The notes under the pieces are model-generated. The model saw only the letters and a list, made by a program, of their open reading frames with translations, made no database searches and had not been told where the DNA came from. A stretch of DNA of 64,000 nt from Minisyncoccota bacterium (GTDB taxonomy: Bacteria; Patescibacteriota; Minisyncoccia; Phycocordibacterales; UBA918). This document shows, piece after piece, positions 1 to 64,000 of the stretch. The stretch covers positions 71,476-135,475 of the forward strand of contig JAIPIB010000001.1 of the NCBI GenBank assembly GCA_021734905.1, written 5' to 3'. A program made the position numbers and the translations under genes. Numbering within the stretch: the first letter of the stretch is position 1; each line of letters opens with the position of its first letter.

Positions 1-104
1 TATATATACTCTACAGAAGATTTTGTTCTTTTTCAAGATCCTGCGCCATAAGCTGTTTTAGCTTTAAAACCGAGTATTTCATTTAACGAATACGCGCTGA
101 AAGC

Positions 105-132
105 TTGACCTTTTTTCACCTACCTGTATAAT
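105..132 (+). promoter_or_regulatory. Candidate sigma70-type promoter (TTGACC-N16-TATAAT) about 460 nt upstream of the 16S 5' end
   Basis: ttgacc at 105-110, 16-nt spacer, tataat at 127-132. It is the only near-consensus -35/-10 pair in the AT-rich 16S leader. Confidence 0.3.
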
Positions 133-597
133 AGCGCCACTGTCCAGTTTGAGGGTATATAGCGCTTATAAGAAGGCGTTTTATTTACTTTCATTGTTTG
201 GAGGATGGTTGTTTTTTGAGAGACTTGGAAGTGTATTTATTAGATATTTCTAATACGTATATTACAAGGTCTGTCTGGCAAAGGTCAGCAGATTACATAT
301 TTCAAATAGTAATCAGCAAGTTACTGTTTGAATGTACGTATAGTTACATAGTTGTAACGACTTTTTAAGTTGTTAAAAATATGGAACGGTACGCATCAGC
401 AAAATTGAATATTGGTAAATATTCCACCAAATGAAGAAGGCAAAAGCAATCATGATCTCAAACATTGTTTGGAATCGTGCATTCTCTTTTGTCTTATCCT
501 TAGAAAATTGTTTGTTGAGGGAGAATAGTAAGTACAGTTCTCCATTACTCACAGACGCAAGATCGCACCAATCACTTCGGTGATTGCGATCCTGTTT

Positions 598-2054
<1,457 letters not shown>

Positions 2055-2207
2055 AATTGGACACGTCGTCGAAAATGGTAACATTTTCACAAACGGCTAA
2101 TTGGTCGATATTTTGTGCCTCAATTGAGCACAAAATAGGCTATAATACCTAACCCTAAAGATGGTATTCGACTCACAGGAAAGACTGAGCTAGGATAAGA
2201 CAAAAGA

Positions 2208-2302
2208 GAGTGAACGCTGTTGATGCACAAAAAGGCACCCGTAAGGGTGCCTTTTTGTGCATCAAAGAACCGTGCCTGCGCACGGTTCGTCAGCGTTCAC
2301 TG
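2208..2302. repeat. Nested palindromic structure in the 16S 3' trailer: an 11-bp outer stem enclosing a perfect 21-bp hairpin and a 9/10-bp hairpin
   Basis: Outer arms agtgaacgctg (2209-2219) and cagcgttcact (2291-2301). Inner hairpin ttgatgcacaaaaaggcaccc-gtaa-gggtgcctttttgtgcatcaa (2220-2265). Second hairpin gaaccgtgc-ctg-cgcacggttc (2267-2288). Confidence 0.6.
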
Positions 2303-2451
2303 ACCGGAGCGATATTTTGTCGACCACAAGGAGATAAAATCGCGAGGTGAGGCCGACAGGCACTTAACGAGTGCAACGAGTTTAGTGACCTGGGCTGAAG
2401 ACTCGAACCGTGCCTGCGCACGGTTCGTCAGCGTTCACTGACCGGAGCGAT
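2267..2451. repeat. Exact 47-nt direct repeat, two copies (2267..2313 and 2405..2451) with a 91-nt spacer
   Basis: gaaccgtgcctgcgcacggttcgtcagcgttcactgaccggagcgat occurs twice identically. Each copy carries the gaaccgtgc/cgcacggttc hairpin. Confidence 0.8.
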
Positions 2452-2504
2452 GTTGATAGAAGATCCTATTCAAAATGAATTGTTTAGACAAGAGGTATTA
2501 CTAA

Positions 2505-2550
2505 TACAAAAAAATAAGCCACCTAGTTATGGGTGGCTCTTGTTTTGTGC
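2505..2550. terminator. Bidirectional rho-independent terminator between the 16S trailer and the convergent minus-strand ORF
   Basis: Stem agccacc (2518-2524) / ggtggct (2532-2538), flanked by an A-tract upstream and a T-run downstream (cttgttttgtg). Confidence 0.6.
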
Positions 2551-2562
2551 ACGGAATCGTCT

Positions 2563-3060
2563 TCAGGTTGTTCTTGTTTGTGTACGCGCGACGATGAGCT
2601 TGCCAAACATTGTGAGGATATAGGGGGTTATAGGGTATGCCTTGATTACCGCAACAGGCCTTATCGGTTGGCGAGAATATGACATCCGTAAACTACCAAC
2701 GAAGCCTTTGTTCGGAAGTACATGTATGTATCCTCCATGAGGACAGAGTTGCTCTCCTTCTTTTATGAATACGACAACCCCTTTCTCTCTTACGTTCTGC
2801 CAAGGAAGATTGTCCAGAGTTGCGTAGACAATTGCAATTATTGGATTTCCAGTCGCGTAAACCGCTTTTTGGTTTTGAAATGGTGTCCGTATCCGAGCTG
2901 GTTTTGATCTCTTTGGTAGCAAGAGGCGAGATCTCTTTCTTGATCCATGAAGAATGTACTTACCTATCGAGAGTCTCTTCAGGCGTTCCATGGTGATTTT
3001 GAATTTACGTGCCTCGGTAGGGCTTATCCTTCGTAGTGCTCCAGCAGTTGTTTTTTCCAT
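2563..3060 (-). CDS. Hypothetical basic protein (165 aa), no family recognised
   Basis: Long ORF with a strong intrinsic terminator right after its stop. Arg/Lys-rich N-terminus. No motif I can name. Confidence 0.4.
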   Translation of the reverse strand: MEKTTAGALRRISPTEARKFKITMERLKRLSIGKYILHGSRKRSRLLLPKRSKPARIRTPFQNQKAVYATGNPIIAIVYATLDNLPWQNVREKGVVVFIKEGEQLCPHGGYIHVLPNKGFVGSLRMSYSRQPIRPVAVIKAYPITPYILTMFGKLIVARTQTRTT

Positions 3061-3186
3061 TACTATCTCCCATCAGAATATTTTATCTAATAGTGATATT
3101 ACAACATGAAAAGCTCTATGTCAACCTCAAGTCTTGAGGGACTTAGAATTTATCGATTATTGCCAAAAAAGTTGGACAGGAAGTAA

Positions 3187-3597
3187 TCACTGAGTCCTAA
3201 ACTGACTTGGAAGCGTGTACCCAGCATCATTATCAGCGGGGTAGGTATTTTTTTGTTTCATGTAGTCTGGTGTAATTGCTTCATTGCCAAACCCGAGCCC
3301 ACTGACGAGTAGGTTAACAATACCCCAAAGACTTATAATGATAACGAAAGCCGAAATGCTCCATATGGTCATTGAACGCGCTTTTTCATGACCTTCTTCA
3401 CTACCACCTGCAAAGATAAAGAAACGTGCTGCATTCCAAACAAATATCAGAAATGCTATCGAGAGCAAGAAGGGTATGAGTGCGCCATCAAGGAATTTAA
3501 GTATATTTGCAAGGAAAGTTTGAATATTCATTACAGTAATCATACCGCAAAAGTACCCAAAATAAGCCGAATTTGCACATATTGACAATAATTTCAT
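3187..3597 (-). CDS. Small integral membrane protein (about 136 aa from the Met at 3597). It loosely resembles VirB2/TrbC-like pilins and similar small proteins common in CPR genomes.
   Basis: Two to three predicted TM helices (LIPFLLSIAFLIFVWNAARFFIF, IWSISAFVIIISLWGIVNLLVSGLGFG). On the minus strand a tattat -10 lies about 7 nt before this ATG, which suggests a leaderless start. The ORF-track start at 3651 would overlap the divergent gene. Confidence 0.45.
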   Translation of the reverse strand: MKLLSICANSAYFGYFCGMITVMNIQTFLANILKFLDGALIPFLLSIAFLIFVWNAARFFIFAGGSEEGHEKARSMTIWSISAFVIIISLWGIVNLLVSGLGFGNEAITPDYMKQKNTYPADNDAGYTLPSQFRTQ

Positions 3598-3650
3598 ATG
3601 TGCTATAATATATATAGAAGGTGGGTCATCGCTCACTAGAGGAGAATACA

Positions 3651-3830
3651 ATGCACGTTGTGAAAAAAGAAAGTAAGGCCGAAATACTCATGGGCTCCAT
3701 TTCTTTTGTTCTTTTCCTTTACCTCTTGATTGGGACGCCAGTATGGATGTCCCTCGCAGAAGGAAAGCCAATCTTCCCCGGTCTGCTCTATGAGCCAGCG
3801 GTGAGATTGATTCAAGCGGTTCTCGGGTAA
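3651..3830 (+). CDS. Small membrane protein (59 aa)
   Basis: gctataat -10 at 3603-3608 and GAGGAGA 7 nt upstream of ATG 3651. One TM helix (ILMGSISFVLFLYLLIGTPVWM). Followed by a hairpin plus T-run at 3854-3885. Confidence 0.35.
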   Translation: MHVVKKESKAEILMGSISFVLFLYLLIGTPVWMSLAEGKPIFPGLLYEPAVRLIQAVLG

Positions 3831-3853
3831 AACCCGCGGAACAGAAACAAAGT

Positions 3854-3936
3854 CGGGAGCGATTCATTTCGCACCCGGCTTTTTTAGTGTCGATAATACA
3901 AAACGCCGACATGCGCGCATGCCGGCGTTTTGTATT
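3854..3936. terminator. Two adjacent hairpins: terminator for the plus small ORF (3854-3885) and a bidirectional hairpin aaaacgccg..cggcgtttt (3901-3931) that serves the minus-strand tRNA
   Basis: gggagcga/tcgcaccc stem followed by ggctttttt. Perfect 9-bp stem aaaacgccg / cggcgtttt flanked by T/A runs. Confidence 0.55.
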
Positions 3937-3962
3937 TAATTTTGGATATTTTACGTACTTTG

Positions 3963-4036
3963 TCCGCGCTCTAGGATTCGAACCTAGGACCCTCCGAGTA
4001 TCAGTCGAATGCTCTAGCCAACTGAGCTAAGCGCGG
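3963..4036 (-). tRNA. tRNA-Ile (anticodon GAU)
   Basis: The reverse complement folds as a cloverleaf: acceptor CCGCGCT/AGCGCGG, D-stem GCTC/GAGC, anticodon stem TTCGA/TCGGA with loop CTGATAC (anticodon GAT), T-arm CTAGG-TTCGAAT-CCTAG, discriminator A. No encoded CCA. Confidence 0.85.
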
Positions 4037-4212
4037 ACAAATGGCACAAAATATCAAAATGGTTTACTGCTCTCGTGAGAAGTCATTTGGATACTCACCA
4101 ATCAGTCACACGATACTACCAAAAACTAAGCAATTGAGCAATGAATTGACACAATAGTATTTTGAGACACATATTGATATAGTACTGAAGGACTAAACAT
4201 GGAGGGTTTGAA

Positions 4213-4410
4213 ATGGCACGAGGAAAGACCTATTCTGCAGCAAAAGTTAAAGGTGGGACTCAACCACAAGAGAAAAAGTTTATTCCTGGAGGTACAGCAG
4301 TGAGACGTCTCGACAACGCGCGATTCGTTGTTCGACATAGTGGTGCTGATGGCTTACGGTTTGAGGGATATATCGGCCTCTTCAATCCACAGTACTTCTA
4401 CCCACTGTGA
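4213..4410 (+). CDS. Small basic protein (65 aa), unknown function
   Basis: GGAGGG 5 nt upstream of the ATG. Canonical terminator aaagcctgc..gcaggcttttt at 4428-4460 immediately downstream. Confidence 0.4.
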   Translation: MARGKTYSAAKVKGGTQPQEKKFIPGGTAVRRLDNARFVVRHSGADGLRFEGYIGLFNPQYFYPL

Positions 4411-4426
4411 GTTCTTTCAACAAACG

Positions 4427-4461
4427 AAAAGCCTGCGGTATTTCCCAGCAGGCTTTTTCTT
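4427..4461 (+). terminator. Rho-independent terminator
   Basis: aaagcctgcgg-tatttccc-agcaggcttttt followed by ct. Confidence 0.7.
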
Positions 4462-4760
4462 ATGAATTTTTAATACAGCTAGTTAACTGGTTGAGACGTT
4501 CCCATATCGTTAAGTCGCTGTTCAAGTCTGTCGACACCATCGCCGATTTGTGCAAGATCACTTTGGAACTGGACAGTAAGATTGTAAGTAAAAAATGCAA
4601 ACCCCACAATGAGAGTCCAGGCTATATATGGAAAGATTTTGTGTGATTCAAGCGTGTGTTTCATATGTGAGTAGTATAGCAAAGCATGTTTGTATATGTC
4701 GTATTGAGATGTTAGTATCCTTCATGGAATCGATACTTTGATTAAGAGAGGAGGCAGTAT

Positions 4761-5132
4761 ATGAATTGGTTCAATCCAGTCCCCTTAGGGGCACCACAGA
4801 GAGCGCGTAGGGTGGGTTTTTTAACTGGTGTGTGCGAATTAGCTCAGCCTAAGGAGCCAATTCTTACTGATCAAAAAAAATTTGAACTAAAACCAAAACT
4901 TGAGAAAGGAAAAGCAGCGAGCAAAAAACCTCCAAAACGCAAAAAATCTACAGTACTGCAGAGCAAATCCCTTTATTTCAAAAAAGGGCAGAGACTCCAG
5001 TATAAAAAGGGAAAAGGACCAAAAAAGGATCGAGAGAGGATTTTTGTAGTCGTTTTTCACGGACACAAAGGAATCCTCTTTGGAGGGAGAGATGTTCTCT
5101 TTTCCGAAGATTTTTTCGAACCAGTGGACTAA
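4761..5132 (+). CDS. Lysine-rich basic protein (123 aa), unknown function
   Basis: AGAGGAGG SD 8 nt upstream of the ATG. Central region is about 40% Lys/Arg (KPKLEKGKAASKKPPKRKKS...KKGKGPKKDRER). Confidence 0.5.
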   Translation: MNWFNPVPLGAPQRARRVGFLTGVCELAQPKEPILTDQKKFELKPKLEKGKAASKKPPKRKKSTVLQSKSLYFKKGQRLQYKKGKGPKKDRERIFVVVFHGHKGILFGGRDVLFSEDFFEPVD

Positions 5133-5185
5133 AAAGGAAGGAGGAAGGGAGGGTCGCAAGTAGTTTCTGCGGCCTTTTTTGTGCT

Positions 5186-6571
5186 ATGATGCGTCATATG
5201 CAGGGCGCTTCAGAATATTTTAAAGATAAGAAAATAACCGTAATGGGGCTTGGTTTGCTTGGTCGCGGTGTAGGGGATGCTGCCTTTCTGGCGGAATGTA
5301 GCGCGGAGCTTATCGTGACTGACATGAAGTCAGAAGAAGTACTCAAAGAATCACTTGAGAAGCTTTCCGCGTATAAAAACATTACCTATCGGCTGGGGGA
5401 ACACCACGAAGAAGATTTTCGAGGGCGCGACATGATTCTCGTGGCCGCAGGGGTGCCATTTGACTCGGTGTTTGTGGAAGTTGCTAGACAGGATGGAGCT
5501 GAGATCTCAATGAGTGGAGCGCTCTTTGCATCACTTTCAAAAGTTCCGATTATTGGTATCACCGGGACAAGAGGAAAGTCGACAGTGACTCACATGATTC
5601 ATCATGTTCTCAGAACTATGACTGAAGGAGGGAAGGTGCTTCTTGGAGGAAATGTGCGAGGAGTTTCAAACCTGCAGTTGCTGAAAGATGTTGAAGAAGA
5701 TTCTGTTGCAGTCATGGAACTCGACTCGTGGCAATTGCAGGGGTTTGGAGAGAAAAAGATGAGTCCACATATTTCAGTGTTCACCAACTTCATGGAAGAT
5801 CACATGAATTATTACAAAGGCAACATGGGAATGTATTTTGCTGACAAAGCAAATATTTTCATGTATCAAGATGAGCCAGATACTTTCGTAACAACTCGGG
5901 AGGTTCTTGAAAGTGCAGAAGTTTTTGCACGAGAAAAAGGATTTGAGATGGTCCAAAATATCCGACTCGCCGACACATCTATTCTTCCCGATGATTGCCT
6001 TCTTACAATGCCAGGCGAACACAACCGTCTCAATGCAGCACTTGCCATAGAGGCGCTTCGCGCCACTGGACTCACTGATGATGAAATCTTTGAAGGACTC
6101 GCGACATTTCCTGGAGTTCCTGGAAGACTCGAATATCTTGGAGAAATTAAGGGAATGAAAGTATACAACGACAATAACGCAACAACGCCTATGGCGACCG
6201 TTCGAGGGATTGAGGCGGTTGCCGGCAATAAGAACGTAGTTCTTATTGCCGGCGGAACATACAAAGAGATTGACTCGAGCGTGCTTATCGAACCAATCAA
6301 GAAATATTGCAAAAAGTTGGTTCTTCTTCCTGGGACAGGTACAGACAAACTCAAAGGAACCCTCCACACTATTCCAGTTAACTGGAATAGTGTGGAGGGA
6401 GTGACGGGTGGGGAGGTTCTTAAGAATGCGGTGGAGGCCGGGCTCGCCCATGGCGAGCCCGGCGACGTTCTCCTTTTTTCTCCTGGTTTTGCGTCTTTCG
6501 GTATGTTTTTGAATGAGTATGATAGAAATGATCAGTTTGTTGATATCATAAAATCACATGAAACTCTCTGA
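5186..6571 (+). CDS. murD: UDP-N-acetylmuramoyl-L-alanine--D-glutamate ligase
   Basis: N-terminal Rossmann VMGLGLLGRGVGDAAFLAECSAELIVTDMK. P-loop GITGTRGKSTVT. Mur ligase middle and C-terminal domains. Overlaps the murC start. Confidence 0.85.
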   Translation: MMRHMQGASEYFKDKKITVMGLGLLGRGVGDAAFLAECSAELIVTDMKSEEVLKESLEKLSAYKNITYRLGEHHEEDFRGRDMILVAAGVPFDSVFVEVARQDGAEISMSGALFASLSKVPIIGITGTRGKSTVTHMIHHVLRTMTEGGKVLLGGNVRGVSNLQLLKDVEEDSVAVMELDSWQLQGFGEKKMSPHISVFTNFMEDHMNYYKGNMGMYFADKANIFMYQDEPDTFVTTREVLESAEVFAREKGFEMVQNIRLADTSILPDDCLLTMPGEHNRLNAALAIEALRATGLTDDEIFEGLATFPGVPGRLEYLGEIKGMKVYNDNNATTPMATVRGIEAVAGNKNVVLIAGGTYKEIDSSVLIEPIKKYCKKLVLLPGTGTDKLKGTLHTIPVNWNSVEGVTGGEVLKNAVEAGLAHGEPGDVLLFSPGFASFGMFLNEYDRNDQFVDIIKSHETL

Positions 6572-7853
6572 TTACAAAAAGGCACATTTTATTGGGATTG
6601 GAGGCATTGGGATGTCCGGCCTCGCGCGTTTATTTCTTCATGGAGGCAAAGTAGTTTCTGGCTCTGATCGCTCGCCGTCAGACATTACACGGTCGCTTAT
6701 GTTAGAAGGTGCTAGCTTTTTTGAATCTCACGCAATAGAAAACATTACAGACGATATTGATCTTGTAATATACACGGAAGCCGTCAGTGAAAAAACAGAA
6801 GGGTATGTCGAACTACAAGAAGCGAAAAAAAAAGGAATTACGACGATAAATTATTTTGATGCACTAGGGATGGTTGCCAATGAATATTATCTCATTGCAG
6901 TTTCGGGAAGTCATGGAAAAACAACGACAACTGCAATGCTCATTGATATTTTTGAAGAAGCGGGGCTTGACCCCTCGGCTATTGTTGGTTCGCTACGATC
7001 GAAGACGAAGAGTAACTATCGCGCAGGGAAGAGTAAGTATTTTATTGTCGAGGCGTGTGAGTACAAACGTGATTTTCTTAGCCTTACACCAGATGTTCTT
7101 GTGATTACAAATATCGAACATGAACATGTTGACTACTATAAGAATCTTCGTGAAGTCCAACAGGCATTTAGTGAGTTTGCAGGACAGGTGCGGGATGGAG
7201 GTTCTATCGTTTTGAATTTTGGTGGACAAAATGTTGCTGCAATACTTGAGGGGATACACGCATCTATAGTTGATTATGGGAAGTATTTTGATCCGACTCT
7301 TACGTTAAAGATGCCTGGTGTCCACAATCAATTGAACGCGGCAGTAGCCAAAGCCGTGGCTGAGCTGGTTGGGATTGATTCCAAAATCACAAAGGATGCT
7401 CTTCAAAATTTTACCGGAACGTGGCGACGGTTTGAATATAAAGGGGAAGTTAACGGAGCAAAGGTATATGACGACTATGGACATCATCCGACAGAGATTG
7501 AGGCGACGATTAATGGCGCGAAGGAACTTTATCCAGATAAAAAAATAACGCTCGTTTTTCAATCACACACATACTCTCGTACGCATGCCCTTTTTAATGA
7601 TTTTGTACGGGCGCTCTCACTAGCTGATCGTGTGATAGTTCTTCCTGTCTACGCAGCGAGGGAGGAAAATATCTCCGGCGTTTCGCACACAAAACTCGTT
7701 GAAGCAATGATAAAAAGTGGAGAGGAGGCGCACACGACAGAGACATTTGTCGAGGTCGTTGAGGAACTCAAAAATTCAGCAACAAAAGACGACCTCATTC
7801 TTATCATGGGCGCAGGAGATGTTACACAAGTCGCAGGCATGTTGACGAAGTAA
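6558..7853 (+). CDS. murC: UDP-N-acetylmuramate--L-alanine ligase
   Basis: MurC signature HFIGIGGIGMSGLARLF and P-loop GSHGKTTTTAM. Confidence 0.9.
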   Translation: MKLSDYKKAHFIGIGGIGMSGLARLFLHGGKVVSGSDRSPSDITRSLMLEGASFFESHAIENITDDIDLVIYTEAVSEKTEGYVELQEAKKKGITTINYFDALGMVANEYYLIAVSGSHGKTTTTAMLIDIFEEAGLDPSAIVGSLRSKTKSNYRAGKSKYFIVEACEYKRDFLSLTPDVLVITNIEHEHVDYYKNLREVQQAFSEFAGQVRDGGSIVLNFGGQNVAAILEGIHASIVDYGKYFDPTLTLKMPGVHNQLNAAVAKAVAELVGIDSKITKDALQNFTGTWRRFEYKGEVNGAKVYDDYGHHPTEIEATINGAKELYPDKKITLVFQSHTYSRTHALFNDFVRALSLADRVIVLPVYAAREENISGVSHTKLVEAMIKSGEEAHTTETFVEVVEELKNSATKDDLILIMGAGDVTQVAGMLTK

Positions 7854-8125
7854 TATTTTGTAGTAGATTGGTTTAATAATTACCCACCAGAGGAGAGGGA
7901 GATGAAAAGGGTATTAAAGAAAGTTCTTCCGAAGGCCATGATATCCATGATTCGTCGTCTAAAAGCATATCTTGTGCTCATTATGCGCGAATATGGAAAA
8001 TACAGAACCGAACAACCTGAAGAATGCGAAAGGATTCGTGCAGAGCAGGTTTCGATGCATGACTGACTCCAATCTGTATTCAACAACAACGCGTGGGCTT
8101 GCTCGCGCGTTATTTACTTATATAA

Positions 8126-8809
8126 ATGACAGGATTACTTTCAATAGTTGCGACTCCGATAGGGAACATGGAAGATATCACTCTTCGGGCAATTCGTGTG
8201 CTTAAAGAAGCCGATTACGTCCTTTGTGAGGACACAAGGGTGACAGGAAATCTTTTGAAGCACTATGGTATAGAGACGAAGACACGGCGGTATGATGCCC
8301 ATGCATCAGAAAAAGTCCATGAGGGCATATTGAAAGACCTTGAGGATGGAAAACATATAGCACTTGTTTCAGATGCTGGGACTCCGGGGATAAGCGACCC
8401 AGGGGTAATGTTGGTGTCTCGTGCTCGTGAAGCACAAATCAGAATCGATGCTATCCCAGGTGTGTCTGCAGTGACGGCTGCATTTTCTATTGCAGGTATC
8501 TATGGAAACAGTTTTATCTTTTTAGGTTTTGCGCCACCAAAGAAGGGAAGGCAAACTTTTTTCAAAAGTTTGCCTGAATATGATATTCCCGTTATCTTTT
8601 ATGAGGCACCACATCGGATTATGAAAACTCTCGAATCATTAAAAGAAACCCTTCGTCCCAATCAACGAGTAATTATTGCACGAGAACTGACAAAGTTTTT
8701 TGAAGAAATTGTATCAGGTTCTCCAGAAGAAGTTCTTCAGTATTTTATTAGCAATTCCGACCATGTTCGTGGGGAGTTTGTCGTTTTGGTTGATCAGGCT
8801 AAAAAATAG
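8126..8809 (+). CDS. rsmI: 16S rRNA (cytidine1402-2'-O)-methyltransferase (tetrapyrrole methylase fold)
   Basis: LSIVATPIGNMEDITLRAIRVLKEADYVLCEDTR and VSDAGTPGISDPG, typical of RsmI. Confidence 0.85.
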   Translation: MTGLLSIVATPIGNMEDITLRAIRVLKEADYVLCEDTRVTGNLLKHYGIETKTRRYDAHASEKVHEGILKDLEDGKHIALVSDAGTPGISDPGVMLVSRAREAQIRIDAIPGVSAVTAAFSIAGIYGNSFIFLGFAPPKKGRQTFFKSLPEYDIPVIFYEAPHRIMKTLESLKETLRPNQRVIIARELTKFFEEIVSGSPEEVLQYFISNSDHVRGEFVVLVDQAKK

Positions 8810-8942
8810 CATCAACGGTGCCTGTAATAGATTTGTGCAGTGAATTTTATGTTTAGAGAGAGTTTTTAAGTTAGGATATCTCGAAATATGCTTTCCCGAC
8901 TCACTATTTTAAATACAGGGAGATTCAGGCTATACTATAAAT

Positions 8943-9206
8943 ATGTCGAAAGAATCATTTGTTTTTGTCCTTGGTGGAATTGTTTTTGTGACGCCGTTTT
9001 TGGGTGTTCCGAGTGATTACAAGGAGTGGATATTCATTGTAAGTGGAGTCCTCCTGATGATTGCCGGATATCGGTTGAGGAGAATGGCGTTTTTAAAATC
9101 TCTCGAGCATGAGAGCGGTGAACGTCGTGGAGAGGTCTTTGTCGAAAATAATCATTTTGAATTAGAAAAGAAAGAAGTTGTCCAACACGAGGAAATACAT
9201 GTATGA
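8943..9206 (+). CDS. Small membrane protein (87 aa)
   Basis: Two TM helices followed by an acidic tail. The ATGA stop/start overlap with the next gene suggests co-translation. Confidence 0.45.
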   Translation: MSKESFVFVLGGIVFVTPFLGVPSDYKEWIFIVSGVLLMIAGYRLRRMAFLKSLEHESGERRGEVFVENNHFELEKKEVVQHEEIHV

Positions 9207-10498
9207 AATGGATGTCTGTTGCAGGAATTGTTGGCGGAGGATTTTACATCCTTTCGTACGTCACTTTGCCACAACTTACAGCTCTTGAGTATTCTAGTCC
9301 CCAAAATTTTGAACCGACCGAAATTGTACAAGAGGAGATAAAACAAGTGGAGCAAAAGGACGAACGAGAGATTATCTTGCATGAGCCACTCCCTGAAGCT
9401 GTTCGGGCAATTTACATGACTTCCTGTGTTGCTGGTACGACTGACTTTAGGAATAGACTCGTGTCATTAATTGATGACACTGAGATCAATGCTGTTGTCA
9501 TAGATATTAAAGATTATTCTGGTACGATCTCTTTTCCTCCTCTGAGTGAAGCCTGGAAGTCTGCGTGGACTGATGCAAAATGCGGCACACGAGATATGAA
9601 GGAGTTTATTCATACCCTTCACGAAAAAGGTATTTTTGTGATTGGCCGTATTACAGTATTTCAAGATCCATTTTATACAAAAATAAGGCCTGAGTTAGCT
9701 GTTACAAAAGCATCTGATGGATCAGTTTGGCATGATCGAAAAGGTCTTTCATTTATTGATGTTGGTTCGCATGAATATTGGGACCATATAGTGGAGCTTT
9801 CTTCAGACGCATATAATATTGGTTTTGATGAACTCAATTTTGATTACGTCAGATATCCCTCAGATGGGAATATGCAGGATATCGCATTTCCAAATAGTCT
9901 GAAAAGTGAATACGGGGCTGACAAACAAGCAAACCTTGAAGCATTCTTTAAATATCTCAACGAACAGTTAGATGTTGAATCTAAGTTCAGTGAATACAAA
10001 CATGAAAATACTGGGCGTGCTTCAACGACCCCGTGGACTTCTGTAGATTTGTTTGGGATGACAACGACCAATTTTGATGATCTCTCAATTGGGCAAGTGC
10101 AGGATCGTGCTGCTCCGTATTTTGATTTTGTGGCACCAATGGTGTATCCGTCTCACTACCCAAATAGTTTCTTAGGGTTAGGTAATCCCAATGATTATCC
10201 GTATAAGGTGGTCAACTATGTGATGCAAGCAGGCGTAAACCGTATGATCTCTTCAACGACGCCGATGCAAGGATTTCTTCATGAACGAATTGGAACATCA
10301 ACGCCAGCACTCTACAAAAAACCTGTCTATACCGCTGAAAAATTCCGCACCTGGATACAGGATTTTGATTATGGAGGAGATTATGATGCGACTGATGTAC
10401 GCAATCAGATCCAAGCAAGCTACGATGCTGGTGTTAAAAGTTTTATGATTTGGGCACCATCGAATATATATACCCGCGGAGCACTTAATGTTGAGTAG
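9203..10498 (+). CDS. Membrane-anchored putative glycoside hydrolase-like TIM-barrel protein (DUF4015-like)
   Basis: N-terminal TM. AIYMTS...AVVIDIKDYSG and GFDELNFDYVRYP resemble the putative glycosyl hydrolase domain PF13200. Assigned from memory only. Confidence 0.5.
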   Translation: MKWMSVAGIVGGGFYILSYVTLPQLTALEYSSPQNFEPTEIVQEEIKQVEQKDEREIILHEPLPEAVRAIYMTSCVAGTTDFRNRLVSLIDDTEINAVVIDIKDYSGTISFPPLSEAWKSAWTDAKCGTRDMKEFIHTLHEKGIFVIGRITVFQDPFYTKIRPELAVTKASDGSVWHDRKGLSFIDVGSHEYWDHIVELSSDAYNIGFDELNFDYVRYPSDGNMQDIAFPNSLKSEYGADKQANLEAFFKYLNEQLDVESKFSEYKHENTGRASTTPWTSVDLFGMTTTNFDDLSIGQVQDRAAPYFDFVAPMVYPSHYPNSFLGLGNPNDYPYKVVNYVMQAGVNRMISSTTPMQGFLHERIGTSTPALYKKPVYTAEKFRTWIQDFDYGGDYDATDVRNQIQASYDAGVKSFMIWAPSNIYTRGALNVE

Positions 10499-10615
10499 TG
10501 TCAATTTCGAAATTCTGGCATATTTTCCAATGTGTGGATAAATATCTAGTTGATTTAGTATGATGTTATACTTTGGTTAAGCTTCATTTTATGATCTTGA
10601 TTAGGGAGGTTGATT

Positions 10616-10777
10616 ATGCCAGTTAGTATCTTGCGAGCGATGTACGAAAGAGCAATTAATGGTCTTAGTCAGGGAGAGATCGAAGCGGTTGAAGAAGGTC
10701 GTTTATGCGAAAGTGGCAGAATGGCTGAAGCGCGGAGGTGTTTTCTCTTTCTTTTTGTTGCTCAATTGGGCTTATGA
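10616..10777 (+). CDS. Possible small protein (53 aa) with the strongest SD in the window
   Basis: GGGAGG 5 nt upstream of ATG 10616. Hydrophobic C-terminus (FLFLFVAQLGL). A 13-bp perfect hairpin at 10848-10877 lies downstream. Below the ORF-track size cutoff. Confidence 0.25.
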   Translation: MPVSILRAMYERAINGLSQGEIEAVEEGRLCESGRMAEARRCFLFLFVAQLGL

Positions 10778-10881
10778 TGTTTGTCTGACCCAACGCTAAT
10801 TATACTGTGGTTAGTAGACATCCCATTCTCGTTTTCGAGTTAATTTCAAAGCCTCGTAACTACGGTTACGAGGCTTTCGTC

Positions 10882-10903
10882 TTGTTTGCATTAATGCAAA
10901 CAA
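10882..10903. promoter_or_regulatory. Perfect 22-bp palindrome TTGTTTGCATTAATGCAAACAA, candidate operator about 25-50 nt upstream of the ATPase gene
   Basis: Exact dyad symmetry (11+11). It sits just before a tacaat-like -10 element. Confidence 0.45.
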
Positions 10904-10928
10904 ATTACCTACAATGTAGACAATTTGT

Positions 10929-12938
10929 TTGGTCCACTTCTGTTATACTTTTCGTATGTCATTTGATCCAAACAGAATTAACTTTTTTGCACAAACTGAT
11001 GCCCGTGGCAAAAATGTCCAGTTTGGTATTAAGGCAAAGGATCGGCAACGTCACGTTTATGTGATCGGGAAAACCGGAATGGGTAAGTCAACGCTTCTCG
11101 AAAATATGGCCGTGCAAGATATCCAGAATGGGGAAGGGATTGCCTTTATTGACCCACACGGCTCTGCAGTTGAAAACCTCCTCAATTATATTCCCGAACA
11201 CCGTGTGAAGGACGTTCTCTATTTTTCACCATCTGATACTGAGTGTCCAGTTTCTTTTAATATTATGGAGGATGTTGGCCCAGACAAGAGACATCTCGTA
11301 GTCTCAGGACTCATGTCTGTATTCAAGAAGATATTTGTTGATCAGTGGTCAGCACGTATGGAATATATTCTTTCAAACACACTTCTCGCACTTCTTGAAT
11401 ATCCGGACTCGACGCTTCTTGGTGTAAATAGAATGCTCTCTGATAAAGATTACCGAAAGCTTGTTGTTGATAATGTGAGAGACCCTGGTGTAAAAGCCTT
11501 TTGGGTAGATGAGTTTGCGAAATATAATGAGCGTTACATGCAGGAGGCGGGGGATGCTATTAAAAATAAAATCGGACAGTTTACTGCGAATCCTATCATT
11601 CGGAATATCATTGGCCAGCCAAGGTCGAGTTTTGACCTTCGAATGATTATGGATGAGAAGAAGATCCTTATTATGAACCTTTCAAAAGGACTCATTGGGG
11701 AAACAAATGCAACACTTTTAGGCTCCATGCTCACAACGCGCATCTATCTTGCTGCCATGAGTCGTGCTGATCTTCCTCCTGAAAAAATGCGTGACATGCC
11801 AAACTTCTACTTTTTTGTGGATGAGTTTCAATCCTTTGCTAATGCTTCCTTTGCAAATATTCTCTCTGAGGCACGTAAATATCACCTCAATCTTACGATT
11901 GCTAACCAATATATTGATCAAATGGAAGAAGAGATTCGAAATGCAGTGTTTGGAAACGTTGGGACGACCATTACATTTCGCGTAGGACCATTTGATGCTG
12001 AAGTACTTGAGACAGTATTTACACCACAATTTTTAGCTCCTGATATTATCAACCTGAGTTTTGCACAAATTTATCTCACGCTCATGATTGATGGTATTGG
12101 ATCACAACCATTCTCTGCGACCACTCTTCCACCAATTGCTCCGCCTCAAACCTCTTGCAAAAATATGGCTCTTGCATCAAGTAGGGCGCAGTTTACGAAG
12201 CCACGTGCTGAAGTTGAGGAATTAATTCATAAATTCCACGAGCCTATTGTCAAGCCAAAAAAAGTTGAGAGAGTAGAGACGATTATTCCACGAGCAGTCT
12301 ATTCATCAGAAAAAAAGAAAGATGTGCCAAGGGAAGCGGTATCAATTCAAAAACCAATAATTCAAACAACTCCTGCAGCACTTACAGAGCAAGGAGCACG
12401 ATCAGTCCCTGAAAAAGCACAAGGTTTTCGAACGGAACAACGGCGAACACAGACTGACAGTGGAGCGCCCGCACGAAGAGAGATGAGCGCTCGGCCAAGG
12501 CAGCAGGTTCAAACATCTGTGCCGAGCAGGGGTCCAGAAAAGCCCAAGTCTCCAATAAAGGCTGATGTTCAGTCTGAGGATCTTAGGACTGTCCTCAAGC
12601 GACTTGCAGCGACTGAGAAGTCAAATAATCCTGGGGATTATAATCACGAAAAAGGTTTTGGGAAAGAGAAGCGAGATCAGCCAGAAAAACCAGAACTTAA
12701 GCGTGCACTGGAGTCACTTGTAAAAAAAGAAGATGGTACAGTACAGAACAATTCTAAGTCAGAAACAGGAAATGAGACTCAGACAAATCAAGAAACAGAG
12801 GCGTTTGTGAACAGAAATACAAATGAGTTAGCAAAAAGTAATTCTACACCTGAGGAGGGTGTTGAGAAAAAACACATTACACCGAAAGAGCTTGAACGAA
12901 TGATGCGTATCACCACAAGTGATAAACCTCCGATATAG
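10929..12938 (+). CDS. P-loop ATPase of the TraD/TraG/VirD4 (type IV coupling protein)-like / DUF87 family with a roughly 300-aa low-complexity C-terminal tail
   Basis: Walker A GKTGMGKST and FIDPHG. TraG-D_C-like block FYFFVDEFQSFANASFANILSEARKYHLNLTIANQYIDQ...FGNVGTTITFRVGPFDAEVLE. Residues about 370-669 are Pro/Ser/Glu/Lys/Gln-rich with no predicted fold. The true start may be the Met at about 10956. Confidence 0.6.
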   Translation: MVHFCYTFRMSFDPNRINFFAQTDARGKNVQFGIKAKDRQRHVYVIGKTGMGKSTLLENMAVQDIQNGEGIAFIDPHGSAVENLLNYIPEHRVKDVLYFSPSDTECPVSFNIMEDVGPDKRHLVVSGLMSVFKKIFVDQWSARMEYILSNTLLALLEYPDSTLLGVNRMLSDKDYRKLVVDNVRDPGVKAFWVDEFAKYNERYMQEAGDAIKNKIGQFTANPIIRNIIGQPRSSFDLRMIMDEKKILIMNLSKGLIGETNATLLGSMLTTRIYLAAMSRADLPPEKMRDMPNFYFFVDEFQSFANASFANILSEARKYHLNLTIANQYIDQMEEEIRNAVFGNVGTTITFRVGPFDAEVLETVFTPQFLAPDIINLSFAQIYLTLMIDGIGSQPFSATTLPPIAPPQTSCKNMALASSRAQFTKPRAEVEELIHKFHEPIVKPKKVERVETIIPRAVYSSEKKKDVPREAVSIQKPIIQTTPAALTEQGARSVPEKAQGFRTEQRRTQTDSGAPARREMSARPRQQVQTSVPSRGPEKPKSPIKADVQSEDLRTVLKRLAATEKSNNPGDYNHEKGFGKEKRDQPEKPELKRALESLVKKEDGTVQNNSKSETGNETQTNQETEAFVNRNTNELAKSNSTPEEGVEKKHITPKELERMMRITTSDKPPI

Positions 12939-14358
12939 GATATGTCCAGATCGTTCTATCTTGTTCTTGTTGTACTCTTTTGGATACCATGGACATCTCA
13001 TGCAGCTGATCGTGATCAATGAGGTGGCATGGATGGGAACTGGTGCGAGTGCGAATGATGAATGGATTGAATTATATAATAGCGGATCTTCAGCCATTGA
13101 TCTCGAAGGATGGGTGCTAACCGACAATGTATCACTAAATATTGCGCTTACCGGTATCCTTAGTACTGACGAATATGCAGTTCTCGAACGAACTGATGAT
13201 ACAACTGTTGAAGGTGTTGCATTCTTAATCTATTCAGGAGCGCTTTCAAATGATGGGAGAACACTGACTTTGCAGCGTTCAGATAATTCTATTGAGGACC
13301 AAGTCGCTGGAGGAGAAAATTGGGAAAACATCGGTGGCAATAATGAGACGAAAGAAACACCCCAAAGAACATCGTCTGGCTGGATAACAGGAGCTCCAAC
13401 CCCAGGAAAGAGTAATATTTTTGGAACAACTGAAAGTGAAGATATGTCGGAGAATTTTTTGTCGTCTGGATCAAATACGAGTGGGGGAGGTTCGTCTTCA
13501 AAAAATGCAGCAGTATCGAGTGTTCAAAAAGTTAAAGCACTAACCCCTGAACCCTTTCTTGTTCTAAAAATTAAAGGACCAAGTCTTGCATATGTTAATC
13601 AAGAAATTTCACTGGAGGCGATACCAAGCGGTATAGGAAAGACACTCATGAATTCACTTGTTTATATATGGAATTTTGGAGATACCTATACAGCGTCATC
13701 AAAGAAAATTTCGCATATTTTTGAATACCCAGGAGAGTATATTGTTGTTACAGAGGCAGTGTATGCAAAGCAGAAGGCTTTAGTGCGACACGAAATTACG
13801 GTACTTCCTGTTTCATTTTCGCTCTTAAAATCAGAGGCTGGTGATGTACTTTTACATAACAATTCAAAATATGAAGTTAATATCAGTGGCTTCATATTAA
13901 AGAGCGATTCTCAGCTTACACTTCCAATGCATACAGTACTGAAGGCGAACGGGACACTTACTATTTCATCGAAACGGTTGCAGTTGCGACCAGGTGGAAT
14001 AATATCTCTCTATGATGCAACAGGGACATTCGTCACATCAAATACAATAAAAGAGCAAAATGGACCTACGACAGAAAAGTCTTTTTCAAATCCTTCACCA
14101 CAAAACGTGCTATATGACACTGAAGAAGTTGTCACTGAACCAGCTTCTGCTAAAAATAGTTCAATTGAAGATCAAGGTGTGGCTATTGAAAAGGATGTTC
14201 TTTTGGAGACAATGATCCCTATTGGGGCAAGAACAGTTGATGGAGTAGAAAATGAAACTGGATTTTTAGGAAACAAAAATATGTTTTATTGGATAGTGTC
14301 AGGGATTATAATTTTGGGTATTTTCAGTCTTTATACGTGGCGGTCGATAAAGGTATAG
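12919..14358 (+). CDS. Lamin-tail-domain (LTD) plus PKD-domain surface protein with a C-terminal TM anchor
   Basis: LTD signature INEVAWMGTGASANDEWIELYNSGSSAIDLEGWVLTD. PKD-like IWNFGDTYTASSKKISHIFEYPGEYIVVTEAVYA. C-terminal hydrophobic helix WIVSGIIILGIFSLYTW. Confidence 0.7.
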   Translation: MINLRYRICPDRSILFLLYSFGYHGHLMQLIVINEVAWMGTGASANDEWIELYNSGSSAIDLEGWVLTDNVSLNIALTGILSTDEYAVLERTDDTTVEGVAFLIYSGALSNDGRTLTLQRSDNSIEDQVAGGENWENIGGNNETKETPQRTSSGWITGAPTPGKSNIFGTTESEDMSENFLSSGSNTSGGGSSSKNAAVSSVQKVKALTPEPFLVLKIKGPSLAYVNQEISLEAIPSGIGKTLMNSLVYIWNFGDTYTASSKKISHIFEYPGEYIVVTEAVYAKQKALVRHEITVLPVSFSLLKSEAGDVLLHNNSKYEVNISGFILKSDSQLTLPMHTVLKANGTLTISSKRLQLRPGGIISLYDATGTFVTSNTIKEQNGPTTEKSFSNPSPQNVLYDTEEVVTEPASAKNSSIEDQGVAIEKDVLLETMIPIGARTVDGVENETGFLGNKNMFYWIVSGIIILGIFSLYTWRSIKV

Positions 14359-14403
14359 TTCCGGCTTTGGAACAAATTATCGTGTAAGGTAGTTTTATAA
14401 AAA

Positions 14404-15435
14404 ATGAATACAAAAAAGAAAAAATTGGTTGTTATCGGAGGAGGAACGGGAACATATACGATATTGAGCGGGCTTAAGCACTATAAGGATATTTTTGATC
14501 TTACTGCTATCGTTGCCATGACGGATTCAGGTGGATCAACAGGACGGTTACGAGATGAATTCGGCTATCTTCCTGTTGGTGATGTGAGGCTCGCACTCAC
14601 TGCATTGGCAAATGAAGAGGATGAACAGCAAGAGCTGATACGAAAATTATTTCTCCATAGATTTGACACAGAAGGGGATGTGTCTGGACATAATTTTGGT
14701 AATCTGTTTCTCGTTGCATTGACCGATATTCTTGGTTCAGAAGAGTTGGCAATTGAGGCTGCTGCACGAGTATTAAATATCTGCGGAAAAGTAATTCCAG
14801 TAACTCACGAAAAAGTGCATCTTGTTGCAGAATATGAGGATGGCAGGGTGGTGGTTGGCGAACATGATATTGACGAACCAAGAGAACATATAAATTCACC
14901 TATCATAAAACTTTCTCTGACGAGTCCAGCTCAGATAACTAAAAGCGCAGCACAAGCAATACGATCTGCTGACGTTGTTGTTTTTGGGCCAGGTGACTTG
15001 TATACGAGCATTCTTGCAAATTGTGTTGTTCGTGGCATGCAGGAAGCTCTAAGAGACACACAAAGCGAACTAATTTACATCCCAAACCTTATGACAAAAA
15101 AAGGTCAGACAACTGGGAAGGGAGTAAAAGAGCATATTAATGAAATATCCCGATATTCTGGAAGAACTCCTGACTATGTCCTTATTAACGATGTGTCGTT
15201 CTCTCATGAACTGCAAAATCGGTATGCAAAATATGGGGAATATCCTGTCAAACAAAATTATGATGGTGAAAATCCAAAAATAATCACAGGTGATTTCCTG
15301 GCATCTGAAGAAATAATCCCAAAGAAAGGAGATGTCCTCAGGAGGAGCTTTATTCGGCATGACCCACACAAACTTGCAGCTGTTTTGGTATCAGTTTTTG
15401 GCGATAAGAAAACATCGTCTTTTACTTCTTTTTAA
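14404..15435 (+). CDS. YvcK/CofD-like (UPF0052, gluconeogenesis-factor family) protein
   Basis: VVIGGGTGTYTILSGLK...AIVAMTDSGGSTGRLRDEFGYLPVGDVR, characteristic of the UPF0052/2-phospho-L-lactate-transferase-like family. Confidence 0.8.
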   Translation: MNTKKKKLVVIGGGTGTYTILSGLKHYKDIFDLTAIVAMTDSGGSTGRLRDEFGYLPVGDVRLALTALANEEDEQQELIRKLFLHRFDTEGDVSGHNFGNLFLVALTDILGSEELAIEAAARVLNICGKVIPVTHEKVHLVAEYEDGRVVVGEHDIDEPREHINSPIIKLSLTSPAQITKSAAQAIRSADVVVFGPGDLYTSILANCVVRGMQEALRDTQSELIYIPNLMTKKGQTTGKGVKEHINEISRYSGRTPDYVLINDVSFSHELQNRYAKYGEYPVKQNYDGENPKIITGDFLASEEIIPKKGDVLRRSFIRHDPHKLAAVLVSVFGDKKTSSFTSF

Positions 15436-15461
15436 GGTAGTATTTTGAAATAATCCTTGGT

Positions 15462-16343
15462 ATGTCTATGGATCAAAAAATTGCTGTTGTGACGGGGGGA
15501 GCTGGGTTTATTGGTTCGCATCTTTGTGAGCGTCTTGTTTGTGAGGGGTATCGTGTTATTTCTCTTGATAACTATTTTGCAGGTTCATCTGTAAATCATG
15601 TTGCAGGTGTTGAATATCGCACGGGACATACAAAAGATATTGCATCATTTATTCCAGAAACTCCGGATATTATCTACCATCTCGGGGAATACTCTAGGGT
15701 TGCAAAAAGTCTTGAGGAACCAGAATTAGTCTTTGATTTAAATGTTGTAGGAACCTTCGCCGTTCTGGAATTTTGGCGAGAGAAGAAATGTAAACTTGTC
15801 TATGCAGGGTCGTCAACAAAAAATGTAGGAGCGCGAGAAGATGGAGTTGTTGGCCGTGACCTTGCGCCATATACGTGGATGAAGGCTATGAACACCGAGC
15901 TAGTCGTAAACTACGGCAGATGGTATGAACTTCCGTATGCAATTGTGTATTTTTATAATGTGTATGGACCTCGCGAACGTACGATTCATGAGTATGGAAC
16001 AGTCATCGAAACATGGCGACAAGCAACGGAAAAAGGAGAGCCTCTGTACGTACGAAATCCAGGTACACAAGCGCGTGCATTTACACATGTACTTGATACT
16101 GTGGAGGGGATTGTTCTTGTCGGTGAAAAGGGGGAGGGAGATAATTTTGGTATCGGTACAGATGAGATTTTTACACTTCTACAAGTTACAGAAATGTTTG
16201 GTGGAGAGATAGAGATGCTTCCAGTAACAGCATCAACACGACAAAGTGCTGAAGTAGACTCATCTAAGGTCCGCTCACTTGGATGGTTGCCAAAATATCA
16301 TTTACCTGATTACATACACAATTCAAAAGTGTCTATGCAATAA
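15462..16343 (+). CDS. NAD-dependent sugar epimerase/dehydratase (extended SDR)
   Basis: VVTGGAGFIGSHL Rossmann motif and a YxxxK catalytic pair (PYTWMK). Confidence 0.75.
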   Translation: MSMDQKIAVVTGGAGFIGSHLCERLVCEGYRVISLDNYFAGSSVNHVAGVEYRTGHTKDIASFIPETPDIIYHLGEYSRVAKSLEEPELVFDLNVVGTFAVLEFWREKKCKLVYAGSSTKNVGAREDGVVGRDLAPYTWMKAMNTELVVNYGRWYELPYAIVYFYNVYGPRERTIHEYGTVIETWRQATEKGEPLYVRNPGTQARAFTHVLDTVEGIVLVGEKGEGDNFGIGTDEIFTLLQVTEMFGGEIEMLPVTASTRQSAEVDSSKVRSLGWLPKYHLPDYIHNSKVSMQ

Positions 16344-16432
16344 GCAGAATCCATGCTCTAATAACATATAGAAAGGAAGTTTGTCTTTAAACTATATTAG
16401 TAGGTACACGCTCGTTACAATAGGAGGTGGCC

Positions 16433-16912
16433 ATGAGTAACTTTTTTCCAAAAGATACACCTTCGACCAAGAGGGAATTTTTGATTGAAGAGGTCAAATG
16501 TTCGGACGGAGTGTGTAAAACAAGGGTGACAAAAAATGGAACTTGTCTGAGTATGCAACCGTGGACGTTTGAAGAAAGTGTGCCATGGCAAGGAGGCTTC
16601 GCTACGGAATATTCAATTTGTTATGGTTGGGTACTTATAGTGAGTTTCGACAAAAAACGGCATCAGTTTTCCCACGAGGTCCTGGTTGCAAGTGTTCTTT
16701 GCAAGAGTAGGACACAAATAGATCCTAGCGTACCGCATGTTCTACTCTTGGGTCCGCGAGCGCGTATATCAATGTCTGGTGGTACTGAAATACCGAATAA
16801 CGCAGTATATTCAGAAGTTGTTGAATATGTTCATTCTCACGACAGTAATTATTGGAGGGAAAGAGTATGTGGTTTAACAACAGTAATTGATATCGCCATG
16901 AAGGATATTTAA
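16433..16912 (+). CDS. Hypothetical Cys-containing protein (159 aa)
   Basis: TAGGAGGTG SD placed before the second ATG (16433). No recognisable family. Confidence 0.5.
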   Translation: MSNFFPKDTPSTKREFLIEEVKCSDGVCKTRVTKNGTCLSMQPWTFEESVPWQGGFATEYSICYGWVLIVSFDKKRHQFSHEVLVASVLCKSRTQIDPSVPHVLLLGPRARISMSGGTEIPNNAVYSEVVEYVHSHDSNYWRERVCGLTTVIDIAMKDI

Positions 16913-16967
16913 CCCCACCAAGTACAAAATATTTGGTGGGAGTTTTTATGATACAATCAAAAATTAT

Positions 16968-18173
16968 ATGAAAAAAATACTTATTTTCTCTCTTGATTAT
17001 TTACCAGGGACGATTAGTGGGGCCGAGGCAGCAATTCAAGAAATTACCGGACGTATTGACCCACGTGAGATTGAATTTCATATGGTGACCCTCTATTACG
17101 ACAGTACAGTACCGCGCGTAGGGAAAATTGGGAATGTGCTCATTCACCGTGTTGGTATTTTTGGAAAACGAAATGCATCATTAGAAGAACGACGAAAATT
17201 TCCACTCCACTACAATAAGCACTATTTCCAAATTATTGCGGGGGTTAAGGCGTTTTTTCTCCATAGGAAATATCACTATGATGGAGCATGGGCAATGATG
17301 GCGCACGGCACTGCTGTACCTGTTTCGATCTTCAATATACTTACTAGGGTACCCTATGCGCTTACGCTTCAAGAAGGAGATCCTCCTGAATATATTGAGC
17401 GAACCATGAAACCACTTTGGCCATTCTTTAAGCGTGGGTTTATGAACGCGACTGTTGTACAGGCAATCTCAGAATTTCTTGCTTCCTGGGCAAGAAAAAT
17501 GGGACATGCAAAGCCTATTGAAATTATTCGGAATGGTGCAAATCCTGAATCAATTGAACCTACATTCAAACAGGATAGTGTTGAAAAACTTAAGCATGAA
17601 CTTGGAAAAAGAGACGGAGAAATTTATCTTGTGAATACAGCGCGACTCGTAGATCAAAAGGGATTTGATACAACAATACGTGCGCTCTTGCTGCTTCCAG
17701 AACATATAAAATTACTCGTTGTTGGCGGCGGTCCTGCTGAAGGGAGCTTAAAAAAACTTACACACGAACTCGATCTTGGTGGCAGGGTTGTTTTTACAGG
17801 GCAAGTTGAACGAAGTGTTGTGACTCAGTACCGCATGGTATCAGATATCTTTGTGGGACCGTCGCGCTCAGAAGGTTTAGGGAATGCATTTCTTTCTGCC
17901 ATGGCGTGTAGACTCCCTGTAATCGCAACGCAGGTAGGTGGAATTGCAGACTTTCTGTTTGATGCAAAACGAAATCCAGATAAAGAGACCACTGGGTGGG
18001 CAGTCGATCCGGATGAACCTGAACAAATTGCGCGAGCTGTTGAAGACATTATTTCTCACCCAGAGATAGTATCGCACGTTACAGAGACTGCCCGAAAAAT
18101 GGTTGAGCAAGAATATAATTGGGACATCGTCTCAAAAAAGATGAGGGAACGTATCTTCGATAAACTAGTGTAG
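16968..18173 (+). CDS. Glycosyltransferase family 4 (GT-B)
   Basis: C-terminal GT4 motifs SRSEGLGNAFLSAMACRLPVIATQVGG (EX7E-like). Confidence 0.8.
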   Translation: MKKILIFSLDYLPGTISGAEAAIQEITGRIDPREIEFHMVTLYYDSTVPRVGKIGNVLIHRVGIFGKRNASLEERRKFPLHYNKHYFQIIAGVKAFFLHRKYHYDGAWAMMAHGTAVPVSIFNILTRVPYALTLQEGDPPEYIERTMKPLWPFFKRGFMNATVVQAISEFLASWARKMGHAKPIEIIRNGANPESIEPTFKQDSVEKLKHELGKRDGEIYLVNTARLVDQKGFDTTIRALLLLPEHIKLLVVGGGPAEGSLKKLTHELDLGGRVVFTGQVERSVVTQYRMVSDIFVGPSRSEGLGNAFLSAMACRLPVIATQVGGIADFLFDAKRNPDKETTGWAVDPDEPEQIARAVEDIISHPEIVSHVTETARKMVEQEYNWDIVSKKMRERIFDKLV

Positions 18174-19271
18174 ACCTTTTTGTCTGGAGATTTCCTCGTT
18201 ACTTCTTAACGAATCACGTTTTTTAGTATAGGCACTGATGATCGACTGTGGGACATCTTTTTCTTCAAGAACGCATGAAAGAACCGTCCCCCAGAATTGA
18301 ATACGTGTAGTGTTTAATTCAAAGAGAGGACCGTTACTCTTTTTCAGACTCCGAGTGTAATACCAGATAATTTCCCCGAGGCGATATATACGCATTAAGC
18401 GAAGTGATTTGAACTCCTCAGGTGCTCGGTTGTCACGAACGTATGTCTCAAGTGCACGCTGAAGTGGGGGGTTGTAAAGCGTCATGAAGTTGATAAAACG
18501 TGCCCATCCTTCATATTTGTTACCGAAGGTGAGTGATGAATGATCAAGGAGGTATATGGTGTCGTCATTGATTCGAATATTGTGGGGAACAAAATCAGTA
18601 TGGGTCAAAAAATTACAATATTGGTCAATAGTTACGATATTTTCTTTAAGGATTGTTTGGCTCTGTGTTAATGCAACACAGATGTCGTTACTGTCTCCTA
18701 GGCTGCTTGATATATTTTTATTAAAGTTAGTAAATGTCTGTATATATGAGTCCGCTGTGCGGATCCCGTAGATACGGGTAACTGATTTTTGATGTCTTGA
18801 TGTTGTTGCATGAGCACTTTCTTGTCCTTTAAATGCTCGTAGTGCAAGAGAGAACTGCTCTTCAATAGATCGATCAAGGAAACTGCATGGTTGATCAATG
18901 AATCGTTGAATTGTGATAGTAAAACCACGTTCATTGATGAATGCAACTTCTTGTGGGGAGTGGAACACTTCTCCCGCAAAATCAATTCTCTGGAGGAAAT
19001 CTCGACACAGACGTTCGTGTTTAATTTCATGTTTTCCTCCTGATTCACGCGTTGCTTTAATTATAACTTTTGACATATCAGGCGCTACTCCTGTAAGGAT
19101 AAGTTTCCTTCCACTTGATGTCGTCACGGCTTGCATGAGGTAGCGCTCACCTTGTAGATGTTTTTGCTCTGCATCAAGGATGTATCCATGTGCAGCAAGA
19201 AGAGGGTTGAGGACTTCAAGTTCTTGAGCGCAGTAGTTTTCCCATTCAGTTTTGTGATTCGTGCTGTTCAT
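18165..19271 (-). CDS. Protein-kinase-like / aminoglycoside-phosphotransferase-fold (APH/CotS-like) protein
   Basis: Brenner-type HTDFVPHNIRI catalytic loop and DHSS (DFG-like) motif. Glycine-rich N-lobe. Confidence 0.55.
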   Translation of the reverse strand: MNSTNHKTEWENYCAQELEVLNPLLAAHGYILDAEQKHLQGERYLMQAVTTSSGRKLILTGVAPDMSKVIIKATRESGGKHEIKHERLCRDFLQRIDFAGEVFHSPQEVAFINERGFTITIQRFIDQPCSFLDRSIEEQFSLALRAFKGQESAHATTSRHQKSVTRIYGIRTADSYIQTFTNFNKNISSSLGDSNDICVALTQSQTILKENIVTIDQYCNFLTHTDFVPHNIRINDDTIYLLDHSSLTFGNKYEGWARFINFMTLYNPPLQRALETYVRDNRAPEEFKSLRLMRIYRLGEIIWYYTRSLKKSNGPLFELNTTRIQFWGTVLSCVLEEKDVPQSIISAYTKKRDSLRSNEEISRQKGLH

Positions 19272-19846
19272 AATTTAAAAATTGAAATCAGTTTTGAAAT
19301 GTGATCTTCCCATGATTTCTCAAAATGCAAAAAGGCAGCGGTGGGGAAATCACTAAAGGGAAGAATTTCTGGACGTGGGAGTGGACGCTCAACACAATAC
19401 TGCTGTGATCCAACATTGAATTTTGAATGCGTAATGATTGCACTCATGCGCCGTATTGTGTTGTTGAGGATGCTCCGAAGGAGGGGGAGTTTCAATGAAT
19501 TCTGCAATGATGTTTCGTCACCAAGTCGCATAAAAATTGGTTTTGATGAAAAAAAAGATAGAACAAAAATAGGCACCTCAACTGAAGGACCATTCTGTGA
19601 GTAGATACAGTCAAATTTTTTAGACATCTGTAGAAGTGTCAAAGTGAAACGCACAACTCTAATAGGTAATGATGAAGATTTTTCTAGGGCAGTAATTTCG
19701 ACATTGGAGATTGTTTCAGGAATGTGTCCATAGGTAAGTATTTCTACAGTATTTTGTGAAGAGAGACGAGTCGCAAGCTCTTTAACATAGGCTGCAGGCC
19801 CTGCAATATCAGGTGGGTAGAGGGGTGAAATGAGTAGGATACGCAT
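19268..19846 (-). CDS. Stand-alone GT4 N-terminal (acceptor-side) Rossmann domain, 192 aa. Possibly a split or truncated glycosyltransferase.
   Basis: MRILLISPLYPPDIAGPAAYVKELATRL closely parallels the N-termini of the full-length GT4s at 24027 and 16968. There is no C-terminal donor-binding half. Four-nt overlap with the downstream kinase-like gene. Confidence 0.5.
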   Translation of the reverse strand: MRILLISPLYPPDIAGPAAYVKELATRLSSQNTVEILTYGHIPETISNVEITALEKSSSLPIRVVRFTLTLLQMSKKFDCIYSQNGPSVEVPIFVLSFFSSKPIFMRLGDETSLQNSLKLPLLRSILNNTIRRMSAIITHSKFNVGSQQYCVERPLPRPEILPFSDFPTAAFLHFEKSWEDHISKLISIFKL

Positions 19847-19955
19847 GATGGTACTATAACAATCTTTTGGAAAATAGGTACTCCTTAGAACTGAATGAGT
19901 GTAAGAATGGTTTTTGAATTAGACAGGAACTGGGGCACGTATTAGTATTGGATTA

Positions 19956-21164
19956 ATGAACTTTGCACTGGTACTCGATGGGCAACTCAAAAGTGCACTT
20001 TCAGCGGTACGCTCATTGGGGCGAGCGGGTGTGTCTACGTGTGTAGGAGCAGAACGAGAAACAGGAATGGCTCTTCACTCACGATATACAAAAGAACGAT
20101 TTGTATATCCTTCACCCTATACTCATCAAAAAGAATTTATCGCATCAATAAAAGACGAGGCAGCGCGGTTGGGCGGGAAGCCTCTCGTGTATGCATTTAG
20201 TGATGCGACATATCTTTCCCTGCATATGCATCGGGAAGTTCTCTCGGAATATGTAACTTGCGTTTTCCCAGACCTGAAGTCAGTTGAAATTGCTTTTGAT
20301 AAGGCCGCTACGTATTCACTTGCTCATGTATCAGCAATCCCGACTATCGCAACGTATATGCCAGAGGCCGTAGAGGAAGTACGACGACTCGCCGAAACAC
20401 TTGTGTATCCAGCAGTAATAAAGGCCCGCCGAAGCGTCACGTGGAAAGATGGGGTTGGGATATTTGGTAGCACGACATTTGTTCACAGTAAGGAAGAGTG
20501 TGAAAAAGTATTTCAATTCCATAAGGAAAGTTTTGGAGAAGCACCACTCGTGCAAGATTTTATCCTTGGTGAAGAATATGGAGTTGAGATGCTTGTTCAG
20601 AAAGGGTTGGTGTATGCGAGTGTGGCTCACCACCGAATTCGGTCGCTTTCTCCAACAGGAGGTGCTTCGGTGGTGAAGGAGATCCTTGGTGAGTGCGAGC
20701 TTAAAACTGTGCTTGAGGAATACTCGTCAGTCCTTGTCTCGAGGCTCGTGTGGACAGGACCAATTATGGTTGAATTTAAAGTTGATAGTGATACAAGAGA
20801 ACCGAAGCTTATGGAAATAAACGGGCGTTTTTGGGGATCGTTACCCCTTGCCGTCGCTTCTGGAGTTGATATGCCGTACTTATACTACGAGCGAGAATAT
20901 GAAAAGAAAGAGATATTGAAGACAGTATCGCTGAGAGAAGACGTTGTAACAAGGCACTTTTTGGGGGACGTGAGACATCTTTTGCGTGTATTTTTTTCAC
21001 GAGACAAGATGCGCCCATACCTGTATCCCAAAAGACTAACTGCACTACGAAATTTTTTTACTGTACCAAATTGCACAGTGAGTGATGTGTGGTCGTGGAA
21101 TGATCTGAAGCCAGTGCTCATGGAATTTATTGATATATTTAATAAACATATTTTAGGAAAATAA
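19956..21164 (+). CDS. ATP-grasp domain protein
   Basis: PAVIKARRSVTWKDGVGIF...EAPLVQDFILGEEYGVEMLV...RIRSLSPTGGASVVKE...MVEFKVDSDTREPKLMEINGR, ATP-grasp fold motifs. Confidence 0.7.
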   Translation: MNFALVLDGQLKSALSAVRSLGRAGVSTCVGAERETGMALHSRYTKERFVYPSPYTHQKEFIASIKDEAARLGGKPLVYAFSDATYLSLHMHREVLSEYVTCVFPDLKSVEIAFDKAATYSLAHVSAIPTIATYMPEAVEEVRRLAETLVYPAVIKARRSVTWKDGVGIFGSTTFVHSKEECEKVFQFHKESFGEAPLVQDFILGEEYGVEMLVQKGLVYASVAHHRIRSLSPTGGASVVKEILGECELKTVLEEYSSVLVSRLVWTGPIMVEFKVDSDTREPKLMEINGRFWGSLPLAVASGVDMPYLYYEREYEKKEILKTVSLREDVVTRHFLGDVRHLLRVFFSRDKMRPYLYPKRLTALRNFFTVPNCTVSDVWSWNDLKPVLMEFIDIFNKHILGK

Positions 21165-21239
21165 ACGACTCTCATACCACTTTGCACATTACTTTTATTA
21201 TGTACGGTCGTATATAATAAAAGTAATACTAAGATACTT

Positions 21240-21812
21240 ATGAAACCGTTTGATGAGCAAAAATTTCATACAAAGAGTCGAGTAAATATAGAAGGAGTAA
21301 TACTGAAGTCACTTGCGCTTGCAGGGCTAGTAACAATTGCTGTTATTGCACCAAATGCACTCCAGCTCCTCAAGTATCTCGACAAGGATAGGCGACGTAA
21401 AAAGAATCCAAAACATCTTATCGACGAAGCACTCGCAAGACTTGTCACAAAGAAATTTATTAGTATTTCAAAAAATGGTCAGTTATTCCTGACGAAGGAA
21501 GGGGAGAGAAAACTGCACATGATTGAACATGGTGTCTACCCACTCCCAAAGATAAAATGGGATAAGAAATGGAGGATCGTATCATTTGATGTGAGTGAAA
21601 AGAGGAGAAAAAGTCGAGATAAGCTCAGATTACTTCTTCGACAGGTCGGATTTGTTCGATTACAAGATAGCGTGTGGGTGTACCCATATGATGTTGAAGA
21701 TGTGGTTAATCTTATCAAAACAGGAAGTTTTCTTGGAAAGGAGATACTCTACATGACAGTACATACCACAGGTAAAGATGTTGAATTAAAATCACACTTC
21801 AAACTTTCTTGA
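21240..21812 (+). CDS. Hypothetical protein with an N-terminal TM helix and a possible winged-helix segment
   Basis: ORF flanked by a roughly 40-nt repeated element on both sides. No family recognised. Confidence 0.5.
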   Translation: MKPFDEQKFHTKSRVNIEGVILKSLALAGLVTIAVIAPNALQLLKYLDKDRRRKKNPKHLIDEALARLVTKKFISISKNGQLFLTKEGERKLHMIEHGVYPLPKIKWDKKWRIVSFDVSEKRRKSRDKLRLLLRQVGFVRLQDSVWVYPYDVEDVVNLIKTGSFLGKEILYMTVHTTGKDVELKSHFKLS

Positions 21813-21858
21813 TATTACTTTTATTCTCAACGGTCGGATACTGTAAAAGTAACTGTGA

Positions 21859-22716
21859 TTGTTTGGTAGGTGGGCAGGTTGTAGGTATTTGTGTATACTT
21901 TTTGGTATGGAAATGAAAGAATATAAAGGAATATTGCATTGTCATTCAACCTATTCGTATGATGCAAAGCTCTCACTCCTTGAGCTTAAGAAGTTATTTC
22001 AGGAGAAAGGTTTGAGTTTTGTGTGCATGACCGAACATGTAGATGAACTGACACCAGAGCGATCCGAAGAATTCGTCCGTGAGTGTGAAGTACTCTCGGA
22101 TGACTCATTCCGATTCATCCCAGGCTTTGAAGTGCCTTATAAGCACGCGCATATTCTTATGATAGGTATGCGCGAATTCTTAGGGAAGTACGCGTCGACT
22201 CTTGAGGTTTTAAAAACATGGACAAGCAAGGCAGAGTTTGTTGTTCTTGCACACCCTGTCCGAAATCACTTCGAAGTTGAGGATGGACTCCTAGAACAAA
22301 TTGATGCCCTTGAAGTATGGAACCAGCAATATGAGGGAAAGCGTGTGCCACGAACTCGCTCCGTCACACTTCTTGATGGGTTGCGAAAACAAAAACCATT
22401 GCTTCTTGCAGTAGGTGGTGTTGATTTTCATCGAACAGAACATTTTGGATCACCAGTAACAACTCTCAGTGTTGAGAAACTTACAGAGGCGACAATATTA
22501 GAAAAATTGCAGACAGGAGCGTACAGTGTTTCTTCAGATAAAGCATTTTTCTACGGAACGTTACCAAATAGTGTTGGGCTACTTAGAGCTCACAGACTTG
22601 AAAGTTTAGTATCAGTCACCGTAATCGTAATGGGGAAGTTTGTTAATAAAATACTTGCGTCGCTCGGGCTCTCTCTTCCAAAATCCTTCAGAAACATCAT
22701 CCGAAAGCGACTTTGA
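21859..22716 (+). CDS. PHP-domain metal-dependent phosphoesterase (CpsB/YwqE-like fold)
   Basis: ILHCHSTYSYDAKLSLLELKKLFQEKGLSFVCMTEHVD matches the PHP HxH...D...TEH pattern. The likely start is the Met at about 21904. Confidence 0.65.
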   Translation: MFGRWAGCRYLCILFGMEMKEYKGILHCHSTYSYDAKLSLLELKKLFQEKGLSFVCMTEHVDELTPERSEEFVRECEVLSDDSFRFIPGFEVPYKHAHILMIGMREFLGKYASTLEVLKTWTSKAEFVVLAHPVRNHFEVEDGLLEQIDALEVWNQQYEGKRVPRTRSVTLLDGLRKQKPLLLAVGGVDFHRTEHFGSPVTTLSVEKLTEATILEKLQTGAYSVSSDKAFFYGTLPNSVGLLRAHRLESLVSVTVIVMGKFVNKILASLGLSLPKSFRNIIRKRL

Positions 22717-22835
22717 CAGGTAAACATTTTAATTGTACTGCCACTGGCTCGTCAACGAGGTGGCCCTAACTACACGTCTGCCATTTTGGCAAGTTAGGCC
22801 TTCGAATAGGCCCACTGAGACCAAGTAAGATTCAA

Positions 22836-22927
22836 TTAGCCTCGACGCGCAAGCGCGTCGAGGCTAATCTATTTAAGCTCGATATTATTTCCCCATCATA
22901 AAATAGTACGATCGATCGTACTATTTT
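22836..22927. terminator. Two perfect palindromes between convergent genes: ttagcctcgacgcgc-aa-gcgcgtcgaggctaa (22836-22867) and aaaatagtacgatc|gatcgtactatttt (22900-22927)
   Basis: 15-bp and 14-bp perfect inverted repeats flanked by A/T runs, suited to bidirectional termination. The second overlaps the stop codon of the minus-strand gene. Confidence 0.55.
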
Positions 22928-23907
22928 GGAGTGAGATCGCTTATCGATGTGCTTTGCATTTTGTACTTAGTTTGGAGCATTTTAAAGTGCGTGAGGATGT
23001 CTTCGAGGTTTTTGAAATTTTCTTCTTGGTCGATGCCAAAATTATGTGGGTGCCACCAGAGATGGAAGACCTGGTCGTTTTTTGCGGCATGTGACATGGC
23101 ATTTTTAATACGTCGCATACGGAGTGGCTCAAAGAGTCGAAGAGTACTATTCCATGGACGGAAAAAACGACTGGAAGGAATGTTTACTGGAAAATTCTTA
23201 ACTCTTTCAGGAAGTGAGTAGGTGTGATATCCGCTGATGTTAACGTAGTGATCGAGAAGACGAAGTGCGCGTATGAAGAGTGATTGTGAGGAATCCTTTC
23301 TAGGTTTGTAGAGAAAATGATTTTCATTGCCTCTGTATGTTTTTAGACCTTTTTCAGAACAAACTCGCAAAGCTTCTTTGTCAGTTTGATTTCTAGGGAA
23401 GACTATTGAGGTGGCATGTATGTCATACGTTTGAGCAATACGATTGAAGGCGTCGATGTCTGCCTCAAATATTTCACCGCTATTTTTATGGCCATCGATG
23501 CAGTAGTAGTGCGAGAAGGTATGATTCCCAATTTCTTGATGTGGTGTGCTTAGAATTTTCTTAACAAGACTTTCTCCAAAGTGGTACTTGTCGGCAGACT
23601 CATCAGTACCGATTGAGGATGTCTCGATGTATTGATAAGATGAAACATTCATATCTTCATACGTTGGTCGTAGTTCCTTTGGCGGAAGAAGAGAAAGGAG
23701 TTCTTCTCTGTCGCGCGCCATAAGCATTCCGACAGTTGCCCATGTTGCATGAATCCCGTATCTTTCAAAAATTTCGAGTATTCGAGGAATAGCAGTTTGC
23801 TCCCCCAAGATTCTTTCTCCGTACTCAGCCAAAGTGACTTTATCAAACATGCCCCAAAAGAGCTCAAAATCAAGTGAAACAACGAAATAGCTTTTGTGCC
23901 TTTCCAT
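22921..23907 (-). CDS. Polysaccharide deacetylase family (CE4-like) protein
   Basis: VVSLDFELFWG resembles the aspartate-containing motif 1 and GNHTFSHYY the H-S/T-x-x-H motif 2. Confidence 0.55.
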   Translation of the reverse strand: MERHKSYFVVSLDFELFWGMFDKVTLAEYGERILGEQTAIPRILEIFERYGIHATWATVGMLMARDREELLSLLPPKELRPTYEDMNVSSYQYIETSSIGTDESADKYHFGESLVKKILSTPHQEIGNHTFSHYYCIDGHKNSGEIFEADIDAFNRIAQTYDIHATSIVFPRNQTDKEALRVCSEKGLKTYRGNENHFLYKPRKDSSQSLFIRALRLLDHYVNISGYHTYSLPERVKNFPVNIPSSRFFRPWNSTLRLFEPLRMRRIKNAMSHAAKNDQVFHLWWHPHNFGIDQEENFKNLEDILTHFKMLQTKYKMQSTSISDLTPK

Positions 23908-24026
23908 GGTGTAACTATACGCTGCTAATCAGGGTTTTAAAAGTGAATGAGAAAACTGCTAGATCAAAGGAGAAAAACTTTAAGACTTGATAATTCTAAT
24001 TAATCCTAGATTCTATTACTGTCTTC

Positions 24027-25145
24027 GTGCATACTATGGCTATGAAGATTCTTATTGCAACAGGCTTATATCCACCAGAAATAGGCGGACCTGCCACCTA
24101 TGCTGTCTTTCTTGAAAAGTTTCTAGGACTACATGGTGTCTCATGTAGTGTTCTTCCATATAGCGAGGTTCGTAAGTACCCAAAGGCTATTCGACATCTT
24201 GCGTATATCATTAAACTTTTGTTACGCTCGCAAGGAGTTACTCTGTTCTATGCGCTTGATACAGTAAGCGTCGGTCTTCCGGTACGTGTTGTGAGTTTTA
24301 TTACACGCAAACCTTACTTCCTTCGTGTTCCGGGTGATTATGCCTGGGAGCAAGGACAACAAAGATTTGGCATTACTGAAACATTGGACGAATTTTTACT
24401 TTCTAAAAAGAAAACATGGAAAGTCACGATGCTTTCGCGGATTCAGTATTATGTAGCATTGCATGCGACAAAAGTTGTTGTCCCGAGTGAATATATGAAA
24501 TCAGTCGTTTCACGATGGGGAATTGAACTGAAAAAAATCACAAGGGTTTATAGTGCACTCACCCTTGATCTTTCTACTGAAACAAAGACAGAGCTTCGCT
24601 CGCGTTTTGAATATGATGGATTTGTCGTTTCTACTGCTGGTCGCCTTGTACCATGGAAGGGGATGGAGGTGCTTATTGATGTTGTAGCGCAACTCTATAA
24701 ACAAGGTAAAAAAATACGTCTTGAAATAATGGGAGACGGTGAATTACGATCAGAACTCGAGAGACATGTTGAGAAAATTGGTGCCCAGGAGTATGTGCAT
24801 TTTTATGGCGTTGTCGATAAACGAGAGCTTAAAGATAGAATCAAAGCATCCGATGTCTTTGTGCTCAACACATCTTATGAGGGCCTTTCCCATCAGTTAC
24901 TTGAAGTTATGGATTGCGGTACACCAGTCATAACAACACCAGTAGGCGGAAATGCTGAGCTCATTGAAGATGGTAAAGAAGGACTTCTTGTATCATTTAA
25001 TGATAAGGAAGGAATAATTGAGGCTCTTACACGAGTAGCTACTGATGAAAGACTTCAGGAACACATTGTTGGGAATGCTCACGAAAAAGTTTCACTTTTT
25101 CGTGAGGAAGTTATTATTCCAGAGGTCGTCAAACTATTTACGTAA
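24027..25145 (+). CDS. Glycosyltransferase family 4
   Basis: MKILIATGLYPPEIGGPATYA N-terminus. C-terminal GLSHQLLEVMDCGTPVITTPVGG. Confidence 0.85.
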   Translation: MHTMAMKILIATGLYPPEIGGPATYAVFLEKFLGLHGVSCSVLPYSEVRKYPKAIRHLAYIIKLLLRSQGVTLFYALDTVSVGLPVRVVSFITRKPYFLRVPGDYAWEQGQQRFGITETLDEFLLSKKKTWKVTMLSRIQYYVALHATKVVVPSEYMKSVVSRWGIELKKITRVYSALTLDLSTETKTELRSRFEYDGFVVSTAGRLVPWKGMEVLIDVVAQLYKQGKKIRLEIMGDGELRSELERHVEKIGAQEYVHFYGVVDKRELKDRIKASDVFVLNTSYEGLSHQLLEVMDCGTPVITTPVGGNAELIEDGKEGLLVSFNDKEGIIEALTRVATDERLQEHIVGNAHEKVSLFREEVIIPEVVKLFT

Positions 25146-25148
25146 CAT

Positions 25149-26279
25149 ATGGAAATTCTTACCGTTGGGATCGCCCGGAAAATCTTAGATGTAAAAAGTC
25201 GTGAATATCGACGTATGAGGACGTATGCCAAACACTTTGAGGCATTTCACGCAATTGTTTTAACACGGAAAGAACATGGATATGGTGACGTACTTCACGA
25301 TGAGACATTGAATATTTATCCGACGAATTCATCTTCACGGATGATGATGCTTTGGGATGCGTACAGAATCGGAAAAGAAATTGCACGACAAAAGAGAAAA
25401 TCTACACTCATCATTTCGGCACAAGATCCATTGGAAATCGGATGGCTTTGTTTTTTACTCTCAAGTATCAAAAATACATGTCTTCATGTTCAGATACATG
25501 GTGATTATTTTAGCTCAAATGCATGGGCAGGAAAGTCACTATTGAGATACGCTCGTCGCTTTTTTGCGCTCGTACTCTTGAAACGCGCTGTAGCAATTCG
25601 CGTTGTGTCAGAGAGAATTAAAAAATCTTTATGTAGTAGAGGTATCAGTTCTGGTCGTATCGCGGTATTGCCCATTCGACCGGAGTTAGAATCTTTTTGT
25701 CGGGTGGTATATACAGTTAAAAAAAATCCACCTTATACATTTTTGTATATCGGTAGGCTCGTATCAGAAAAAAATATCACGCGTATTGTAAAAGCTTTTT
25801 CTAATATACATACCAAATATCCAGATACACGGCTTACTATTGTGGGCGACGGGGAGGAAAAAAAGAAAATTGAATCTTTAATTCAAAAGCTCAAGATTGG
25901 TAGTTCTGTTGATATAAGAGCTTGGACAGAAAACGTGCCAAATGAGATGGCGGATGCCGACGTTCTCCTTTTGGCTTCAAAACATGAAGCATATGCGCTA
26001 ACACTTGTTGAGGCAATGGCGACCGGACTTCCACTGGTTACGACTGATGTTGGGTGTGTTGGTGAATTGGTGAAAGACGATGAACACGGCATTGTCGTTA
26101 CAGAAGAAGGTGTCGATGCGTATTCAAAAGCGATGGAGCGCATGGTAAGTGATTATGAATTTAGAAAAGCATGTAGTGAAAATGGAAAGAAAACTATGTG
26201 TTGTAAAGCGACGAACAGCAATGACGAATATATAAGAGAGTGGGTAAGTTCGGTATCAATGGCACTTCAGCACGTATAA
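25149..26279 (+). CDS. Glycosyltransferase family 4
   Basis: KHEAYALTLVEAMATGLPLVTTDVGCVGELV motif. Confidence 0.8.
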   Translation: MEILTVGIARKILDVKSREYRRMRTYAKHFEAFHAIVLTRKEHGYGDVLHDETLNIYPTNSSSRMMMLWDAYRIGKEIARQKRKSTLIISAQDPLEIGWLCFLLSSIKNTCLHVQIHGDYFSSNAWAGKSLLRYARRFFALVLLKRAVAIRVVSERIKKSLCSRGISSGRIAVLPIRPELESFCRVVYTVKKNPPYTFLYIGRLVSEKNITRIVKAFSNIHTKYPDTRLTIVGDGEEKKKIESLIQKLKIGSSVDIRAWTENVPNEMADADVLLLASKHEAYALTLVEAMATGLPLVTTDVGCVGELVKDDEHGIVVTEEGVDAYSKAMERMVSDYEFRKACSENGKKTMCCKATNSNDEYIREWVSSVSMALQHV

Positions 26280-26287
26280 TATAAAGT

Positions 26288-27685
26288 ATGGCAAAGAAGA
26301 TCTATGATTGGCTTGATCCATCAAAACAAGCCGCTGATTATTTAAACACAGTACTTGAACGGGATGATGTATTAAAAGGTGATCAGACACTTGATGATCT
26401 TCTTGAAAATGATGATGACGACAATCAGTCTTATTCCTCAGAAATTGATGTGGAAGTAGATACAAAGACCACACCAAGAAATGCACGTAATGAGCCAAAA
26501 ATCCTTTCAGATATACCAGAACGAGAACAGGCTCGTCTTCTTTTCCTGACTAAGGACACTACAATAATGCAGGAGGGAAGTCTTTCAAATCGACGGATTG
26601 CTGATCTTCGTAGTTTTTTCCTTGAAGTCCATGTCGTCGTACTTACCTTGCGAGAAGAGGAGGATGTTGCTCCCGTACGATTATTTGATAACGTGTGGTT
26701 ATATGCAACGAATTCACGTTCACCGTGGCGCATGGCATATGATGCTTATGTTGTTGTTAAAACCCAACTTATATTCGGAGGTGGATTTCGTGCCGATGTG
26801 ATTATTGCAGAGGATACGTTTGAGACAGGTCTCGTTGGATGTTTCTTTTCAAAAAAACACAAAAGACCTCTTCAGGTGCATATCAGTGAAGACTTTTTTG
26901 TTACGTCTTTTATTGAAGCACAGGAGTATCCACTTTTGTATGAATGGGCAACTAGATATGTTCTTAAGCACGCAACAAGTGTGCGCACAAAGACAGAATT
27001 TCAGCGACAAGCAGCTATTTTGGAATACCCAGATCTCACATCAGTAACTGAGATCCTCCCTAATTATTATAATTTGGAAGGATGGAAAAATTTTGTGCCA
27101 ACCGTAAATTTACGTGAGCGGTATCCTCAATTTAAATTTACATTGCTTAATATTTCATCAATGCGAAAGAGTTCTCGCGCACTTGAAGCGCTTATAGGTG
27201 CGGCAAAGATTTTGCACAGATATCCCGTCGTCGGGCTCATTATGGTAGGGAATGGTCCTATGCGCGCAGTCCTTGAGAGGTATGCAATTTCTCTTGGTGT
27301 TCAGAAACAGGTGGAGTTTGAACCACTGCCGACTGAAGTACTCTCATTCATGAGGTCTACTAATGTACTACTTCATCTTTCTGAGGACGGGGAAGACGAT
27401 GATTTTATTTTAGAGGCTGCTGTCGCAAGACTCCCTATGGTGGCAAATAAAGACGGGATCGCAGGGCAACTTTTTGTTGATGAAGAATCTGCATGTCTGT
27501 GCGCAGCTACTGATATCGAATGCATTGCCAATAGCATCAATAGATATTTAAATGAAAATCAAGATCGTGCACTGTTTACAAACAGAGCATATGACATAGT
27601 TTTCGAACGTGTTGAGCAAGACTATGGAGAATATATCAAGCAGTATGCAGAGAGCATACAACGTTGTGTCGTTAAAGAAGGTTAG
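26288..27685 (+). CDS. GT4-like glycosyltransferase with an acidic roughly 90-aa N-terminal extension
   Basis: GT-B halves are recognisable (DVIIAEDTFETGLVG... and EDGEDDDFILEAAVARLPMVAN). The N-terminus is Asp/Glu-rich. Confidence 0.65.
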   Translation: MAKKIYDWLDPSKQAADYLNTVLERDDVLKGDQTLDDLLENDDDDNQSYSSEIDVEVDTKTTPRNARNEPKILSDIPEREQARLLFLTKDTTIMQEGSLSNRRIADLRSFFLEVHVVVLTLREEEDVAPVRLFDNVWLYATNSRSPWRMAYDAYVVVKTQLIFGGGFRADVIIAEDTFETGLVGCFFSKKHKRPLQVHISEDFFVTSFIEAQEYPLLYEWATRYVLKHATSVRTKTEFQRQAAILEYPDLTSVTEILPNYYNLEGWKNFVPTVNLRERYPQFKFTLLNISSMRKSSRALEALIGAAKILHRYPVVGLIMVGNGPMRAVLERYAISLGVQKQVEFEPLPTEVLSFMRSTNVLLHLSEDGEDDDFILEAAVARLPMVANKDGIAGQLFVDEESACLCAATDIECIANSINRYLNENQDRALFTNRAYDIVFERVEQDYGEYIKQYAESIQRCVVKEG

Positions 27686-27699
27686 ATCTACTAAGCAAT

Positions 27700-28764
27700 G
27701 TGGAGTACAATGCCACGTATTGCTTCCCTATGAACCTACTTATTTGTACACAGACTATAGACAAAAATGACTCAATTCTGGGATTTTTTCATGGGTGGGT
27801 TCTTGAATTTGCAAAGCATTTTGATGAAGTTCATGTCATATGTCTTGGAAAAGGGGAATACAATTTTCCGCCGCATGTTCATGTGTATTCTCTTGGGAAG
27901 GAGTGTGGTGAAAATAGATTGAAATACTTTTTTCGTTTCTACTCCTACTTTTCCAAAATATTTCTTGGAGGGCATGTAGATTATGTTTTCTTTCATATGG
28001 GAGCGATTTACAATATTCTCGCAGCACCATTCTTCGTAATTCGAAAAATATTTAAGACTAAATTTTATTGGTGGAAAGCACACGGACACATTAACTGGGG
28101 AGGTAAGCTCGCTCTTCTTTTTGTTGACATTGTTTATACAGCTTCTCAGGAAAGTTTCCCTATTGATTCTAGAAAAAAGAAAGTGATTGGTCATGCGATC
28201 AACATAAATATGTTTAATGTGGTGGAACGCACTATATCTGATCCTATCGTTTTGTTTGTGAGTAGGATTACACCAATCAAACAAGCTGAATCTTTTATTG
28301 ATACGGTGCAAATACTTAAAACTCGAGGATATAAGTTTCAAGCACGCATTGTCGGGGTAGTGGGTGATCCTAAGTATATGCAATTGATGGAGGAAAAAAT
28401 TCTCAGAGCAAAACTTTCAGATACAATTCAATTTATTGGCCCAATCAAGCATGATCTACTTCTTGAAGAGTACCGCCATGCTTGCGTACTGGTCCATCCG
28501 TCCGAAACGGGTAGTATTGATAAGGTTGTCCTTGAGGCAATGGCTTCTGGAGTCCCTGTGGTGGCCCTGCAGAAAGCATATGCCGATTTACTTAAAGAGT
28601 TTGACCTTACTGTTAATTCACAAGATCCAGTGCTGTACGCAAACTTGGTAGAGAAAGTATTTTTAAATAGAGAATATTTTCAACAAATGTCGGAAAAATT
28701 GAGAAAAAAGATTATAAGCACTAATTCCCTTGAAACCCTATCTGGAAGGATTTTTGGTTTTTAA
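27700..28764 (+). CDS. GT4-like glycosyltransferase
   Basis: C-terminal SETGSIDKVVLEAMASGVPVVAL. Probable start at the internal Met at about 27727. Confidence 0.65.
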   Translation: MEYNATYCFPMNLLICTQTIDKNDSILGFFHGWVLEFAKHFDEVHVICLGKGEYNFPPHVHVYSLGKECGENRLKYFFRFYSYFSKIFLGGHVDYVFFHMGAIYNILAAPFFVIRKIFKTKFYWWKAHGHINWGGKLALLFVDIVYTASQESFPIDSRKKKVIGHAININMFNVVERTISDPIVLFVSRITPIKQAESFIDTVQILKTRGYKFQARIVGVVGDPKYMQLMEEKILRAKLSDTIQFIGPIKHDLLLEEYRHACVLVHPSETGSIDKVVLEAMASGVPVVALQKAYADLLKEFDLTVNSQDPVLYANLVEKVFLNREYFQQMSEKLRKKIISTNSLETLSGRIFGF

Positions 28765-28833
28765 ATACTGACGAAGGAAAGTATTTAAAAAATTAGAAAT
28801 GACAGAATAGAAATGGTGTTCTAATATAGATTT

Positions 28834-29682
28834 ATGGTCAATTTTATAGGTATTGGAGCGCAACGAACGGGGACGTCGTGGGTATATGCATGTCTTTATG
28901 AACACCCAGATATTTGTATCCCTGTTAAAGAAATTCACTTTTTTAGTCGACCACGGTATGAAAATGGAAAAGAATGGTATGAAGACCATTTTAGGAAGTG
29001 TAAAAAAGAAAGTAGGTGCGGAGAATTTTCAACTTCGTATTTGTACTCAGATGTTGCTGCTGAGCGTATTTCTAAAGATTACCCAGAAGCAAGAATAATT
29101 GTCATTGTACGAAATCCTATTACGCGTGCGCTTTCACAGTATGGAAATGCAATAAAGGGAGGCGAGATACCCGAGACTATGTCTTTTGAGGAATATTACA
29201 AATCAGAGGCAAGTGTTCTTGAACAAGGACGTTATGTAGAACAACTTGAACGGTACCTTGAGAGATTTGACCGTTCACAAATACTTGTCCTCGTGTATGA
29301 AGATAATAAGAAAGATCCACGTGCATTTATTCACAGTATATATGAATTTCTTGGTGTGCGTTCTGACTTCGTGCCAAGTATGCTTCATGACACAATCAAT
29401 GCTACTCGTATACCAAAAAATGTTGTAATAGAAAAAATGATGCATCGTTTTTCAGAATATCTGAGACGGTACGGATTTGATCGACTCGTGCATCGTATTC
29501 GGCAATTAGGAATTCCTGAATTAATACGAGCCATGAATACAAAACCAAAAAAAGATGAGAGGCCAGTATTTAATCAAGAGTATCTCATGAATTATTTTAA
29601 GAACGACGTAACAAAACTCTCTTCGTTACTTGGGCGTGACCTTAATTCTGAGTGGGGAATAAGTGACACACATACACAATAA
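28834..29682 (+). CDS. Sulfotransferase (PAPS-dependent, Sulfotransfer_1/3-like)
   Basis: 5'-PSB loop IGAQRTGTSW and 3'-PB motif IVIVRNPITRALSQY. Confidence 0.75.
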   Translation: MVNFIGIGAQRTGTSWVYACLYEHPDICIPVKEIHFFSRPRYENGKEWYEDHFRKCKKESRCGEFSTSYLYSDVAAERISKDYPEARIIVIVRNPITRALSQYGNAIKGGEIPETMSFEEYYKSEASVLEQGRYVEQLERYLERFDRSQILVLVYEDNKKDPRAFIHSIYEFLGVRSDFVPSMLHDTINATRIPKNVVIEKMMHRFSEYLRRYGFDRLVHRIRQLGIPELIRAMNTKPKKDERPVFNQEYLMNYFKNDVTKLSSLLGRDLNSEWGISDTHTQ

Positions 29683-30491
29683 TGAAAAAATATCTCAGAA
29701 ACAACTTTATATCATTTGTTAGTCATGTGGGACTTTCGTATATATATCGTACCCTCAAAAAAAGGGAAGGTTCTCTTGTGCGGGTGCTTGTCTTTCATGA
29801 TGTGCAGGATGCAAGCTGGTTCGAGAATATGATGACGTCTCTGAATAAGCGATACAATCTGCTTACGCCAGATTCTTTTCTTAAAAAGCAGTATGACTCA
29901 AATCGGATAAATGTACTTATTACATTTGATGATGGGTACTTATCATGGGTAGATGTTTGCCTTCCTATCCTTAAAGAAAAGGGGATCAAAGCACTCTTCT
30001 TTATTAATTCAGGACTCATTGACGTATTTGAACATCAAGATATTCAGGAACAATATATTCGGGGAAACCTCCTTCTTTCGCCACGGAAAACACTTTCATG
30101 GGATGGTGTCAAAAAACTTCATGAAGCTGGACACATGATAGGTGGCCATACGACAACCCATCCTCGACTTTCTGAGTTACATGAAGATAGACAGAGAGAG
30201 ACTGTCGTCCAGGATAAAAAACGGATTGAGGAAATACTTAATACGTCGATACGCACTTTCGCATATCCGTTTGGTCAGAGAAATGACTATACTCCAGAAA
30301 CAGTAGGCATTGTAAAGGAGTCCGGATATACACACTCGTTTACAACTGAAGGAGTATTCGTTAATGCGTATAATCAATTTGAATTTTCAAGACTTTGCGT
30401 TGAGGACGGCCTTTCAATAGGACAATTGAAGCAATGGATTGAAGGTGGGTACGATCTCTATCACAAAATTAAAACACTATGTGTGCGATAA
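29682..30491 (+). CDS. Polysaccharide deacetylase (CE4 / NodB-homology domain)
   Basis: VLITFDDGY motif 1 and GHTTTHPRL motif 2. Confidence 0.75.
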   Translation: MKKYLRNNFISFVSHVGLSYIYRTLKKREGSLVRVLVFHDVQDASWFENMMTSLNKRYNLLTPDSFLKKQYDSNRINVLITFDDGYLSWVDVCLPILKEKGIKALFFINSGLIDVFEHQDIQEQYIRGNLLLSPRKTLSWDGVKKLHEAGHMIGGHTTTHPRLSELHEDRQRETVVQDKKRIEEILNTSIRTFAYPFGQRNDYTPETVGIVKESGYTHSFTTEGVFVNAYNQFEFSRLCVEDGLSIGQLKQWIEGGYDLYHKIKTLCVR

Positions 30492-32335
30492 ATGGCGTTA
30501 CTAAAAATGATGAGGCTCGTGTAGTCCTCATGAATAAAAAGACAAACCATCGAGGTCCTGATGGTTCTTCAGTGTTTGTAGATAGTAAGATAACACTTGG
30601 ACATAACCGTCTCGCTATCATTGATGTGAGTGATGCGTCAGCACAGCCAATGAAAAGTAATGACGGACGCTATGTCATTGTCTATAACGGAGAACTTTAT
30701 AATTTTAAAGAATTGCGTGAAGAGCTTGTGTCACGATATGAATTCAAAACGCAGGGTGATACAGAAGTCCTTCTTGCTGCGTACATAGTATGGGGAGAAG
30801 AAATGTTCACGAAACTTCGAGGTATTTTCGCTCTTGCTATTTGGGATACCAAAACTGAAGAACTTCTTCTTGCTCGAGATCATATGGGAGTGAAACCGCT
30901 CTACTATCATTTTGAAAATGGAATATTGAGTTTTTCCTCAGAAATTAATGGACTCATAGACACACAAACGAAAGAGCTTGATCAAGATGCTCTCGCACTC
31001 TATATGGAGTTTGGATACGTTCCGAGTAGTGCGTCACTCACTAAAAATATTAAGAAACTATCGCCAGGTCATTGTATTCTCTACAAAAATGAAAGGTTCG
31101 ATGAACACGCTTTCTATGACCCAATTTGTAATATTGGTATTCCGGCGCTTTCCGCGAATCCAAATATGGACCCTCAACAAAGCCTAGTATGTATTATTGA
31201 TACTGCGGTTCAAAGACAACTTGTGTCTGATCGCCCTGTCGGAATGTTTCTATCAGGAGGCATTGATTCAAGTGTTGTACTTCATCATGCATCCAAGTAC
31301 ACACCACATATGCGTACATTCTCTGTCGATTTTGAGATGGTCACGGGAGCAGAGTCGGAAGGAGGTAAATTTAACACCGATGCAGCACTTGCGGCAAAGA
31401 CAGCTCAAATATACGGAGCGCAACACAAGACATTTACGCTCACCATTGAGGATGTTCGTAACAATTTAGTACTAGCAATTGAATCGCTTGATGAGCCTGT
31501 TGCAAATCCAACAGCAATCTCACAGTACCTACTTTCAAAATGGGTACGTGATGAGGGTGTTGTCGTTGCACTCGGTGGGGATGGAGGAGATGAGCTCTTT
31601 GGAGGTTACACACGCCATCGTATGTCAATGGCTGCGTACTATTTTCAAAAAATACCCGCATTATTTCGAGCACCTATTTCTCATCTCAATTCTCGTGTTG
31701 GAAAATTGAACACCGAACTTGGTTTCCCAATGCATATGATGCTTATGGCAAATAAAGTTGTTCAAAATAAAGATATTTTTTTACAAGATTTCTCACCTTA
31801 TATAAAAGCAGAAGCATTTTTTACGTCTGCGTACGCGCGTGTACCACAAGACACCTACCATCCTGTTGATACATTCATGCGTATCGATCGTGAGACATGG
31901 CTTCCTGACGAATCACTGGCACGTTCTGATCGTTCAAGTATGGCACATGGCCTGGAACTTCGTGTACCGCTCCTTGATTTAGATGTCGTAACGTATGCCG
32001 ATACAATCTCTGTCTATAAAAAAACAGACCCATTCACAGGAAAGAAAATTCTTCGTAATGCATACAGTACACATTTACCCGAATACCTTTATAATCAACC
32101 GAAACGTGGTTGGATATCTCCAGGCGCAAAATGGTTTCGCGACCCTGTTATCATGTCGCTCGCGAAAGAAATACTTTCGCCCACCTATTACGACGGACTC
32201 AATCTTTTTAATTGGCCAGTCGTGGAGACGATGCTTTTAGACCATATAGAAAAAAGGGGGTATTATTTGTATCCACTTTGGAACATACTCGTTCTTCAGA
32301 TATGGGCGAGAAAGAACCGCATTAGTATGCAGTAG
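30479..32335 (+). CDS. asnB: Asparagine synthetase B-type glutamine amidotransferase (WbpS-like amidotransferase is plausible in this glycan context)
   Basis: N-terminal Cys2 (MCAING), GHNRLAIIDVS, PP-loop LSGGIDSS. Confidence 0.85.
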   Translation: MCAINGVTKNDEARVVLMNKKTNHRGPDGSSVFVDSKITLGHNRLAIIDVSDASAQPMKSNDGRYVIVYNGELYNFKELREELVSRYEFKTQGDTEVLLAAYIVWGEEMFTKLRGIFALAIWDTKTEELLLARDHMGVKPLYYHFENGILSFSSEINGLIDTQTKELDQDALALYMEFGYVPSSASLTKNIKKLSPGHCILYKNERFDEHAFYDPICNIGIPALSANPNMDPQQSLVCIIDTAVQRQLVSDRPVGMFLSGGIDSSVVLHHASKYTPHMRTFSVDFEMVTGAESEGGKFNTDAALAAKTAQIYGAQHKTFTLTIEDVRNNLVLAIESLDEPVANPTAISQYLLSKWVRDEGVVVALGGDGGDELFGGYTRHRMSMAAYYFQKIPALFRAPISHLNSRVGKLNTELGFPMHMMLMANKVVQNKDIFLQDFSPYIKAEAFFTSAYARVPQDTYHPVDTFMRIDRETWLPDESLARSDRSSMAHGLELRVPLLDLDVVTYADTISVYKKTDPFTGKKILRNAYSTHLPEYLYNQPKRGWISPGAKWFRDPVIMSLAKEILSPTYYDGLNLFNWPVVETMLLDHIEKRGYYLYPLWNILVLQIWARKNRISMQ

Positions 32336-32342
32336 TGATTGT

Positions 32343-33512
32343 ATGACAGAAAAAACACGCAAAATAAAATTAGTGTACATAGCGAATGTTCGTATGCCTA
32401 ATGAGCGTGCACATGGAATTCAGATTGCAAATACGTGCGAAGGGGTTGGTAAAAGGGGAATTGACTTAACCCTCGTTACATCAAAATTTTATGACAAGCG
32501 CCTACTTCTATCCGAACATTACGATATTACACAGACCTTTAAGCACACCAAAATATTTGTTTTTGATATACCGTGGATTCCATTTCGGTATTTTCTTCGA
32601 AATTTTTCCTTTTTCTTTTTTGTAAATGTTTATTTACTTACTGCATATATAAAGTCATTTGTGGCAAGGGAGAAATTAGTGGTGTATGTGCGAGGAGAAG
32701 TAATACTTTCACTAATTCCATTTACTTGGTTCATTCCTATTTTTTTTGAGACGCATCAAATTAGAAACTATGAAAGCTTGTACCGAATTGCACTTAGTAG
32801 AGTAAGGGGAATAATTGTGGTTACTCAAGGCCTGAAGACAAAGTTTGTTAAAGAATATAAAATTTCACAAAATAAGATTCTTGTGGCCAGGGATTCGGTA
32901 AATCTAGAAAAATTTAAATCTTCCGCACGGAACAGAGAACTGTGGATTCAACATGGAATTCCGAAGGATAAAAAAATTGTCCTCTATTCCGGAAGCTTGG
33001 CAATAGAAAAGGGTGTTCATACACTAGCGGGTACAGCAATGTTTGTGCCAAATGATGTGCAAATCGTATTTCTAGGAGGAACAGAATCTCAAGTTTCCGC
33101 ATTTAAGGATAAATATGGAAACGTAAAAAATATTTCCATACTCGGTAGGGTAAACTATATTGAAGTTCCAAAATATATTGCCGCGGCTGATGTGCTCGTT
33201 CTCCCTGACCTAGCTGAATTTACTTATAGTAACTTGTACACATCTCCGATGAAGCTTTTTGAGTACATGGCAAGCGGACGTCCGATTTTGGCTTCTCGAG
33301 TGCCGTCACTTCTTGAGGTTCTTAATGAAAATTCGGCAGTATTTTTTGAATCGGGAAATTCAGAATCTCTTGCAAAAGGAATTAACTCAATAATAAATGA
33401 CGACATACAATCGAATGAGTTGGGTATGCGGGCACAGGAAATTGTCTCTGAATTTACGTGGGAAAAGAGAGCCGAAGCAATCATAAGTCATATTCAGAAT
33501 CATTTAGCATAG
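32343..33512 (+). CDS. Glycosyltransferase family 4
   Basis: C-terminal SPMKLFEYMASGRPILASRV motif. Confidence 0.75.
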   Translation: MTEKTRKIKLVYIANVRMPNERAHGIQIANTCEGVGKRGIDLTLVTSKFYDKRLLLSEHYDITQTFKHTKIFVFDIPWIPFRYFLRNFSFFFFVNVYLLTAYIKSFVAREKLVVYVRGEVILSLIPFTWFIPIFFETHQIRNYESLYRIALSRVRGIIVVTQGLKTKFVKEYKISQNKILVARDSVNLEKFKSSARNRELWIQHGIPKDKKIVLYSGSLAIEKGVHTLAGTAMFVPNDVQIVFLGGTESQVSAFKDKYGNVKNISILGRVNYIEVPKYIAAADVLVLPDLAEFTYSNLYTSPMKLFEYMASGRPILASRVPSLLEVLNENSAVFFESGNSESLAKGINSIINDDIQSNELGMRAQEIVSEFTWEKRAEAIISHIQNHLA

Positions 33513-33570
33513 AGAGGTAATTTTATTCGAATCACTATATACTAGTACAAATCAAAATTATGCAACGAGT

Positions 33571-34191
33571 ATGATGAATAAAGATAAGGAAGCAACATAC
33601 GCTGAAAAAATATACACCGTTAATGGTGTTACTCAGGAGAATATTTGTACTCATGGTGAAAAAATCCTCCATATAGGTCCGGGCAAGAGGGCTCTCTTAG
33701 GGGCAAAAACAATAGATATTCTTAATCTTTCTGGTGTTGATATTGTTCATGATTTAGATATCGTGCCGTGGCCATTTAAAGACAATGAATTTGATTTAAT
33801 ATTTGCGCACAGTGTTTTTGAGCACTTGGATAAACAAATCGCCGTAATGGAGGAGATGTGGCGGATTCTTAAGCCGAAAGGTCGGATTGTCATTACGGTA
33901 CCGCATTTCAGGTGTACAGATGCTTTCACCGATTCAACGCACAGACATTTTTTTACGACACAATCAATGGACTACTACATAAAGACAAAAGCGCTCTCGA
34001 ATTACCAGTACACGACCAAAAACTTTTTGGAAAAAGGTTTTTGGTTTGGATGGCCACAGCAGTCAAAAAATCCATTCACGAGACTCTTTAAGTGGTTTAT
34101 TAAAAGGTACCCACGTTTCTATGATTCGCACCTGTCGCTCCTTTTTCCAGTCAAGATAATTATTTGGGAACTTGAAGCAGTAAAAGAATAA
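33571..34191 (+). CDS. Class I SAM-dependent methyltransferase
   Basis: ILHIGPGKR motif I and FDLIFAHSVFEHL...MWRILKPKGRIVITVP (Methyltransf_11/23-like). Confidence 0.7.
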   Translation: MMNKDKEATYAEKIYTVNGVTQENICTHGEKILHIGPGKRALLGAKTIDILNLSGVDIVHDLDIVPWPFKDNEFDLIFAHSVFEHLDKQIAVMEEMWRILKPKGRIVITVPHFRCTDAFTDSTHRHFFTTQSMDYYIKTKALSNYQYTTKNFLEKGFWFGWPQQSKNPFTRLFKWFIKRYPRFYDSHLSLLFPVKIIIWELEAVKE

Positions 34192-34192
34192 T

Positions 34193-35284
34193 ATGCATGT
34201 AGGAATCGTATTACATCCATTTGGCAACTCATCGAAGGGCTTGGAACAGTATGTCTTCGAGAGTACCAAGGCGATACTTGAAAAATCTGTAGGCGATATT
34301 ACAGTTACTGTTTTTGTAAAGGGTGATTCTGATACGAGTTCGTTACCTGCAGGAACTCCTGTAATAAAATTACCAGACTCAATATTTTGGAATTTGTTTT
34401 TGATACCGTGGTATAGAAAATGTGACACGTTTATTTTTTTTACTGAGTCCGCACCATTTTTTCTTTGGAAGAAAAGCATTATTGTTTTTCTCGATGCTGC
34501 GTATTACCATTTTGTTGAATCAACCTTTTTTTCAAAAATAAAACGAATTTTTCTTGCTTGGTGGAGGAAACATATGATGCTTGCAGCTCAGCATGTTGTG
34601 ACGATTTCAGAGGCTTCGAAGAAAGATCTTTTAGATATCTTTAAAATCCAAGATCAACACGTCTCTGTGATTTATCCAGGATTTAAGTCATTGAAGTATT
34701 CGAAGAATACAATTACGCTGGTAAATGAAAAAACGTACTTTATGTATGTTGGTCCGATGAAAGAGCGTAAGAATGTTGTGGCTATCGTCGAGGCGTATAT
34801 TCGTTTCCATGAAATGACTGATTTTAATCATCAGCTTATTCTTGTTGGAAGAAAATCGAGTGGAACATATGCCGATAAAGTGAATAAACTTGTCGAAAAA
34901 AGTATATACAGAGATTCAATTATCTTTAAAACATCTGTGAATGATGAAGAGTTACAAGAAATGTACACTCAAGCTGCTGCACTTGTGTACCCGAGTTTGT
35001 TAGAAGGTTTTGGTCTACCAATACTTGAGGCACTAAGCTGTGGGTGCATGGTTATTACCTCAAACACAACGAGCACGAAGGAAGTCGTAGGGAAAGCAGG
35101 ATTTTTGGTTAATCCACACGAAGTCTATGAAATTGCTGATGCTATGGCGCATGTGGCTAATTATGATTATGATGAAGAAGAGTTTAAGGTAGCTGCAAGA
35201 GAACAATGTGATAAATTTAGTTGGGAGAAGTCGGGAGTTGAATGGTGTAAAATACTTCGGGAAAAATGCCCGACGACTAAATAA
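34193..35284 (+). CDS. Glycosyltransferase family 4
   Basis: YPSLLEGFGLPILEALSCGCMVITSNTTSTKEVVG motif. Confidence 0.8.
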   Translation: MHVGIVLHPFGNSSKGLEQYVFESTKAILEKSVGDITVTVFVKGDSDTSSLPAGTPVIKLPDSIFWNLFLIPWYRKCDTFIFFTESAPFFLWKKSIIVFLDAAYYHFVESTFFSKIKRIFLAWWRKHMMLAAQHVVTISEASKKDLLDIFKIQDQHVSVIYPGFKSLKYSKNTITLVNEKTYFMYVGPMKERKNVVAIVEAYIRFHEMTDFNHQLILVGRKSSGTYADKVNKLVEKSIYRDSIIFKTSVNDEELQEMYTQAAALVYPSLLEGFGLPILEALSCGCMVITSNTTSTKEVVGKAGFLVNPHEVYEIADAMAHVANYDYDEEEFKVAAREQCDKFSWEKSGVEWCKILREKCPTTK

Positions 35285-35304
35285 TCCTCAAACATCACTA
35301 TAGT

Positions 35305-36339
35305 ATGAAAAAGAAGAAAGTATTTGTTACAGGAATCACTGGTCAAGACGGATCGTATTTAACGCCGATCTTACTTGATGCTGGATATGAGGTTCATGCA
35401 CTCGTACGTCTTCGTGGTGGAGATCGACCAGTCATTATTGATGACCTTGCGCGAGAAAAAAAAGTCATTTTTCATACAGGTTCACTTACGGACCTTTCTT
35501 CTTTAAGTACGATTTTGGAGGGGGTGAGACCAGATGAAGTTTATAATCTTGCGGCACAATCCCACGTAGTGTCTTCATTCAAAAGTCCCGTTGAAACATG
35601 GGACGTAAATTATTATGGTCTTGGACGCTTGGTCAATGAAGCACTTCGAGTAAATCCTGATGTGCGTATTTACCAAGCGTCGACAAGTGAAATGTTTGGT
35701 AATTCTCCAGCACCACAAAGTGAGAATACCCCGTTTGATCCTCAGAGTCCGTATGCAATGTCAAAAGCGATGGCACACACTGATTTTATTATGCACAAGA
35801 GAGCTTCAATGGGCGCGTTTGCCGTATCAGGCATTCTCTTTAATCATGAGTCACCAAGACGGGGAAGGGATTTTGTCACACGAAAAATTACGTTTTCTCT
35901 AGCTAAGATCGCATTTGGTTTACAAGAGTGTCTTGAGCTTGGGAACCTTAATGCAGTACGTGATTGGGGACATGCTGAAGACTATGTCCGCGCGATGTTT
36001 ATGATGCTCCAGCAAGACACTCCAGAAGATTATGTCATAGCGAGTGGCGAGTCACATTCAGTGCGAGATTTTGTTGAGATTGCCGCACAGTATTTTGGCA
36101 TCAATATTGCATGGGAAGGAGAAGGAAAAGCTGAAATAGGTCGTAACAAAATGACGGGAAAGATAGTTGTAAAAGTGAACCCAGAGTTTTATCGACCACG
36201 GGAAGTCAACTTCATTCAGGGGGATGCGACAAAGGCACACACAAAACTCGGATGGAAACCAAGGTATAGCTTTAGTGATATTGTCACTGAAATGGTGAAG
36301 TCTGATCAGGAATTAGTCCGTAGAGAATATAAATTATAA
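35305..36339 (+). CDS. gmd: GDP-mannose 4,6-dehydratase (paralog 1)
   Basis: KKVFVTGITGQDGSYL, YAMSKAMAH (YxxxK), ILFNHESPRRGRDFVTRKIT. Confidence 0.85.
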   Translation: MKKKKVFVTGITGQDGSYLTPILLDAGYEVHALVRLRGGDRPVIIDDLAREKKVIFHTGSLTDLSSLSTILEGVRPDEVYNLAAQSHVVSSFKSPVETWDVNYYGLGRLVNEALRVNPDVRIYQASTSEMFGNSPAPQSENTPFDPQSPYAMSKAMAHTDFIMHKRASMGAFAVSGILFNHESPRRGRDFVTRKITFSLAKIAFGLQECLELGNLNAVRDWGHAEDYVRAMFMMLQQDTPEDYVIASGESHSVRDFVEIAAQYFGINIAWEGEGKAEIGRNKMTGKIVVKVNPEFYRPREVNFIQGDATKAHTKLGWKPRYSFSDIVTEMVKSDQELVRREYKL

Positions 36340-36343
36340 TCGT

Positions 36344-37498
36344 ATGATTAAAAGTACCTATCTAAGAACCGCTATCCTTTTTTTGTTATCATTATTCTTT
36401 TCACTTTTCAGAGGAAAAGCTACTCGTGTGGCACCGAATATGACGCGTGTCGGAGTAATATATCTTACAGGTAATGTTGGGGATATGATCTTTTGTACAC
36501 CCATATTTCGAGCACTTAAGGAAGCAAAACCAGAAAGTGAAATGTATGTTATTGGTAGGAAGCGAAATGCAGATACACTTCGTTATAGTCCTCATGTGAA
36601 GGAATATATTGAATGCCCAAACTCGCCATACGCACTTTGGAAGATTCTGAGAGGACTCAAATTACAGTATGCCTTTATACTCAATCCTTCAACGCTTGAA
36701 CTTGCTCTTTTTTATCTTGCGAACGTCCAAGCGATTGCGACATTTTCTGCGCCAATTGCGTCTGCAGAAACACGAACGTATAGAATCTTAAAGAAACTTT
36801 GTATACAAATTCCATTTGCAGCTGGTGAGAATTTTGCAACTGAGAATCTTAAGTTAATTGCTCCCCTCGGTATTGTGTCTACTGATACGAGGAAGCATCT
36901 CTACTATTCAGAAGAAGCTCGTATTGGTATCCAGAATTTTCTTAAAGAACAAAATGTTGTTCTGGGGGTCAACATGGTCATTGCCCTCGCTCCTGGGGCA
37001 GGTACAAAAATAAAACAATGGCCGGCAGATAGATTTGCAAAGCTTGCAGACCACTTGTATGAAAAATATCATACCCCTATTTTTATCGTAGGAGGCCCTG
37101 GCGATAAAAAAGAATTTGAAGCGATGTCACAGGCACTAAATACTGAGACAAAGGTAGTATCATGTCTGCATCACACAATTGATGAACTAAAGGCATTTAT
37201 GGCACAAATAGATATTGTTATTGCAAATGATAGCGCACCAATCTATGTTGCTGAAGCTTTCGATAAAGCTACCGTAACGATTGTTGGGCCAACAGATGAA
37301 AATGAACATCCACCAAAAGGTGTGTTCGACAGAGTGGTAAAAAGCAAGGACAGAGGAGTTCCTGCTCTTGCTGCCAGTATTGCCAATGAGCAATCAAACA
37401 ACAGTGAGGACGCACGAAGTCAAATAGAAAAAGTGACTGTTCTAGAAGTGGTTGATACTGCTGATGAACTCATTGCTACCCTTGAAAAAGGCAGATAA
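36344..37498 (+). CDS. Glycosyltransferase family 9 (ADP-heptose:acceptor heptosyltransferase-like)
   Basis: N-terminal VIYLTGNVGDMIFCTPIFRALKEAKPESEMYVIG and C-terminal IFIVGGPGDKKEFEAM...IANDSAPIYVAEAF, typical of GT9. Confidence 0.65.
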   Translation: MIKSTYLRTAILFLLSLFFSLFRGKATRVAPNMTRVGVIYLTGNVGDMIFCTPIFRALKEAKPESEMYVIGRKRNADTLRYSPHVKEYIECPNSPYALWKILRGLKLQYAFILNPSTLELALFYLANVQAIATFSAPIASAETRTYRILKKLCIQIPFAAGENFATENLKLIAPLGIVSTDTRKHLYYSEEARIGIQNFLKEQNVVLGVNMVIALAPGAGTKIKQWPADRFAKLADHLYEKYHTPIFIVGGPGDKKEFEAMSQALNTETKVVSCLHHTIDELKAFMAQIDIVIANDSAPIYVAEAFDKATVTIVGPTDENEHPPKGVFDRVVKSKDRGVPALAASIANEQSNNSEDARSQIEKVTVLEVVDTADELIATLEKGR

Positions 37499-37542
37499 AC
37501 AGTGAATTTTAAATTTAGTAGTCATATGATATATTTACATCG

Positions 37543-38580
37543 ATGAAAAAAGCTCTCATTACAGGGATTACAGGACAAGACGGGTCGTACCTTGCTGAAT
37601 TTTTGCTACAAAAAGGCTATGAAGTTCATGGTTTAATGCGTCGTTCAAGTACGGAGCCACTGATTCGCATTCAGGATATTGTTTTTGATGGAAAGGTTAC
37701 TCTTCATATGGGTGATTTACGTGATCCTGCCTGCATCCAGCGTGTAATAGAACTTGTATCTCCAGATGAGATCTATAATTTTGCAGCACAGTCAGACGTC
37801 GGGATTTCGTTTAAGTGTCCAGAGGAAGCTTATTCCATTAACTTTGAAGGCGTACGAGATTTGGTTGAGGCAGCTTGGAAACACAATAAGGATGTTCGTT
37901 TTTACCAAGCGTCGACAAGTGAGATGTTTGGCTCAACGAATCCTCCTCAGAATGAAAAGGCGCCATTTCAACCAGTAAGTCCATATGCAGAAGCAAAACT
38001 CAAAGCCCATCAAGATGTTGTCCTTGAGTATCGGAAAAAATATGGAATGCACATTTCTTCAGGTATTCTTTTTAATCATGAGTCACCACGTAGAGGTAAA
38101 CATTTTGTGACTCGAAAAATCACTCACTCACTCGCTAAAGTAAAGCTTGGACTTCAGACACATGTGACTCTCGGTAACCTTGAAGCTAAGCGAGACTGGG
38201 GATATGCAGGAGATTATGTAGAGGCTATGTGGCTCATGCTTCAGGCTGAGACAGCTGATGATTATGTTATAGCAACGGGTGAGTCACGGTCTGTCCGTGA
38301 TTTTGTCGAGGCTGCAGCTGATTCATTGGGTATGAAAATTACTTGGGAAGGAGAGGGTGTTGATGAGGTTGGTAAAGATGAACATGGGGATGTTGTGGTT
38401 AAAATCTCTAAGAATTTTTACCGCCCGGCCGAAGTTGATTATCTCCTCGGAGATGCCACAAAAGCAAAAGAGAAACTTGGTTGGACTCCAAAAACCACGT
38501 TCCAAGAACTCGTACACATGATGGTTGCTTCAGACTTGAAGGATGCAAAATATGAGCAAATGAAAAAGAGTATTGAGTAA
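37543..38580 (+). CDS. gmd: GDP-mannose 4,6-dehydratase (paralog 2)
   Basis: KKALITGITGQDGSYLAEFLLQKGYEVHGLMRRSS, YAEAKLKAH, ILFNHESPRRGKHFVTRKIT. Confidence 0.85.
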   Translation: MKKALITGITGQDGSYLAEFLLQKGYEVHGLMRRSSTEPLIRIQDIVFDGKVTLHMGDLRDPACIQRVIELVSPDEIYNFAAQSDVGISFKCPEEAYSINFEGVRDLVEAAWKHNKDVRFYQASTSEMFGSTNPPQNEKAPFQPVSPYAEAKLKAHQDVVLEYRKKYGMHISSGILFNHESPRRGKHFVTRKITHSLAKVKLGLQTHVTLGNLEAKRDWGYAGDYVEAMWLMLQAETADDYVIATGESRSVRDFVEAAADSLGMKITWEGEGVDEVGKDEHGDVVVKISKNFYRPAEVDYLLGDATKAKEKLGWTPKTTFQELVHMMVASDLKDAKYEQMKKSIE

Positions 38581-38608
38581 ATTATTGATAATGCACCTTT
38601 AAGTATCT

Positions 38609-38998
38609 ATGAGTATACACATTCCTGTTTCAGCTGCAGAACTTATTGATAAAATCACAATTCTAGAAATCAAATGTTCGGAATTCACTGACAGTAATAA
38701 GCTTGCTAATGTTAAGGATGAACTTGATGCTCTAACCGAGGTAGTGAAGAGTAGTGTTAATGATTCGCTCGAACTCGAAAAGTTACACACAGAACTTCGG
38801 CTCATTAACAAGAAGATTTGGGATTCTGAGAATGACGTACGACAATTTTGGAATGATGATGAAAAATTTAATGCTGGAGCAAAACAGTCTCATTATTATA
38901 ATGATGAGCGAGCGCGAGTAAAAAAAGAAATAAACCAACTACTTGGTTCAAGTATTATAGAAGAAAAATCGCACCCAGCGTATGAGCACAAGGTCTAA
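38609..38998 (+). CDS. Hypothetical coiled-coil protein (129 aa) embedded between Gmd paralogs
   Basis: Overlaps both neighbours by a few nt, so operonic. No family recognised. Confidence 0.45.
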   Translation: MSIHIPVSAAELIDKITILEIKCSEFTDSNKLANVKDELDALTEVVKSSVNDSLELEKLHTELRLINKKIWDSENDVRQFWNDDEKFNAGAKQSHYYNDERARVKKEINQLLGSSIIEEKSHPAYEHKV

Positions 38999-39989
38999 AC
39001 GAGCCTTCATAACGGGAGTATATGGACAGGATGGATCGTATCTTGCTGAGGTTCTTCTTGATAGTGGATATGAGGTTCTTGGACTTGTGTCTCCTTCAGA
39101 TAAAAAGAATCAAGATGCAAAACTTTTTCAAGAGAAAAAAGAATTCTCTCTTTTTGTTGCTAATTTAGAAGATGCGGGACGTATCGTGGAAAAACTTGAA
39201 GAATTTCGACCACATGAAATATATAATCTTGCTGCAGTCTCTGATTTAAAAACAGCAAAAGAACGACCAGAGTATACCTACGATATAAATTATACTGCAT
39301 TCAAAAACCTTGTTACACATGCGACTGACATTGATTCTTCTGTGAAGATCTTTCAGGCACTCTCATCAAGAATTCTTGTTCCCAATACACAAGGCGTCAT
39401 CGAGGAGACTTCACAATTTTCTGAACCGAGTAATGCGTATGACAAAGCAAAAAGAGATTCGTATACGTTTGTCCGTGACTACAGAGACCGTGGTTTTTTT
39501 GTAGCATCAGGCTTTCTCTGTAATCATGAATCACCACGGAGGGGTCCTCGTTTCGTGACAGGGAAGATCGCACGAGGAGTCATTGATATTGAAAACGGAG
39601 CTATTGAAAAAATATATGTCGGGAATGTTAACGCCCTAAGGGACTGGAGTCACGCAAAAGATGTCGTGAGGGCGATGTATGCCGTCCTTCAAGTTCCTGT
39701 GTCAGACGATTATGTTATTGGGTCAGGTGAACTTCATTCGGTAAGAGATTTTATTAGTGAGGCTTTTAATGCTATAAAAATGCCCCTTACGTGGGCAGGT
39801 GAAGGTATAGATACGTATGCAGTCGATTTGAGCGGTACCGTTCGTGTAGCTGTTGATCCAGAATTCTTTCAAGTCGATGATAACCCAGTAGTCTCAAATA
39901 CAAAAAAGTTAAAGACAGACACAGGATGGTCACCAAAAATCTCTTTTTCAGAACTTATCTCGGAGATGGTAGAGGCTGAGCGCTTGTGA
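38982..39989 (+). CDS. GDP-mannose 4,6-dehydratase family protein (divergent paralog 3, possibly altered specificity)
   Basis: KRAFITGVYGQDGSYL, YDKAKRDSY, FLCNHESPRRGPRFVTGKIA. Confidence 0.75.
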   Translation: MSTRSKRAFITGVYGQDGSYLAEVLLDSGYEVLGLVSPSDKKNQDAKLFQEKKEFSLFVANLEDAGRIVEKLEEFRPHEIYNLAAVSDLKTAKERPEYTYDINYTAFKNLVTHATDIDSSVKIFQALSSRILVPNTQGVIEETSQFSEPSNAYDKAKRDSYTFVRDYRDRGFFVASGFLCNHESPRRGPRFVTGKIARGVIDIENGAIEKIYVGNVNALRDWSHAKDVVRAMYAVLQVPVSDDYVIGSGELHSVRDFISEAFNAIKMPLTWAGEGIDTYAVDLSGTVRVAVDPEFFQVDDNPVVSNTKKLKTDTGWSPKISFSELISEMVEAERL

Positions 39990-39990
39990 T

Positions 39991-41265
39991 TTATTTCTGA
40001 AAAGTAATTATCTCAAACTTTGGGCAGGGGACAATGAAGGCTCCTCCTTTCTCGAGGTACTCCTTTTCACGTGTTGTAAACTCATTTATGAAGTGCCAAG
40101 GTAAAACGAGCATGTAATCAGGTTTCTTATTTCGAGCTTCTTCCTCAGAGAATATTGGTATGTTAGATCCTGCTGTTTTCTTTCCATATTTTATTGATGA
40201 TCGCTCGGCGATTCCATCAATATGGTTGTCATTGAGGCCGTACCACTGAAGAAGAGTGTTTCCTTTTGTTGAAGCACCATAACCCATGATTTTCTTTCCA
40301 TCAAGCTTTGCCTGTTCAATAAAATCCATAGTCTGCTTCTTGAGCTCTTGTATCTGGGAGAAAAAGTCTGTATACGTCCGTGGATCTTTGAGGTTCATTT
40401 TTTCTTCGAGAGCGAGAATCCCATCGATACGCATTTGCGCAACGTCCCTGTATGGAGCTGTGGCGAAAAGCGATGCAGTTGCATCTTTTTTACGAATGTA
40501 GATTCTAAAACTACCACCGTTGATGTCGTTTAACTGACAGTCGACTACTCTAAGATCATGCTGGTCAAGGAGGTATATAAGAGACTCAAGGCTGTAATAC
40601 TCAAGATGTTCATGGCAGATATTATCAAAGGCGAGTTGCTTGAGCATGAGAGGAAGGTAACTCATCTGGATAATCCAGAGTCCTTCATCATCAAGTGAGT
40701 CGTATATATCAGAGACAAAGGCATGTGGTTCCTCGAGATCATAAAACATCGCGATGGACGTAATTATTTTTGCTTTCTGTAACCCTGTCTCTTTATATTT
40801 GTCTGCCGTGAAGTAGTCAACAATAACTTCGTCTGCATGTTTTTTTGATTCTTCCTCAAGGAAGGTATTAAGTGCTGGGTCGAAGCCAACTCTTTTTATT
40901 GAAGGGTCGACATTTGCTAGTAGCGTCCCATCGTTACACCCAATATCAAGCCACACATCATCTGAAGTAGGGTGTATCATTTTTGTTGCGCTCTCGGCTA
41001 TTTCTTTGAGTTCCTGTCGCATTGTCGCATTGGTGCCAGAGCGATACCAATACTCTCGGTACATTGCATCAAAGTCAGCAGTATGGGCGAGCTGGACGAG
41101 TCCAGATTTTGGAGCAAGCATCATTTTAAGTTCAACAGGTTCAAGACGTGGCTCAATATCAGGGTCAATGAAGTCTGAAATGTGGAGTTCTCCCAAGGTG
41201 AAAAGCTCAATGAGTGGCTCTCCAGATATTCGGCATACGGCACGATCCTCCTTGTTTTTTAGCAT
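39991..41265 (-). CDS. Sugar C-methyltransferase-like class I SAM methyltransferase (TylCIII/NovU-like architecture)
   Basis: LDIGCNDGTLL motif I. Two-domain size of 424 aa, consistent with an NDP-hexose C-methyltransferase N-terminal plus C-terminal domain. Assignment by overall resemblance only. Confidence 0.55.
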   Translation of the reverse strand: MLKNKEDRAVCRISGEPLIELFTLGELHISDFIDPDIEPRLEPVELKMMLAPKSGLVQLAHTADFDAMYREYWYRSGTNATMRQELKEIAESATKMIHPTSDDVWLDIGCNDGTLLANVDPSIKRVGFDPALNTFLEEESKKHADEVIVDYFTADKYKETGLQKAKIITSIAMFYDLEEPHAFVSDIYDSLDDEGLWIIQMSYLPLMLKQLAFDNICHEHLEYYSLESLIYLLDQHDLRVVDCQLNDINGGSFRIYIRKKDATASLFATAPYRDVAQMRIDGILALEEKMNLKDPRTYTDFFSQIQELKKQTMDFIEQAKLDGKKIMGYGASTKGNTLLQWYGLNDNHIDGIAERSSIKYGKKTAGSNIPIFSEEEARNKKPDYMLVLPWHFINEFTTREKEYLEKGGAFIVPCPKFEIITFQK

Positions 41266-41317
41266 GGTGAGATTATAACGTGTGACTCATGTACGTACAA
41301 GCACCTGCTGAAGGGGT

Positions 41318-42115
41318 ATGATACACTTCTACCATATATGGTTGTGGTGGGATCTGACTTTAGATATGTTCAAATTCATTAAAGAAAGATTATATTTTTT
41401 GAAACGGTGGTATCGACTCGTTTTTACCTATCCACAAGCAAAAATTTTGGTTGAGGAATCTCTTAATTATGATGAATACTGGAAAGAGAAGCGGGGTAAT
41501 ATCGATGGTACGCAAGCGCGCGCGATTTCAGCGAATGAAAAGATGCGAGCGGATTATGTTGCTCGAATCATTGGAAATACTGACTCTGTAGTGATTGGAG
41601 ACATTGCTTCTGGCCCGGGAGTCATCTACAACTACCTTAAGGGCAAAATACAGTTGCGGGGATACATCGGTTATGAATATTCTGAATATGCACTCAATGT
41701 TGCAAGATCTTTAGGTATGACGGGAGTGCAGTTCGATATAAATTCAGAGCGGGATCTCTCAGAAGTCCAAGAAGCAGATTATTTTCTTATGCTCGAAATT
41801 CTTGAGCATATCCCACATTCGGAGAAAGTTTTAGCATCTATGTATAACAAAGCGAGAAAAGGAGTATTTTTTTCATTCCCGAATTCTGGAAACTTCTTAT
41901 ATCGACTTAGGGTGCTCTTCGGTAGGATGCCAGCACAGTGGATTAAATTTCCTAATGAACATTTGCGTTTCTGGACATATACGGACTTGCAGTGGTGGCT
42001 CAAAGCTCTTGGATATAAAGACTATGAAATTTATGCGTACCGCGGTGCTCCAGTTTTAGAGAAAATCTGGCCAGCACTCTTCGCGGGTAGTTTTGTGGTT
42101 TATCTTAAAAAATGA
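41318..42115 (+). CDS. Class I SAM-dependent methyltransferase
   Basis: VVIGDIASGPGVIYNYL motif I and DYFLMLEILEHIP. Confidence 0.6.
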   Translation: MIHFYHIWLWWDLTLDMFKFIKERLYFLKRWYRLVFTYPQAKILVEESLNYDEYWKEKRGNIDGTQARAISANEKMRADYVARIIGNTDSVVIGDIASGPGVIYNYLKGKIQLRGYIGYEYSEYALNVARSLGMTGVQFDINSERDLSEVQEADYFLMLEILEHIPHSEKVLASMYNKARKGVFFSFPNSGNFLYRLRVLFGRMPAQWIKFPNEHLRFWTYTDLQWWLKALGYKDYEIYAYRGAPVLEKIWPALFAGSFVVYLKK

Positions 42116-42168
42116 CTATAACTTGAAGATAGCAACCTTTTATGTGTAATTTTAGTACTATTGGTTAG

Positions 42169-43167
42169 TTGTATCAGCAAAATAATATGTTAGAACGTGA
42201 TTTAGTTGAAGAAAGAATTAAACAGACTATTGCTGCGGAAGTTGCAGCTGTCTCCAACTTGTCTGAGGGCATTGATGATAATTTTTATCGTGCAGTTGCA
42301 TTAATTGCTGATCGAGGTGGAAAGATACTCATCACCGGGGTTGGGAAATCAGGGTATATTGCTATGAAGATGGTCGCGACTCTTATTAGTCTTGGTCATG
42401 AATCGGTATTTTTAAATCCGCTTGATGCTTTACATGGAGATTCTGGGATGGTCAAGGATGACGATGTGTTGGTCGTCTTTTCTTTTTCTGGTGGATCACC
42501 TGAGTTGGTGAGGATCGTTGAGCACCTTAAGAAACATTTTTCTATTGGTGTCGTGACAATTACTGGGAATTGTAATTCTATGCTTTCAAAATTGTCTGAT
42601 GAAGCGATCACTTTTTCGGTGGAAGAAGAAGGGTGTCCTTTAGGTCTTGCACCTATGGCAAGTACGACAGCATCACTCGTAATTGCTGACAGTATTGCTG
42701 CAGCATTGACGTCACCTGACACTTTTAGGCAAGAACATTTTGCTATGTTCCATCCTGCAGGAAGTCTCGGGCTTTCATTAAAAAAAGTCAAAGAAATCAT
42801 GCGCGGAGGCGACGAATTACCAAAGGTATCGATGTATATTAGTTTTGAGGAAGTGCTTGAAGCAATAACTTCGCAACGGCTCGCGCAGATTGTCGGTGTT
42901 GTAGACGAGGAAGGGTATTTGGTTGGAGCACTCGGTGATGGAGATATAAGAAAAATGCTTATTAAACATGGAGACCTTCGGGGGAAACAGATTAATATCT
43001 TCATGAATCAATCACCTAAAACAATCAATGAAGATGATAGTCTGCAGGTCGCACTTCAAACAATGAAAGAACATAAAATTAACAATCTTTTTGTGACTGA
43101 TAGCAACAATGTCTATATTGGGTTTATTCATCTGCATGACATTGTTGGTGATTATGCAACGTCTTGA
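42169..43167 (+). CDS. kpsF: Arabinose-5-phosphate isomerase (KpsF/GutQ; SIS domain plus tandem CBS)
   Basis: GKILITGVGKSGYIAMKMVATLISLG (SIS) and two CBS repeats at the C-terminus. Confidence 0.85.
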   Translation: MYQQNNMLERDLVEERIKQTIAAEVAAVSNLSEGIDDNFYRAVALIADRGGKILITGVGKSGYIAMKMVATLISLGHESVFLNPLDALHGDSGMVKDDDVLVVFSFSGGSPELVRIVEHLKKHFSIGVVTITGNCNSMLSKLSDEAITFSVEEEGCPLGLAPMASTTASLVIADSIAAALTSPDTFRQEHFAMFHPAGSLGLSLKKVKEIMRGGDELPKVSMYISFEEVLEAITSQRLAQIVGVVDEEGYLVGALGDGDIRKMLIKHGDLRGKQINIFMNQSPKTINEDDSLQVALQTMKEHKINNLFVTDSNNVYIGFIHLHDIVGDYATS

Positions 43168-43200
43168 TTTTTTTACAGAAAAGTTTTTCCATCAAGTTAA

Positions 43201-44706
43201 ATGAATTCTATGGAGCCTAATAAACATTATGCAATTGATCTTCTTACTCGGATTAATGCATTGCAACATAACGGAAAAGATATTTCCTTAGCCTTTATCG
43301 AAGGCAAGTATTCACGATGGGCATTTCAGCAGTTTTTCCTCCTGAGTCAGATTGAGGAATTCAGTAAGACAAAAGATTTTTCAAATTATATTAAGAGACG
43401 AAAGCCACGATATGGGACCATTAGTATTTTTTTTGTCATCCTTTTCGAAGTTGTGACTGTGTTTTTTACGATACTACAAATTATGTACGTTCGTATTCAT
43501 CGTCCAAGAGTAATAACATTTTCATCGGATTTTTTAGATGCTTCGACCCATCTTAATCCACGATTGCGAAATATTTATTCATATTTTCATGCTAAAAATA
43601 TATCTTACGTTGAAATTCTCCATGTTACGACAGTGCGAAATTTTCTTATAAATATATGGAAACGAGGAGGATTAAGTATTTATCTTGAAGCATTTAACAC
43701 AGTATCACGTGCATGGACTTTTGTGAGTCGAAAAACTAATGCTGATGACTTTGTTAAGGAGCTTGATTTACAGAACATTCATGAAGATGAGCGTAAATTT
43801 GTCGAGTACCTTATTGCTGAGGCTGTTGAAAAAATTCAAGTCGCTAAAATAAATTCCGTCATTATTCAAGCCTTTTTACGTTTCAGTGGTGTGCGGGAAT
43901 ATGTATCTGCAGATGATTTCCGATATATACCTGAGTTGCTCCTTGCTTGTGAAAGGGAACATATACCATCGTATGTATTTCAACACTCAAATTTTGGATA
44001 TCTGACTGGAATGTATTTATTACCACCACAGATATATATTTTTCCTTTAATTTTCTTTACGTGGAATGCTTACTGGAAGAGAAGAATTAAAGAAATAAGT
44101 CCATTTTTTTCAGAGTATGGGTCTCGTATTGAAATCGGAGGACGTTCATTTACACCAGCGCAACCCGTACAGGTCATTCGTAAGAAGTTGGACAGCACAA
44201 GAGATAGCATTTCAGTACTAATTCCATATGAAGTTTCTGTGAGCAGGGATCAAATTATTCCATACACTAGCCAACTTCTTGGCGACTCACGAATCAGAAT
44301 ATTTTTTGTTCTAAGAGGAACCATTGATCAGATTGATTATGGAATGCAACTGGATAAATACTTTACTTCTGAACATCAAAAGAGCCCACAACTGGTTGTC
44401 GTGGAACCATCTGGACGGCAAGGAGCCGTCGAAAATTGTAATGTCATTGCAGGCGTGTATTCTGGTTTCCTTGATGAGTCGATTGAGACAGGTGTGCCAA
44501 TTTGTGTATTCATGACTGATTTTCTCACGGTAAATAGGCTCGATGAAGACAATCTTGCGTCCACTATTGACTATGTTCAGGGGAATATCTATGATCAGCT
44601 ACGCAGTGCTTGTATGACACCAGACCATATTTTGTCTGAGAGAAGAGAGAGAGTTCATTCGGGCACTGTAGATATTCGTAAGACACTGCAGAGGATATTG
44701 GAATAA
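43201..44706 (+). CDS. Hypothetical membrane-associated protein (501 aa) sandwiched between kpsF and kdsB. Candidate Kdo-handling transferase, by inference only.
   Basis: One TM helix around residues 70-95. No motif I can name. The function is suggested solely by gene context. Confidence 0.45.
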   Translation: MNSMEPNKHYAIDLLTRINALQHNGKDISLAFIEGKYSRWAFQQFFLLSQIEEFSKTKDFSNYIKRRKPRYGTISIFFVILFEVVTVFFTILQIMYVRIHRPRVITFSSDFLDASTHLNPRLRNIYSYFHAKNISYVEILHVTTVRNFLINIWKRGGLSIYLEAFNTVSRAWTFVSRKTNADDFVKELDLQNIHEDERKFVEYLIAEAVEKIQVAKINSVIIQAFLRFSGVREYVSADDFRYIPELLLACEREHIPSYVFQHSNFGYLTGMYLLPPQIYIFPLIFFTWNAYWKRRIKEISPFFSEYGSRIEIGGRSFTPAQPVQVIRKKLDSTRDSISVLIPYEVSVSRDQIIPYTSQLLGDSRIRIFFVLRGTIDQIDYGMQLDKYFTSEHQKSPQLVVVEPSGRQGAVENCNVIAGVYSGFLDESIETGVPICVFMTDFLTVNRLDEDNLASTIDYVQGNIYDQLRSACMTPDHILSERRERVHSGTVDIRKTLQRILE

Positions 44707-44739
44707 GTCCATATGTTTGAAATAAACTAAGAGATTAGT

Positions 44740-45495
44740 ATGAATATAAATAAAGATATAAAAGTACTCGGAGTAATATCAGCTCGAATTGGATCAACAC
44801 GAGTATCGAGAAAGATGCTTAAGGATGTCTATGGGAAGACGCTCATTTGCAGGGCGTATGAGAGGACTGTTCAGGCAAAAAAATTAGACGCACTTGTAAT
44901 TGCAACAGATTCGGATGAAATTGAAGCTGAAGCAAAATCATTTGGAGCAAAGGTTATTCGGTCCATCAAGGAGCATGCGAATGGTACGGAACGCACAGCT
45001 GAAGCCGTAAAAATATTTGATGAATTTCTTCCTGATACTGTGGTGACTGTTTGGGGTGATGAGCCAACCTACCCTGCCTCAGCAATTGATGATTGTATTG
45101 ATTTGTTTCATACGGGTAAGTTTGATGTCGTTATACCTTCATTCAAGATCCATAATCCAGCATCCATAGATGATCCAAGTGTGGGGAAGGTGGTTACCGA
45201 TATTCATGGACGTATTTTGTATCTCTCTCGTTCTACTATTCCACATAATTATAAAGGTGCGAGTGTCGATTACTATCATGCGAGTGGTGCAATGATTATG
45301 CATCGAGACTTTTTTGATATTTATAGTTCACTTCCAAGAACAGGATTAGAGGCGATAGAAGATATTGAACAACTGAGAATTCTTGAGCAAGGATATTCGA
45401 TTGGAACTATTAAAACCAATTTTTTGAATCAAGGGGTAAATACACCGGAAGATTATGAAGCCGTCGTTCAAATATATAAAGAACGAGAAGGGTAG
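44740..45495 (+). CDS. kdsB: 3-deoxy-manno-octulosonate cytidylyltransferase (CMP-Kdo synthetase)
   Basis: HANGTERTAEAV...VVTVWGDEPTYP, LYLSRSTIP, EDIEQLRILEQGYSIGT...GVNTPEDY align block-for-block with E. coli KdsB. Confidence 0.8.
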   Translation: MNINKDIKVLGVISARIGSTRVSRKMLKDVYGKTLICRAYERTVQAKKLDALVIATDSDEIEAEAKSFGAKVIRSIKEHANGTERTAEAVKIFDEFLPDTVVTVWGDEPTYPASAIDDCIDLFHTGKFDVVIPSFKIHNPASIDDPSVGKVVTDIHGRILYLSRSTIPHNYKGASVDYYHASGAMIMHRDFFDIYSSLPRTGLEAIEDIEQLRILEQGYSIGTIKTNFLNQGVNTPEDYEAVVQIYKEREG

Positions 45496-45512
45496 TGTTT
45501 TTTATATAAAAT

Positions 45513-46793
45513 TTATTTAGAATTATCTTTTTCTGATCTTGAAAAGAGAATCATTTGTAGAATTATAGTCGCTCCTTTTGAAAGTAAAATAGATAGAATG
45601 GCGCCGAGAACTCCATAGTGGGGAATAAGTATGACAAAGAAAAAGATTTTTAACCCAGAGTCAAATATTCTGATTGAATAAAGAGATTTTATTTTTTTTT
45701 GGATTTGAAGAGCGTTACCGTGAAGGATTCCAGCAGCAATAATGGGAAGAATGAGTATGTAGATTGATGCATACCATGAAGCCTCAACATATTGAGGAAA
45801 CAGCAATGAATAGAGTGGTTTCGCTATTATCCAGAAAAGTATAGTGATAACGAGCGTGACGATGACGTATGTTCGTGTGTGAGTTTTGATACTATGAGCA
45901 AGTTGCGCGTCATTTTTTGTACTAAGTCTTGGTATAACCATCGAATTAATTAATTTGTTGATACTTCGAATTTGATCAGGAATTCCAACTGAAAACGCAT
46001 AAATAGCTAGTTGGTATGGTCCAAGGAATTGGAAAATAAGGATTTTGTCGATATATTCAGCTATAACACTAATGATGTTTCCAACACTGAGGTGCCTACT
46101 GAGTGCCTGCTCAGAGACGTCGACACTATTTTTGTCAGGGTTATAAAATCGGAGAGTTCTTTTTTGAGCAAGATATTGATAAAGCGTCATCGAGCCATTG
46201 TAGGCAAGGAGTATCCAAAACACACTTGTGGCATCAAAAAATATAATACATGCTATGGAAGACACTACGGTAATTGAACTGAGTACTTGATTTTTTGCGA
46301 GATTCTTAAAATCTTTTTTTCCGTTTAGAAACGAAGTGTGCAGTATGAAAATATTTTGCAGATATACAAAAGTGCTCATGAGTATGACTCCAAGTCCAAG
46401 AACATAATTATCGTTATAGATGTAGTATCCGCCAAAGAAAAGCGAGATTATTATTGCGGGAGTACCCCATAGAGCAGAGAGTTTTTTTTCGTATTCAAGC
46501 GACCCATCAAATCCCTTTGAAACTGATTGCAGCACTGCGCTGGCAGCACCAGTAAGCGAAAAAGCACTTATTATTCCAGCAACAGCAAGGATGTATTTAT
46601 ATTGTCCATAGGTAGTTGAATCAATATAGTTCGCGAGAAGTACCGAAACAAGAAATCCACAAAGTGTACCAAAGGCATGACTACTACTAATTATAGTACC
46701 GTTTTTAAGTAAATAATGAATATCAATATGAAATTTTTTTTGTATGATGTTGAGAAAAGATTCTAATTTCATGGTGTGTGTTGATTTTACCAC
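45513..46793 (-). CDS. Wzx-type oligosaccharide flippase (polysaccharide biosynthesis protein / MOP superfamily)
   Basis: 426 aa with about 12 predicted TM helices and a typical Wzx hydrophobicity profile. Confidence 0.7.
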   Translation of the reverse strand: MVKSTHTMKLESFLNIIQKKFHIDIHYLLKNGTIISSSHAFGTLCGFLVSVLLANYIDSTTYGQYKYILAVAGIISAFSLTGAASAVLQSVSKGFDGSLEYEKKLSALWGTPAIIISLFFGGYYIYNDNYVLGLGVILMSTFVYLQNIFILHTSFLNGKKDFKNLAKNQVLSSITVVSSIACIIFFDATSVFWILLAYNGSMTLYQYLAQKRTLRFYNPDKNSVDVSEQALSRHLSVGNIISVIAEYIDKILIFQFLGPYQLAIYAFSVGIPDQIRSINKLINSMVIPRLSTKNDAQLAHSIKTHTRTYVIVTLVITILFWIIAKPLYSLLFPQYVEASWYASIYILILPIIAAGILHGNALQIQKKIKSLYSIRIFDSGLKIFFFVILIPHYGVLGAILSILLSKGATIILQMILFSRSEKDNSK

Positions 46794-47320
46794 TACCTAG
46801 TACATGAAGATGGTTGTGTGATATTTGTAACCACTATTGTAGGCTATAAGTTTAGCCTATTCGTGGCCTGTTTTTAGAGTATGAGAGTCAAGGCTCCAAA
46901 TATGATACTATCCTTATGTACAATATGTAGCATTCTTGGAACAACAAAATCAATACAAAATCTTACTCGAGTGAATTACTTCCAATGATTTCGAGGCCTT
47001 GATTTGACCAATCTAATACAATACGGAGATTTTGCACTTGCTCACAATCTCCTTAGCATAACGGGTGACGTAACACCACAGCCATTTGTGTCGAAAGGTA
47101 ACGAAACGAAATATCGAGCCTTTGAGTTCTAGTGATTGGTGAGTCGTTTAACTCACACATAATATTCACTTTGAGGAGACACGCACTGTTGATGGTCTGT
47201 ATTCCTACATGTATGTAGGGGGGCAGTTTGCATTTTAAATGACCTAACTCTAAAATACAAAGTTGGATTACAGAACACTCAATCGCAGTCCTTGTAGGAC
47301 TTGCTGTCGCTATTCTAGTA

Positions 47321-49009
47321 GTGTCTCCACATATTCGATCTTTTCTCATAATTGGTTCTGAAAATTTTGAAGGGGTATACCCAGCTTTTAATGATGATGA
47401 AATCACGTATCAAGCGAGAATCAAAGAAGCGGTGGAAGGAAATTTGAACATTGGGAATCCATACATTAAGGAGCATATGAGTGATCCGTTTATTATGCCA
47501 CCAGTTGGTGAGTGGATAATTGCCATCGGGGCATGGATAACGAATACATCAGTACCGTTTATGACGAGTGCAAGTGATTTTGTTTTTGGTTTTGTTGACT
47601 TTGTGCTTGTCTACGCACTTTTTCTTATGGTCACCAGAAAAAGAAAATGGGTGGCACTCTTTTATACAGTACTGTTTATTTCTTTCTCTCTTTCGACATT
47701 TGGTCGCCCAATAAGCCCGCAACTCAATTCCATTTTTTTATATTTGGGAATTATAGCTACTGCGCGCATTTATTTTCTTGATGGTGTATCAAAGAAGTCG
47801 TGGAACCGCACGGCCGGCCTTATTGCTGGTATTACCTGTTTTATCTCCCCGTATTTTTTCACCGCACTACTCGTATTTTATTTTGCACTTTTTTTACTGA
47901 AAGGAGTATTTGAAAAAAGTATTGAACCACTTAAAAGAAACATTCCATCATTTCTGATAACATTTATACCATTTGCGTTACTCTATGCATTCTTTCAAAT
48001 ACGCGCTGCTGGAGATCCTTCGTATAGTGAAACTGTGCTTCGGTATGGTCTTTTCCAGTCACATCTCCCAGGAAGTTATACAAACGTGGCCTTTGGTGTG
48101 CTTACATTGGGGGTAATTTTTATAGCATACAAATTTCTCACACAAAGAGCATTTATTTTTGGCCTAAGTGTTGTGAGTAGTATATGGATACTTAATTTAC
48201 AAAACATTATTACGGGCAAATCACTTCAATTTTCAAGCCATTATCTATTTACCACGATTCTTTTTGTACTCATGGCGCTGGCAGTTATTCACGGGGCACT
48301 TCTCGAACAGAAAGGAAAAACTAGTAATAGGAAAACTATGGCTATTATAGGAATTATTTTTGTGGTATCGCTTGTTGCATATAATCAGCGAAATGAATTT
48401 ATGCATATTGCCAATATGCCATACACACGAGAGGAGCTCATCGAAGAGCAGAGGAAAATGAAAGTGTTTGAATGGCTGAATGAAAATACTGAGCCAAATT
48501 CTGTCGTGTATTCATTGGGAGATAATTATGATTTTCTTATTCCGATCTACACTGAAAATAAGGTTTATTATAATTTTTATGCGGCGCTCTACCCAGCATC
48601 GAATACTGAAACGGAAGAGCGATGGCTTATACAGAACATGTTTGTACCGGAGATAGATTCGAACACGATACGAGATAGGCAGCGAGAATTTTGGGGTAAT
48701 CGATTTATTGATGTCTACCAATCCGCCGAAAATAGAAAAAAAATTGTTGCCTTTTTGACACGAACAAAGTACGCTCCTTCAGAAATGATTGACGAAAGTT
48801 TCATCGACTATATGCATACAAGATGGGAAGGAATTAAAGAGCAACCACATGAGGAACTATTCGGACGCTATCAAATTGATTATATTCTTCTGAGTAAAGA
48901 ATATTTGTATTTCAATGATACAAAGAAACGTCTTGATGAAACAAAGAATATTACTTTGCAGACCACTATGAATGGAGAATTAATTTATAGTGTTGTGGAC
49001 CCACTGTAG
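47321..49009 (+). CDS. Integral membrane protein (562 aa): about 9-10 TM helices plus a roughly 230-aa soluble C-terminal domain. GT-C-like glycosyltransferase candidate.
   Basis: GTG start in the ORF track. The in-frame upstream codons 47243-47320 encode a hydrophobic stretch with no ATG. The topology resembles PMT/ArnT-type GT-C enzymes. Confidence 0.5.
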   Translation: MSPHIRSFLIIGSENFEGVYPAFNDDEITYQARIKEAVEGNLNIGNPYIKEHMSDPFIMPPVGEWIIAIGAWITNTSVPFMTSASDFVFGFVDFVLVYALFLMVTRKRKWVALFYTVLFISFSLSTFGRPISPQLNSIFLYLGIIATARIYFLDGVSKKSWNRTAGLIAGITCFISPYFFTALLVFYFALFLLKGVFEKSIEPLKRNIPSFLITFIPFALLYAFFQIRAAGDPSYSETVLRYGLFQSHLPGSYTNVAFGVLTLGVIFIAYKFLTQRAFIFGLSVVSSIWILNLQNIITGKSLQFSSHYLFTTILFVLMALAVIHGALLEQKGKTSNRKTMAIIGIIFVVSLVAYNQRNEFMHIANMPYTREELIEEQRKMKVFEWLNENTEPNSVVYSLGDNYDFLIPIYTENKVYYNFYAALYPASNTETEERWLIQNMFVPEIDSNTIRDRQREFWGNRFIDVYQSAENRKKIVAFLTRTKYAPSEMIDESFIDYMHTRWEGIKEQPHEELFGRYQIDYILLSKEYLYFNDTKKRLDETKNITLQTTMNGELIYSVVDPL

Positions 49010-49085
49010 TCCGTTTAATTCTGTATCTTTGAATGAATATGGTAAGTTATAGAAATTGCTGGAGACAACAAGAAATAAATAATTT

Positions 49086-49796
49086 ATGAAACGAATAACA
49101 ATTTCTGGAGGTTTTGATCCGATACATCCTGGACACATTGCGATGATTGAGGATGCAAAGAAGTTTGGTGAGGTACACGTAATTGTAAACAGTGATGATT
49201 GGCTTATACGAAAGAAGGGTTTCTTTTTTCAACCGTGGACAGATCGTAAAAAAATCCTTGAAGCGTATACACCACATGTTTATGATGTCGATGATTCTGA
49301 TGGTACTGTCTGTGAAGCACTTCGTCGTATTAGGCCAGACTATTTTGGAAATGGCGGTGATAGGGGAAAGACAAATACTCCAGAATTAAATGTGTGTGAG
49401 GAGCTCGGTATAGAGCCGGTTTTTGAACTTGGTGGAGGGAAATATTCTTCAAGCTCAGCATTGAATGCAAAACAGCGAGTGAGTACACGATGGGGTTGGT
49501 TTGACGTTATCCTTGATATGCACGCACTGAAAGTAAAAATGCTTCATATTGAAGCAGGGAAATCATTATCGCTCCAAAAGCATGGTGACAGGAGTGAGTT
49601 CTTTTTTATGCCTACCGGAGAAGTGAGGGTAAATCTTCCTGGCGTATGGCATGTGCTTGAAGCACCAAGCGACCAAGACCTGGATGTTCTCGAGGTCCAA
49701 ATGGGAATTTCGGCAGAGGAAGATATTGATAAGATACATGAGACTCATGAGTCGTTTGACGTTGAAAAAGTAAAGAAAATACTTCTGAATAGATAG
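49086..49796 (+). CDS. Fusion of a HIGH-motif (cytidylyltransferase-like, RfaE-domain-II/TagD-type) nucleotidyltransferase with a PMI-type cupin
   Basis: N-terminal ISGGFDPIHPGHIAMIEDAKKFG (HxGH). C-terminal RWGWFDVILDMHALKVKMLHIEAGKSLSLQKHGDRSEFFFMPTGEVRV parallels the ManC PMI cupin (RPWGxY...KVKRI.V.PG..LS.Q.H.HR.E.W). Confidence 0.65.
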   Translation: MKRITISGGFDPIHPGHIAMIEDAKKFGEVHVIVNSDDWLIRKKGFFFQPWTDRKKILEAYTPHVYDVDDSDGTVCEALRRIRPDYFGNGGDRGKTNTPELNVCEELGIEPVFELGGGKYSSSSALNAKQRVSTRWGWFDVILDMHALKVKMLHIEAGKSLSLQKHGDRSEFFFMPTGEVRVNLPGVWHVLEAPSDQDLDVLEVQMGISAEEDIDKIHETHESFDVEKVKKILLNR

Positions 49797-49863
49797 CTAT
49801 GAAAATTATTATACACAAGGGTGTTATTATATGTTTTCAATAATATTTTTTTGACACATCATT

Positions 49864-50571
49864 ATGAGTAACACTACTAACGAAACATTTTCTTATACAG
49901 GAGGGGCAGCACTCGAAAACATGAATGAAGCCGTTCGATACAATCAAGCGCTTCTCAATTTAATTTATCGAACTGACATAACCAAAACGTCTAGGATACT
50001 TGATTTTGGTGCAGGAATGGGCACGTTTTCAAAATTGCTTCGTGAAGAAGGCTATAAGGTTGACTGTCTTGAAGTTGACCCCACAGAGAGTGCTTATTTG
50101 CGCGGTGCAGGTTTTACTGTTTTTGAGAATCTACTCGAGGTTCCTGATGGTGTGTACGATAGCATTTACAGTCTTAACGTGCTTGAACATATAGAAGATC
50201 ATGCTGGGGCTCTCTCTGAATTGCAGAAAAAATTGAAAGTTGGTGGCAGACTATTCTTGTATGTTCCTGCATTTCAATCTCTTTATTCCGAATTTGATGC
50301 CATGTTAGGTCATTTTCGTCGATATAAATTATCTGATCTACAAACACTACTCGAAGCTAGCCACTTCAGTATTCTTGATATTCGTTATTATGATACGCTC
50401 GGCTTTCTTGCTGCATACATGTTTAAGTTACTTCGTTCAAAACCAGAGCAGGTTACGCGAAGAAAGATATGGATATTCGATCGACTCATCTTCCCATGTA
50501 ACCGCATTTTTGATCCGTTATTTCGGAGGTGGTTTGGAAAAAATATCTTTGCATTGTGTATTAAAAAATAG
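49864..50571 (+). CDS. Class I SAM-dependent methyltransferase
   Basis: ILDFGAGMGTFSKLL motif I and LNVLEHIEDH. Confidence 0.7.
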   Translation: MSNTTNETFSYTGGAALENMNEAVRYNQALLNLIYRTDITKTSRILDFGAGMGTFSKLLREEGYKVDCLEVDPTESAYLRGAGFTVFENLLEVPDGVYDSIYSLNVLEHIEDHAGALSELQKKLKVGGRLFLYVPAFQSLYSEFDAMLGHFRRYKLSDLQTLLEASHFSILDIRYYDTLGFLAAYMFKLLRSKPEQVTRRKIWIFDRLIFPCNRIFDPLFRRWFGKNIFALCIKK

Positions 50572-50631
50572 AGATTTCATACCATATGCATATTCATTAA
50601 ATATGCTACAATCCCAGCAAATTTAACTGAT

Positions 50632-51756
50632 ATGATAGATGCCTTGCGTCCATATGTATTCCTCGGTGTTGCAGTAATTGTTGCGACGTTAAGTTTTCTT
50701 GTGATTGGTCCATTTAATATGAATATTGATGGAGATATCTATGTTGCACAGGTTGAACAATTCGAATCTGGACAAGTAACCAATGTGCCATACAATGTTG
50801 CGCAACGTGCGTTTAAGCCAGCGGTTGGTGTATTAGGAAGTTTGCTTGTACCATTTTTTACACCAACTGAAGCAATCCAATTCCTAAACCTCTTAATACT
50901 TTTCGCATTACCGTTTGTTGCATTCAAATTTTTCTGTGAGTGTGGTTTCACAGAGAAAGAAGCGACATGGGGAGCAGTCTGGCTTATGACCGGGTATCCT
51001 GTCTTGAAATATGGACTTGCGATTAGTACAGATATGGGAAGTTGGCTTTTCGCACTCGCAAGTGCATATTTTGTACTTAAAGGCTTACGCACGGATTCAT
51101 ATCGAACGATTCTTCTCGCGTCACTCCTTGGATTTATTGGAGGAACAATAAAAGAGCCTGGAGTTTTTGGGCTTTTCTTCGGAGCTATATACATCGCTTT
51201 TACATATGCACAACGACCAATACAAAAAACTATTACACTACTTTCGGTTCTAGCACTTCCAGCATTTATCTGTGAAACGATACTTTTTTCAGTACTCATA
51301 TACGCCGGATTTCCAACATTTTTGGATTGGTATAGTGTCGTCACCGTTGAAAAGTTTGCAGCAGAGCATTACCAGCTATTACAATTTGCTGGGGTCCTTG
51401 CTTCCACGTTTAGTATTCTGCTTGTGTATGCATTGATAGGATTTATTTCTGTTCTGTACAGACGTGTACGACTTTATGACACGACGCATGCATTTACAGC
51501 AGCAGTTCTTCTAACGTCGTTACCAATATTACTTTGGAAAATATTTATTTCGCGAGTTCTTTTTATTCAGTTTATATTTTTTATACCGATGGCACTACTC
51601 GGAGTACGTACGCTCAACGAGTATGTTGGGAGCAGGAAGAGCGTATTAAAATTACAGACCGTTTTATACGTATTACCAATCATCTGCTCTGTGGGGCTTT
51701 TCTTGCTCGCTGGTCGAGGGTCACTCTTTGACCTATTCACTAGAATATTTGGGTAG
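50632..51756 (+). CDS. Polytopic membrane protein (374 aa, about 10 TM). GtrC/GT-C-like candidate.
   Basis: Converges on and overlaps the 3' end of gtrA by 24 nt. No soluble domain. Confidence 0.5.
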   Translation: MIDALRPYVFLGVAVIVATLSFLVIGPFNMNIDGDIYVAQVEQFESGQVTNVPYNVAQRAFKPAVGVLGSLLVPFFTPTEAIQFLNLLILFALPFVAFKFFCECGFTEKEATWGAVWLMTGYPVLKYGLAISTDMGSWLFALASAYFVLKGLRTDSYRTILLASLLGFIGGTIKEPGVFGLFFGAIYIAFTYAQRPIQKTITLLSVLALPAFICETILFSVLIYAGFPTFLDWYSVVTVEKFAAEHYQLLQFAGVLASTFSILLVYALIGFISVLYRRVRLYDTTHAFTAAVLLTSLPILLWKIFISRVLFIQFIFFIPMALLGVRTLNEYVGSRKSVLKLQTVLYVLPIICSVGLFLLAGRGSLFDLFTRIFG

Positions 51757-52164
51757 GTTATTTTCCTTGTTTTTGAATAGCTTACTGTAGGCAAGATACG
51801 ACCATACTGCGATGATCATTGCTACCACGATTTGCGCAACAACCGGGGCAAGGCCAACGCGCTCGACAAAGAAAATCATGAGTACATAGTTTACAAAAAA
51901 GTTCATTGAGGCAACAAGAAAGAAAAGTAGGGACTGTTTGTGGACTGTTTGCGTATCAGTGTTTCGGAAAGTAAAAAACTTTTGCATTATAAAATTAAAC
52001 GTAACAGCACCAAGAAAACCAAATGTTGTTGCGTACCGGTACCAAACATCAAATACATCAGTCAGTATGAATACGATACCAATATGGATCGATGCACTCG
52101 TTCCTCCTGAAAATAGAAAACGAAATATTCTTATCCCAAATATTTTTTTTGTCAGTTGATACAT
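51733..52164 (-). CDS. GtrA-family polyprenyl-phosphate-sugar flippase-like protein
   Basis: 143 aa with 4 TM helices. FLFSGGTSASIHIGIVFIL...FNFIMQKFFTFRN is characteristic of GtrA. Confidence 0.7.
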   Translation of the reverse strand: MYQLTKKIFGIRIFRFLFSGGTSASIHIGIVFILTDVFDVWYRYATTFGFLGAVTFNFIMQKFFTFRNTDTQTVHKQSLLFFLVASMNFFVNYVLMIFFVERVGLAPVVAQIVVAMIIAVWSYLAYSKLFKNKENNLPKYSSE

Positions 52165-52173
52165 TTTGTTACG

Positions 52174-52884
52174 TTAATCGGTGAAACGGTATTTAATGAG
52201 AGTCCAAACTCCCTCGATGCCATCCCGCCAGTTTATTTTTTTCCCGTCGGCAACTGACCGTGGATAGTATGAGATTGGAACTTCATGAATTGGAATCTTT
52301 CTTTTGGCAATCTTCGCAGTTATTTCAGGGCAGAATTCGAAACCTGTACAGGCGAGAGGGATACTTTTGAGAAGGTTTGCTCTAAATACTTTATAACAGG
52401 TTGGTTCGTCAGTGATTCTGGTGTTGTAGAGAAGATTTGTCTGTATAGTGAGCACCATACCCCCAACATAAAACCAAAAACCTGAATATTGAGCATTCTC
52501 TTTCTTGAGTCTTCTTGAGCCATACACGACGTCCGCAGTGTTGTTTAGTATTGGTGCAATGAGAAGTTTAAAGTCCTCTGGGTCATATTCTAAATCAGCA
52601 TCCTGGATAATAATAATTGTACCAGTGCAGTGGGCAATTGCGGTACGAATTGCAGAACCCTTGCCCTGGTTTTTTTGCGATAATAATGTAATTGGTAGTG
52701 TTGGATTGTGAGCGATGAATGTCTCGACTTGCTCGATGGTTTGGTCAATTGAACCATCATTAACAATGATGATCTCCTTAGATACACCCATTGCCTCAAG
52801 ATCCACAGCGTGGATTTTTTCAAGGATCTTTTGGATCGTTGACTCTTCATTGTAAGCAGGGATTATAATTGATAGTCGATGCAT
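52174..52884 (-). CDS. GT2 polyprenyl-phosphate hexosyltransferase (GtrB/DPM1-like)
   Basis: LSIIIPAYNEE, IIVNDGSID and QDADLEYDP (DXD) motifs. Confidence 0.8.
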   Translation of the reverse strand: MHRLSIIIPAYNEESTIQKILEKIHAVDLEAMGVSKEIIIVNDGSIDQTIEQVETFIAHNPTLPITLLSQKNQGKGSAIRTAIAHCTGTIIIIQDADLEYDPEDFKLLIAPILNNTADVVYGSRRLKKENAQYSGFWFYVGGMVLTIQTNLLYNTRITDEPTCYKVFRANLLKSIPLACTGFEFCPEITAKIAKRKIPIHEVPISYYPRSVADGKKINWRDGIEGVWTLIKYRFTD

Positions 52885-53008
52885 GAGTATTTCGTGAAAA
52901 TAAAGTGAGTGTGGCTAGTATATCACGCCTCTGTTTTTGAACGAGTATTCGCATACCACCTCTTTTGTGAGAGATGCTACTTTTCAACATTCTCAGATGT
53001 TATAGTGT

Positions 53009-54685
53009 TTGTCACTTAGAATAAATAAATTATATATGAATACAGAGCATGCTGATATCCTACATCTTCCGCGACTTAATCTGCGTGGAAGGCAACTCCA
53101 CGATCTTGAGGTGATGCTCGTGGGTGGATTTCTTCCTGTAACGGGATTTATGGATGAGGAGGATTATACTTCTGTAGTAGAGACAATGCGACTCAAAAAC
53201 GGTTCACTTTTTCCTATTCCGATTGTGCTCGATATTCCTGCAAAGAGTCCGTATGTCGTTGGCGACAAAATTTTGCTCTGTGATTCTTTTGGTAACCCCC
53301 TCTCAGTTATGGATGTCACCTCACGGTTTACACCAGATAAAAAAAGGGAAGCGCAGGCTGTGTATGGAACTGAAGATACTATGCATCCAGGGGTACAGTA
53401 TCTTTTCAGTGAAATGCATGACACCTACATTGGAGGAACACTATCGAAGCTTGCGCTTCCAATTCGAAACGACTTCAAACAATTTAGAAAAACACCGGAA
53501 GAACTTAAGGTTATATTTAAGGAGAAAGGATGGGACAGGGTTGTTGGTTTCCAGACGCGCAACCCAATGCATCGTGCACATTTTGAGCTTGTTAAACGCG
53601 CATATGAAAAAGTCGGTGCCCCCGTGCTCGTACACCCTGTTGTTGGGATGACAAAGCCTGGCGATATTGATTACGTGACGAGAGTTCGTACGTATAACAT
53701 TGTCTGTAATAGTTATGGAAAGGATTTTACGTATCTTTCCCTCTTGCCACTTGCTATGCGTATGGCAGGCCCACGAGAGGCCGTATGGCATGCGATTATT
53801 CGAAAGAATTACGGGTGTACGCATTTTATCTCTGGGCGCGATCATGCAGGTCCTGGCAAAGGGAGTGATGGAAAAGATTTTTATGGACCATATGACGCGC
53901 GCGATCTTGCACTTAAATATGCTGATGAGATAGGCATTACTATCATTGCATCTGATGAGCTTGCATATTCTAAGACGCGACAATCGTATGTCGCCGCTGA
54001 CGAAGTGACTCATGAAGATGAAATTGAGAATATTTCAGGTACTGAATTTAGAAGGAAGCTGCGTGAAGGTGAAGATATTCCCGAATGGTTTTCGTTTAAG
54101 GAAAGCATTGATATATTGCGTGAAAGTGTCCGAAAGGATATTCGACCCGGTGTCACTTTCTTTTTTACAGGACTCTCATGTTCTGGTAAGTCGACACTCG
54201 CCCAACTACTTCTTGCTCGTCTTCAAGAAATTCAAGATCGTGAAGTGACATTCCTTGACGGTGACGTCATTCGTGAAAATCTTTCAAAAGGCCTCGGTTT
54301 CTCAAAGGAGGATCGGGATGAAAATGTAAAGAGAGTTGGGTTTGTTGCTAGTGAAGTGGTGAAGCACGGAGGAATAGCCATTTGTTCACTTATTGCACCA
54401 TACCGTGATACGCGTCGATATGTGCGAAATATGATAGAGCACCATGGTGAGTTTATTGAAATATTCGTGAATGCGTCTGTTGATGAGTGTGCGAGGCGCG
54501 ATACAAAGGGTCTCTATGAAAAGGCCCGCAAGGGACTCATTAAGGGATTTACTGGTGTTGATGACCCATATGAAGAGCCTGAAAATCCAGAGCTCATTGC
54601 CTTGACTGAAGAAAATTCTCCGGAAGTAATTGTCGAAGAAATACTGAAATATCTACATGAACGTGAGATATTCAAGCGGAAGTAG
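53009..54685 (+). CDS. Bifunctional sulfate adenylyltransferase (ATP sulfurylase) / adenylylsulfate kinase (PAPS synthase)
   Basis: N-terminal GFQTRNPMHRAHFEL (QTRN/HRAH ATP-sulfurylase motifs). C-terminal VTFFFTGLSCSGKSTLA P-loop and APS-kinase fold. Confidence 0.85.
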   Translation: MSLRINKLYMNTEHADILHLPRLNLRGRQLHDLEVMLVGGFLPVTGFMDEEDYTSVVETMRLKNGSLFPIPIVLDIPAKSPYVVGDKILLCDSFGNPLSVMDVTSRFTPDKKREAQAVYGTEDTMHPGVQYLFSEMHDTYIGGTLSKLALPIRNDFKQFRKTPEELKVIFKEKGWDRVVGFQTRNPMHRAHFELVKRAYEKVGAPVLVHPVVGMTKPGDIDYVTRVRTYNIVCNSYGKDFTYLSLLPLAMRMAGPREAVWHAIIRKNYGCTHFISGRDHAGPGKGSDGKDFYGPYDARDLALKYADEIGITIIASDELAYSKTRQSYVAADEVTHEDEIENISGTEFRRKLREGEDIPEWFSFKESIDILRESVRKDIRPGVTFFFTGLSCSGKSTLAQLLLARLQEIQDREVTFLDGDVIRENLSKGLGFSKEDRDENVKRVGFVASEVVKHGGIAICSLIAPYRDTRRYVRNMIEHHGEFIEIFVNASVDECARRDTKGLYEKARKGLIKGFTGVDDPYEEPENPELIALTEENSPEVIVEEILKYLHEREIFKRK

Positions 54686-54892
54686 GTTTGATTTGGTGTA
54701 TAAAAAAAGCAAATCACCAAGTGCTTTATTGACGAAAGAGTTGACTTATTGCATTCAGAAGATTCTTTGTACAGGGTAGGGGTTGCCATGGTATAGTTTT
54801 TGTCATATGAGTTTTCTGCAGACTACTACATAAGGGGTGATGTTGTGGTAGATACAGAAACAAATGTTATTAATGATTAATTTCAAAATAGG

Positions 54893-57112
54893 ATGAAAGA
54901 TATTGCAAAAGGATTAGTGTACATGGGGATTTTTGCCATCCCTTTCATTCCGCTTATCATCTCTAATTCAATGTTCTTCCCATTTATTACTGGAAAGAAC
55001 TTCACATTCCGTATCCTTGTCGAAATCGTTTTTATTGCATGGATAATTCTCGCTGCGTATGAGCCAGCGTATCGACCGAAACGTTCGGCGATAGCGTTGA
55101 GTTTCCTTTTGTTTCTTGTTGTTATGTTTGTCGCTAATATTAATGGGCAATATCCATTAAAAAGTTTTTGGAGTAACTTTGAACGAATGGAAGGATACGT
55201 AACACTCGTACATACTTTCGCCTATATGCTTGTTCTCGGAAGTGTGTTTACGACCCAAAAAATTTGGGATAGGTATTTTATGACCATCATTGGTTCAGCA
55301 ATGATTCTTTCTCTGTACGCATTTGCACAGCTTTCTGGAAATATTGTCATCAATCAAGGTGGGGGACGACTTGATGGAACACTTGGGAATTCTGCCTATA
55401 TGGCAATCTACACGCTCTTCCTTATTTTTATAACATTTTTTATGCTGCTCCGAACTCAGAGCAAAGGCATGCGATATGGGTATAGTGCACTCATACTTCT
55501 CTTCATGTATTTATTACTGCAGACTGCCACTCGAGGAACAGTACTAGGTCTCGTAGGAGGTATGTTTATTGCTGTCTCTTATATCGCATTATTAATAAAA
55601 AGTCATCCACATGTACGTAAGTACGCAGTTGGTGGATTGGTGGCAATAGTAGCGAGTGTGACACTTTTCATTACATTTAAGGAATCTTCTTTCATTCAAG
55701 GAAATCCCTATCTCGCACGTATTGCAACTATTTCTTTAAAAGAAGGATCAAACCGTTTTGAAATTTGGAGCATGGCATTTGAGGGGGTAAAAGAACGTCC
55801 ACTTCTTGGATGGGGGCAAGGAAACTACAATTATGTCTTTAACAAGTACTATGAGCCTGAACTTCATGGGGGAGAAGCATGGTTCGACCGTGTTCATAAT
55901 ATTGTTATGGATTGGTTGATTGCTGGTGGATTCATTGGTGCCGTTGCCTATTTCTCAATTCTTGGTTCTGCAGTGTACTATCTTTTCTTCCGCCCACTCT
56001 TCAAGAAGGATGATGAAGCGTTTACTGTCGTGGAACGTGGAGTTCTCTTGGGAATTCTTGCAGGGTACACAGTACACAATCTCTTTGTGTTCGATAATAT
56101 TGTGAGTTATGTGTTTTATGGAACGATACTCGCATATATTCATTCACGGACAAGTACTGGTATTCCTGCACTTGAGCGGTGGAAGATCGATGTTCGTGTT
56201 GTTGAACAGGTAGTAGTTCCTGTTATGACAATCCTCCTTGTCATAACAGTCTACTTTGTAAATGTTCCAGCTATACAGGCATCGAAAGATATTATTAACG
56301 CATTCCGAGCAAAAGATCCGAATGAGATGCTTAAAAATTTTGATATTGCTCTTGCACGAAATTCGTTTGGAAATCAAGAGATACGCGAACAACTTACTCA
56401 ACGTGCGCAATCAGTCTTTCAAGATCCGAACGCACCAGAAGCATTAAAACAGAAGACGTTTAAACGTGTTGAAGAGGAGTTGCAAAAGCAGATAGAAGAG
56501 AAGCCCAATGATGCAAGAGTCGAGGTGTTTATCAGCTCATTCTATCGAATGACTAATAATCTTGATCAGGCGGTTACTCACCTTGAGAAAGCTCGATCAC
56601 TTTCCCCACGAAAGCAGCTCATTATCTTTGAGCAAGGTACGGTAGCATTGCAGAAACAGGAATTCGAGAAAGCTACAGAATTCTTTAAGGAGGCTTACGA
56701 ACTTGGACCACAGTTTATAGAGTCGCGTGTGTATTACGCAACCGCATTGGTTTATGGTGGGCAACTTGGGCTTGTTGGCGACCTTATCCAAACAGAAGAA
56801 CAGAAGAATGCCTTTGCAGTAAATGAAAATGCAGTTAGAGCAGTTTACCAGGCAAAAATGTATCCAATGCTTAAAGATATGTTTGCGCGACAAATTGTGC
56901 TAAATCCAAACAATGGACAAGTAAGAACGAATCTTGCGTATGTATTGAGCGAGACGGGAGATACTGCAGGAGCAATCGACGTCCTTACAAAGGCAGGAGA
57001 GGATATTCCAAGTTTCAAGGAACAGGCGGATCAATTTATAGCAACCATTAAAAATGAAGATCCTGCAACACCGACTGTAGAAATTAATGGGCAGAAAGTT
57101 CAGACTGAATAA
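54893..57112 (+). CDS. O-antigen ligase/polymerase-like (Wzy_C) membrane domain fused to C-terminal TPR repeats
   Basis: About 12 TM helices with a periplasmic loop TRGTVLGLVGG...LLGWGQGNY. C-terminal roughly 250 aa show TPR-like repeats. Confidence 0.7.
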   Translation: MKDIAKGLVYMGIFAIPFIPLIISNSMFFPFITGKNFTFRILVEIVFIAWIILAAYEPAYRPKRSAIALSFLLFLVVMFVANINGQYPLKSFWSNFERMEGYVTLVHTFAYMLVLGSVFTTQKIWDRYFMTIIGSAMILSLYAFAQLSGNIVINQGGGRLDGTLGNSAYMAIYTLFLIFITFFMLLRTQSKGMRYGYSALILLFMYLLLQTATRGTVLGLVGGMFIAVSYIALLIKSHPHVRKYAVGGLVAIVASVTLFITFKESSFIQGNPYLARIATISLKEGSNRFEIWSMAFEGVKERPLLGWGQGNYNYVFNKYYEPELHGGEAWFDRVHNIVMDWLIAGGFIGAVAYFSILGSAVYYLFFRPLFKKDDEAFTVVERGVLLGILAGYTVHNLFVFDNIVSYVFYGTILAYIHSRTSTGIPALERWKIDVRVVEQVVVPVMTILLVITVYFVNVPAIQASKDIINAFRAKDPNEMLKNFDIALARNSFGNQEIREQLTQRAQSVFQDPNAPEALKQKTFKRVEEELQKQIEEKPNDARVEVFISSFYRMTNNLDQAVTHLEKARSLSPRKQLIIFEQGTVALQKQEFEKATEFFKEAYELGPQFIESRVYYATALVYGGQLGLVGDLIQTEEQKNAFAVNENAVRAVYQAKMYPMLKDMFARQIVLNPNNGQVRTNLAYVLSETGDTAGAIDVLTKAGEDIPSFKEQADQFIATIKNEDPATPTVEINGQKVQTE

Positions 57113-57161
57113 AGATTTTGAAGTAGCTATCCGCACCAGTGAATTTTAATGGAAAGATAGT

Positions 57162-58259
57162 GTGTACATGAATAATTTTAATATTCAACAAAATATTCCG
57201 CTTGCACAACATACCACGCTTGGTATTGGGGGCATGGCGGAATATTTTGTTGAAGTGAAAACAGAGTCTGAACTCATGGAAGCTCTCACATGGGCAGGTA
57301 ATCAAAATTTGGCCGTTACAGTCCTTGGTGGAGGATCGAATGTTCTTATTGCAGATGAAGGTGTGTCTGGTGTTGTCATTAAGATGAGTTGCGGCGGAAT
57401 TTTTTTTAAGGAAGATGATGATGGAGTAAGTATACTTGCTAGTGTGTCTGCTGGTGAATCATGGGACCGTTTTGTAGAAGCCACAGCTGAAAGAGCTCTA
57501 TGGGGACTTGAAAATCTTTCAGGTATTCCGGGACGCGTTGGCGCCGCACCAGTTCAGAATATTAACGCATACGGCGTTTCTGTAGGTGATGTGATTGAAC
57601 GAGTTCATGCAATCAATATTTCAACAAGAGAAAAAGTAATATTTACTAAAGAAGAATGCAAGTTCGCATATAGGGATAGTTTTTTTAAAACAGAAAAAGG
57701 AAGAGAGTACATCATTACATCTGTACAGTTTCGCTTAACTTCTCAGAACGACATACATACAACATATAAAAGTTCTTCACAAAGCATTGAGCAATATTTT
57801 TTGAAAAATAAAATTACCAGTCCGAATTCTGAAGACGTTCGGAGAGCAGTCCTTTTTGTTCGTAAAAACATCGGCATGCTTGATGGAATCTATAAATCAG
57901 CAGGGTCATTCTTTAAAAACATCGTCCTTGGATTTGAAGAATTCAAAGAACTCCAAAAAATTATTGCGAATGAATATCAAGATAAATCAGAAATATTTGC
58001 ACCATGGCATTGGATACTTGCAGACGGGACAGTGAAAGTTTCAACAGCATTTCTTATGGAGTGTACAGAATACAATAAAGCATATGGCACTAAAAGTAAG
58101 AATGGAGTAGTAGGTATTTCTCCGTTGCACACACTCTCAATCATCAATTATGGAAATGCGCGATCGAGAGATGTAAAAATTTTCTCTGATAATATTTGTG
58201 ATGTAATCCAAAAAAAATTTGGAGTTGAAATTGAAAAAGAAGTTTGCTATCTCGAATAA
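57162..58259 (+). CDS. murB: UDP-N-acetylenolpyruvoylglucosamine reductase
   Basis: FAD-binding GGGSNVL, GLENLSGIPGRVGAAPVQNINAYGV, KEECKFAYRDSFFK and AGSFFKN align with E. coli MurB. Confidence 0.85.
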   Translation: MYMNNFNIQQNIPLAQHTTLGIGGMAEYFVEVKTESELMEALTWAGNQNLAVTVLGGGSNVLIADEGVSGVVIKMSCGGIFFKEDDDGVSILASVSAGESWDRFVEATAERALWGLENLSGIPGRVGAAPVQNINAYGVSVGDVIERVHAINISTREKVIFTKEECKFAYRDSFFKTEKGREYIITSVQFRLTSQNDIHTTYKSSSQSIEQYFLKNKITSPNSEDVRRAVLFVRKNIGMLDGIYKSAGSFFKNIVLGFEEFKELQKIIANEYQDKSEIFAPWHWILADGTVKVSTAFLMECTEYNKAYGTKSKNGVVGISPLHTLSIINYGNARSRDVKIFSDNICDVIQKKFGVEIEKEVCYLE

Positions 58260-58453
58260 AATAATTTTATAAAAATATTTCATTCAAATTTTTTTTACAA
58301 AAATAATTATCCACACATTGTTTGAAATTTTTTCTTGTGTAATTTTTTCTATCACTGATAATGTAGTTAAGCAGATGTTCTCTTTGTACAAGCTCTTTGA
58401 GAAGAGAATAATGCGGTCGAATTGTTAATGGTAAAAATTTTCAATTTCATATC

Positions 58454-58621
58454 ATGCCAGCAAAAAAGAAAGTTGCCAAAAAAGTTGCTAAGAAAGTTGT
58501 AAAAAAGAAAGTTGCAAAAAAAGTTGCAAAAAAGACAACTAAGAAAGTAGCTAAGAAGGCTCCAGCAAAAAAGAAAGTTGCTAAGAAGACCGCAAAACGA
58601 AAGACAGCAAAACGAGCATAG
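58454..58621 (+). CDS. Histone-H1-like lysine/alanine-rich basic mini-protein (55 aa)
   Basis: MPAKKKVAKKVAKKVVKKKVAKKVAKKTTKKVAKKAPAKKKVAKKTAKRKTAKRA, built of (AKKV)n repeats. Followed at 58651-58690 by a canonical hairpin and T8 terminator. The antisense ORF 58367..58666 is an artefact. Confidence 0.55.
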   Translation: MPAKKKVAKKVAKKVVKKKVAKKVAKKTTKKVAKKAPAKKKVAKKTAKRKTAKRA

Positions 58622-58649
58622 TCTCAGGAGTAGCGTGTCTTCCAACACA

Positions 58650-58690
58650 CAAAAACACTTTTCCATCGGAAAAGTGTTTTTGTTTTTTTT
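58650..58690 (+). terminator. Rho-independent terminator
   Basis: aaaaacacttttcc-atcg-gaaaagtgttttt followed by gtttttttt. Confidence 0.8.
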
Positions 58691-58854
58691 GGCAAGGTAT
58701 TTAAATTAAATTTCGCATACGAAACCTTTTAGATTAAGGTTTTTATAAGGATTTTCATTTGATCTGCCCATTTCTTATTAGGTAGGGATTCATGGTATGC
58801 TAGGTTACATTATTGTCGTAATGATTTTGAAAGAGTGTAGCGTAATGCGTATAT

Positions 58855-61398
58855 ATGTCATTTTTAGATAGATTTTTCAGTCCTCCATACGAAAGGGAAC
58901 TCAAGGAAGCGAAAGCACTTGTTCCTCAAATTAATGCTCTTGAAAGCGAAGTGTCAGTAATGAGTGACGAACAACTCCTTGGTCGTTCGGATGAATTACG
59001 TGAGAAAGTTCGAGAAGGAGAATCACTCGATAGCATTCTCCCGATTGCTTTTGCACTTGTGCGGGAGGTAAGTAAACGAACACTTGGTCAGAGACATTAC
59101 GATGAACAACTTATTGGAGGAATTATCTTGCATCGTGGAAAGATTACTGAGATGCGAACAGGTGAAGGAAAAACACTTGTCGGGACACTTCCTGCATATT
59201 TGAATGCACTTACAGGAAAAGGTGTTCATGTGGTGACGGTCAATGATTATCTTGCACGACGTGACTCGGTGTGGATGGGGCAGATATATGCAGCCCTGGG
59301 ACTTACTGTGGGTGTTACCAATCAGAATGGGTCATATCTCTATGATCCGGGACACGTTGATCAAGATGCGGTGCGTGACACGCTCGGATCATTTAAAGTT
59401 GTGTATGAGTTCCTTCGTCCATGTACGCGTAAAGAAGCATACGAGGCAGATATTACATACGGAACGAATAATGAATTTGGTTTTGATTACCTGCGAGATA
59501 ATATTGAGTTCGAAGTTTCAAATCTAAGACAGCGAGGGCATGCGTATGCAATCATTGATGAGGTAGACTCAATTTTGATTGACGAGGCGCGTACACCGCT
59601 TATTATTTCTGCGCCTTCTCAAGATTCTGAAAATTTATATGCTATGTTTGCACAGATTGCTGAGAGGCTTACGCTCGACAAAGATTATACTGTCGATGAA
59701 AAACTTAAAAGTGCAACACTTACTGACGCTGGTGTTGAGGCTGCAGAGAAGATGCTTGGTGTCGATAATATTTACACCGATAAAGGTATTAAGTATGTAC
59801 ATCATCTTGAGACAGCTGTTCGAGCAAAAGCATTATATACACGAGATAAAGAATACGTTGTAAAAGACAATGAAGTCGTTATTGTGGATGAGTTTACAGG
59901 AAGGCTCCAGCCAGGACGTCGGTGGTCAGACGGACTGCATCAGGCAATAGAGGCGAGAGAAGGTGTATCAATCCAAAAAGAATCCCACACATACGCCTCG
60001 ATTACTTTCCAGAATTATTTTAGGATGTACGATAAGATTTCTGGAATGACCGGTACAGCACTCACGTCACAAGAGGAATTTTATTCAGTGTATAAGCTTG
60101 ATGTTATACCTGTTCCGACACACAGAGATATAAAACGTATCGATCACAATGACCTCATTTTTCAAAATGAGCGAGGAAAAATAACTGCTATAATTAAAAA
60201 AGTAAAGGAGGTTACTGAGAAGGGGCAGCCGTTACTTATCGGAACAGCAGCGATCGATAAAAATGAGATGTTGAGCGTTGAGCTTACAAAAGCTGGTGTT
60301 TTGCATGAAATGCTTAACGCAAAGAACCATGAACGAGAAGGGGAAATTATTGCTGAGGCAGGAAAGAAAGGTCGTGTAACACTTGCGACAAACATGGCTG
60401 GTCGTGGCGTAGATATCAAGCTCGGTGGTATCAATGCGACAGAAGCAGAAGCAGAGGAAGTCAAAGCGCTTGGTGGACTTTTTGTCTTAGGAACTGAACG
60501 GCATGAAGCGCGACGAATTGATAACCAGCTTCGAGGACGATCAGGACGACAAGGCGACCCTGGAGAAACACAGTTCTATGTATCGATGGACGATTCACTG
60601 ATGCGTGTATTTGCAAATGATACGGTGAAAAATATGATGGGTAGGTTTGGTATCCCTGAGGATCAGCCAATTGAGAATAGTATGATCACGAGATCACTTG
60701 AATCTGCTCAGAAGAAGATCGAAGGATTCCACTTTGACTCCAGAAAGCATGTTCTTGCGTATGATGATGTCTTGAATCAACAAAGGCATATTATCTATAA
60801 AAAGCGGACAAAACTCCTCCATGGGTCAATTGACGACGTTAGAGAGCTCATAGGTGAGCTTGTGATGTTTATTCCAGAGATTGATACCGTTATTCAAGCT
60901 CGAGAGAAAGAATTTGGCCAGGAGAAATGGTATGAAATTATCCGAAGGCTCATGCTTCAGGTGAACGACATTCTTTGGGTAGAACATCTCGAGGTCATGC
61001 AGCACACACGTTCGAGTGTAAGCTTGCGTGCGTACGGGCAACAGGACCCACTCATTGAATATCGTAAAGAGGGAATGAGATTGTTTCGTGAGATGCAGGA
61101 AGTTTCTTTGCATAGAGTTGCTGAACTGATACCGACGGTTCGTATTGAAGCAGTCGAAAAAGAAGAGGAGGAGCTTAAGAAGGCGCAAGCGCATCTTGCG
61201 TTGGGAGGTGGAGCTCTTGAGACTGAGGTAAAGAACGGTCAGCGATCTTCGGGGATGCCTATTCATAAGGAAATGAAAGTTGGTAGAAATGAATTCGTCA
61301 CCATAACAAATGGTACCGAGACAGAAACAGTTAAATTTAAAAAAGCTGAAGAAAGACTCCGATCGGGTGATTGGAAAGTTGTAGAGAAGGTTGTATAG
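58855..61398 (+). CDS. secA: Preprotein translocase ATPase subunit SecA
   Basis: MSFLDRFFSPPYERELK N-terminus. GKITEMRTGEGKTLV Walker A. DEVDSILIDEARTPLIIS. Helical scaffold and wing domains. Confidence 0.9.
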   Translation: MSFLDRFFSPPYERELKEAKALVPQINALESEVSVMSDEQLLGRSDELREKVREGESLDSILPIAFALVREVSKRTLGQRHYDEQLIGGIILHRGKITEMRTGEGKTLVGTLPAYLNALTGKGVHVVTVNDYLARRDSVWMGQIYAALGLTVGVTNQNGSYLYDPGHVDQDAVRDTLGSFKVVYEFLRPCTRKEAYEADITYGTNNEFGFDYLRDNIEFEVSNLRQRGHAYAIIDEVDSILIDEARTPLIISAPSQDSENLYAMFAQIAERLTLDKDYTVDEKLKSATLTDAGVEAAEKMLGVDNIYTDKGIKYVHHLETAVRAKALYTRDKEYVVKDNEVVIVDEFTGRLQPGRRWSDGLHQAIEAREGVSIQKESHTYASITFQNYFRMYDKISGMTGTALTSQEEFYSVYKLDVIPVPTHRDIKRIDHNDLIFQNERGKITAIIKKVKEVTEKGQPLLIGTAAIDKNEMLSVELTKAGVLHEMLNAKNHEREGEIIAEAGKKGRVTLATNMAGRGVDIKLGGINATEAEAEEVKALGGLFVLGTERHEARRIDNQLRGRSGRQGDPGETQFYVSMDDSLMRVFANDTVKNMMGRFGIPEDQPIENSMITRSLESAQKKIEGFHFDSRKHVLAYDDVLNQQRHIIYKKRTKLLHGSIDDVRELIGELVMFIPEIDTVIQAREKEFGQEKWYEIIRRLMLQVNDILWVEHLEVMQHTRSSVSLRAYGQQDPLIEYRKEGMRLFREMQEVSLHRVAELIPTVRIEAVEKEEEELKKAQAHLALGGGALETEVKNGQRSSGMPIHKEMKVGRNEFVTITNGTETETVKFKKAEERLRSGDWKVVEKVV

Positions 61399-61417
61399 AG
61401 AGGAAACAAAGTAATTT

Positions 61418-61456
61418 AATTCAGGCCACATTTCCGAAGGAAATGTGGCCTGAATT
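61418..61456. terminator. Perfect 18-bp inverted repeat (aattcaggccacatttcc-gaa-ggaaatgtggcctgaatt) immediately after secA
   Basis: Exact 18-bp arms with a 3-nt loop, A/T-flanked. Confidence 0.55.
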
Positions 61457-61551
61457 ATTAACCAAACCAGAGAAATTAAAAGCTATAGACATATTTCCGT
61501 TATGTGGTATAATATAAAGAGATAAGAGATATAACATTGAGGAGGTGTGAT

Positions 61552-61956
61552 ATGACTTTTTGTTCATTACATGTGCCACAGTTTGACCACGTCGAGACGT
61601 TACGATTAAGGCTGCTTGCGCAAAGGCGTTTGAACGGGTGGAGAGGAAAAGCTTCATCACTTGTAAGTCAGGCAGTTCTCGCTGTCATGCGGGGAGTACT
61701 CGATCGTAAGGGGGTTACTCCAAGTGAGGGAGCTATTACCATAAAAGAAAGGAGAGGAAAAATACGACCTGAATTTATGGCCACGTATTTCTCGGGTGGG
61801 GCAACCGTGACGTTTCTCGTTATTCCTGACACTGAGCGTGCTTGTGCAAGTGTTCAGGTTCATTCATACGAGACACACGTTCTTGCCTTTTGGCTCGCAC
61901 TTGAGGTTGGTCAGGGGTGGACTGTAGAAAACCTCTACCATAGCTCAAATGAATAA
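61552..61956 (+). CDS. Hypothetical protein (134 aa)
   Basis: GAGGAGG SD 6 nt before ATG 61552. Canonical terminator acccgtcggaa-ttt-ttccgacgggt plus T7 at 61957-61990. Confidence 0.45.
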   Translation: MTFCSLHVPQFDHVETLRLRLLAQRRLNGWRGKASSLVSQAVLAVMRGVLDRKGVTPSEGAITIKERRGKIRPEFMATYFSGGATVTFLVIPDTERACASVQVHSYETHVLAFWLALEVGQGWTVENLYHSSNE

Positions 61957-61990
61957 ACCCGTCGGAATTTTTCCGACGGGTGTTTTTTAT
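61957..61990 (+). terminator. Rho-independent terminator
   Basis: 11-bp GC-rich stem with a T-run. Confidence 0.8.
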
Positions 61991-62023
61991 GGAAAACAAA
62001 CAGAAAAAGTATATACTAATAAT

Positions 62024-62356
62024 ATGAATTTCTTCGCAAGACTTATTATAAGTGCAGCAACACTTATGCTGGTGACCTACATTGTCCCAGGGATCACGGT
62101 AGATAGCTTCTATACAGCGCTTGTTGCAGCTTTAGCCCTCGGGCTTTTGAATGCTGTAGTTCGCCCCGTGCTCGTTATCTTAACGCTACCAATTACTATT
62201 CTCACACTCGGTATTTTCATTTTTATTATTAATGCGAGTTTGTTTCTCTTTGTTGCATCATTCGTTGACGGGTTTGAAGTCTCCGGTCTTGTGAGTGCAC
62301 TCATTGGTTCAATACTTGTAAGTATCATCAGTGGTATCGCAAACAAGCTTTCGTAA
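62024..62356 (+). CDS. DUF360 / phage-holin-family-4-like small membrane protein
   Basis: LLNAVVRPVLVILTLPITILTLGIFIFIINASLF...GFEVSG pattern with 4 TM helices. Start taken at the internal Met to avoid the terminator. Confidence 0.5.
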   Translation: MNFFARLIISAATLMLVTYIVPGITVDSFYTALVAALALGLLNAVVRPVLVILTLPITILTLGIFIFIINASLFLFVASFVDGFEVSGLVSALIGSILVSIISGIANKLS

Positions 62357-62416
62357 ACCATATCGACAATAGTGTAGATGACGTCATAGTTTCAGGAATA
62401 AGAGCTCCCTGTATAT

Positions 62417-63088
62417 ATGAAAAACATGAAATTGATAGTAGAGGTGGGTGTTGTTGTAATAGTGCTTGCACTATTAGGAGCTACGTCCTTACTGAGTGGG
62501 TATCTCCCCGTTGAAAATCTTATGTTGATTGCAGATGAGAATAGAGTGCTCGGGGCATTTCTTTTTACGCTCATTATGTTTGCAACAACCGTTCTCGCAC
62601 CACTCACCGCAATTCCGCTTGTCCCTATGGTGGCTCCATTCTTAGGCCCGTTTACAACAGGAGTTGCATGTTTTACTGGATGGATACTTGGTGCGGTGGT
62701 TGCTTTTGTGATTGGTAAAAAATATGGACAACCGTTTGTGTCTCGGTTCATTGACATGCAGACAATAAAGAAATACGAAAGCTACATCAAACCAGATATA
62801 AGTTTTCTTATGATTGTAGTATTACGTATGGTCGTTCCTGTTGATGTTCTCAGTTATGCTCTTGGTATCTTTACGACGACCATATCACTTCGAACATACA
62901 CGCTCGCAAGCATGATAGGGATAGTGTGGTTCTCCTTTGCTCTCGCATATGCTGGAGATGCGCTCGTTAGTCGTAACTATGTACTTTTGATGAGTATCAG
63001 TGTAGCATCAGTGGTCATTCTCTATTTTTCATGGCGTTATGTGAGGCGTGTCCTTGGAACCACAGAAAATAAGAGTATCTTTAAATAA
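62417..63088 (+). CDS. DedA/TVP38/TMEM64-family membrane protein
   Basis: 223 aa with multiple TM helices. MIVVLRMVVPVDVLSYALGIFTT... is typical of SNARE-associated/DedA proteins. Confidence 0.65.
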   Translation: MKNMKLIVEVGVVVIVLALLGATSLLSGYLPVENLMLIADENRVLGAFLFTLIMFATTVLAPLTAIPLVPMVAPFLGPFTTGVACFTGWILGAVVAFVIGKKYGQPFVSRFIDMQTIKKYESYIKPDISFLMIVVLRMVVPVDVLSYALGIFTTTISLRTYTLASMIGIVWFSFALAYAGDALVSRNYVLLMSISVASVVILYFSWRYVRRVLGTTENKSIFK

Positions 63089-63089
63089 A

Positions 63090-64000
63090 ATGTTTGTCGA
63101 TGAATTAGAAATAAAAGTTGTTGCAGGACACGGTGGTAACGGGGTTGTTCGTTGGCGCCGAGAGAAACATGTGGCTGAAGGTGGCCCTTCTGGAGGAAAT
63201 GGCGGTAAAGGCGGAGATATTTATATGCGTGCGGTGCGAGACTTATCGCTACTAAGCAAATATACAGGCTCAAAGGAATTTCGTGCAACTGACGGGAATG
63301 CAGGAGAAAAGAGGAGTAAATATGGTAGGGATGGGGAAGACCTCTACATTGATGTCCCTGTTGGGGCGACGGTCACTGAGCATGAACGGGGGCGCGTTCA
63401 TGTGTTTGAACATGAAGGACAGATACACAAGATTCTTCTCGGAGGCAGGGGCGGGCTTGGTAATGAGTATTTTAAATCTTCAACTAATCGTGCTCCAGAG
63501 GAATCTACTGAAGGGAGACCGGGTGAAAGAGGGACGTTTACCATAGAGCTCTCACTCATTGTTGATATTGGATTGGTGGGAATTCCTAACGCTGGAAAGA
63601 CAACAATTCTCAACGCTCTCACACACACAAAGGCACGTGTTGGAGCGTACCCTTTTACGACAGTTGAACCTCATCTCGGAGAACTATATGGATTTATTTT
63701 GGCAGACATCCCTGGACTTATTGAGGGAGCATCAGAGGGGAAGGGTCTTGGGCATAAATTTTTACGACACATCAAACGAACAAAGACGATCCTTCATTGT
63801 GTGTCCTTGGAGGAGGAAAATCCACTTCAGACATACGACCTCATACGTGGTGAACTTGGTAAATTTGACCAAACACTCCTTGAAAAAGAGGAGTGGATAC
63901 TCCTCACAAAGTCAGATATTTGTCTTCCAGACAAGATAAATTCAGTGAGTGCTTCGTTTATTGCTCGTGGCCTCACCAATGTTCACGTTGTCTCAGGGGT
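63090..64000 (+). CDS. obg: GTPase Obg/CgtA, 5' portion (runs off the window end; absent from the ORF track because no stop lies inside the window)
   Basis: Glycine-rich Obg fold VVAGHGGNGVVRWRREKHVAEGGPSGGNGGKGGDIY, then G1 motif IGLVGIPNAGKTTILNALT. ATG 2 nt after the previous stop. Confidence 0.85.
   Translation, partial: MFVDELEIKVVAGHGGNGVVRWRREKHVAEGGPSGGNGGKGGDIYMRAVRDLSLLSKYTGSKEFRATDGNAGEKRSKYGRDGEDLYIDVPVGATVTEHERGRVHVFEHEGQIHKILLGGRGGLGNEYFKSSTNRAPEESTEGRPGERGTFTIELSLIVDIGLVGIPNAGKTTILNALTHTKARVGAYPFTTVEPHLGELYGFILADIPGLIEGASEGKGLGHKFLRHIKRTKTILHCVSLEEENPLQTYDLIRGELGKFDQTLLEKEEWILLTKSDICLPDKINSVSASFIARGLTNVHVVSG

Follow-up and report, generated by a model that had tools for sequence, protein, structure and literature searches.

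Kdo is regarded as a signature of Gram-negative lipopolysaccharide (LPS) and capsules. What, then, do genes of Kdo activation serve in the genome of a CPR bacterium, and what is the role of the protein (X) that is encoded there between kpsF and kdsB? CPR bacteria have been placed within a monoderm clade (bioRxiv 10.1101/2021.05.31.446380), and no paper on Kdo in CPR or Patescibacteria was found in the literature we searched. Here, we analyzed a 64-kb stretch of DNA (the window) in which these genes are located. A preliminary description had reported a Kdo-type activation module and a GT9 gene in a CPR-type genome; all of the genes it named are long open reading frames (ORFs) and their coordinates hold. 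The CPR origin was also confirmed, i.e., X is 100% identical to K9M10_00545, deposited as a hypothetical protein from a 'Candidatus Pacebacteria bacterium' MAG (the deposited copy is 498 amino acids long and begins at the second Met; the ORF in the window has 501). We consider, with a probability of roughly 60%, that these genes form the branch for ulosonic acid within a Wzx/Wzy-type glycan cluster of a monoderm Pacebacteria genome and that X moves Kdo from CMP-Kdo.

The surface-glycan cluster around kpsF, X, and kdsB is probably neither an LPS locus nor a kps locus. The region is part of a ~40-kb Wzx/Wzy-type cluster that occupies about 14–57 kb of the window. A gene for a heptosyltransferase-like GT9-family glycosyltransferase (36344..37498, + strand) is followed by one for GDP-mannose 4,6-dehydratase (gmd, 37543..38580, +; TIGR01472 443.7, cut-off 415), and this neighborhood is kept in several relatives (relative loci carry L numbers below). 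A DUF6165 protein gene (38609..38998, +; PF19662 32.8 bits) comes next; it accompanies gmd and the C-methyltransferase gene and is found in L002, L005, and L006. The GMD-like SDR paralogue behind it (38982..39989, +; PF16363 257.9 bits) missed the gmd equivalog (248.8 versus 415) and probably acts on 4-keto-6-deoxy sugars as a reductase or an epimerase. The sugar C-methyltransferase (39991..41265, − strand), which has a Methyltransf_13/23/14 architecture (PF08484 155.7 bits), is 62–80% identical to its counterparts in the same three relatives. Then come a MetW-like SAM methyltransferase (41318..42115, +; PF13489 and PF07021 matches), the KpsF/GutQ-family arabinose-5-phosphate isomerase (42169..43167, +), X (43201..44706, +), the KdsB-like CMP-3-deoxy-ulosonate (CMP-Kdo) synthetase (44740..45495, +), and, convergent with kdsB, a Wzx-type polysaccharide flippase (45513..46793, −; PF01943 60.1 bits). 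The cluster also contains a CTP_transf_like plus cupin gene (49086-49796) and ends with a membrane protein that combines a Wzy_C (O-antigen ligase/polymerase-like) domain with TPR repeats (54893..57112, +; PF04932 58.4 bits). A scan for promoters and terminators gave a signal no better than chance.

The activation module is borne out by profile scores at the family and subfamily levels. KpsF (332 amino acids) has an SIS domain (PF01380, 64.1 bits) followed by two CBS domains (PF00571) and passes the cut-off of the kpsF family (TIGR00393, 247.1 versus 203.7), so that the predicted arabinose-5-phosphate isomerase stands at the family level; it scores below the KdsD (221 versus 505) and GutQ (220 versus 481) equivalogs, both of which were built on enterobacterial proteins. 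The KdsB-like protein (251 amino acids; PF02348 CTP_transf_3, 121.1 bits) is above the cut-off of the KdsB subfamily (NF003952, 200.9 versus 193) but under that of the strict equivalog (TIGR00466, 128.8 versus 155.2). The proposed CMP-Kdo synthetase is thus upheld as a member of the KdsB subfamily and not as the strict equivalog, and the activated sugar could therefore be another 3-deoxy-ulosonic acid. Genes at the same position in relatives do reach TIGR00466, i.e., in L004 (156.2), in L009 (215.6), and in L013 (189.9), where kdsB is part of a gene fusion. Together with ~59 clusters that share ≥45% identity, the KdsB-like protein forms a clade of its own; beyond it, identity falls to 35–41% against generic KdsB.

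X itself has no Pfam or NCBIfam match, and the 21 close members of its family gave only scattered chance matches to Pfam at E up to 10. The family is large, with ~520 clusters at 50% identity. According to a confident structural model, X is a GT-B-fold protein with two Rossmann-like domains and an inter-domain cleft; a hydrophobic helix near residues 70–100 is present in 96% of the family members. When X and its 21- and 148-sequence profiles were searched against the PDB, the sole match was a weak one to a GT28-type glucosyltransferase (E 0.012), and tblastn of X against PLSDB plasmids returned no match. A scan of GTDB genomes with narrow peptide patterns recovered three X loci, all in CPR MAGs.

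The gene neighborhood of X is highly constant. All eight distinct close loci show a methyltransferase–X–kdsB arrangement in which kdsB is immediately 3′ of X and a GT9 homologue is located ~6–7 kb upstream; kpsF is located between the methyltransferase and X in the window. In relatives, the X block starts with a MetW-like methyltransferase gene; it adjoins X directly in six of their seven close loci, whereas in L006 another methyltransferase gene separates the two. Wzx adjoins kdsB in seven of the eight close loci; relatives that keep the pair, distant ones included, are L002, L003, L005, L006, L007, L009, L011, and L013, and the Wzy_C-TPR gene is syntenic in L003, L005, L007, and L009. Distant family members (24–26% identity) are still found near KpsF and KdsB in L009 and L013, with kpsF immediately upstream of X, or, in L008, near PseF/NeuA-like cytidylyltransferases. 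In L013, a single ORF of 700 amino acids (P0063), directly 3′ of kpsF, is a natural X::KdsB fusion: residues 8–464 resemble X and residues 461–692 resemble KdsB, and it is this KdsB part that passes TIGR00466 (189.9 versus 155.2). CMP-Kdo is chemically labile, and it would make sense for the synthetase and the transferase to be tightly coupled or fused. X had been put forward as the obvious candidate for the Kdo transferase of this locus, and the GT-B fold, the constant adjacency to kdsB, and the fusion in a relative all support that proposal.

Which GT-B group is X related to? In hhalign, the 148-sequence X profile matched a Glyphos_transf/A-2_8-polyST protein with 90.6% probability (E 1.3e-6, 203 columns), and the same profile gave 0.9% for GT9 and 0.3% and 1.2% for two GT4 controls; the signal came from the 148-sequence profile only, the shallow profile being uninformative. 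The bridging TagF/polyST-like protein, on whose single sequence this link is based, is encoded at L008:10128-11426 (PF04464 36.2 bits, PF07388 28.8 bits); phmmer of this protein against the PDB found nothing. Neither PF04464 nor PF07388 matched any examined member of the X family directly. From this one bridging sequence, X appears to be remotely homologous to the TagF/polysialyltransferase group specifically rather than to GT-B enzymes generally.

The same alignment places K370-x-R372-P/G373 of X on K-V-H-P of the partner and Y420-S421 of X on its Y-S. In Kdo and sialyl transferases, a (K/R)xHP motif together with a Ser pair binds the CMP phosphate (PMC12887879); the definitions of (K/R)xHP and of QxxxD, which carries the Asp nucleophile, were taken from the same paper. 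Only three of 158 X-family members have [KR]xHP in the C-terminal domain, and no alignment column holds HP; QxxxD is present in 33 of the 158, again with no conserved column, the conserved Q383 having Y387 after it. None of the known Kdo-transferase families that were compared matches X by HMM, including PF05159 (Capsule_synth) and PF04413 (GT30), and no similarity to KpsC, KpsS, WbbB, or KrkA was found by HMM or structure. The replacement of the motif His by Arg and the missing HMM match are points that speak against X as a Kdo transferase. New families of such enzymes are still emerging, e.g., GT140 (PMC12887879) and KdoT (PMC12856342). From its fold, its fusion to KdsB in a relative, the conserved gene order, and the aligned motifs, our best reading is that X represents a new transferase family with CMP-Kdo (or a CMP-ulosonate) as the donor.

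A pathway can be proposed on this basis. KpsF, judged by its family, would make arabinose-5-phosphate; Kdo would be formed by a Kdo-8-P synthase and a phosphatase whose genes are located elsewhere, and the KdsB-like enzyme, assigned at the subfamily level, would convert it to CMP-Kdo. X, presumably a membrane-anchored GT-B enzyme and distant kin of the TagF/polysialyltransferase group that uses cytidine nucleotides, would then work at the cytoplasmic side of the membrane and transfer Kdo from CMP-Kdo onto an oligosaccharide linked to a lipid; the CMP phosphate may be held by R372, S421, and, in the family at large, K370. Since X does not have the Asp nucleophile motif of the retaining Kdo transferases, inversion by direct displacement, giving alpha-Kdo, is the more likely mechanism. 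The GT9-like enzyme and GT4 enzymes may extend the unit, with methylation, flipping by Wzx, and polymerization or ligation by the Wzy_C-TPR protein to follow.

The second step in this scheme would be encoded outside the window; the preliminary description had already noted that KdsA and KdsC are missing from it. No match was obtained in the 64 kb by tblastn with a relative's CPR-type aldolase and KdsC-like protein, Pfam scans of 53 window ORFs contained no DAHP_synth_1 or KdsC-type domain, and neither kdsA nor kdsC was among the genes called in the 10 kb downstream; this counts against the pathway model. In relatives, a CPR-type DAHP-synthase-like aldolase gene adjoins kdsB (L004, L005, and L006), and L004 also has a KdsC-like gene. 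The aldolase family has 817 members, and its named matches are all Patescibacteria; no K9M10 locus tag occurs among the 120 matches listed.

Several other readings need to be weighed. X may be a glycosyltransferase or a TagF-like phosphotransferase with another donor (CDP-alditol or another CMP-ulosonate), or it may add a sugar onto Kdo, in which case its link with kdsB would run through the acceptor or a shared pathway and not through CMP-Kdo as the donor. The nearest detectable relative indeed matches both polyST and Glyphos_transf (CDP-glycerol phosphotransferase), PseF/NeuA-like cytidylyltransferases rather than KdsB-like ones accompany the most distant X-like member (L008), and the CTP_transf_like plus cupin gene is located in the cluster, with a homologue beside kdsB in L009. 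However, this gene is not consistently near X, the adjacency of X and kdsB is invariant in the close loci, and it is simpler to see in the single polypeptide of L013 a synthetase fused to the enzyme that uses what it makes; we consider this reading with another donor or a role on Kdo as acceptor unlikely. It is more doubtful still that X is no transferase at all and is a GT-B-fold sugar-nucleotide enzyme, e.g., a NeuC-like hydrolysing epimerase, that supplies a precursor of the ulosonic acid. None of the 21 members matches the Epimerase_2 HMM at E up to 10, hhalign links X to a TagF/polyST-like protein, and the conserved membrane helix would be unusual in a soluble precursor enzyme. KpsF, the aldolase, KdsC, and KdsB of the relatives form a complete phosphosugar route to which an extra step would be superfluous, and the cluster would be left without an enzyme consuming the CMP-sugar.

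The two classical settings of Kdo fit less well. The preliminary description had offered a KpsS/KpsC-type capsule system. On this reading, X would act as a retaining beta-Kdo transferase and assemble on a lipid a poly-Kdo linker, to be exported by an ABC transporter. The flanking of an unassigned transferase by kpsF and a kpsU-like kdsB does recall kps regions 1/3; the missing PF05159 match, the X-family alignment with no (K/R)xHP or QxxxD column, and the finding of a Wzx flippase next to kdsB and a Wzy_C-TPR protein, with no KpsM, KpsT, KpsE, or KpsD in the window, make such a group-2-like capsule very improbable. We give the least weight to a genuine LPS-like inner core, i.e., lipid A that carries Kdo and heptose within a diderm-like envelope. 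A GT9 heptosyltransferase-like gene does accompany the Kdo activation genes in every close locus, and ADP-heptose genes are located beside GT9 in some relatives only, i.e., in L003 (GmhA and an HldE-like gene next to the GT9 homologue) and in L007 (a PfkB kinase and an adenylyltransferase near GT9, with no GmhA homologue in the stretch examined). However, the window contains neither GmhA nor HldE; the GT9-like protein (384 amino acids) matches PF01075 at 63.8 bits against a cut-off of 22 in its C-terminal half only (residues 209–334) and misses the heptosyltransferase I, II, and III equivalogs (75.2 versus 134.6, 69.5 versus 170.2, and 51.2 versus 185.3, respectively). Neither lpx (lpxA-D and lpxK) nor waaA was found among the window ORFs scanned or in the flanking 10 kb, and the relative loci examined, like the window, yielded no lpx, waaA, lpt, or msbA-type gene; together with the monoderm placement of CPR cited above, this leaves the suggested lipid A-based, LPS-core-like structure with nothing in the window to support it. 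Nor is X clearly homologous to any unrelated family. The GT9 gene itself is borne out by the PF01075 match; that its product is a heptosyltransferase acting on Kdo is still something we infer.

The picture of Kdo as a Gram-negative signature would change if monoderm, host-dependent CPR bacteria have a dedicated and conserved module of the Kdo type, and X, if it is a CMP-Kdo transferase as we propose, would join the few known groups of Kdo transferases (GT30, GT73, GT99, GT107, GT140, and KdoT). Such cells would expose acidic, inner-core-like sugars where their surface meets their hosts and would be traceable by Kdo-azide click labeling; the X::KdsB fusion provides a concrete testable construct. 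A more far-reaching combination is somewhat less probable than its opposite: that X is a new CAZy-level family of inverting CMP-Kdo/CMP-ulosonate transferases from the TagF/polysialyltransferase lineage, with Arg in place of the HP His, that some CPR bacteria display an LPS-inner-core-like Kdo with a GT9-added sugar on a single membrane, and that this Kdo is supplied by a CPR-specific DAHP-synthase-like Kdo-8-P synthase.

Compared with the Gram-negative Kdo pathway (KdsD/KpsF, KdsA, KdsC, and KdsB/KpsU), the locus shares members of the KpsF family and the KdsB subfamily, and among the relatives there are KdsB genes that pass the strict equivalog and one KdsC-like phosphatase; it differs in its monoderm CPR host, in that no canonical KdsA was seen, and in that the relatives' aldolase is a very divergent DAHP_synth_1 protein. 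The GT9-like protein resembles the LPS heptosyltransferases WaaC/WaaF/WaaQ in exceeding the PF01075 gathering score and, in L003 and L007, in having ADP-heptose genes (HldE-like and HldD-like) near its homologue; unlike them, it falls far under the equivalog cut-offs and is flanked in the window by GDP-mannose dehydratase paralogues, with neither ADP-heptose genes in the cluster nor a lipid A context. X differs from the inverting WaaA (GT30) in having no PF04413 match and in its acceptor, for which neither lipid A nor lipid IVA would come into question here; KdoT of Acinetobacter baumannii is an inverting Kdo transferase as well, of GT-B fold and without an assigned family. The retaining beta-Kdo transferases KpsC/KpsS (GT107), WbbB (GT99), and KrkA (GT140) are also GT-B-derived and have in common with X a gene neighborhood of the kpsF/kpsU type and CMP-Kdo, the donor proposed for X; the HP and QxxxD motifs of the KpsC/KpsS-type enzymes are missing from X. 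The CDP-alditol phosphotransferases TagF/TarL (PF04464) and the bacterial polysialyltransferases (PF07388, GT38) are GT-B enzymes with (K/R)xHP as a cytidine-nucleotide motif, the His of which is Arg in 155 of the 158 X-family members; unlike them, X has an extra conserved N-terminal region of ~70 residues and a hydrophobic helix, and its partner is KdsB rather than a CDP-alditol or CMP-sialic acid synthetase.

The stretch 36344-45495 holds nine closely packed genes in our gene calls and HMM scans, whose ORFs and assignments agree with the preliminary description of a Kdo activation module (KpsF-X-KdsB) accompanied by a GT9 heptosyltransferase-like gene. The GT9-like gene (36344-37498) matches PF01075 with 63.8 bits (cut-off 22) through its C-terminal half alone and scores far under the cut-off on every LPS heptosyltransferase equivalog in the HMM scan. 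It is followed by a true gmd member (37543-38580; TIGR01472, 443.7 against a cut-off of 415) and, from the HMM scans, by genes for a DUF6165 protein (38609-38998), a second GMD-like SDR (38982-39989), a sugar C-methyltransferase on the minus strand (39991-41265), and a MetW-like methyltransferase (41318-42115). The KpsF/GutQ family protein (42169-43167) has an SIS and two CBS domains and scores 247.1 on TIGR00393 (cut-off 203.7); protein X (43201-44706) has zero matches in Pfam and NCBIfam; the KdsB-like protein (44740-45495) reaches 200.9 on NF003952 (cut-off 193) and stays under the strict TIGR00466 equivalog (128.8 versus 155.2). A Wzx-type flippase gene (45513-46793) is convergent with the latter. 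KpsF and the KdsB-like protein are unremarkable members of their families; what is unusual is the host. A protein identical to X is deposited as K9M10_00545 from a 'Candidatus Pacebacteria bacterium' MAG (contig of 204,587 bp), which bears out the CPR host proposed earlier. Our literature search found no paper on Kdo in CPR or Patescibacteria.

The gene neighborhood of X was compared at eight distinct close loci, i.e., the window (=L001), L002 (=L010), L003, L004, L005, L006 (=L012), L007, and L011. A source is named in the records of L002/L010, L006/L012, and L011, in each case a CPR MAG. In all eight, kdsB lies directly 3' of X, a MetW-like methyltransferase heads the block, and a GT9 homologue is found 6-7 kb 5' of X; a Wzx gene adjoins kdsB in seven. 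Among these loci kpsF is present in the window only, and it lies directly 5' of X in the distant L009 and L013, where X shares 24-25% identity with the window protein. The decisive item for the association of X with KdsB is P0063 (L013:1485-3587), a single 700-aa ORF present on two contigs that forms a natural X::KdsB fusion: residues 8-464 align with X from end to end (E 1e-43), residues 461-692 are 36% identical to the window KdsB (E 3e-40), and the KdsB part passes the kdsB equivalog (189.9, cut-off 155.2). Its gene has kpsF directly 5' and a weak 2OG-Fe(II)-oxygenase-like gene 3'; the protein would offer a ready-made test construct for the coupling of CMP-Kdo synthesis to transfer. Among the X-like proteins examined, that of L008 is the most distant; it is flanked by PseF/NeuA-like cytidylyltransferases and a TagF/polyST-like gene. 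Together with the kdsB and fusion loci, this indicates that the X family as a whole tracks CMP-ulosonate synthetases.

A word-indexed search with X returned only 21 clusters (32-56% identity) of proteins about 495-513 aa in length and devoid of Pfam domains, and an exhaustive profile search returned 521 cluster representatives at E <= 1e-3 (240 at <= 1e-30), most of those listed being 470-510 aa long. In the confident AlphaFold2 model built with the family alignment (pLDDT 87.8, pTM 0.86), some 70 N-terminal residues precede a long helix (residues 73-100), of hydrophobic character in 96% of the 158 family sequences, and a GT-B body of two Rossmann domains. Residues conserved family-wide are D110, R121, E138, H141, R155, Y161, D238-D239-x-R241, Q261-H262, W292, P342-Y-E344, (K370)-x-R372-(P/G), Q383-x-x-x-Y387, and G418-x-Y420-S421. 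The 148-sequence X profile matches the L008 neighbor protein with 90.6% probability (E 1.3e-6, 203 columns), the controls being 0.9% for the window GT9 and 0.3% and 1.2% for two GT4 proteins; that neighbor scores over the cut-off on both PF04464 Glyphos_transf (36.2 bits) and PF07388 A-2_8-polyST (28.8 bits). The alignment places P-Y-E of X on A-Y-E, (K)-x-R372-(P/G) on K-V-H-P, and Y420-S421 on Y-S. On this match and these motifs we place X as a putative distant branch, without the motif histidine, of the TagF/polysialyltransferase group of cytidine-nucleotide-binding enzymes, reached through a single bridging sequence; such a kinship would fit a CMP-linked donor. The GT-B family that X represents is unclassified, and contextual evidence points strongly to a reaction of a known type.

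Some relatives also carry candidates for the earlier steps. Next after kdsB, L004 has a gene for a KdsC-like HAD (78.7 bits, under the 106.95 cut-off of the KdsC subfamily model) and one for a DAHP_synth_1 protein of 307 aa (13053-13976, minus strand); the same aldolase is directly 3' of kdsB in L005 (12339-13286) and L006 (12379-13329). It has diverged very far from the canonical KdsA and DAHP synthase enzymes, its best score on a DAHP synthase model being 33.8 bits, and its family has 817 database matches, every named one from Patescibacteria (Roizmanbacteria, Falkowbacteria, Microgenomates, Parcubacteria). Given its position beside kdsB and this distribution, CPR appear to own a Kdo-8-P-synthase-like enzyme, for which the aldolase would be a CPR-specific candidate; a DAHP synthase role is disfavored since CPR generally lack aromatic amino-acid synthesis. 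ADP-heptose-type genes flank the GT9 gene in L003 (1701-9245: GmhA, PfkB kinase, HldE-C-like adenylyltransferase, epimerase, and HAD) and L007 (2851-9242: PfkB kinase and adenylyltransferase, with no GmhA homologue in that stretch). An E1 dehydrogenase/transketolase pair and a zinc ADH also occur in both loci and point tentatively to a heptose with a modified side chain.

The Kdo-type module is part of a far bigger surface-glycan cluster (~14-57 kb of the window) bordered by Mur ligases, MurB, and SecA, with eight GT4 genes in the HMM scans, a GT2 and GtrA pair, two polysaccharide deacetylases, and several methyltransferases. A sulfotransferase (28834-29682) and a bifunctional ATP-sulfurylase/APS kinase for PAPS synthesis (53009-54685) suggest that the surface glycan of these CPR bacteria is sulfated; both genes are conserved in L005 and L009, while L002 and L004 share just the sulfotransferase. 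Three GMD-family paralogues (35305-36339, 37543-38580, 38982-39989), just one passing the gmd equivalog, look, together with the C-methyltransferase and DUF6165, like a route to a C-methylated 6-deoxy sugar or 6-deoxy-heptose-type sugar, which may be the GT9 donor. An AsnB-like glutamine amidotransferase (30479-32335), with homologues near X in L002, L004, L005, L006, L009, and L013, could convert the carboxylate of a uronic or ulosonic acid to its amide. Two ORFs adjoining the GT2 and GtrA pair (47321-49009, 562 aa; 50632-51756, 374 aa) have no family match and no homologue at E < 1e-8 in related loci, the identical contig excepted; they are possible membrane proteins of GT-C-like or Wzy-like type. 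The last gene (54893-57112), syntenic in many relatives, encodes a 739-aa Wzy_C (O-antigen ligase-like) and TPR protein, whose role in a monoderm could be that of a polymerase, or of an O-oligosaccharyltransferase glycosylating pilins or S-layer proteins. A 190-aa protein with a PaaX-central/Cas2-like domain (21240-21812) stands alone inside the cluster beside a PHP-domain protein, and 5' of the cluster are a T4SS-pilin-like protein (3187-3651, minus strand), a TrwB/VirD4-like coupling ATPase (10929-12938), and a lamin-tail and PKD-domain protein (12919-14358).

No lpx, waaA, lpt, kpsMT, kdsA, or kdsC was found in the 64-kb window or 10 kb past its 3' end, and CPR have been assigned to a monoderm clade (bioRxiv 10.1101/2021.05.31.446380). 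Judged by the genes of this span, the locus is a Wzx/Wzy-type cell-surface glycan locus, neither LPS nor group-2 capsule: a true LPS is extremely improbable, and a KpsS/KpsC-type system very improbable.

We consider it reasonably probable (about 0.6 for the whole scheme) that X takes CMP-Kdo from KdsB and passes Kdo to a lipid-linked oligosaccharide. From the family assignments, KpsF would supply arabinose-5-phosphate and the KdsB-like enzyme would make a CMP-3-deoxy-ulosonate. CMP-Kdo is its most likely product, A5P isomerase being peculiar to the Kdo route; genes for Kdo-8-P synthase and phosphatase would lie elsewhere in the genome. X would be anchored by its hydrophobic helix, and the known lability of CMP-Kdo gives a rationale for tight X-KdsB coupling and for their fusion in one relative. 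A different donor for X, or Kdo serving as its acceptor, is unlikely against the conserved kdsB neighbor, and a NeuC-like precursor enzyme is a slim chance beside the TagF/polysialyltransferase kinship. For X as a Kdo transferase, a direct-displacement (inverting) mechanism is favored because there is no Asp nucleophile motif. Extension of the unit would fall to the GT9-like and GT4 enzymes, its decoration to the methyltransferases, its flipping to Wzx, and its polymerization or ligation to Wzy_C-TPR.

Another recurrent neighbor of X (L002:8321-9163, minus strand; L009:10382-11179; L013:3608-4426) encodes a protein of ~270 aa whose 2OG-Fe(II) oxygenase signature is weak (best E 2.9e-5, under the cut-off), with no homologue in the window; it recalls KdoO, the Fe/2-oxoglutarate Kdo 3-hydroxylase that produces Ko. 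Newly described Kdo-transferase families include GT140 (PMC12887879) and KdoT (PMC12856342). The CMP-binding motif (K/R)xHP is the defining feature of sialyltransferases and retaining beta-Kdo transferases, and the Kdo enzymes have a QxxxD nucleophile motif as well (PMC12887879); X, in contrast, lacks both, as no column of the 158-member alignment has HP or QxxxD, and [KR]xHP occurs anywhere in the C-terminal domain in just three of the 158 members. X differs likewise from the TagF/polyST-like protein of L008, R372 standing in X where that protein has its motif histidine.

What the first reader, a model, noticed from the sequence alone, without database searches (positions are those of the whole stretch)
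53009..54685. Fused ATP sulfurylase-APS kinase (single-polypeptide PAPS synthase) embedded between GtrB and the Wzy_C-TPR gene
QTRN/HRAH sulfurylase motifs plus a C-terminal APS-kinase P-loop in one 558-aa protein. Its placement inside the glycan locus, not with cys genes, supports a dedicated role in donor (PAPS) supply for the sulfotransferase at 28834.
Basis: partly seen in the sequence, partly recalled or inferred. Interest (0 to 1): 0.5.

Follow-up and report, generated by a model that had tools for sequence, protein, structure and literature searches.

The report
PAPS synthase in CPR glycan locus
This gene encodes an ordinary, intact two-step enzyme that makes the activated sulfate donor PAPS; it sits at the edge of a large sugar-polymer gene cluster containing a sulfotransferase, in a tiny-genome (CPR/Patescibacteria) bacterium, which suggests that these poorly known bacteria put sulfate groups on their surface glycans.

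Summary
ORF 53009..54685 (+) encodes PUA_2 + ATP-sulfurylase + C-terminal APS-kinase. The true start is probably the ATG at 53036, giving 549 aa. It passes the NCBIfam equivalog cut-off for the bifunctional enzyme and aligns full-length to the Aquifex aeolicus SAT/APS kinase (PDB 2GKS). All catalytic motifs of both domains are intact, so it is not the fungal regulatory-domain type or the Thiobacillus/Entamoeba dead-sulfurylase type.

The source is a CPR bacterium (NCBI: Candidatus Pacebacteria). The gene lies at the right edge of a roughly 40-kb glycan island. The left part of the island holds a carbohydrate-type sulfotransferase (28834) translationally coupled to a CE4 N-deacetylase and an AsnB-like amidotransferase. 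Two further genomes carry sulfotransferase and PAPS synthase on one contig in the same layout, and a distant Uhrbacteria homologue also sits among glycan genes. No cys genes were found near it in the window or in any CPR relative examined. A published CPR survey reports PAPSS genes but no sulfur-reduction genes.

Dedicated PAPS-supply genes inside glycan clusters are already known (Vibrio cysNDC plus sulfotransferases), so this is a new member of a known kind. Sulfate import, PAP removal and a genome-wide absence of cysH remain unverified.

The parts
53036..54685 (+). Bifunctional ATP sulfurylase / APS kinase (PAPS synthase), 549 aa. The ORF tool lists it from TTG 53009. Approximate domain spans: PUA_2 53051-53449, ATP-sulfurylase 53480-54124, APS kinase 54149-54598.
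   Evidence: Identical protein P0001.
28834..29682 (+). PAPS-dependent sulfotransferase of carbohydrate type. 5'-PSB loop GAQRTGTS (aa 8-15, Arg11), putative catalytic Glu in GEFSTSY (aa 63-69), 3'-PB RNPITRALS (aa 93-101). No TM or signal segment.
   Evidence: Pfam. PDB best hits are 3RNL, heparan sulfate 3-OST and the NDST sulfotransferase domain. Motifs. Essential-residue criteria from PMC6637879.
29682..30491 (+). CE4 polysaccharide N-deacetylase with TFDD (aa 81) and HTTTH (aa 156) intact. Its start overlaps the sulfotransferase stop (ATGA). Possible generator of the free amine or of the acceptor.
   Evidence: Adjacent to the sulfotransferase in L009, L010, L013 and L095.
30479..32335 (+). 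AsnB-like glutamine amidotransferase. It overlaps the CE4 gene by 13 nt and is the third member of the conserved sulfotransferase-CE4-AsnB trio.
21907..22716 (+). PHP-family metal-dependent phosphoesterase (ORF listed from 21859). Positionally conserved with an ATP-grasp gene at the left edge of the island. It is only a candidate for removing PAP, the by-product of sulfotransfer.
   Evidence: Conserved position.
54893..57112 (+). Wzy_C (O-antigen ligase/polymerase-like) membrane protein with a C-terminal TPR domain. It is the conserved downstream neighbour and marks the right border of the island, followed by MurB and SecA.
51733..52884 (-). GtrA-like flippase component (51733-52164) and a GT2 glycosyltransferase (52174-52884), divergently oriented upstream neighbours.
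15462..52884 (.). Glycan-synthesis island holding the sulfotransferase trio. It contains at least 8 GT4 genes, one GT9, three GDP-mannose-4,6-dehydratase-like genes, KpsF-like SIS+CBS, a CMP-sugar synthetase-like gene, a Wzx-like flippase, several methyltransferases and two unassigned polytopic membrane proteins.

Best explanation
The gene encodes a catalytically competent, Aquifex-type bifunctional PAPS synthase. The N-terminal PUA-like and ATP-sulfurylase domains convert sulfate and ATP to APS and PPi. The C-terminal APS-kinase domain phosphorylates APS at the 3'-OH to give PAPS. In this CPR (Patescibacteria) bacterium the PAPS is used as a sulfuryl donor, not reduced to sulfide. The cytoplasmic carbohydrate-type sulfotransferase at 28834 sulfates a sugar residue of the surface glycan built by the surrounding island of about 40 kb, probably on a cytoplasmic, lipid- or nucleotide-linked intermediate. 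The glycan is then flipped (Wzx-like flippase at 45513) and attached or polymerised (Wzy_C-TPR). Shown here: the domain architecture, the intact catalytic motifs, the conserved position, and the co-occurrence with the sulfotransferase. Inferred: enzymatic activity, the acceptor, absence of a reductive pathway in this genome, how sulfate enters the cell, and how PAP is removed.
For: Architecture and family. Full-length match to the enzymatically bifunctional A. aeolicus enzyme 2GKS, E 8e-169 (its kinase domain is described as active in PMC3779200). Sulfurylase motifs QTRN, HRAH and GRDHAG, and kinase P-loop GK[ST], LDGDxxR and lid RDxKG, are present in the window protein and in 116-120 of 120 homologues. 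The kinase checklist comes from M. tuberculosis CysC (PMC4373884). The Ala in 'IAPY' also occurs in the T. denitrificans and E. histolytica chains that are deposited and described as APS kinases (PMC13213808). Conserved position next to Wzy_C-TPR, MurB and SecA at the edge of a variable glycan island. Sulfotransferase and PAPS-synthase homologues on one contig in two more genomes: and 69/70; six matching contig lengths are tallied. The sulfotransferase has PAPS-binding motifs and its nearest characterised relatives are heparan-sulfate glucosamine sulfotransferases. A distant CPR homologue also lies in a glycan context. Non-CPR homologues lie in heterogeneous contexts where CysQ-like phosphatase is the commonest neighbour, consistent with PAPS production. 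CPR genomes are reported to have PAPSS but no sulfur-reduction genes (PMC12114108). Precedent for PAPS-synthesis genes plus sulfotransferases in a capsule cluster: PMC11641403.
Against: No activity data exist. The sulfotransferase is 23 kb away (24 and 38 kb in the relatives), so no operon links the two genes. The conserved linkage could partly reflect shared ancestry within one clade, not independent selection. In one relative (JBKJIT010000001.1) no close homologue of this sulfotransferase was seen within 10 kb of the gene or among the 120 listed sulfotransferase hits. No sulfate transporter and no CysQ/NrnA-type PAP phosphatase was found in the window. The rest of the genome could not be inspected for cysH, sir or cysK. 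Promoter-like sites are no more frequent than in shuffled sequence.
Confidence: 0.75

Rival explanations
1. Assimilatory use: PAPS is made for reduction by a PAPS reductase (CysH) to sulfite and then sulfide for cysteine synthesis, and the position in the glycan locus is incidental.
For: Sat-CysC fusions of this family occur in many free-living bacteria that assimilate sulfate (taxonomic spread). The CPR survey's own summary lists 'sulfate assimilation' among CPR potentials (PMC12114108). Only 64 kb of the genome could be inspected.
Against: No cysH, sir or cysK lies in the window or within 10 kb of the gene in the CPR relatives examined. The same survey found no sulfur-reduction genes in CPR. 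The position beside glycan genes and the co-occurrence with a sulfotransferase are conserved.
Confidence: 0.07
2. Only one half is catalytic. Either the C-terminal kinase-like domain is a regulatory PAPS-binding module as in filamentous fungi, so the product is APS, or the N-terminal domain is a dead sulfurylase-like scaffold as in T. denitrificans and Entamoeba, so APS would have to come from elsewhere.
For: Both degenerate states are documented for exactly this architecture (PMC13213808; PMC3779200). The protein matches P. chrysogenum ATPS (1I2D, E 3e-150) and T. denitrificans 3CR8 (E 1e-104) strongly. The kinase domain has Ala, not Ser, in the '(I/F)SPY' position.
Against: The P. chrysogenum domain reads GYMNSGKD and LLGD where the window protein has GLSCSGKS and LDGD (alignments). 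The window keeps the P-loop Lys-Ser, both Asp of LDGD, both phosphosulfate Arg and the lid Arg/Lys. QTRN, HRAH and GRDHAG are intact and almost invariant in homologues. 'IAPY' is shared with the T. denitrificans and E. histolytica APS kinases.
Confidence: 0.05
3. The enzyme does supply PAPS for sulfation, but the main acceptor is not the glycan of this island. It could be a lipid, a protein tyrosine or a small molecule, sulfated by this or another sulfotransferase elsewhere in the genome.
For: Bacterial PAPS is used for sulfolipids (M. tuberculosis, PMC4373884), for tyrosine sulfation (RaxST, PMC6637879) and for natural products. Sequence alone does not fix the acceptor of the sulfotransferase. 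The two genes are 23 kb apart.
Against: The sulfotransferase is flanked by four GT4 genes and overlaps a CE4 sugar N-deacetylase gene. Its nearest characterised relatives are glucosamine sulfotransferases. Both genes stay inside the same island in three genomes.
Confidence: 0.1

Closest known systems
Aquifex aeolicus bifunctional ATP sulfurylase-APS kinase (PDB 2GKS; NCBIfam NF004040 / PRK05537)
   Same: Same domain order (PUA-like, sulfurylase, C-terminal APS kinase). Full-length alignment over residues 17-552 with E 8e-169. The catalytic motifs of both domains are identical or conservative, including a Cys in the P-loop (GLSCSGKS here, GLPCAGKS in Aquifex).
   Different: The host is a small-genome CPR bacterium, not a chemolithoautotroph. 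The gene is embedded in a glycan island. The kinase has IAPY where Aquifex has VSPY. The physiological role is inferred to be sulfation, not assimilation or sulfur oxidation.
Polysaccharide gene clusters that carry their own PAPS-synthesis genes plus sulfotransferases. The documented example is the Vibrio sp. KMM 8419 capsule cluster with second copies of cysN, cysD and cysC (PMC11641403). From my own knowledge, rhizobial nodPQ with nodH is another.
   Same: Sulfate-activation genes sit inside a glycan biosynthesis locus together with a PAPS-dependent sulfotransferase. The Vibrio authors propose this combination as a hallmark of sulfated polysaccharide synthesis.
   Different: Here activation is done by one Sat-type fused polypeptide, not the GTPase-coupled CysD/CysN plus CysC. 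It is probably the organism's only sulfate-activation system, not a second copy (not verified). The lineage is CPR, for which I found no report of sulfated glycans.
Entamoeba histolytica sulfate activation pathway
   Same: According to PMC6715247, sulfolipids are the major terminal metabolites of Entamoeba sulfate activation, which is a precedent for a reduced organism that activates sulfate chiefly for sulfation.
   Different: It is a eukaryote, with separate AS and APSK proteins; its APSK has a dead sulfurylase-like domain; the products are sulfolipids, not glycans.
Heparan sulfate N-deacetylase/N-sulfotransferase (NDST)
   Same: A sugar N-deacetylase activity is paired with a sulfotransferase of the heparan-sulfate sulfotransferase type. 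The window sulfotransferase matches the NDST sulfotransferase domain at E 2e-13, and its gene overlaps an intact CE4 deacetylase gene.
   Different: There are two separate polypeptides. The sulfotransferase matches 3-O-sulfotransferases at least as well (E 1e-16), so N- versus O-sulfation is undetermined. The acceptor glycan is unknown.

Membership tests
Bifunctional sulfate adenylyltransferase/adenylylsulfate kinase (NF004040, Aquifex type) | Single polypeptide with PUA-like, ATP-sulfurylase and C-terminal APS-kinase domains in that order | tested here: met
   Pfam PF14306 (aa 15-147), PF01747 (aa 158-372), PF01583 (aa 381-530).
Bifunctional sulfate adenylyltransferase/adenylylsulfate kinase (NF004040, Aquifex type) | Score above the curated equivalog cut-off of the family model | tested here: met
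   779.1 bits against a cut-off of 669, model positions 24-568 of 572.
Bifunctional sulfate adenylyltransferase/adenylylsulfate kinase (NF004040, Aquifex type) | Intact sulfurylase active-site motifs (QTRN, HxxH as HRAH, GRDHAG) | tested here: met
   Present at aa 182, 188 and 276; found in 120/120, 116/120 and 120/120 homologues.
Bifunctional sulfate adenylyltransferase/adenylylsulfate kinase (NF004040, Aquifex type) | Intact APS-kinase catalytic set: P-loop GxxxxGK[ST], LDGD, two phosphosulfate-binding Arg, lid Arg and Lys | tested here: met
   GLSCSGKS, LDGDVIR, EDR and RDTKG are present. Criteria from PMC4373884.
Bifunctional sulfate adenylyltransferase/adenylylsulfate kinase (NF004040, Aquifex type) | Both enzymatic activities demonstrated | not testable with these tools
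   Needs recombinant protein and coupled ATPS and APSK assays.
Fungal-type ATP sulfurylase with regulatory (inactive) APS-kinase-like domain | Degenerate kinase motifs (P-loop ...GKD, LLGD in place of LDGD, as in P. chrysogenum 1I2D) | tested here: not met
   The window has GKS and LDGD where 1I2D has GKD and LLGD (alignment).
T. denitrificans / Entamoeba-type APS kinase with inactive sulfurylase-like domain | N-terminal domain lacks sulfurylase catalytic capacity | tested here: not met
   QTRN, HRAH and GRDHAG are intact. The N-terminal 372 aa match active sulfurylases (yeast 1G8F, E 6e-112), whereas 3CR8 aligns only from residue 140, in two stretches.
Glycan cluster with dedicated PAPS supply and sulfotransferase (Vibrio cysNDC + ST type) | Sulfate-activation gene(s) located within a polysaccharide biosynthesis cluster | tested here: met
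   The gene is flanked by GtrA/GT2 and Wzy_C-TPR. The same position is kept in relatives and in Uhrbacteria.
Glycan cluster with dedicated PAPS supply and sulfotransferase (Vibrio cysNDC + ST type) | PAPS-dependent sulfotransferase with 5'-PSB and 3'-PB motifs in the same cluster | tested here: met
   28834..29682: PF00685 and PF13469; Arg11, Glu64 and RNPxxRxxS. Co-located with the PAPS synthase in two more genomes.
Glycan cluster with dedicated PAPS supply and sulfotransferase (Vibrio cysNDC + ST type) | Sulfated polysaccharide product demonstrated | not testable with these tools
   The organism is uncultured and no chemical data exist.
Assimilatory sulfate reduction (cys) gene set | Linkage to cysH, sulfite reductase or cysteine synthase | tested here: not met
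   None in the 64-kb window or within 10 kb in six CPR relatives. Absence from the whole genome was not testable.
Heparan-sulfate NDST-like N-deacetylase/N-sulfotransferase | Deacetylase and sulfotransferase fused in one protein, acting sequentially to N-sulfate glucosamine | tested here: inconclusive
   The genes are separate but overlapping (ATGA), both proteins lack TM or signal segments, and the pair is conserved in 5 of 5 loci. The sulfotransferase matches 3-OST (1e-16) and NDST (2e-13) about equally. The chemistry is untestable here.

The most novel reading that the evidence does not exclude
The overlapping sulfotransferase and CE4 N-deacetylase genes (28834..30491), fed by the PAPS synthase, act as a split bacterial analogue of heparan-sulfate NDST. 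An N-acetyl-hexosamine residue of the lipid-linked glycan would be de-N-acetylated and then N-sulfated in the cytoplasm. This would give CPR/Patescibacteria an N-sulfated, glycosaminoglycan-like surface glycan that could mediate attachment to host cells. To my knowledge, N-sulfated sugars made by bacteria have not been described.
Probability: 0.15. Interest if true: 0.65.

Novelty: new member of a known kind. Interest (0 to 1): 0.35.

Why it matters
CPR/Patescibacteria are mostly uncultured, small-genome bacteria, and many are thought to live attached to other cells, so their surface chemistry is central to their biology and almost unknown. A CPR survey noted PAPSS genes without any sulfur-reduction genes and offered no specific use for them (PMC12114108). 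The conserved arrangement found here gives a concrete and testable answer: PAPS synthase at one end of a glycan island and a sulfotransferase-deacetylase-amidotransferase trio at the other, which points to sulfation of an envelope glycan. Sulfated polysaccharides are considered rare in bacteria (PMC8205485, PMC11641403). A whole CPR clade making them would widen that picture and supply a compact single-polypeptide PAPS synthase and new carbohydrate sulfotransferases for glyco-engineering. The enzyme itself is ordinary and already correctly named by automatic annotation.

Tried and rejected
1. PHP-domain protein (21907..22716) as the missing PAP phosphatase.
- phmmer against PDB found nothing.
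- A 30-sequence profile matched only the uncharacterised TM0559 (E 7e-6).
- A confident AlphaFold model (pLDDT 91) matched TM0559 and RNase AM/TrpH with modest TM-scores of 0.43-0.61.
- It remains a candidate only.

2. Sulfate transporter in the window.
- Two unassigned polytopic membrane proteins (47321, 50632) and all other unannotated ORFs gave no transporter hit, even at Pfam E <= 1.

3. Riboswitch or other RNA element upstream: Rfam found only the 16S rRNA and a tRNA.

4. Promoter and terminator scan around the gene: no more sites than in shuffled sequence.

5. Genome-wide test for cysH, CysQ and SulP.
- This was not possible.

6. The T. denitrificans structure paper (PMC2756168), wanted for residue-level criteria, is not held. 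I used the CysC and Entamoeba papers instead.

7. Sulfotransferase next to the fused gene as a general rule.
- Rejected. Only 1 of 80 species-representative loci has a sulfotransferase of this subfamily within 10 kb.
- The glycan embedding is specific to the CPR lineages.
Full report
**Observation**

The ORF at 53009..54685 (+) exists and is the only plausible gene there; the overlapping ORFs of 86-190 aa are shadows. Pfam finds three domains: PUA_2 (aa 15-147, E 7.5e-40), ATP-sulfurylase (aa 158-372, E 7.3e-83) and APS_kinase (aa 381-530, E 2.2e-59). The NCBIfam equivalog model NF004040, 'bifunctional sulfate adenylyltransferase/adenylylsulfate kinase', scores 779 bits against a curated cut-off of 669.

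One correction is needed. An identical 549-aa protein (P0001) is on record from NCBI as 'MAG: bifunctional sulfate adenylyltransferase/adenylylsulfate kinase [Candidatus Pacebacteria bacterium]'. Homologues are about 549 aa long and align from about residue 10. The real start is therefore most likely the ATG at 53036, which follows an AT-rich leader.

**Which functional state of this architecture**

The literature describes three states for Sat fused to a C-terminal APS-kinase-like domain:
- both halves active, as in Aquifex aeolicus;
- the kinase-like domain inactive and regulatory, as in filamentous fungi;
- the sulfurylase-like domain inactive with an active kinase, as in T. denitrificans and Entamoeba (PMC3779200; PMC13213808).

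The window protein aligns over residues 17-552 with the A. aeolicus enzyme 2GKS (E 8e-169).

I took the kinase checklist from the M. tuberculosis CysC structures: P-loop Lys/Ser, the invariant LDGD with its catalytic Asp, two Arg that hold the phosphosulfate, and the lid Arg and Lys (PMC4373884). All are present: GLSCSGKS, LDGDVIR, EDR and RDTKG. By contrast, the regulatory P. chrysogenum domain reads GYMNSGKD and LLGD at the aligned positions.

The one departure is Ala in 'IAPY', where many APS kinases have Ser. The T. denitrificans and E. histolytica chains, both described as APS kinases, share this Ala. Across the 120 closest homologues these motifs are nearly invariant: QTRN 120, HRAH 116, GRDHAG 120, LDGDxxR 120, RDxKG 120. 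I conclude that this is a competent bifunctional PAPS synthase. Activity itself is inferred.

**Organism and surroundings**

The window carries a stand-alone 16S rRNA (597..2057) and one tRNA-Ile on the opposite strand. It also carries a T4SS pilin, a TrwB-like ATPase, a lamin-tail-domain protein, CofD and Mur ligases. Together with the NCBI names of the identical and related proteins (Pacebacteria, Paceibacteria, Kaiserbacteria, Paceibacterota), this places it in the CPR/Patescibacteria.

From about 15.4 to 57 kb the window is one large glycan-synthesis island. It contains:
- at least eight GT4 genes and one GT9;
- three GDP-mannose-4,6-dehydratase-like genes;
- a KpsF-like SIS+CBS protein and a CMP-sugar-synthetase-like protein;
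- a Wzx-like flippase and several methyltransferases;
- GtrA and a GT2;
- the Wzy_C-TPR membrane protein, which is followed by MurB and SecA.

No cysH, cysDN, sulfite reductase, cysK, CysQ-type phosphatase or recognisable sulfate transporter is present in the 64 kb.

**The sulfotransferase**

ORF 28834..29682 matches Sulfotransfer_1 and Sulfotransfer_3. It has the three elements regarded as essential for sulfotransferases (PMC6637879):
- a basic residue in the 5'-PSB loop (GAQRTGTS, Arg11);
- a Ser in the 3'-PB motif (RNPITRALS);
- an acidic residue between them that aligns with the 'EKTPSY' stretch of 3-OST-3, which from my own knowledge carries the catalytic Glu.

After an uncharacterised bacterial sulfotransferase (3RNL), its nearest solved relatives are heparan-sulfate glucosamine 3-O-sulfotransferases (E 1e-16) and the NDST sulfotransferase domain (E 2e-13). 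It is therefore a carbohydrate-type enzyme.

Its stop codon overlaps the start of a CE4 N-deacetylase gene whose TFDD and HTTTH motifs are intact. That gene in turn overlaps an AsnB-like amidotransferase gene by 13 nt. Neither the sulfotransferase nor the CE4 protein has a TM or signal-like segment.

**Comparative evidence**

Position. In relatives with 78-82% identical PAPS synthases, the gene sits at the right-hand edge of a variable set of glycan genes, followed by Wzy_C-TPR, MurB, SecA, Obg and GatB. In two relatives one or two methyltransferase genes are inserted between it and Wzy_C-TPR. This shows that it belongs with the variable island and is not in a fixed operon with Wzy_C.

Co-occurrence. 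Homologues of the sulfotransferase and of the PAPS synthase lie on the same contig in two further genomes:
- SRR25018350_85437, about 24 kb apart;
- Ga0456293_0000003, about 38 kb apart.

The order is the same as in the window: ATP-grasp, PHP, GT4 genes, ST-CE4-AsnB, variable genes, PAPS synthase, Wzy_C-TPR. Six long-contig lengths are shared between the two hit lists. The ST-CE4-AsnB trio is adjacent in every locus seen, including a complete 1.05-Mb Kaiserbacteria genome.

Wider distribution. The species-representative scan shows that the fusion occurs in many phyla at 45-55% identity. A rough NJ tree, without support values, groups the window's clade with Uhrbacteria and other Patescibacteria sequences. 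The Uhrbacteria gene (51% identity) is flanked by GT4, a methyltransferase, a CE4 deacetylase, GT2 and a Bac_transf priming enzyme. Another Patescibacteria gene is followed by an ABC-2 exporter component.

Contrast set. For non-CPR bacteria I examined 134 neighbour ORFs from 31 loci. The contexts are heterogeneous. The commonest family is Inositol_P, the CysQ-like PAP phosphatase family (4 ORFs); Sulfotransfer_3 has 2; and no PAPS reductase or sulfite reductase appears among the 25 most frequent families. Only one of 80 loci has a sulfotransferase of this subfamily within 10 kb. Embedding in a glycan island is thus a feature of the CPR lineages.

**Literature**

I found no paper in the held library that connects CPR/Patescibacteria with sulfotransferases or sulfated glycans. 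A 2025 groundwater study reports that CPR genomes lack sulfur-reduction genes but carry PAPSS, without linking it to a use (PMC12114108).

The general principle is known. The capsule cluster of Vibrio sp. KMM 8419 carries second copies of cysN, cysD and cysC plus three sulfotransferases. Its authors call that combination a hallmark of sulfated polysaccharide synthesis (PMC11641403). Entamoeba is a precedent for a reduced organism that activates sulfate chiefly for sulfation (PMC6715247).

**Mechanism proposed**

The steps are:
1. Sulfate is taken up by an unknown route.
2. The sulfurylase domain makes APS.
3. The kinase domain makes PAPS.
4. The cytoplasmic sulfotransferase at 28834 sulfates a sugar of the growing glycan, possibly after N-deacetylation by the coupled CE4 enzyme.
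5. The glycan is flipped and then ligated or polymerised by the Wzx-like and Wzy_C-TPR proteins.
6. PAP is removed by an unidentified phosphatase.

The positionally conserved PHP phosphoesterase (21907..22716) is a candidate for the last step. JGI labels its homologues TrpH. Its confident model is closest to an uncharacterised Thermotoga PHP protein and to RNase AM. This evidence is weak.

**Verdict**

The enzyme is a regular member of a known and already correctly auto-annotated family, and dedicated PAPS supply within glycan clusters has precedent. The mildly new element is the lineage: a conserved sulfation module in CPR glycan islands.

The main gap is that the genome-wide absence of an assimilatory pathway, the sulfate importer and the PAP phosphatase could not be checked with the available tools.

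Noticed in passing
window 28834-32335: The sulfotransferase, CE4 N-deacetylase and AsnB-like amidotransferase genes overlap (-1 and -13 nt). They are adjacent in every related locus seen (L009, L010, L013, L095), often followed by a UDP-glucose/GDP-mannose dehydrogenase gene. The sulfotransferase-deacetylase pairing resembles a split heparan-sulfate NDST.
   Followed up: partly
window 19956-22716: An ATP-grasp protein (ATPgrasp_Ter-like, 19956-21164) and a PHP phosphoesterase (21907-22716) mark the left edge of the glycan island. In the window a PaaX_M/Cas2-like protein (21240-21812) lies between them. In L009 and L095 the ATP-grasp and PHP genes are adjacent. The PHP model (pLDDT 91) is closest to TM0559 and RNase AM. 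Its role is unknown: PAP phosphatase, capsule-type phosphatase or something else.
   Followed up: partly
window 47321-49009 and 50632-51756: Two polytopic membrane proteins (8 and 7 TM-like segments) have no Pfam or NCBIfam match even at E <= 1. They lie between the flippase and the GtrA/GT2 pair. They could be GT-C glycosyltransferases, polymerases or transporters.
   Followed up: partly
window 597-2057 and 3962-4036: A complete 16S rRNA gene stands alone, with no 23S or 5S in the window. The only nearby tRNA (Ile-GAT) is on the opposite strand, so the rRNA operon is unlinked.
   Followed up: no
window 35305-39989: There are three paralogous GDP-mannose-4,6-dehydratase-like genes (35305, 37543, 38982), interleaved with a GT9 heptosyltransferase-like gene and a DUF6165 gene. 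A sugar C-methyltransferase gene follows on the opposite strand (39991-41265). This suggests several deoxy or branched sugars in the glycan.
   Followed up: no
window 18165-19846 (-): Two adjacent genes (368 and 192 aa) have no family assignment. Unannotated genes of similar size (364 and 205 aa) occupy the same position in the complete Kaiserbacteria genome (L013), just outside the ATP-grasp/PHP pair. Sequence similarity between them was not checked.
   Followed up: no
L094 6779-7309: A ParE/YafQ-type toxin gene and a small DUF6364 partner gene are inserted inside the glycan island of a relative. This fits with the middle of the island being a variable, exchange-prone region.
   Followed up: no
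window 3187-3651 (-), 10929-14358: A T4SS-type pilin, a TrwB/TraG-like coupling ATPase and a lamin-tail/PKD-domain protein lie upstream of the island. These are surface or DNA-uptake apparatus genes typical of CPR genomes.
   Followed up: no

Follow-up and report, generated by a model that had tools for sequence, protein, structure and literature searches.

The window, that is, the whole stretch of 64,000 nucleotides analyzed here, carries at 58454..58621 of the forward strand a mini-gene that starts with ATG and codes for a peptide of 55 amino acids, MPAKKKVAKKVAKKVVKKKVAKKVAKKTTKKVAKKAPAKKKVAKKTAKRKTAKRA, an acid-free polycation formed by [A/V/T]KK[A/V/T] repeats. A preliminary description of the locus had reported a frame of 55 codons, about half of them for lysine, with a composition of the histone H1 C-terminal tail type, and was accurate on both counts: the peptide contains 26 Lys (47%) and two Arg residues (K+R, 51%), is rich in Lys, Ala, Val and Thr, and has neither Asp nor Glu (computed net charge +28, mass 6.0 kDa, pI 12). 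Among the 651 ORFs of at least 30 amino acids in the window it is the sole case in which K+R exceeds 33%. The DNA of the mini-gene shows tandem repeats with periods of 12, 27 and 30 nt, and the codons it uses are those preferred by the genome. AlphaFold2 predicts a single helix from residue 3 to 54 (pLDDT 87) with no tertiary or globular fold, which is weak evidence, the input being one low-complexity sequence. In-silico digestion with trypsin yields only fragments of one to four residues. The mini-gene was missing from the ORF track of the window, probably because 55 amino acids fall below the 60-amino-acid default of the lister; the gene caller of a public collection does annotate it. The track held an ORF of 99 amino acids on the opposite strand (58367..58666), which had been called spurious, and rightly so, as it is a codon-for-codon mirror of the mini-gene with a pN/pS of 1.3 to infinity. 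Its ATG sits within the stem of the terminator (see below), and the frame stays open because the reverse complements of AAR, GCN and GTN codons cannot give stop codons. In the orthologous locus L134, a gene caller wrongly picked this antisense strand.

Eighteen loci of the clade, that of the window included, were examined in detail and all of them carry the mini-ORF; in the 17 other Paceibacteria loci a K/R-rich mini-ORF is found upstream of secA, mostly after murB. Even some close SecA relatives are without the mini-gene: L006 and L009 lack it at the corresponding position. All 18 mini-proteins are devoid of Asp and Glu and have a net charge of +10 to +44, with a repeat period of three to six residues, mostly four or five. 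Repeat number had been suspected to vary among relatives, and it is indeed highly variable (16–80 amino acids), the frame always being kept; the mini-gene of L125, for instance, has 4.9 copies of a 27-nt unit that are 98% identical. Charge, termini (MPAKKK... ...TAKRK) and position are conserved, and length and repeat period are not. In the frame of the mini-gene, pN/pS was 0.04–0.16 (6/6 pairs), as against 0.6–4.3 in the shifted frames, and close pairs showed ratios of synonymous to non-synonymous changes of 7:2, 9:2, 18:6, 8:2 and 15:6, with indels that were all in-frame. Moreover, in the L135 mini-protein Lys residues were replaced by Arg through multi-nucleotide changes, so that the charge was kept. 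Judged by these substitution patterns, the mini-gene is real, as initially supposed, and is translated and under purifying selection as a protein.

An intrinsic terminator (58649..58691, forward strand) begins 28 nt past the stop codon of the mini-gene. It consists of a 16-bp stem (58649..58683) with a 3-nt loop, followed by a run of eight T residues, and is as canonical as first claimed, forming fully in the MFE and centroid folds (z = −5.7). By a strict rule, a hairpin and a T-run follow the stop codon in 16 of the 18 loci; in the remaining two, T-runs follow hairpins that are imperfect. High expression of the gene, which had been read from the terminator only, is not supported as stated. 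Further downstream lies an extended −10-like motif, TGGTATGCT (58793..58801, forward strand), which is unique in the window and is the putative promoter of secA; it bounds the mini-gene and is not part of it. Among the 10 close loci that extend as far as secA, nine have TG[GC]TATGCT between the terminator and secA, and L135 has the variant TGCTATAGT.

For the promoter that the preliminary description had assigned to the mini-gene, the evidence was divided. A simple scan for the sigma-70 consensus gave four sites versus 4.7 expected, which is no better than chance. Phylogenetic footprinting, however, revealed a −35-like hexamer, TTGTGT (58335..58340), and a −10 hexamer, GATAAT (58357..58362), both on the forward strand and separated by a T-rich spacer of 16 nt. 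Within the two hexamers, TTGT and ATAAT are invariant (8/8 aligned loci). The scanner missed the −35 element because only three of its six positions match TTGACA. At the equivalent position, [GC]ATAAT is found in 14 of the 18 loci. With this conserved promoter region at one end and the terminator at the other, the view of the mini-gene as a separate transcription unit is upheld.

A perfect DnaA-box 9-mer, TTATCCACA, is located at 58307..58315 of the forward strand, about −62 to −54 from the predicted transcription start, and is invariant in alignment A1. Only two perfect DnaA boxes are present within the whole window. A perfect TTATCCACA on the forward strand is found at the mini-gene promoter in 15 of the 18 orthologous loci, the more distant L004, L007 and L008 among them (the box of L005 has one mismatch), and the distance from the box to the −10 element is 49–50 nt in every one of the 14 loci with both elements. 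Over the 205 kb of the ortholog loci, 15 of the 18 perfect boxes fall at the mini-gene promoter. Like genes of a DnaA regulon, the mini-gene thus has at its promoter a consensus box (TTATNCACA; the box of this lineage may differ) that is kept in its orthologs. We infer that DnaA would bind at 58307..58315; the site could also be bound by another protein. An oriC reading of the box was rejected: the box is single (most loci have one box only, at one mismatch or fewer, in the intergenic region), the cumulative GC skew climbs monotonically across the site with no inflection, and there is no dnaA nearby.

Between promoter and coding region lies a conserved 5′ leader of about 85 nt (58369..58453, forward strand), the start of transcription near 58369 being predicted from the position of the −10 element. 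Conservation of the leader starts with an invariant AAGCA right after the −10. A hairpin (58371..58414, forward strand) begins 2 nt after the start so placed, and is formed by an outer helix (58371–58373/58412–58414) and an inner helix of 9 bp (58377–58385/58401–58409), with an invariant GCTCTTT in the loop. In nine sequences, 88.9% of the cells pair, versus 43–67% with slid partners, and the covariation score of 0.410 (versus 0.279 ± 0.037) was reached in none of 500 shuffles; with 12 sequences, pairing was 92.4% and covariation 0.361 versus 0.242. RNAalifold identified five pairs with compensatory changes, and the presence of G-U substitutions in the helix favors RNA pairing over a DNA operator. 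The block ATGCGGTCGA (58411..58420, forward strand) is identical in 12/12 leaders, and its GGTCGA core, or GGTCGG, is found in the distant loci L004, L007, L010 and L011. This conservation is at the nucleotide level, because the third codon positions of a uORF-like frame are invariant; a tiny leader uORF (58411–58428) was therefore rejected as a conserved peptide, its end being variable as well. A covariance model of the leader, R1, matched only upstream of mini-ORFs, was single-copy in the window, detected three loci outside its training set (E = 4e-12 to 4e-25) and gave no match on 723 kb of control sequence. R1 misses the distant loci L004, L005, L007, L008, L010 and L011; the leaders of L004, L005, L007 and L008 have diverged. 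When viral contigs were searched for the signature of the leader, 78 chance matches came up, none of which passed the covariance model, and Rfam 15 gave no match at E ≤ 1 over the leader and weak, sub-threshold matches on the terminator only. The leader has no Shine–Dalgarno (SD) site, and an A/U-rich stretch precedes the AUG; an SD-like motif is found in just seven of the 53 genes of the window, so that an SD-less start is normal for this genome. Comparison of the loci demonstrates the conservation of the promoter, the box, the leader hairpin and the terminator, as drawn from the alignments, and the conserved regulatory module of box, promoter and leader hairpin is new here; it had been missed in the preliminary description.

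Searches of Pfam, NCBIfam, PHROGs and the PDB sequences, and phmmer against 5.8 billion proteins, returned nothing significant for the mini-protein. The composition correction applied in phmmer and HMM searches suppresses even its match to itself, and makes the mini-gene invisible to HMM searches. The likeness to Hc1, Hc2 and BpH proposed earlier holds in composition but not in homology: against Pfam HC2 (PF07382) the protein of the window scored 7.6 bits (E = 5) and the best ortholog 11.7 bits (E = 0.28), with a cut-off of 40 bits; NCBIfam hist_H1_lk_Burk (NF038053) gave 7.1 bits (E = 6.1; cut-off 80 bits), and neither Hc1 (PF07432) nor the linker histone globular domain (PF00538) matched even at E ≤ 10. 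None of eight mini-proteins was on record in an exact-sequence cluster look-up, and we found no account in the literature of Lys-rich mini-proteins in CPR bacteria. Since no Pfam or NCBIfam family claims the mini-protein, its likeness to H1 tails, Hc2 and BpH is compositional only, and with homology to characterized H1-like families undetected, only its composition hints at its function.

We propose, with a confidence somewhat above even, that the locus holds a free-standing micro-gene for an H1-tail-like polycation, with the nucleoid as its most likely target and its synthesis coupled to DnaA. In the segment 58307..58691, a Paceibacteria (CPR) bacterium would have a micro-gene that is self-contained and monocistronic, and in which a sigma-70-type promoter (TTGTGT-16-GATAAT) with a fixed upstream DnaA box would give rise to an mRNA predicted to measure about 323 nt, made up of the 5′ stem-loop, the SD-less, A/U-rich start, the coding region for the 55-residue peptide and the strong intrinsic terminator. 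The 5′ hairpin would presumably stabilize this mRNA. The peptide would most likely bind nucleic acid non-specifically through its charge, with the helix forming on binding. As its ligand we infer chromosomal DNA as most probable, the role being nucleoid compaction or charge neutralization, and a nucleoid function is plausible for a protein of this composition. Synthesis of the peptide would be tied to DnaA and hence to the replication status of the cell. In a bolder version, which we consider possible but doubtful, the product would be a tail-only “micro-histone” or protamine-like polycation, wired to DnaA by the rigid box and tuned by the structured leader. If so, a peptide of 16–80 residues would link compaction or charge neutralization, or even DnaA/oriC activity, to the replication cycle, and the locus would represent a chromatin component and a regulatory circuit undescribed in any bacterium.

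The same micro-protein might instead have RNA or the ribosome as its ligand, and act as a disordered, RNA-binding translation activator like PhaF, as an RNA chaperone or, in a lineage whose ribosomes are reduced, as a polycation loosely associated with the ribosome, perhaps with autoregulation through its leader. We take this alternative seriously but hold it to be rather unlikely. Through its KPAA repeats, PhaF binds to specific mRNAs, upstream of the SD, and activates their translation (PMC12818456). A structured leader with invariant single-stranded blocks would suit autoregulation, as in ribosomal-protein operons, the mini-ORF of L011 adjoins an HPF-like ribosome-hibernation gene, and with SD sites so scarce, helpers of non-SD initiation are conceivable. 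However, a length of 16–80 amino acids and a drifting period are ill-suited to a defined ribosomal binding pocket, no ribosomal-protein family of Pfam or NCBIfam matches, and our literature search found no CPR ribosome, or structure thereof, carrying such a protein. Moreover, the DnaA-box promoter indicates the replication cycle, not translation.

The linkage to a DnaA box would be left unexplained if the mini-protein were an AlgP-like protein associated with polyphosphate or other polyanions, or an encoded substitute for polyamines with no specific nucleic-acid role. The conservation of charge alone would suit any polyanion, and the H1-like AlgP localizes to and spaces polyphosphate granules (PMC9239181). 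Yet the neighborhood has no evident polyphosphate kinase or granule genes, and AlgP and PhaF have extra domains, whereas the mini-protein is tail only, so that we regard this reading as improbable. Because of the roles of PhaF (RNA) and AlgP (polyphosphate), it would not be safe to take DNA as the ligand for granted.

Given its short length, strong positive charge and predicted helix, the mini-protein could also be read as a cationic peptide that acts on membranes or is exported, and that serves an episymbiont as an antimicrobial or toxin-like agent against its host. The episymbiotic lifestyle of CPR bacteria also speaks for it. The amphipathic antimicrobial-peptide reading was rejected because the helical hydrophobic moment (100 degrees) is low, 0.05–0.26 in 16 of the 18 orthologs, far under that of amphipathic antimicrobial peptides. 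Ala and Val are the only hydrophobic residues, the mini-protein lacks a signal or leader peptide, and no transporter or immunity gene adjoins the mini-gene; we consider an exported peptide very unlikely.

Even less probable, in our view, is that the mini-ORF acts in cis on secA, as a leader peptide or attenuator in the style of SecM, MifM or the trp leader that would work by stalling ribosomes at Lys codons and by means of the terminator behind them. Lys runs can stall ribosomes, and this Lys-rich ORF lies directly upstream of secA and on the same strand in all loci, with a terminator that starts 28 nt after its stop codon. Nevertheless, secA has its own conserved extended −10 past the terminator (9/10 close loci), which argues that the mini-ORF is not its leader peptide; the terminator folds fully, with no competing antiterminator predicted, and the distance from the stop codon to secA ranges from 77 to 446 nt, with the hpf-like gene lying between mini-ORF and secA in L011. 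The mini-protein has no SecM-like signal peptide, and strong purifying selection acts on composition over 16–80 amino acids, a length and sequence too variable for a short arrest motif. The attenuator reading was rejected on these grounds. Finally, to the view that the locus is not protein-coding, but a chance ORF in an A-rich repeat, a non-coding RNA or the complement of a genuine 99-residue antisense ORF, we give next to no credence: low complexity, the lack of HMMER homologs and the strand called in L134 might suggest it, but it is effectively refuted by both the pN/pS frame test and the antisense test, and is at odds with the charge-conserving Lys-to-Arg replacements, the conserved position of the ATG after the leader, the orientation of promoter and terminator for the forward strand and the presence of the mini-ORF in 18/18 loci.

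A large part of the diversity of bacteria belongs to the CPR, or Patescibacteria, and to our knowledge next to nothing has been learned about how DNA is packaged and regulated in their tiny cells. A gene of this kind is easily lost from view, being shorter than common length cut-offs for ORFs; gene callers sometimes place it on the opposite strand, and proteomics based on trypsin cannot read its product. If it codes for an abundant, DnaA-controlled counter-ion of the nucleoid or of nucleic acid, it would provide a simple, synthesizable handle on the chromosome biology of uncultivated bacteria, and would further exemplify a conserved micro-protein served by a dedicated cis-regulatory module. 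Even on a conservative reading, the locus shows an independent origin of H1-tail-like polycations in one more deep lineage of bacteria, where they take a minimal, tail-only form.

Among known systems, the closest in kind are Hc2 (HctB) of Chlamydia and the BpH type of Bordetella and Burkholderia, which likewise are formed by Lys/Ala-rich tandem repeats with no globular histone fold, and in which, as in the mini-protein, repeat number and length vary between strains and species. The H1-like proteins of Bordetella and Burkholderia bind and condense DNA. Hc2 (165–237 amino acids) has length-variable, H1-like K/A repeats and also binds and condenses DNA (PMC2848022). With its Lys/Ala-rich short tandem repeats in variable copy number (orthologs of 16–80 amino acids) the mini-protein shares a trait of the HC2 type, but it is three to 10 times smaller (16–80 versus about 165–240 amino acids), belongs to another phylum and has a different repeat unit, [A/V/T]KK[A/V/T], which drifts to periods of five to six residues. 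A DnaA-box promoter with a conserved leader was not found reported for Hc2/BpH-type genes in our literature search.

The C-terminal domain of eukaryotic H1 shares with the mini-protein a composition of K, A, P, T/S and V, nearly devoid of acidic residues. Free H1 tails are disordered and turn helical when they bind DNA, acting by charge neutralization, and the H1 of kinetoplastids also lacks a globular domain. Unlike H1, the mini-protein has no winged-helix domain (no PF00538 match), no nucleosomes as targets and no S/TPKK phosphorylation motif. Convergent low-complexity sequence, not common ancestry, is almost certainly behind the resemblance. The KPAA tails of Pseudomonas PhaF and AlgP likewise consist of disordered, Lys/Ala-rich repeats, with copy numbers that differ widely from species to species, and the activity of the KPAA repeats depends on their lysines (PMC12818456); these repeats, however, are tails on other domains.

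As to its control, the mini-gene resembles DnaA-regulated promoters outside oriC, such as that of dnaA itself (autoregulation) and that of dnaX-ebfC of Borrelia, an operon for a nucleoid protein that DnaA co-regulates (PMC9879097), in having a consensus box beside the promoter. It differs from both in that the box is single and rigidly placed 49–50 nt from the −10 element, roughly where class I activators bind, and in that the product is a micro-protein.

The lysine-rich mini-gene upstream of secA lies where the preliminary description had placed it, at 58454..58621 on the + strand. The ORF starts with ATG and has 55 codons; its product, MPAKKKVAKKVAKKVVKKKVAKKVAKKTTKKVAKKAPAKKKVAKKTAKRKTAKRA, contains 26 Lys and two Arg residues and no Asp or Glu (6.0 kDa, pI 12, net charge +28). 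Lys and Arg make up 51% of the residues, and no other of the window's 651 ORFs (30 amino acids or longer) exceeds 33%. At the DNA level the gene consists of degenerate tandem repeats whose periods are 12, 27 and 30 nt. It sits inside a 595-nt gap of 30% GC between the genes for MurB (57162..58259) and SecA (58855..61398), in a window of about 40% GC with dense genes, mostly on the + strand, and a monotonic GC skew. MurB is identical to the protein of an NCBI 'Candidatus Pacebacteria' MAG, with only 58% identity to the MurB that comes next, and the best match of SecA, at 69%, is from a Candidatus Kaiserbacteria MAG. These matches assign the window to the Patescibacteria (CPR), class Paceibacteria.

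The product gave no significant match in Pfam, NCBIfam, PHROGs or PDB sequences, and a phmmer search of 5.8 billion proteins returned nothing at E <= 0.001, despite 4771 word-sharing candidates. Because standard homology tools are blind to this protein, conservation was tested through synteny: loci carrying the flanking SecA and MurB genes were fetched and then scanned by a composition rule. A K/R-rich mini-ORF was found immediately 5' of secA, on the same strand, in 17 further loci (L003, L004, L005, L007, L008, L010, L011, L125, L126 and L128-L135), in most of which it is preceded by murB; the sample thus comprises 18 loci from a single clade. L127 stops at murB and is uninformative, and in two SecA relatives (L006 and L009) murB abuts secA and the slot holds no mini-ORF. 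The gene order kept across the clade is sulfate adenylyltransferase/APS kinase, a methyltransferase (some loci), Wzy_C-TPR, murB, mini-gene and secA, followed by a small unknown ORF (some loci), a Phage_holin_4_2 family gene and a VTT-domain protein (window 61537-62356; L125-L135). In Saccharimonadia and other distant Patescibacteria (L012-L041) an HPF/RaiA-like ribosome-hibernation gene fills the slot 5' of secA, and in L011 (3283-3854) the order is mini-ORF, hpf-like gene, secA.

In all six close pairs compared (Nei-Gojobori, nucleotide-aligned), pN/pS was 0.04-0.16 in the annotated frame and 0.6-4.3 in the two shifted frames. Synonymous and non-synonymous differences between close pairs stand at 7:2, 9:2, 18:6, 8:2 and 15:6, and the indels that separate such pairs keep the frame. 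In L135 many Lys residues are replaced by Arg through multi-nucleotide codon changes, with conservation of charge. Lastly, the codons match those preferred by the genome, and the remaining two forward frames are closed. At the level of sequence, these four tests (pN/pS, substitutions and indels, Lys to Arg replacement, codon choice) show the ORF to be translated and to evolve under selection. The 99-aa antisense ORF (58367..58666, - strand), previously judged spurious, does exist, but with a codon-aligned pN/pS of 1.3 to infinity it is a mirror artefact, since the reverse complements of AAR, GCN, GTN and ACN codons hold no stops; the pN/pS tests rule out a non-coding or antisense gene. In L134 (4793-4990, - strand) the public annotation has a 65-aa antisense mirror ORF instead of the K-rich gene on the + strand, a wrong-strand call that is probably a recurring annotation artefact for this family.

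All 18 orthologs are devoid of acidic residues, have net charges between +10 and +44 and draw essentially on the residues M, K, R, A, V, T, P and S. MPAKKK or MAAKKK recurs at the N-terminus and TAKRK or TAKRA at the C-terminus, and the dominant spacing of basic residues is 3-6, most commonly 4 or 5. Repeat number, suspected earlier to vary among relatives, does so: the proteins range from 16 to 80 aa, and L125 has 4.9 copies, 98% identical, of a 27-nt unit, a sign of recent expansion. Selection thus acts on the termini, the density of charge and the lack of acidic residues, not on length or a precise fold, and this suits a non-specific polyanion binder. AlphaFold2, run on the single sequence, predicted one helix (residues 3-54; pLDDT 87, pTM 0.40) and no tertiary fold. 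H1 tails pass from coil to helix, and the model, weak evidence as it is, fits that behaviour.

The regulatory region, whose DnaA box and structured leader had escaped the preliminary description, is also conserved. In three pairs, upstream non-coding identity exceeds coding identity (96% vs 87%, 87% vs 81% and 77% vs 72%), and eight aligned loci, with MurB proteins just 52-58% identical to the window's, share several invariant blocks, at a DnaA-box 9-mer, at the -35/-10 elements and at the start of the leader. The mini-gene does have its own promoter region, as proposed from the sequence: the -35 hexamer TTGTGT (58335-58340, +; TTGT invariant) and the -10 hexamer GATAAT (58357-58362, +; ATAAT invariant) are separated by a 16-nt spacer. 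A consensus scanner overlooked this promoter because the -35 agrees at only three of six positions. The invariant 9-mer, TTATCCACA (58307-58315, +), is a DnaA box of textbook form and spans about -62 to -54 relative to a transcription start predicted near 58369. A perfect box is found on the + strand in 15 of the 18 loci and lies 49-50 nt 5' of [GC]ATAAT in 14/14 loci having both, including the distant L004, L007 and L008 (SecA 58-62% identical); across 205 kb of orthologous loci there are 18 perfect boxes, 15 of them at the mini-gene promoter. We infer that DnaA would bind at 58307-58315, on a textbook consensus that may not be the lineage's own. The single box, the lack of a skew inflection and the absence of dnaA nearby argue against a replication origin. 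The only other perfect box in the window (10533-10541, -) falls between two unrelated genes 430 nt apart, one DUF4015 glycosyl-hydrolase-like (9203..10498) and the other TrwB/type IV coupling-protein-like (10929..12938). In L133 (4613-4647), a second, inverted near-perfect box (CGTGGATAA) forms with the conserved one a 16-bp inverted repeat just past murB, which might represent a pair of boxes or, alternatively, the terminator of murB.

The predicted leader (58369-58453, +) begins at an invariant AAGCA and contains a hairpin, detected with RNAalifold by covariation, with an outer helix (58371-73 with 58412-14) and an inner 9-bp helix (58377-85 with 58401-09). Five pairs show compensatory changes. 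Of the cells in nine sequences, 88.9% pair, a share that falls to 43-67% when the partners are slid, and the covariation score of 0.410 (0.279+-0.037 for shuffles) was matched by 0/500 shuffles; with 12 sequences, in an alignment fitted to a covariance model, 92.4% of cells pair. The covariation derives from 9-12 related sequences; several of the substitutions are of the G-U kind, which speaks for pairing in RNA rather than for a palindrome in DNA. A covariance model of the region (R1), built on the same nine leaders, matched only upstream of mini-ORFs, once in the window, and found three loci outside its training set (E = 4e-25, 2e-23 and 4e-12), each immediately 5' of a K/R-rich ORF; it had no match in 723 kb of control sequence in which two of the model's invariant blocks occur by chance, and Rfam holds no family for the element. 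Two further blocks are invariant, the loop GCTCTTT and ATGCGGTCGA (58411-58420), which opens a tiny uORF-like frame, ATG CGG TCG AAT TGT TAA (58411-58428). The first 10 nt of this frame are invariant across 12 loci, wobble positions included, while its end varies, so that the constraint is at the nucleotide level. No SD precedes the mini-gene AUG, as is usual in this genome: an SD-like motif stands before just 7 of the window's 53 long ORFs, and initiation seems to be largely SD-independent, frequently with A/U-rich sequence upstream. 5'-terminal stem-loops are established stabilisers of mRNA; this hairpin, at about 2 nt from the predicted 5' end, may be one of them.

The terminator claimed in the preliminary description is indeed strong: 28 nt past the stop codon, a 16-pair stem with a 3-nt loop (58649..58683, +) precedes T8 and is complete in the MFE fold as well as in the centroid fold (z = -5.7). 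By a strict rule, 16 of the 18 loci have a hairpin and T-run after the mini-ORF, and the other two have them in imperfect form. Just 5' of the terminator is a small second hairpin, GUGUC-UUCC/UUCU-(G)ACAC (window 58632-58648; same relative position in L128 and L133). Downstream, TG[GC]TATGCT (58793-58801, +), unique in the window, resembles an extended -10; it lies between terminator and secA, 20-108 nt from the secA start, in nine of the ten close loci that reach secA (including L125, L126 and L128-L133), with a variant, TGCTATAGT, in L135, and is likely secA's own promoter. With these boundaries the mini-gene is a monocistronic unit, and its predicted mRNA measures about 323 nt. In L126 (~4590-4640), L131 (~4590-4635) and L134 (~4593-4640), the stretch directly past murB and 5' of the DnaA box holds long palindromes, near-perfect and GC-anchored, whose loops are A/T runs and which look like murB terminators; the window lacks a counterpart, so that transcription could run on there from murB into the mini-gene.

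On balance, we lean towards a free-standing, H1-tail-like polycation that would bind nucleic acid through its charge, most probably the chromosome, and whose synthesis would be coupled to DnaA. There are precedents for both parts: Hc2 is a DNA-binding protein with Lys-rich repeats and variable length (PMC2848022), and in Borrelia DnaA co-regulates a nucleoid-protein operon (PMC9879097). The main alternative, a considerably less probable one, is that the product binds RNA or the ribosome; PhaF has a KPAA tail by which it binds mRNAs and activates their translation (PMC12818456), and autoregulation would be in keeping with the conserved leader. Binding of polyphosphate or of polyanions in general, as for AlgP (PMC9239181), is a minor alternative, as is a membrane-active cationic peptide, against which stand the low helical hydrophobic moment (0.05-0.26 in 16 of the 18 orthologs) and the lack of an export signal. 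A secA leader peptide or attenuator was rejected, as secA appears to have its own promoter downstream of the terminator.

A chromosome-directed polycation would functionally resemble the bacterial H1-like proteins (Hc2, BpH, Burkholderia type) and the H1 C-tail, and the likeness first noted is one of composition. It does not extend to family membership: the mini-gene proteins score 7.6-11.7 bits with the HC2 model (PF07382; cut-off 40) and the window's product 7.1 bits with NF038053 (cut-off 80), and the latter has no globular H1 or Hc1 domain. We found no description in the literature of its regulatory module, a fixed-distance DnaA box with a structured leader. Compared with the known bacterial H1-like proteins, the product is 3-10 times smaller, consists of the tail only and belongs to a different phylum.
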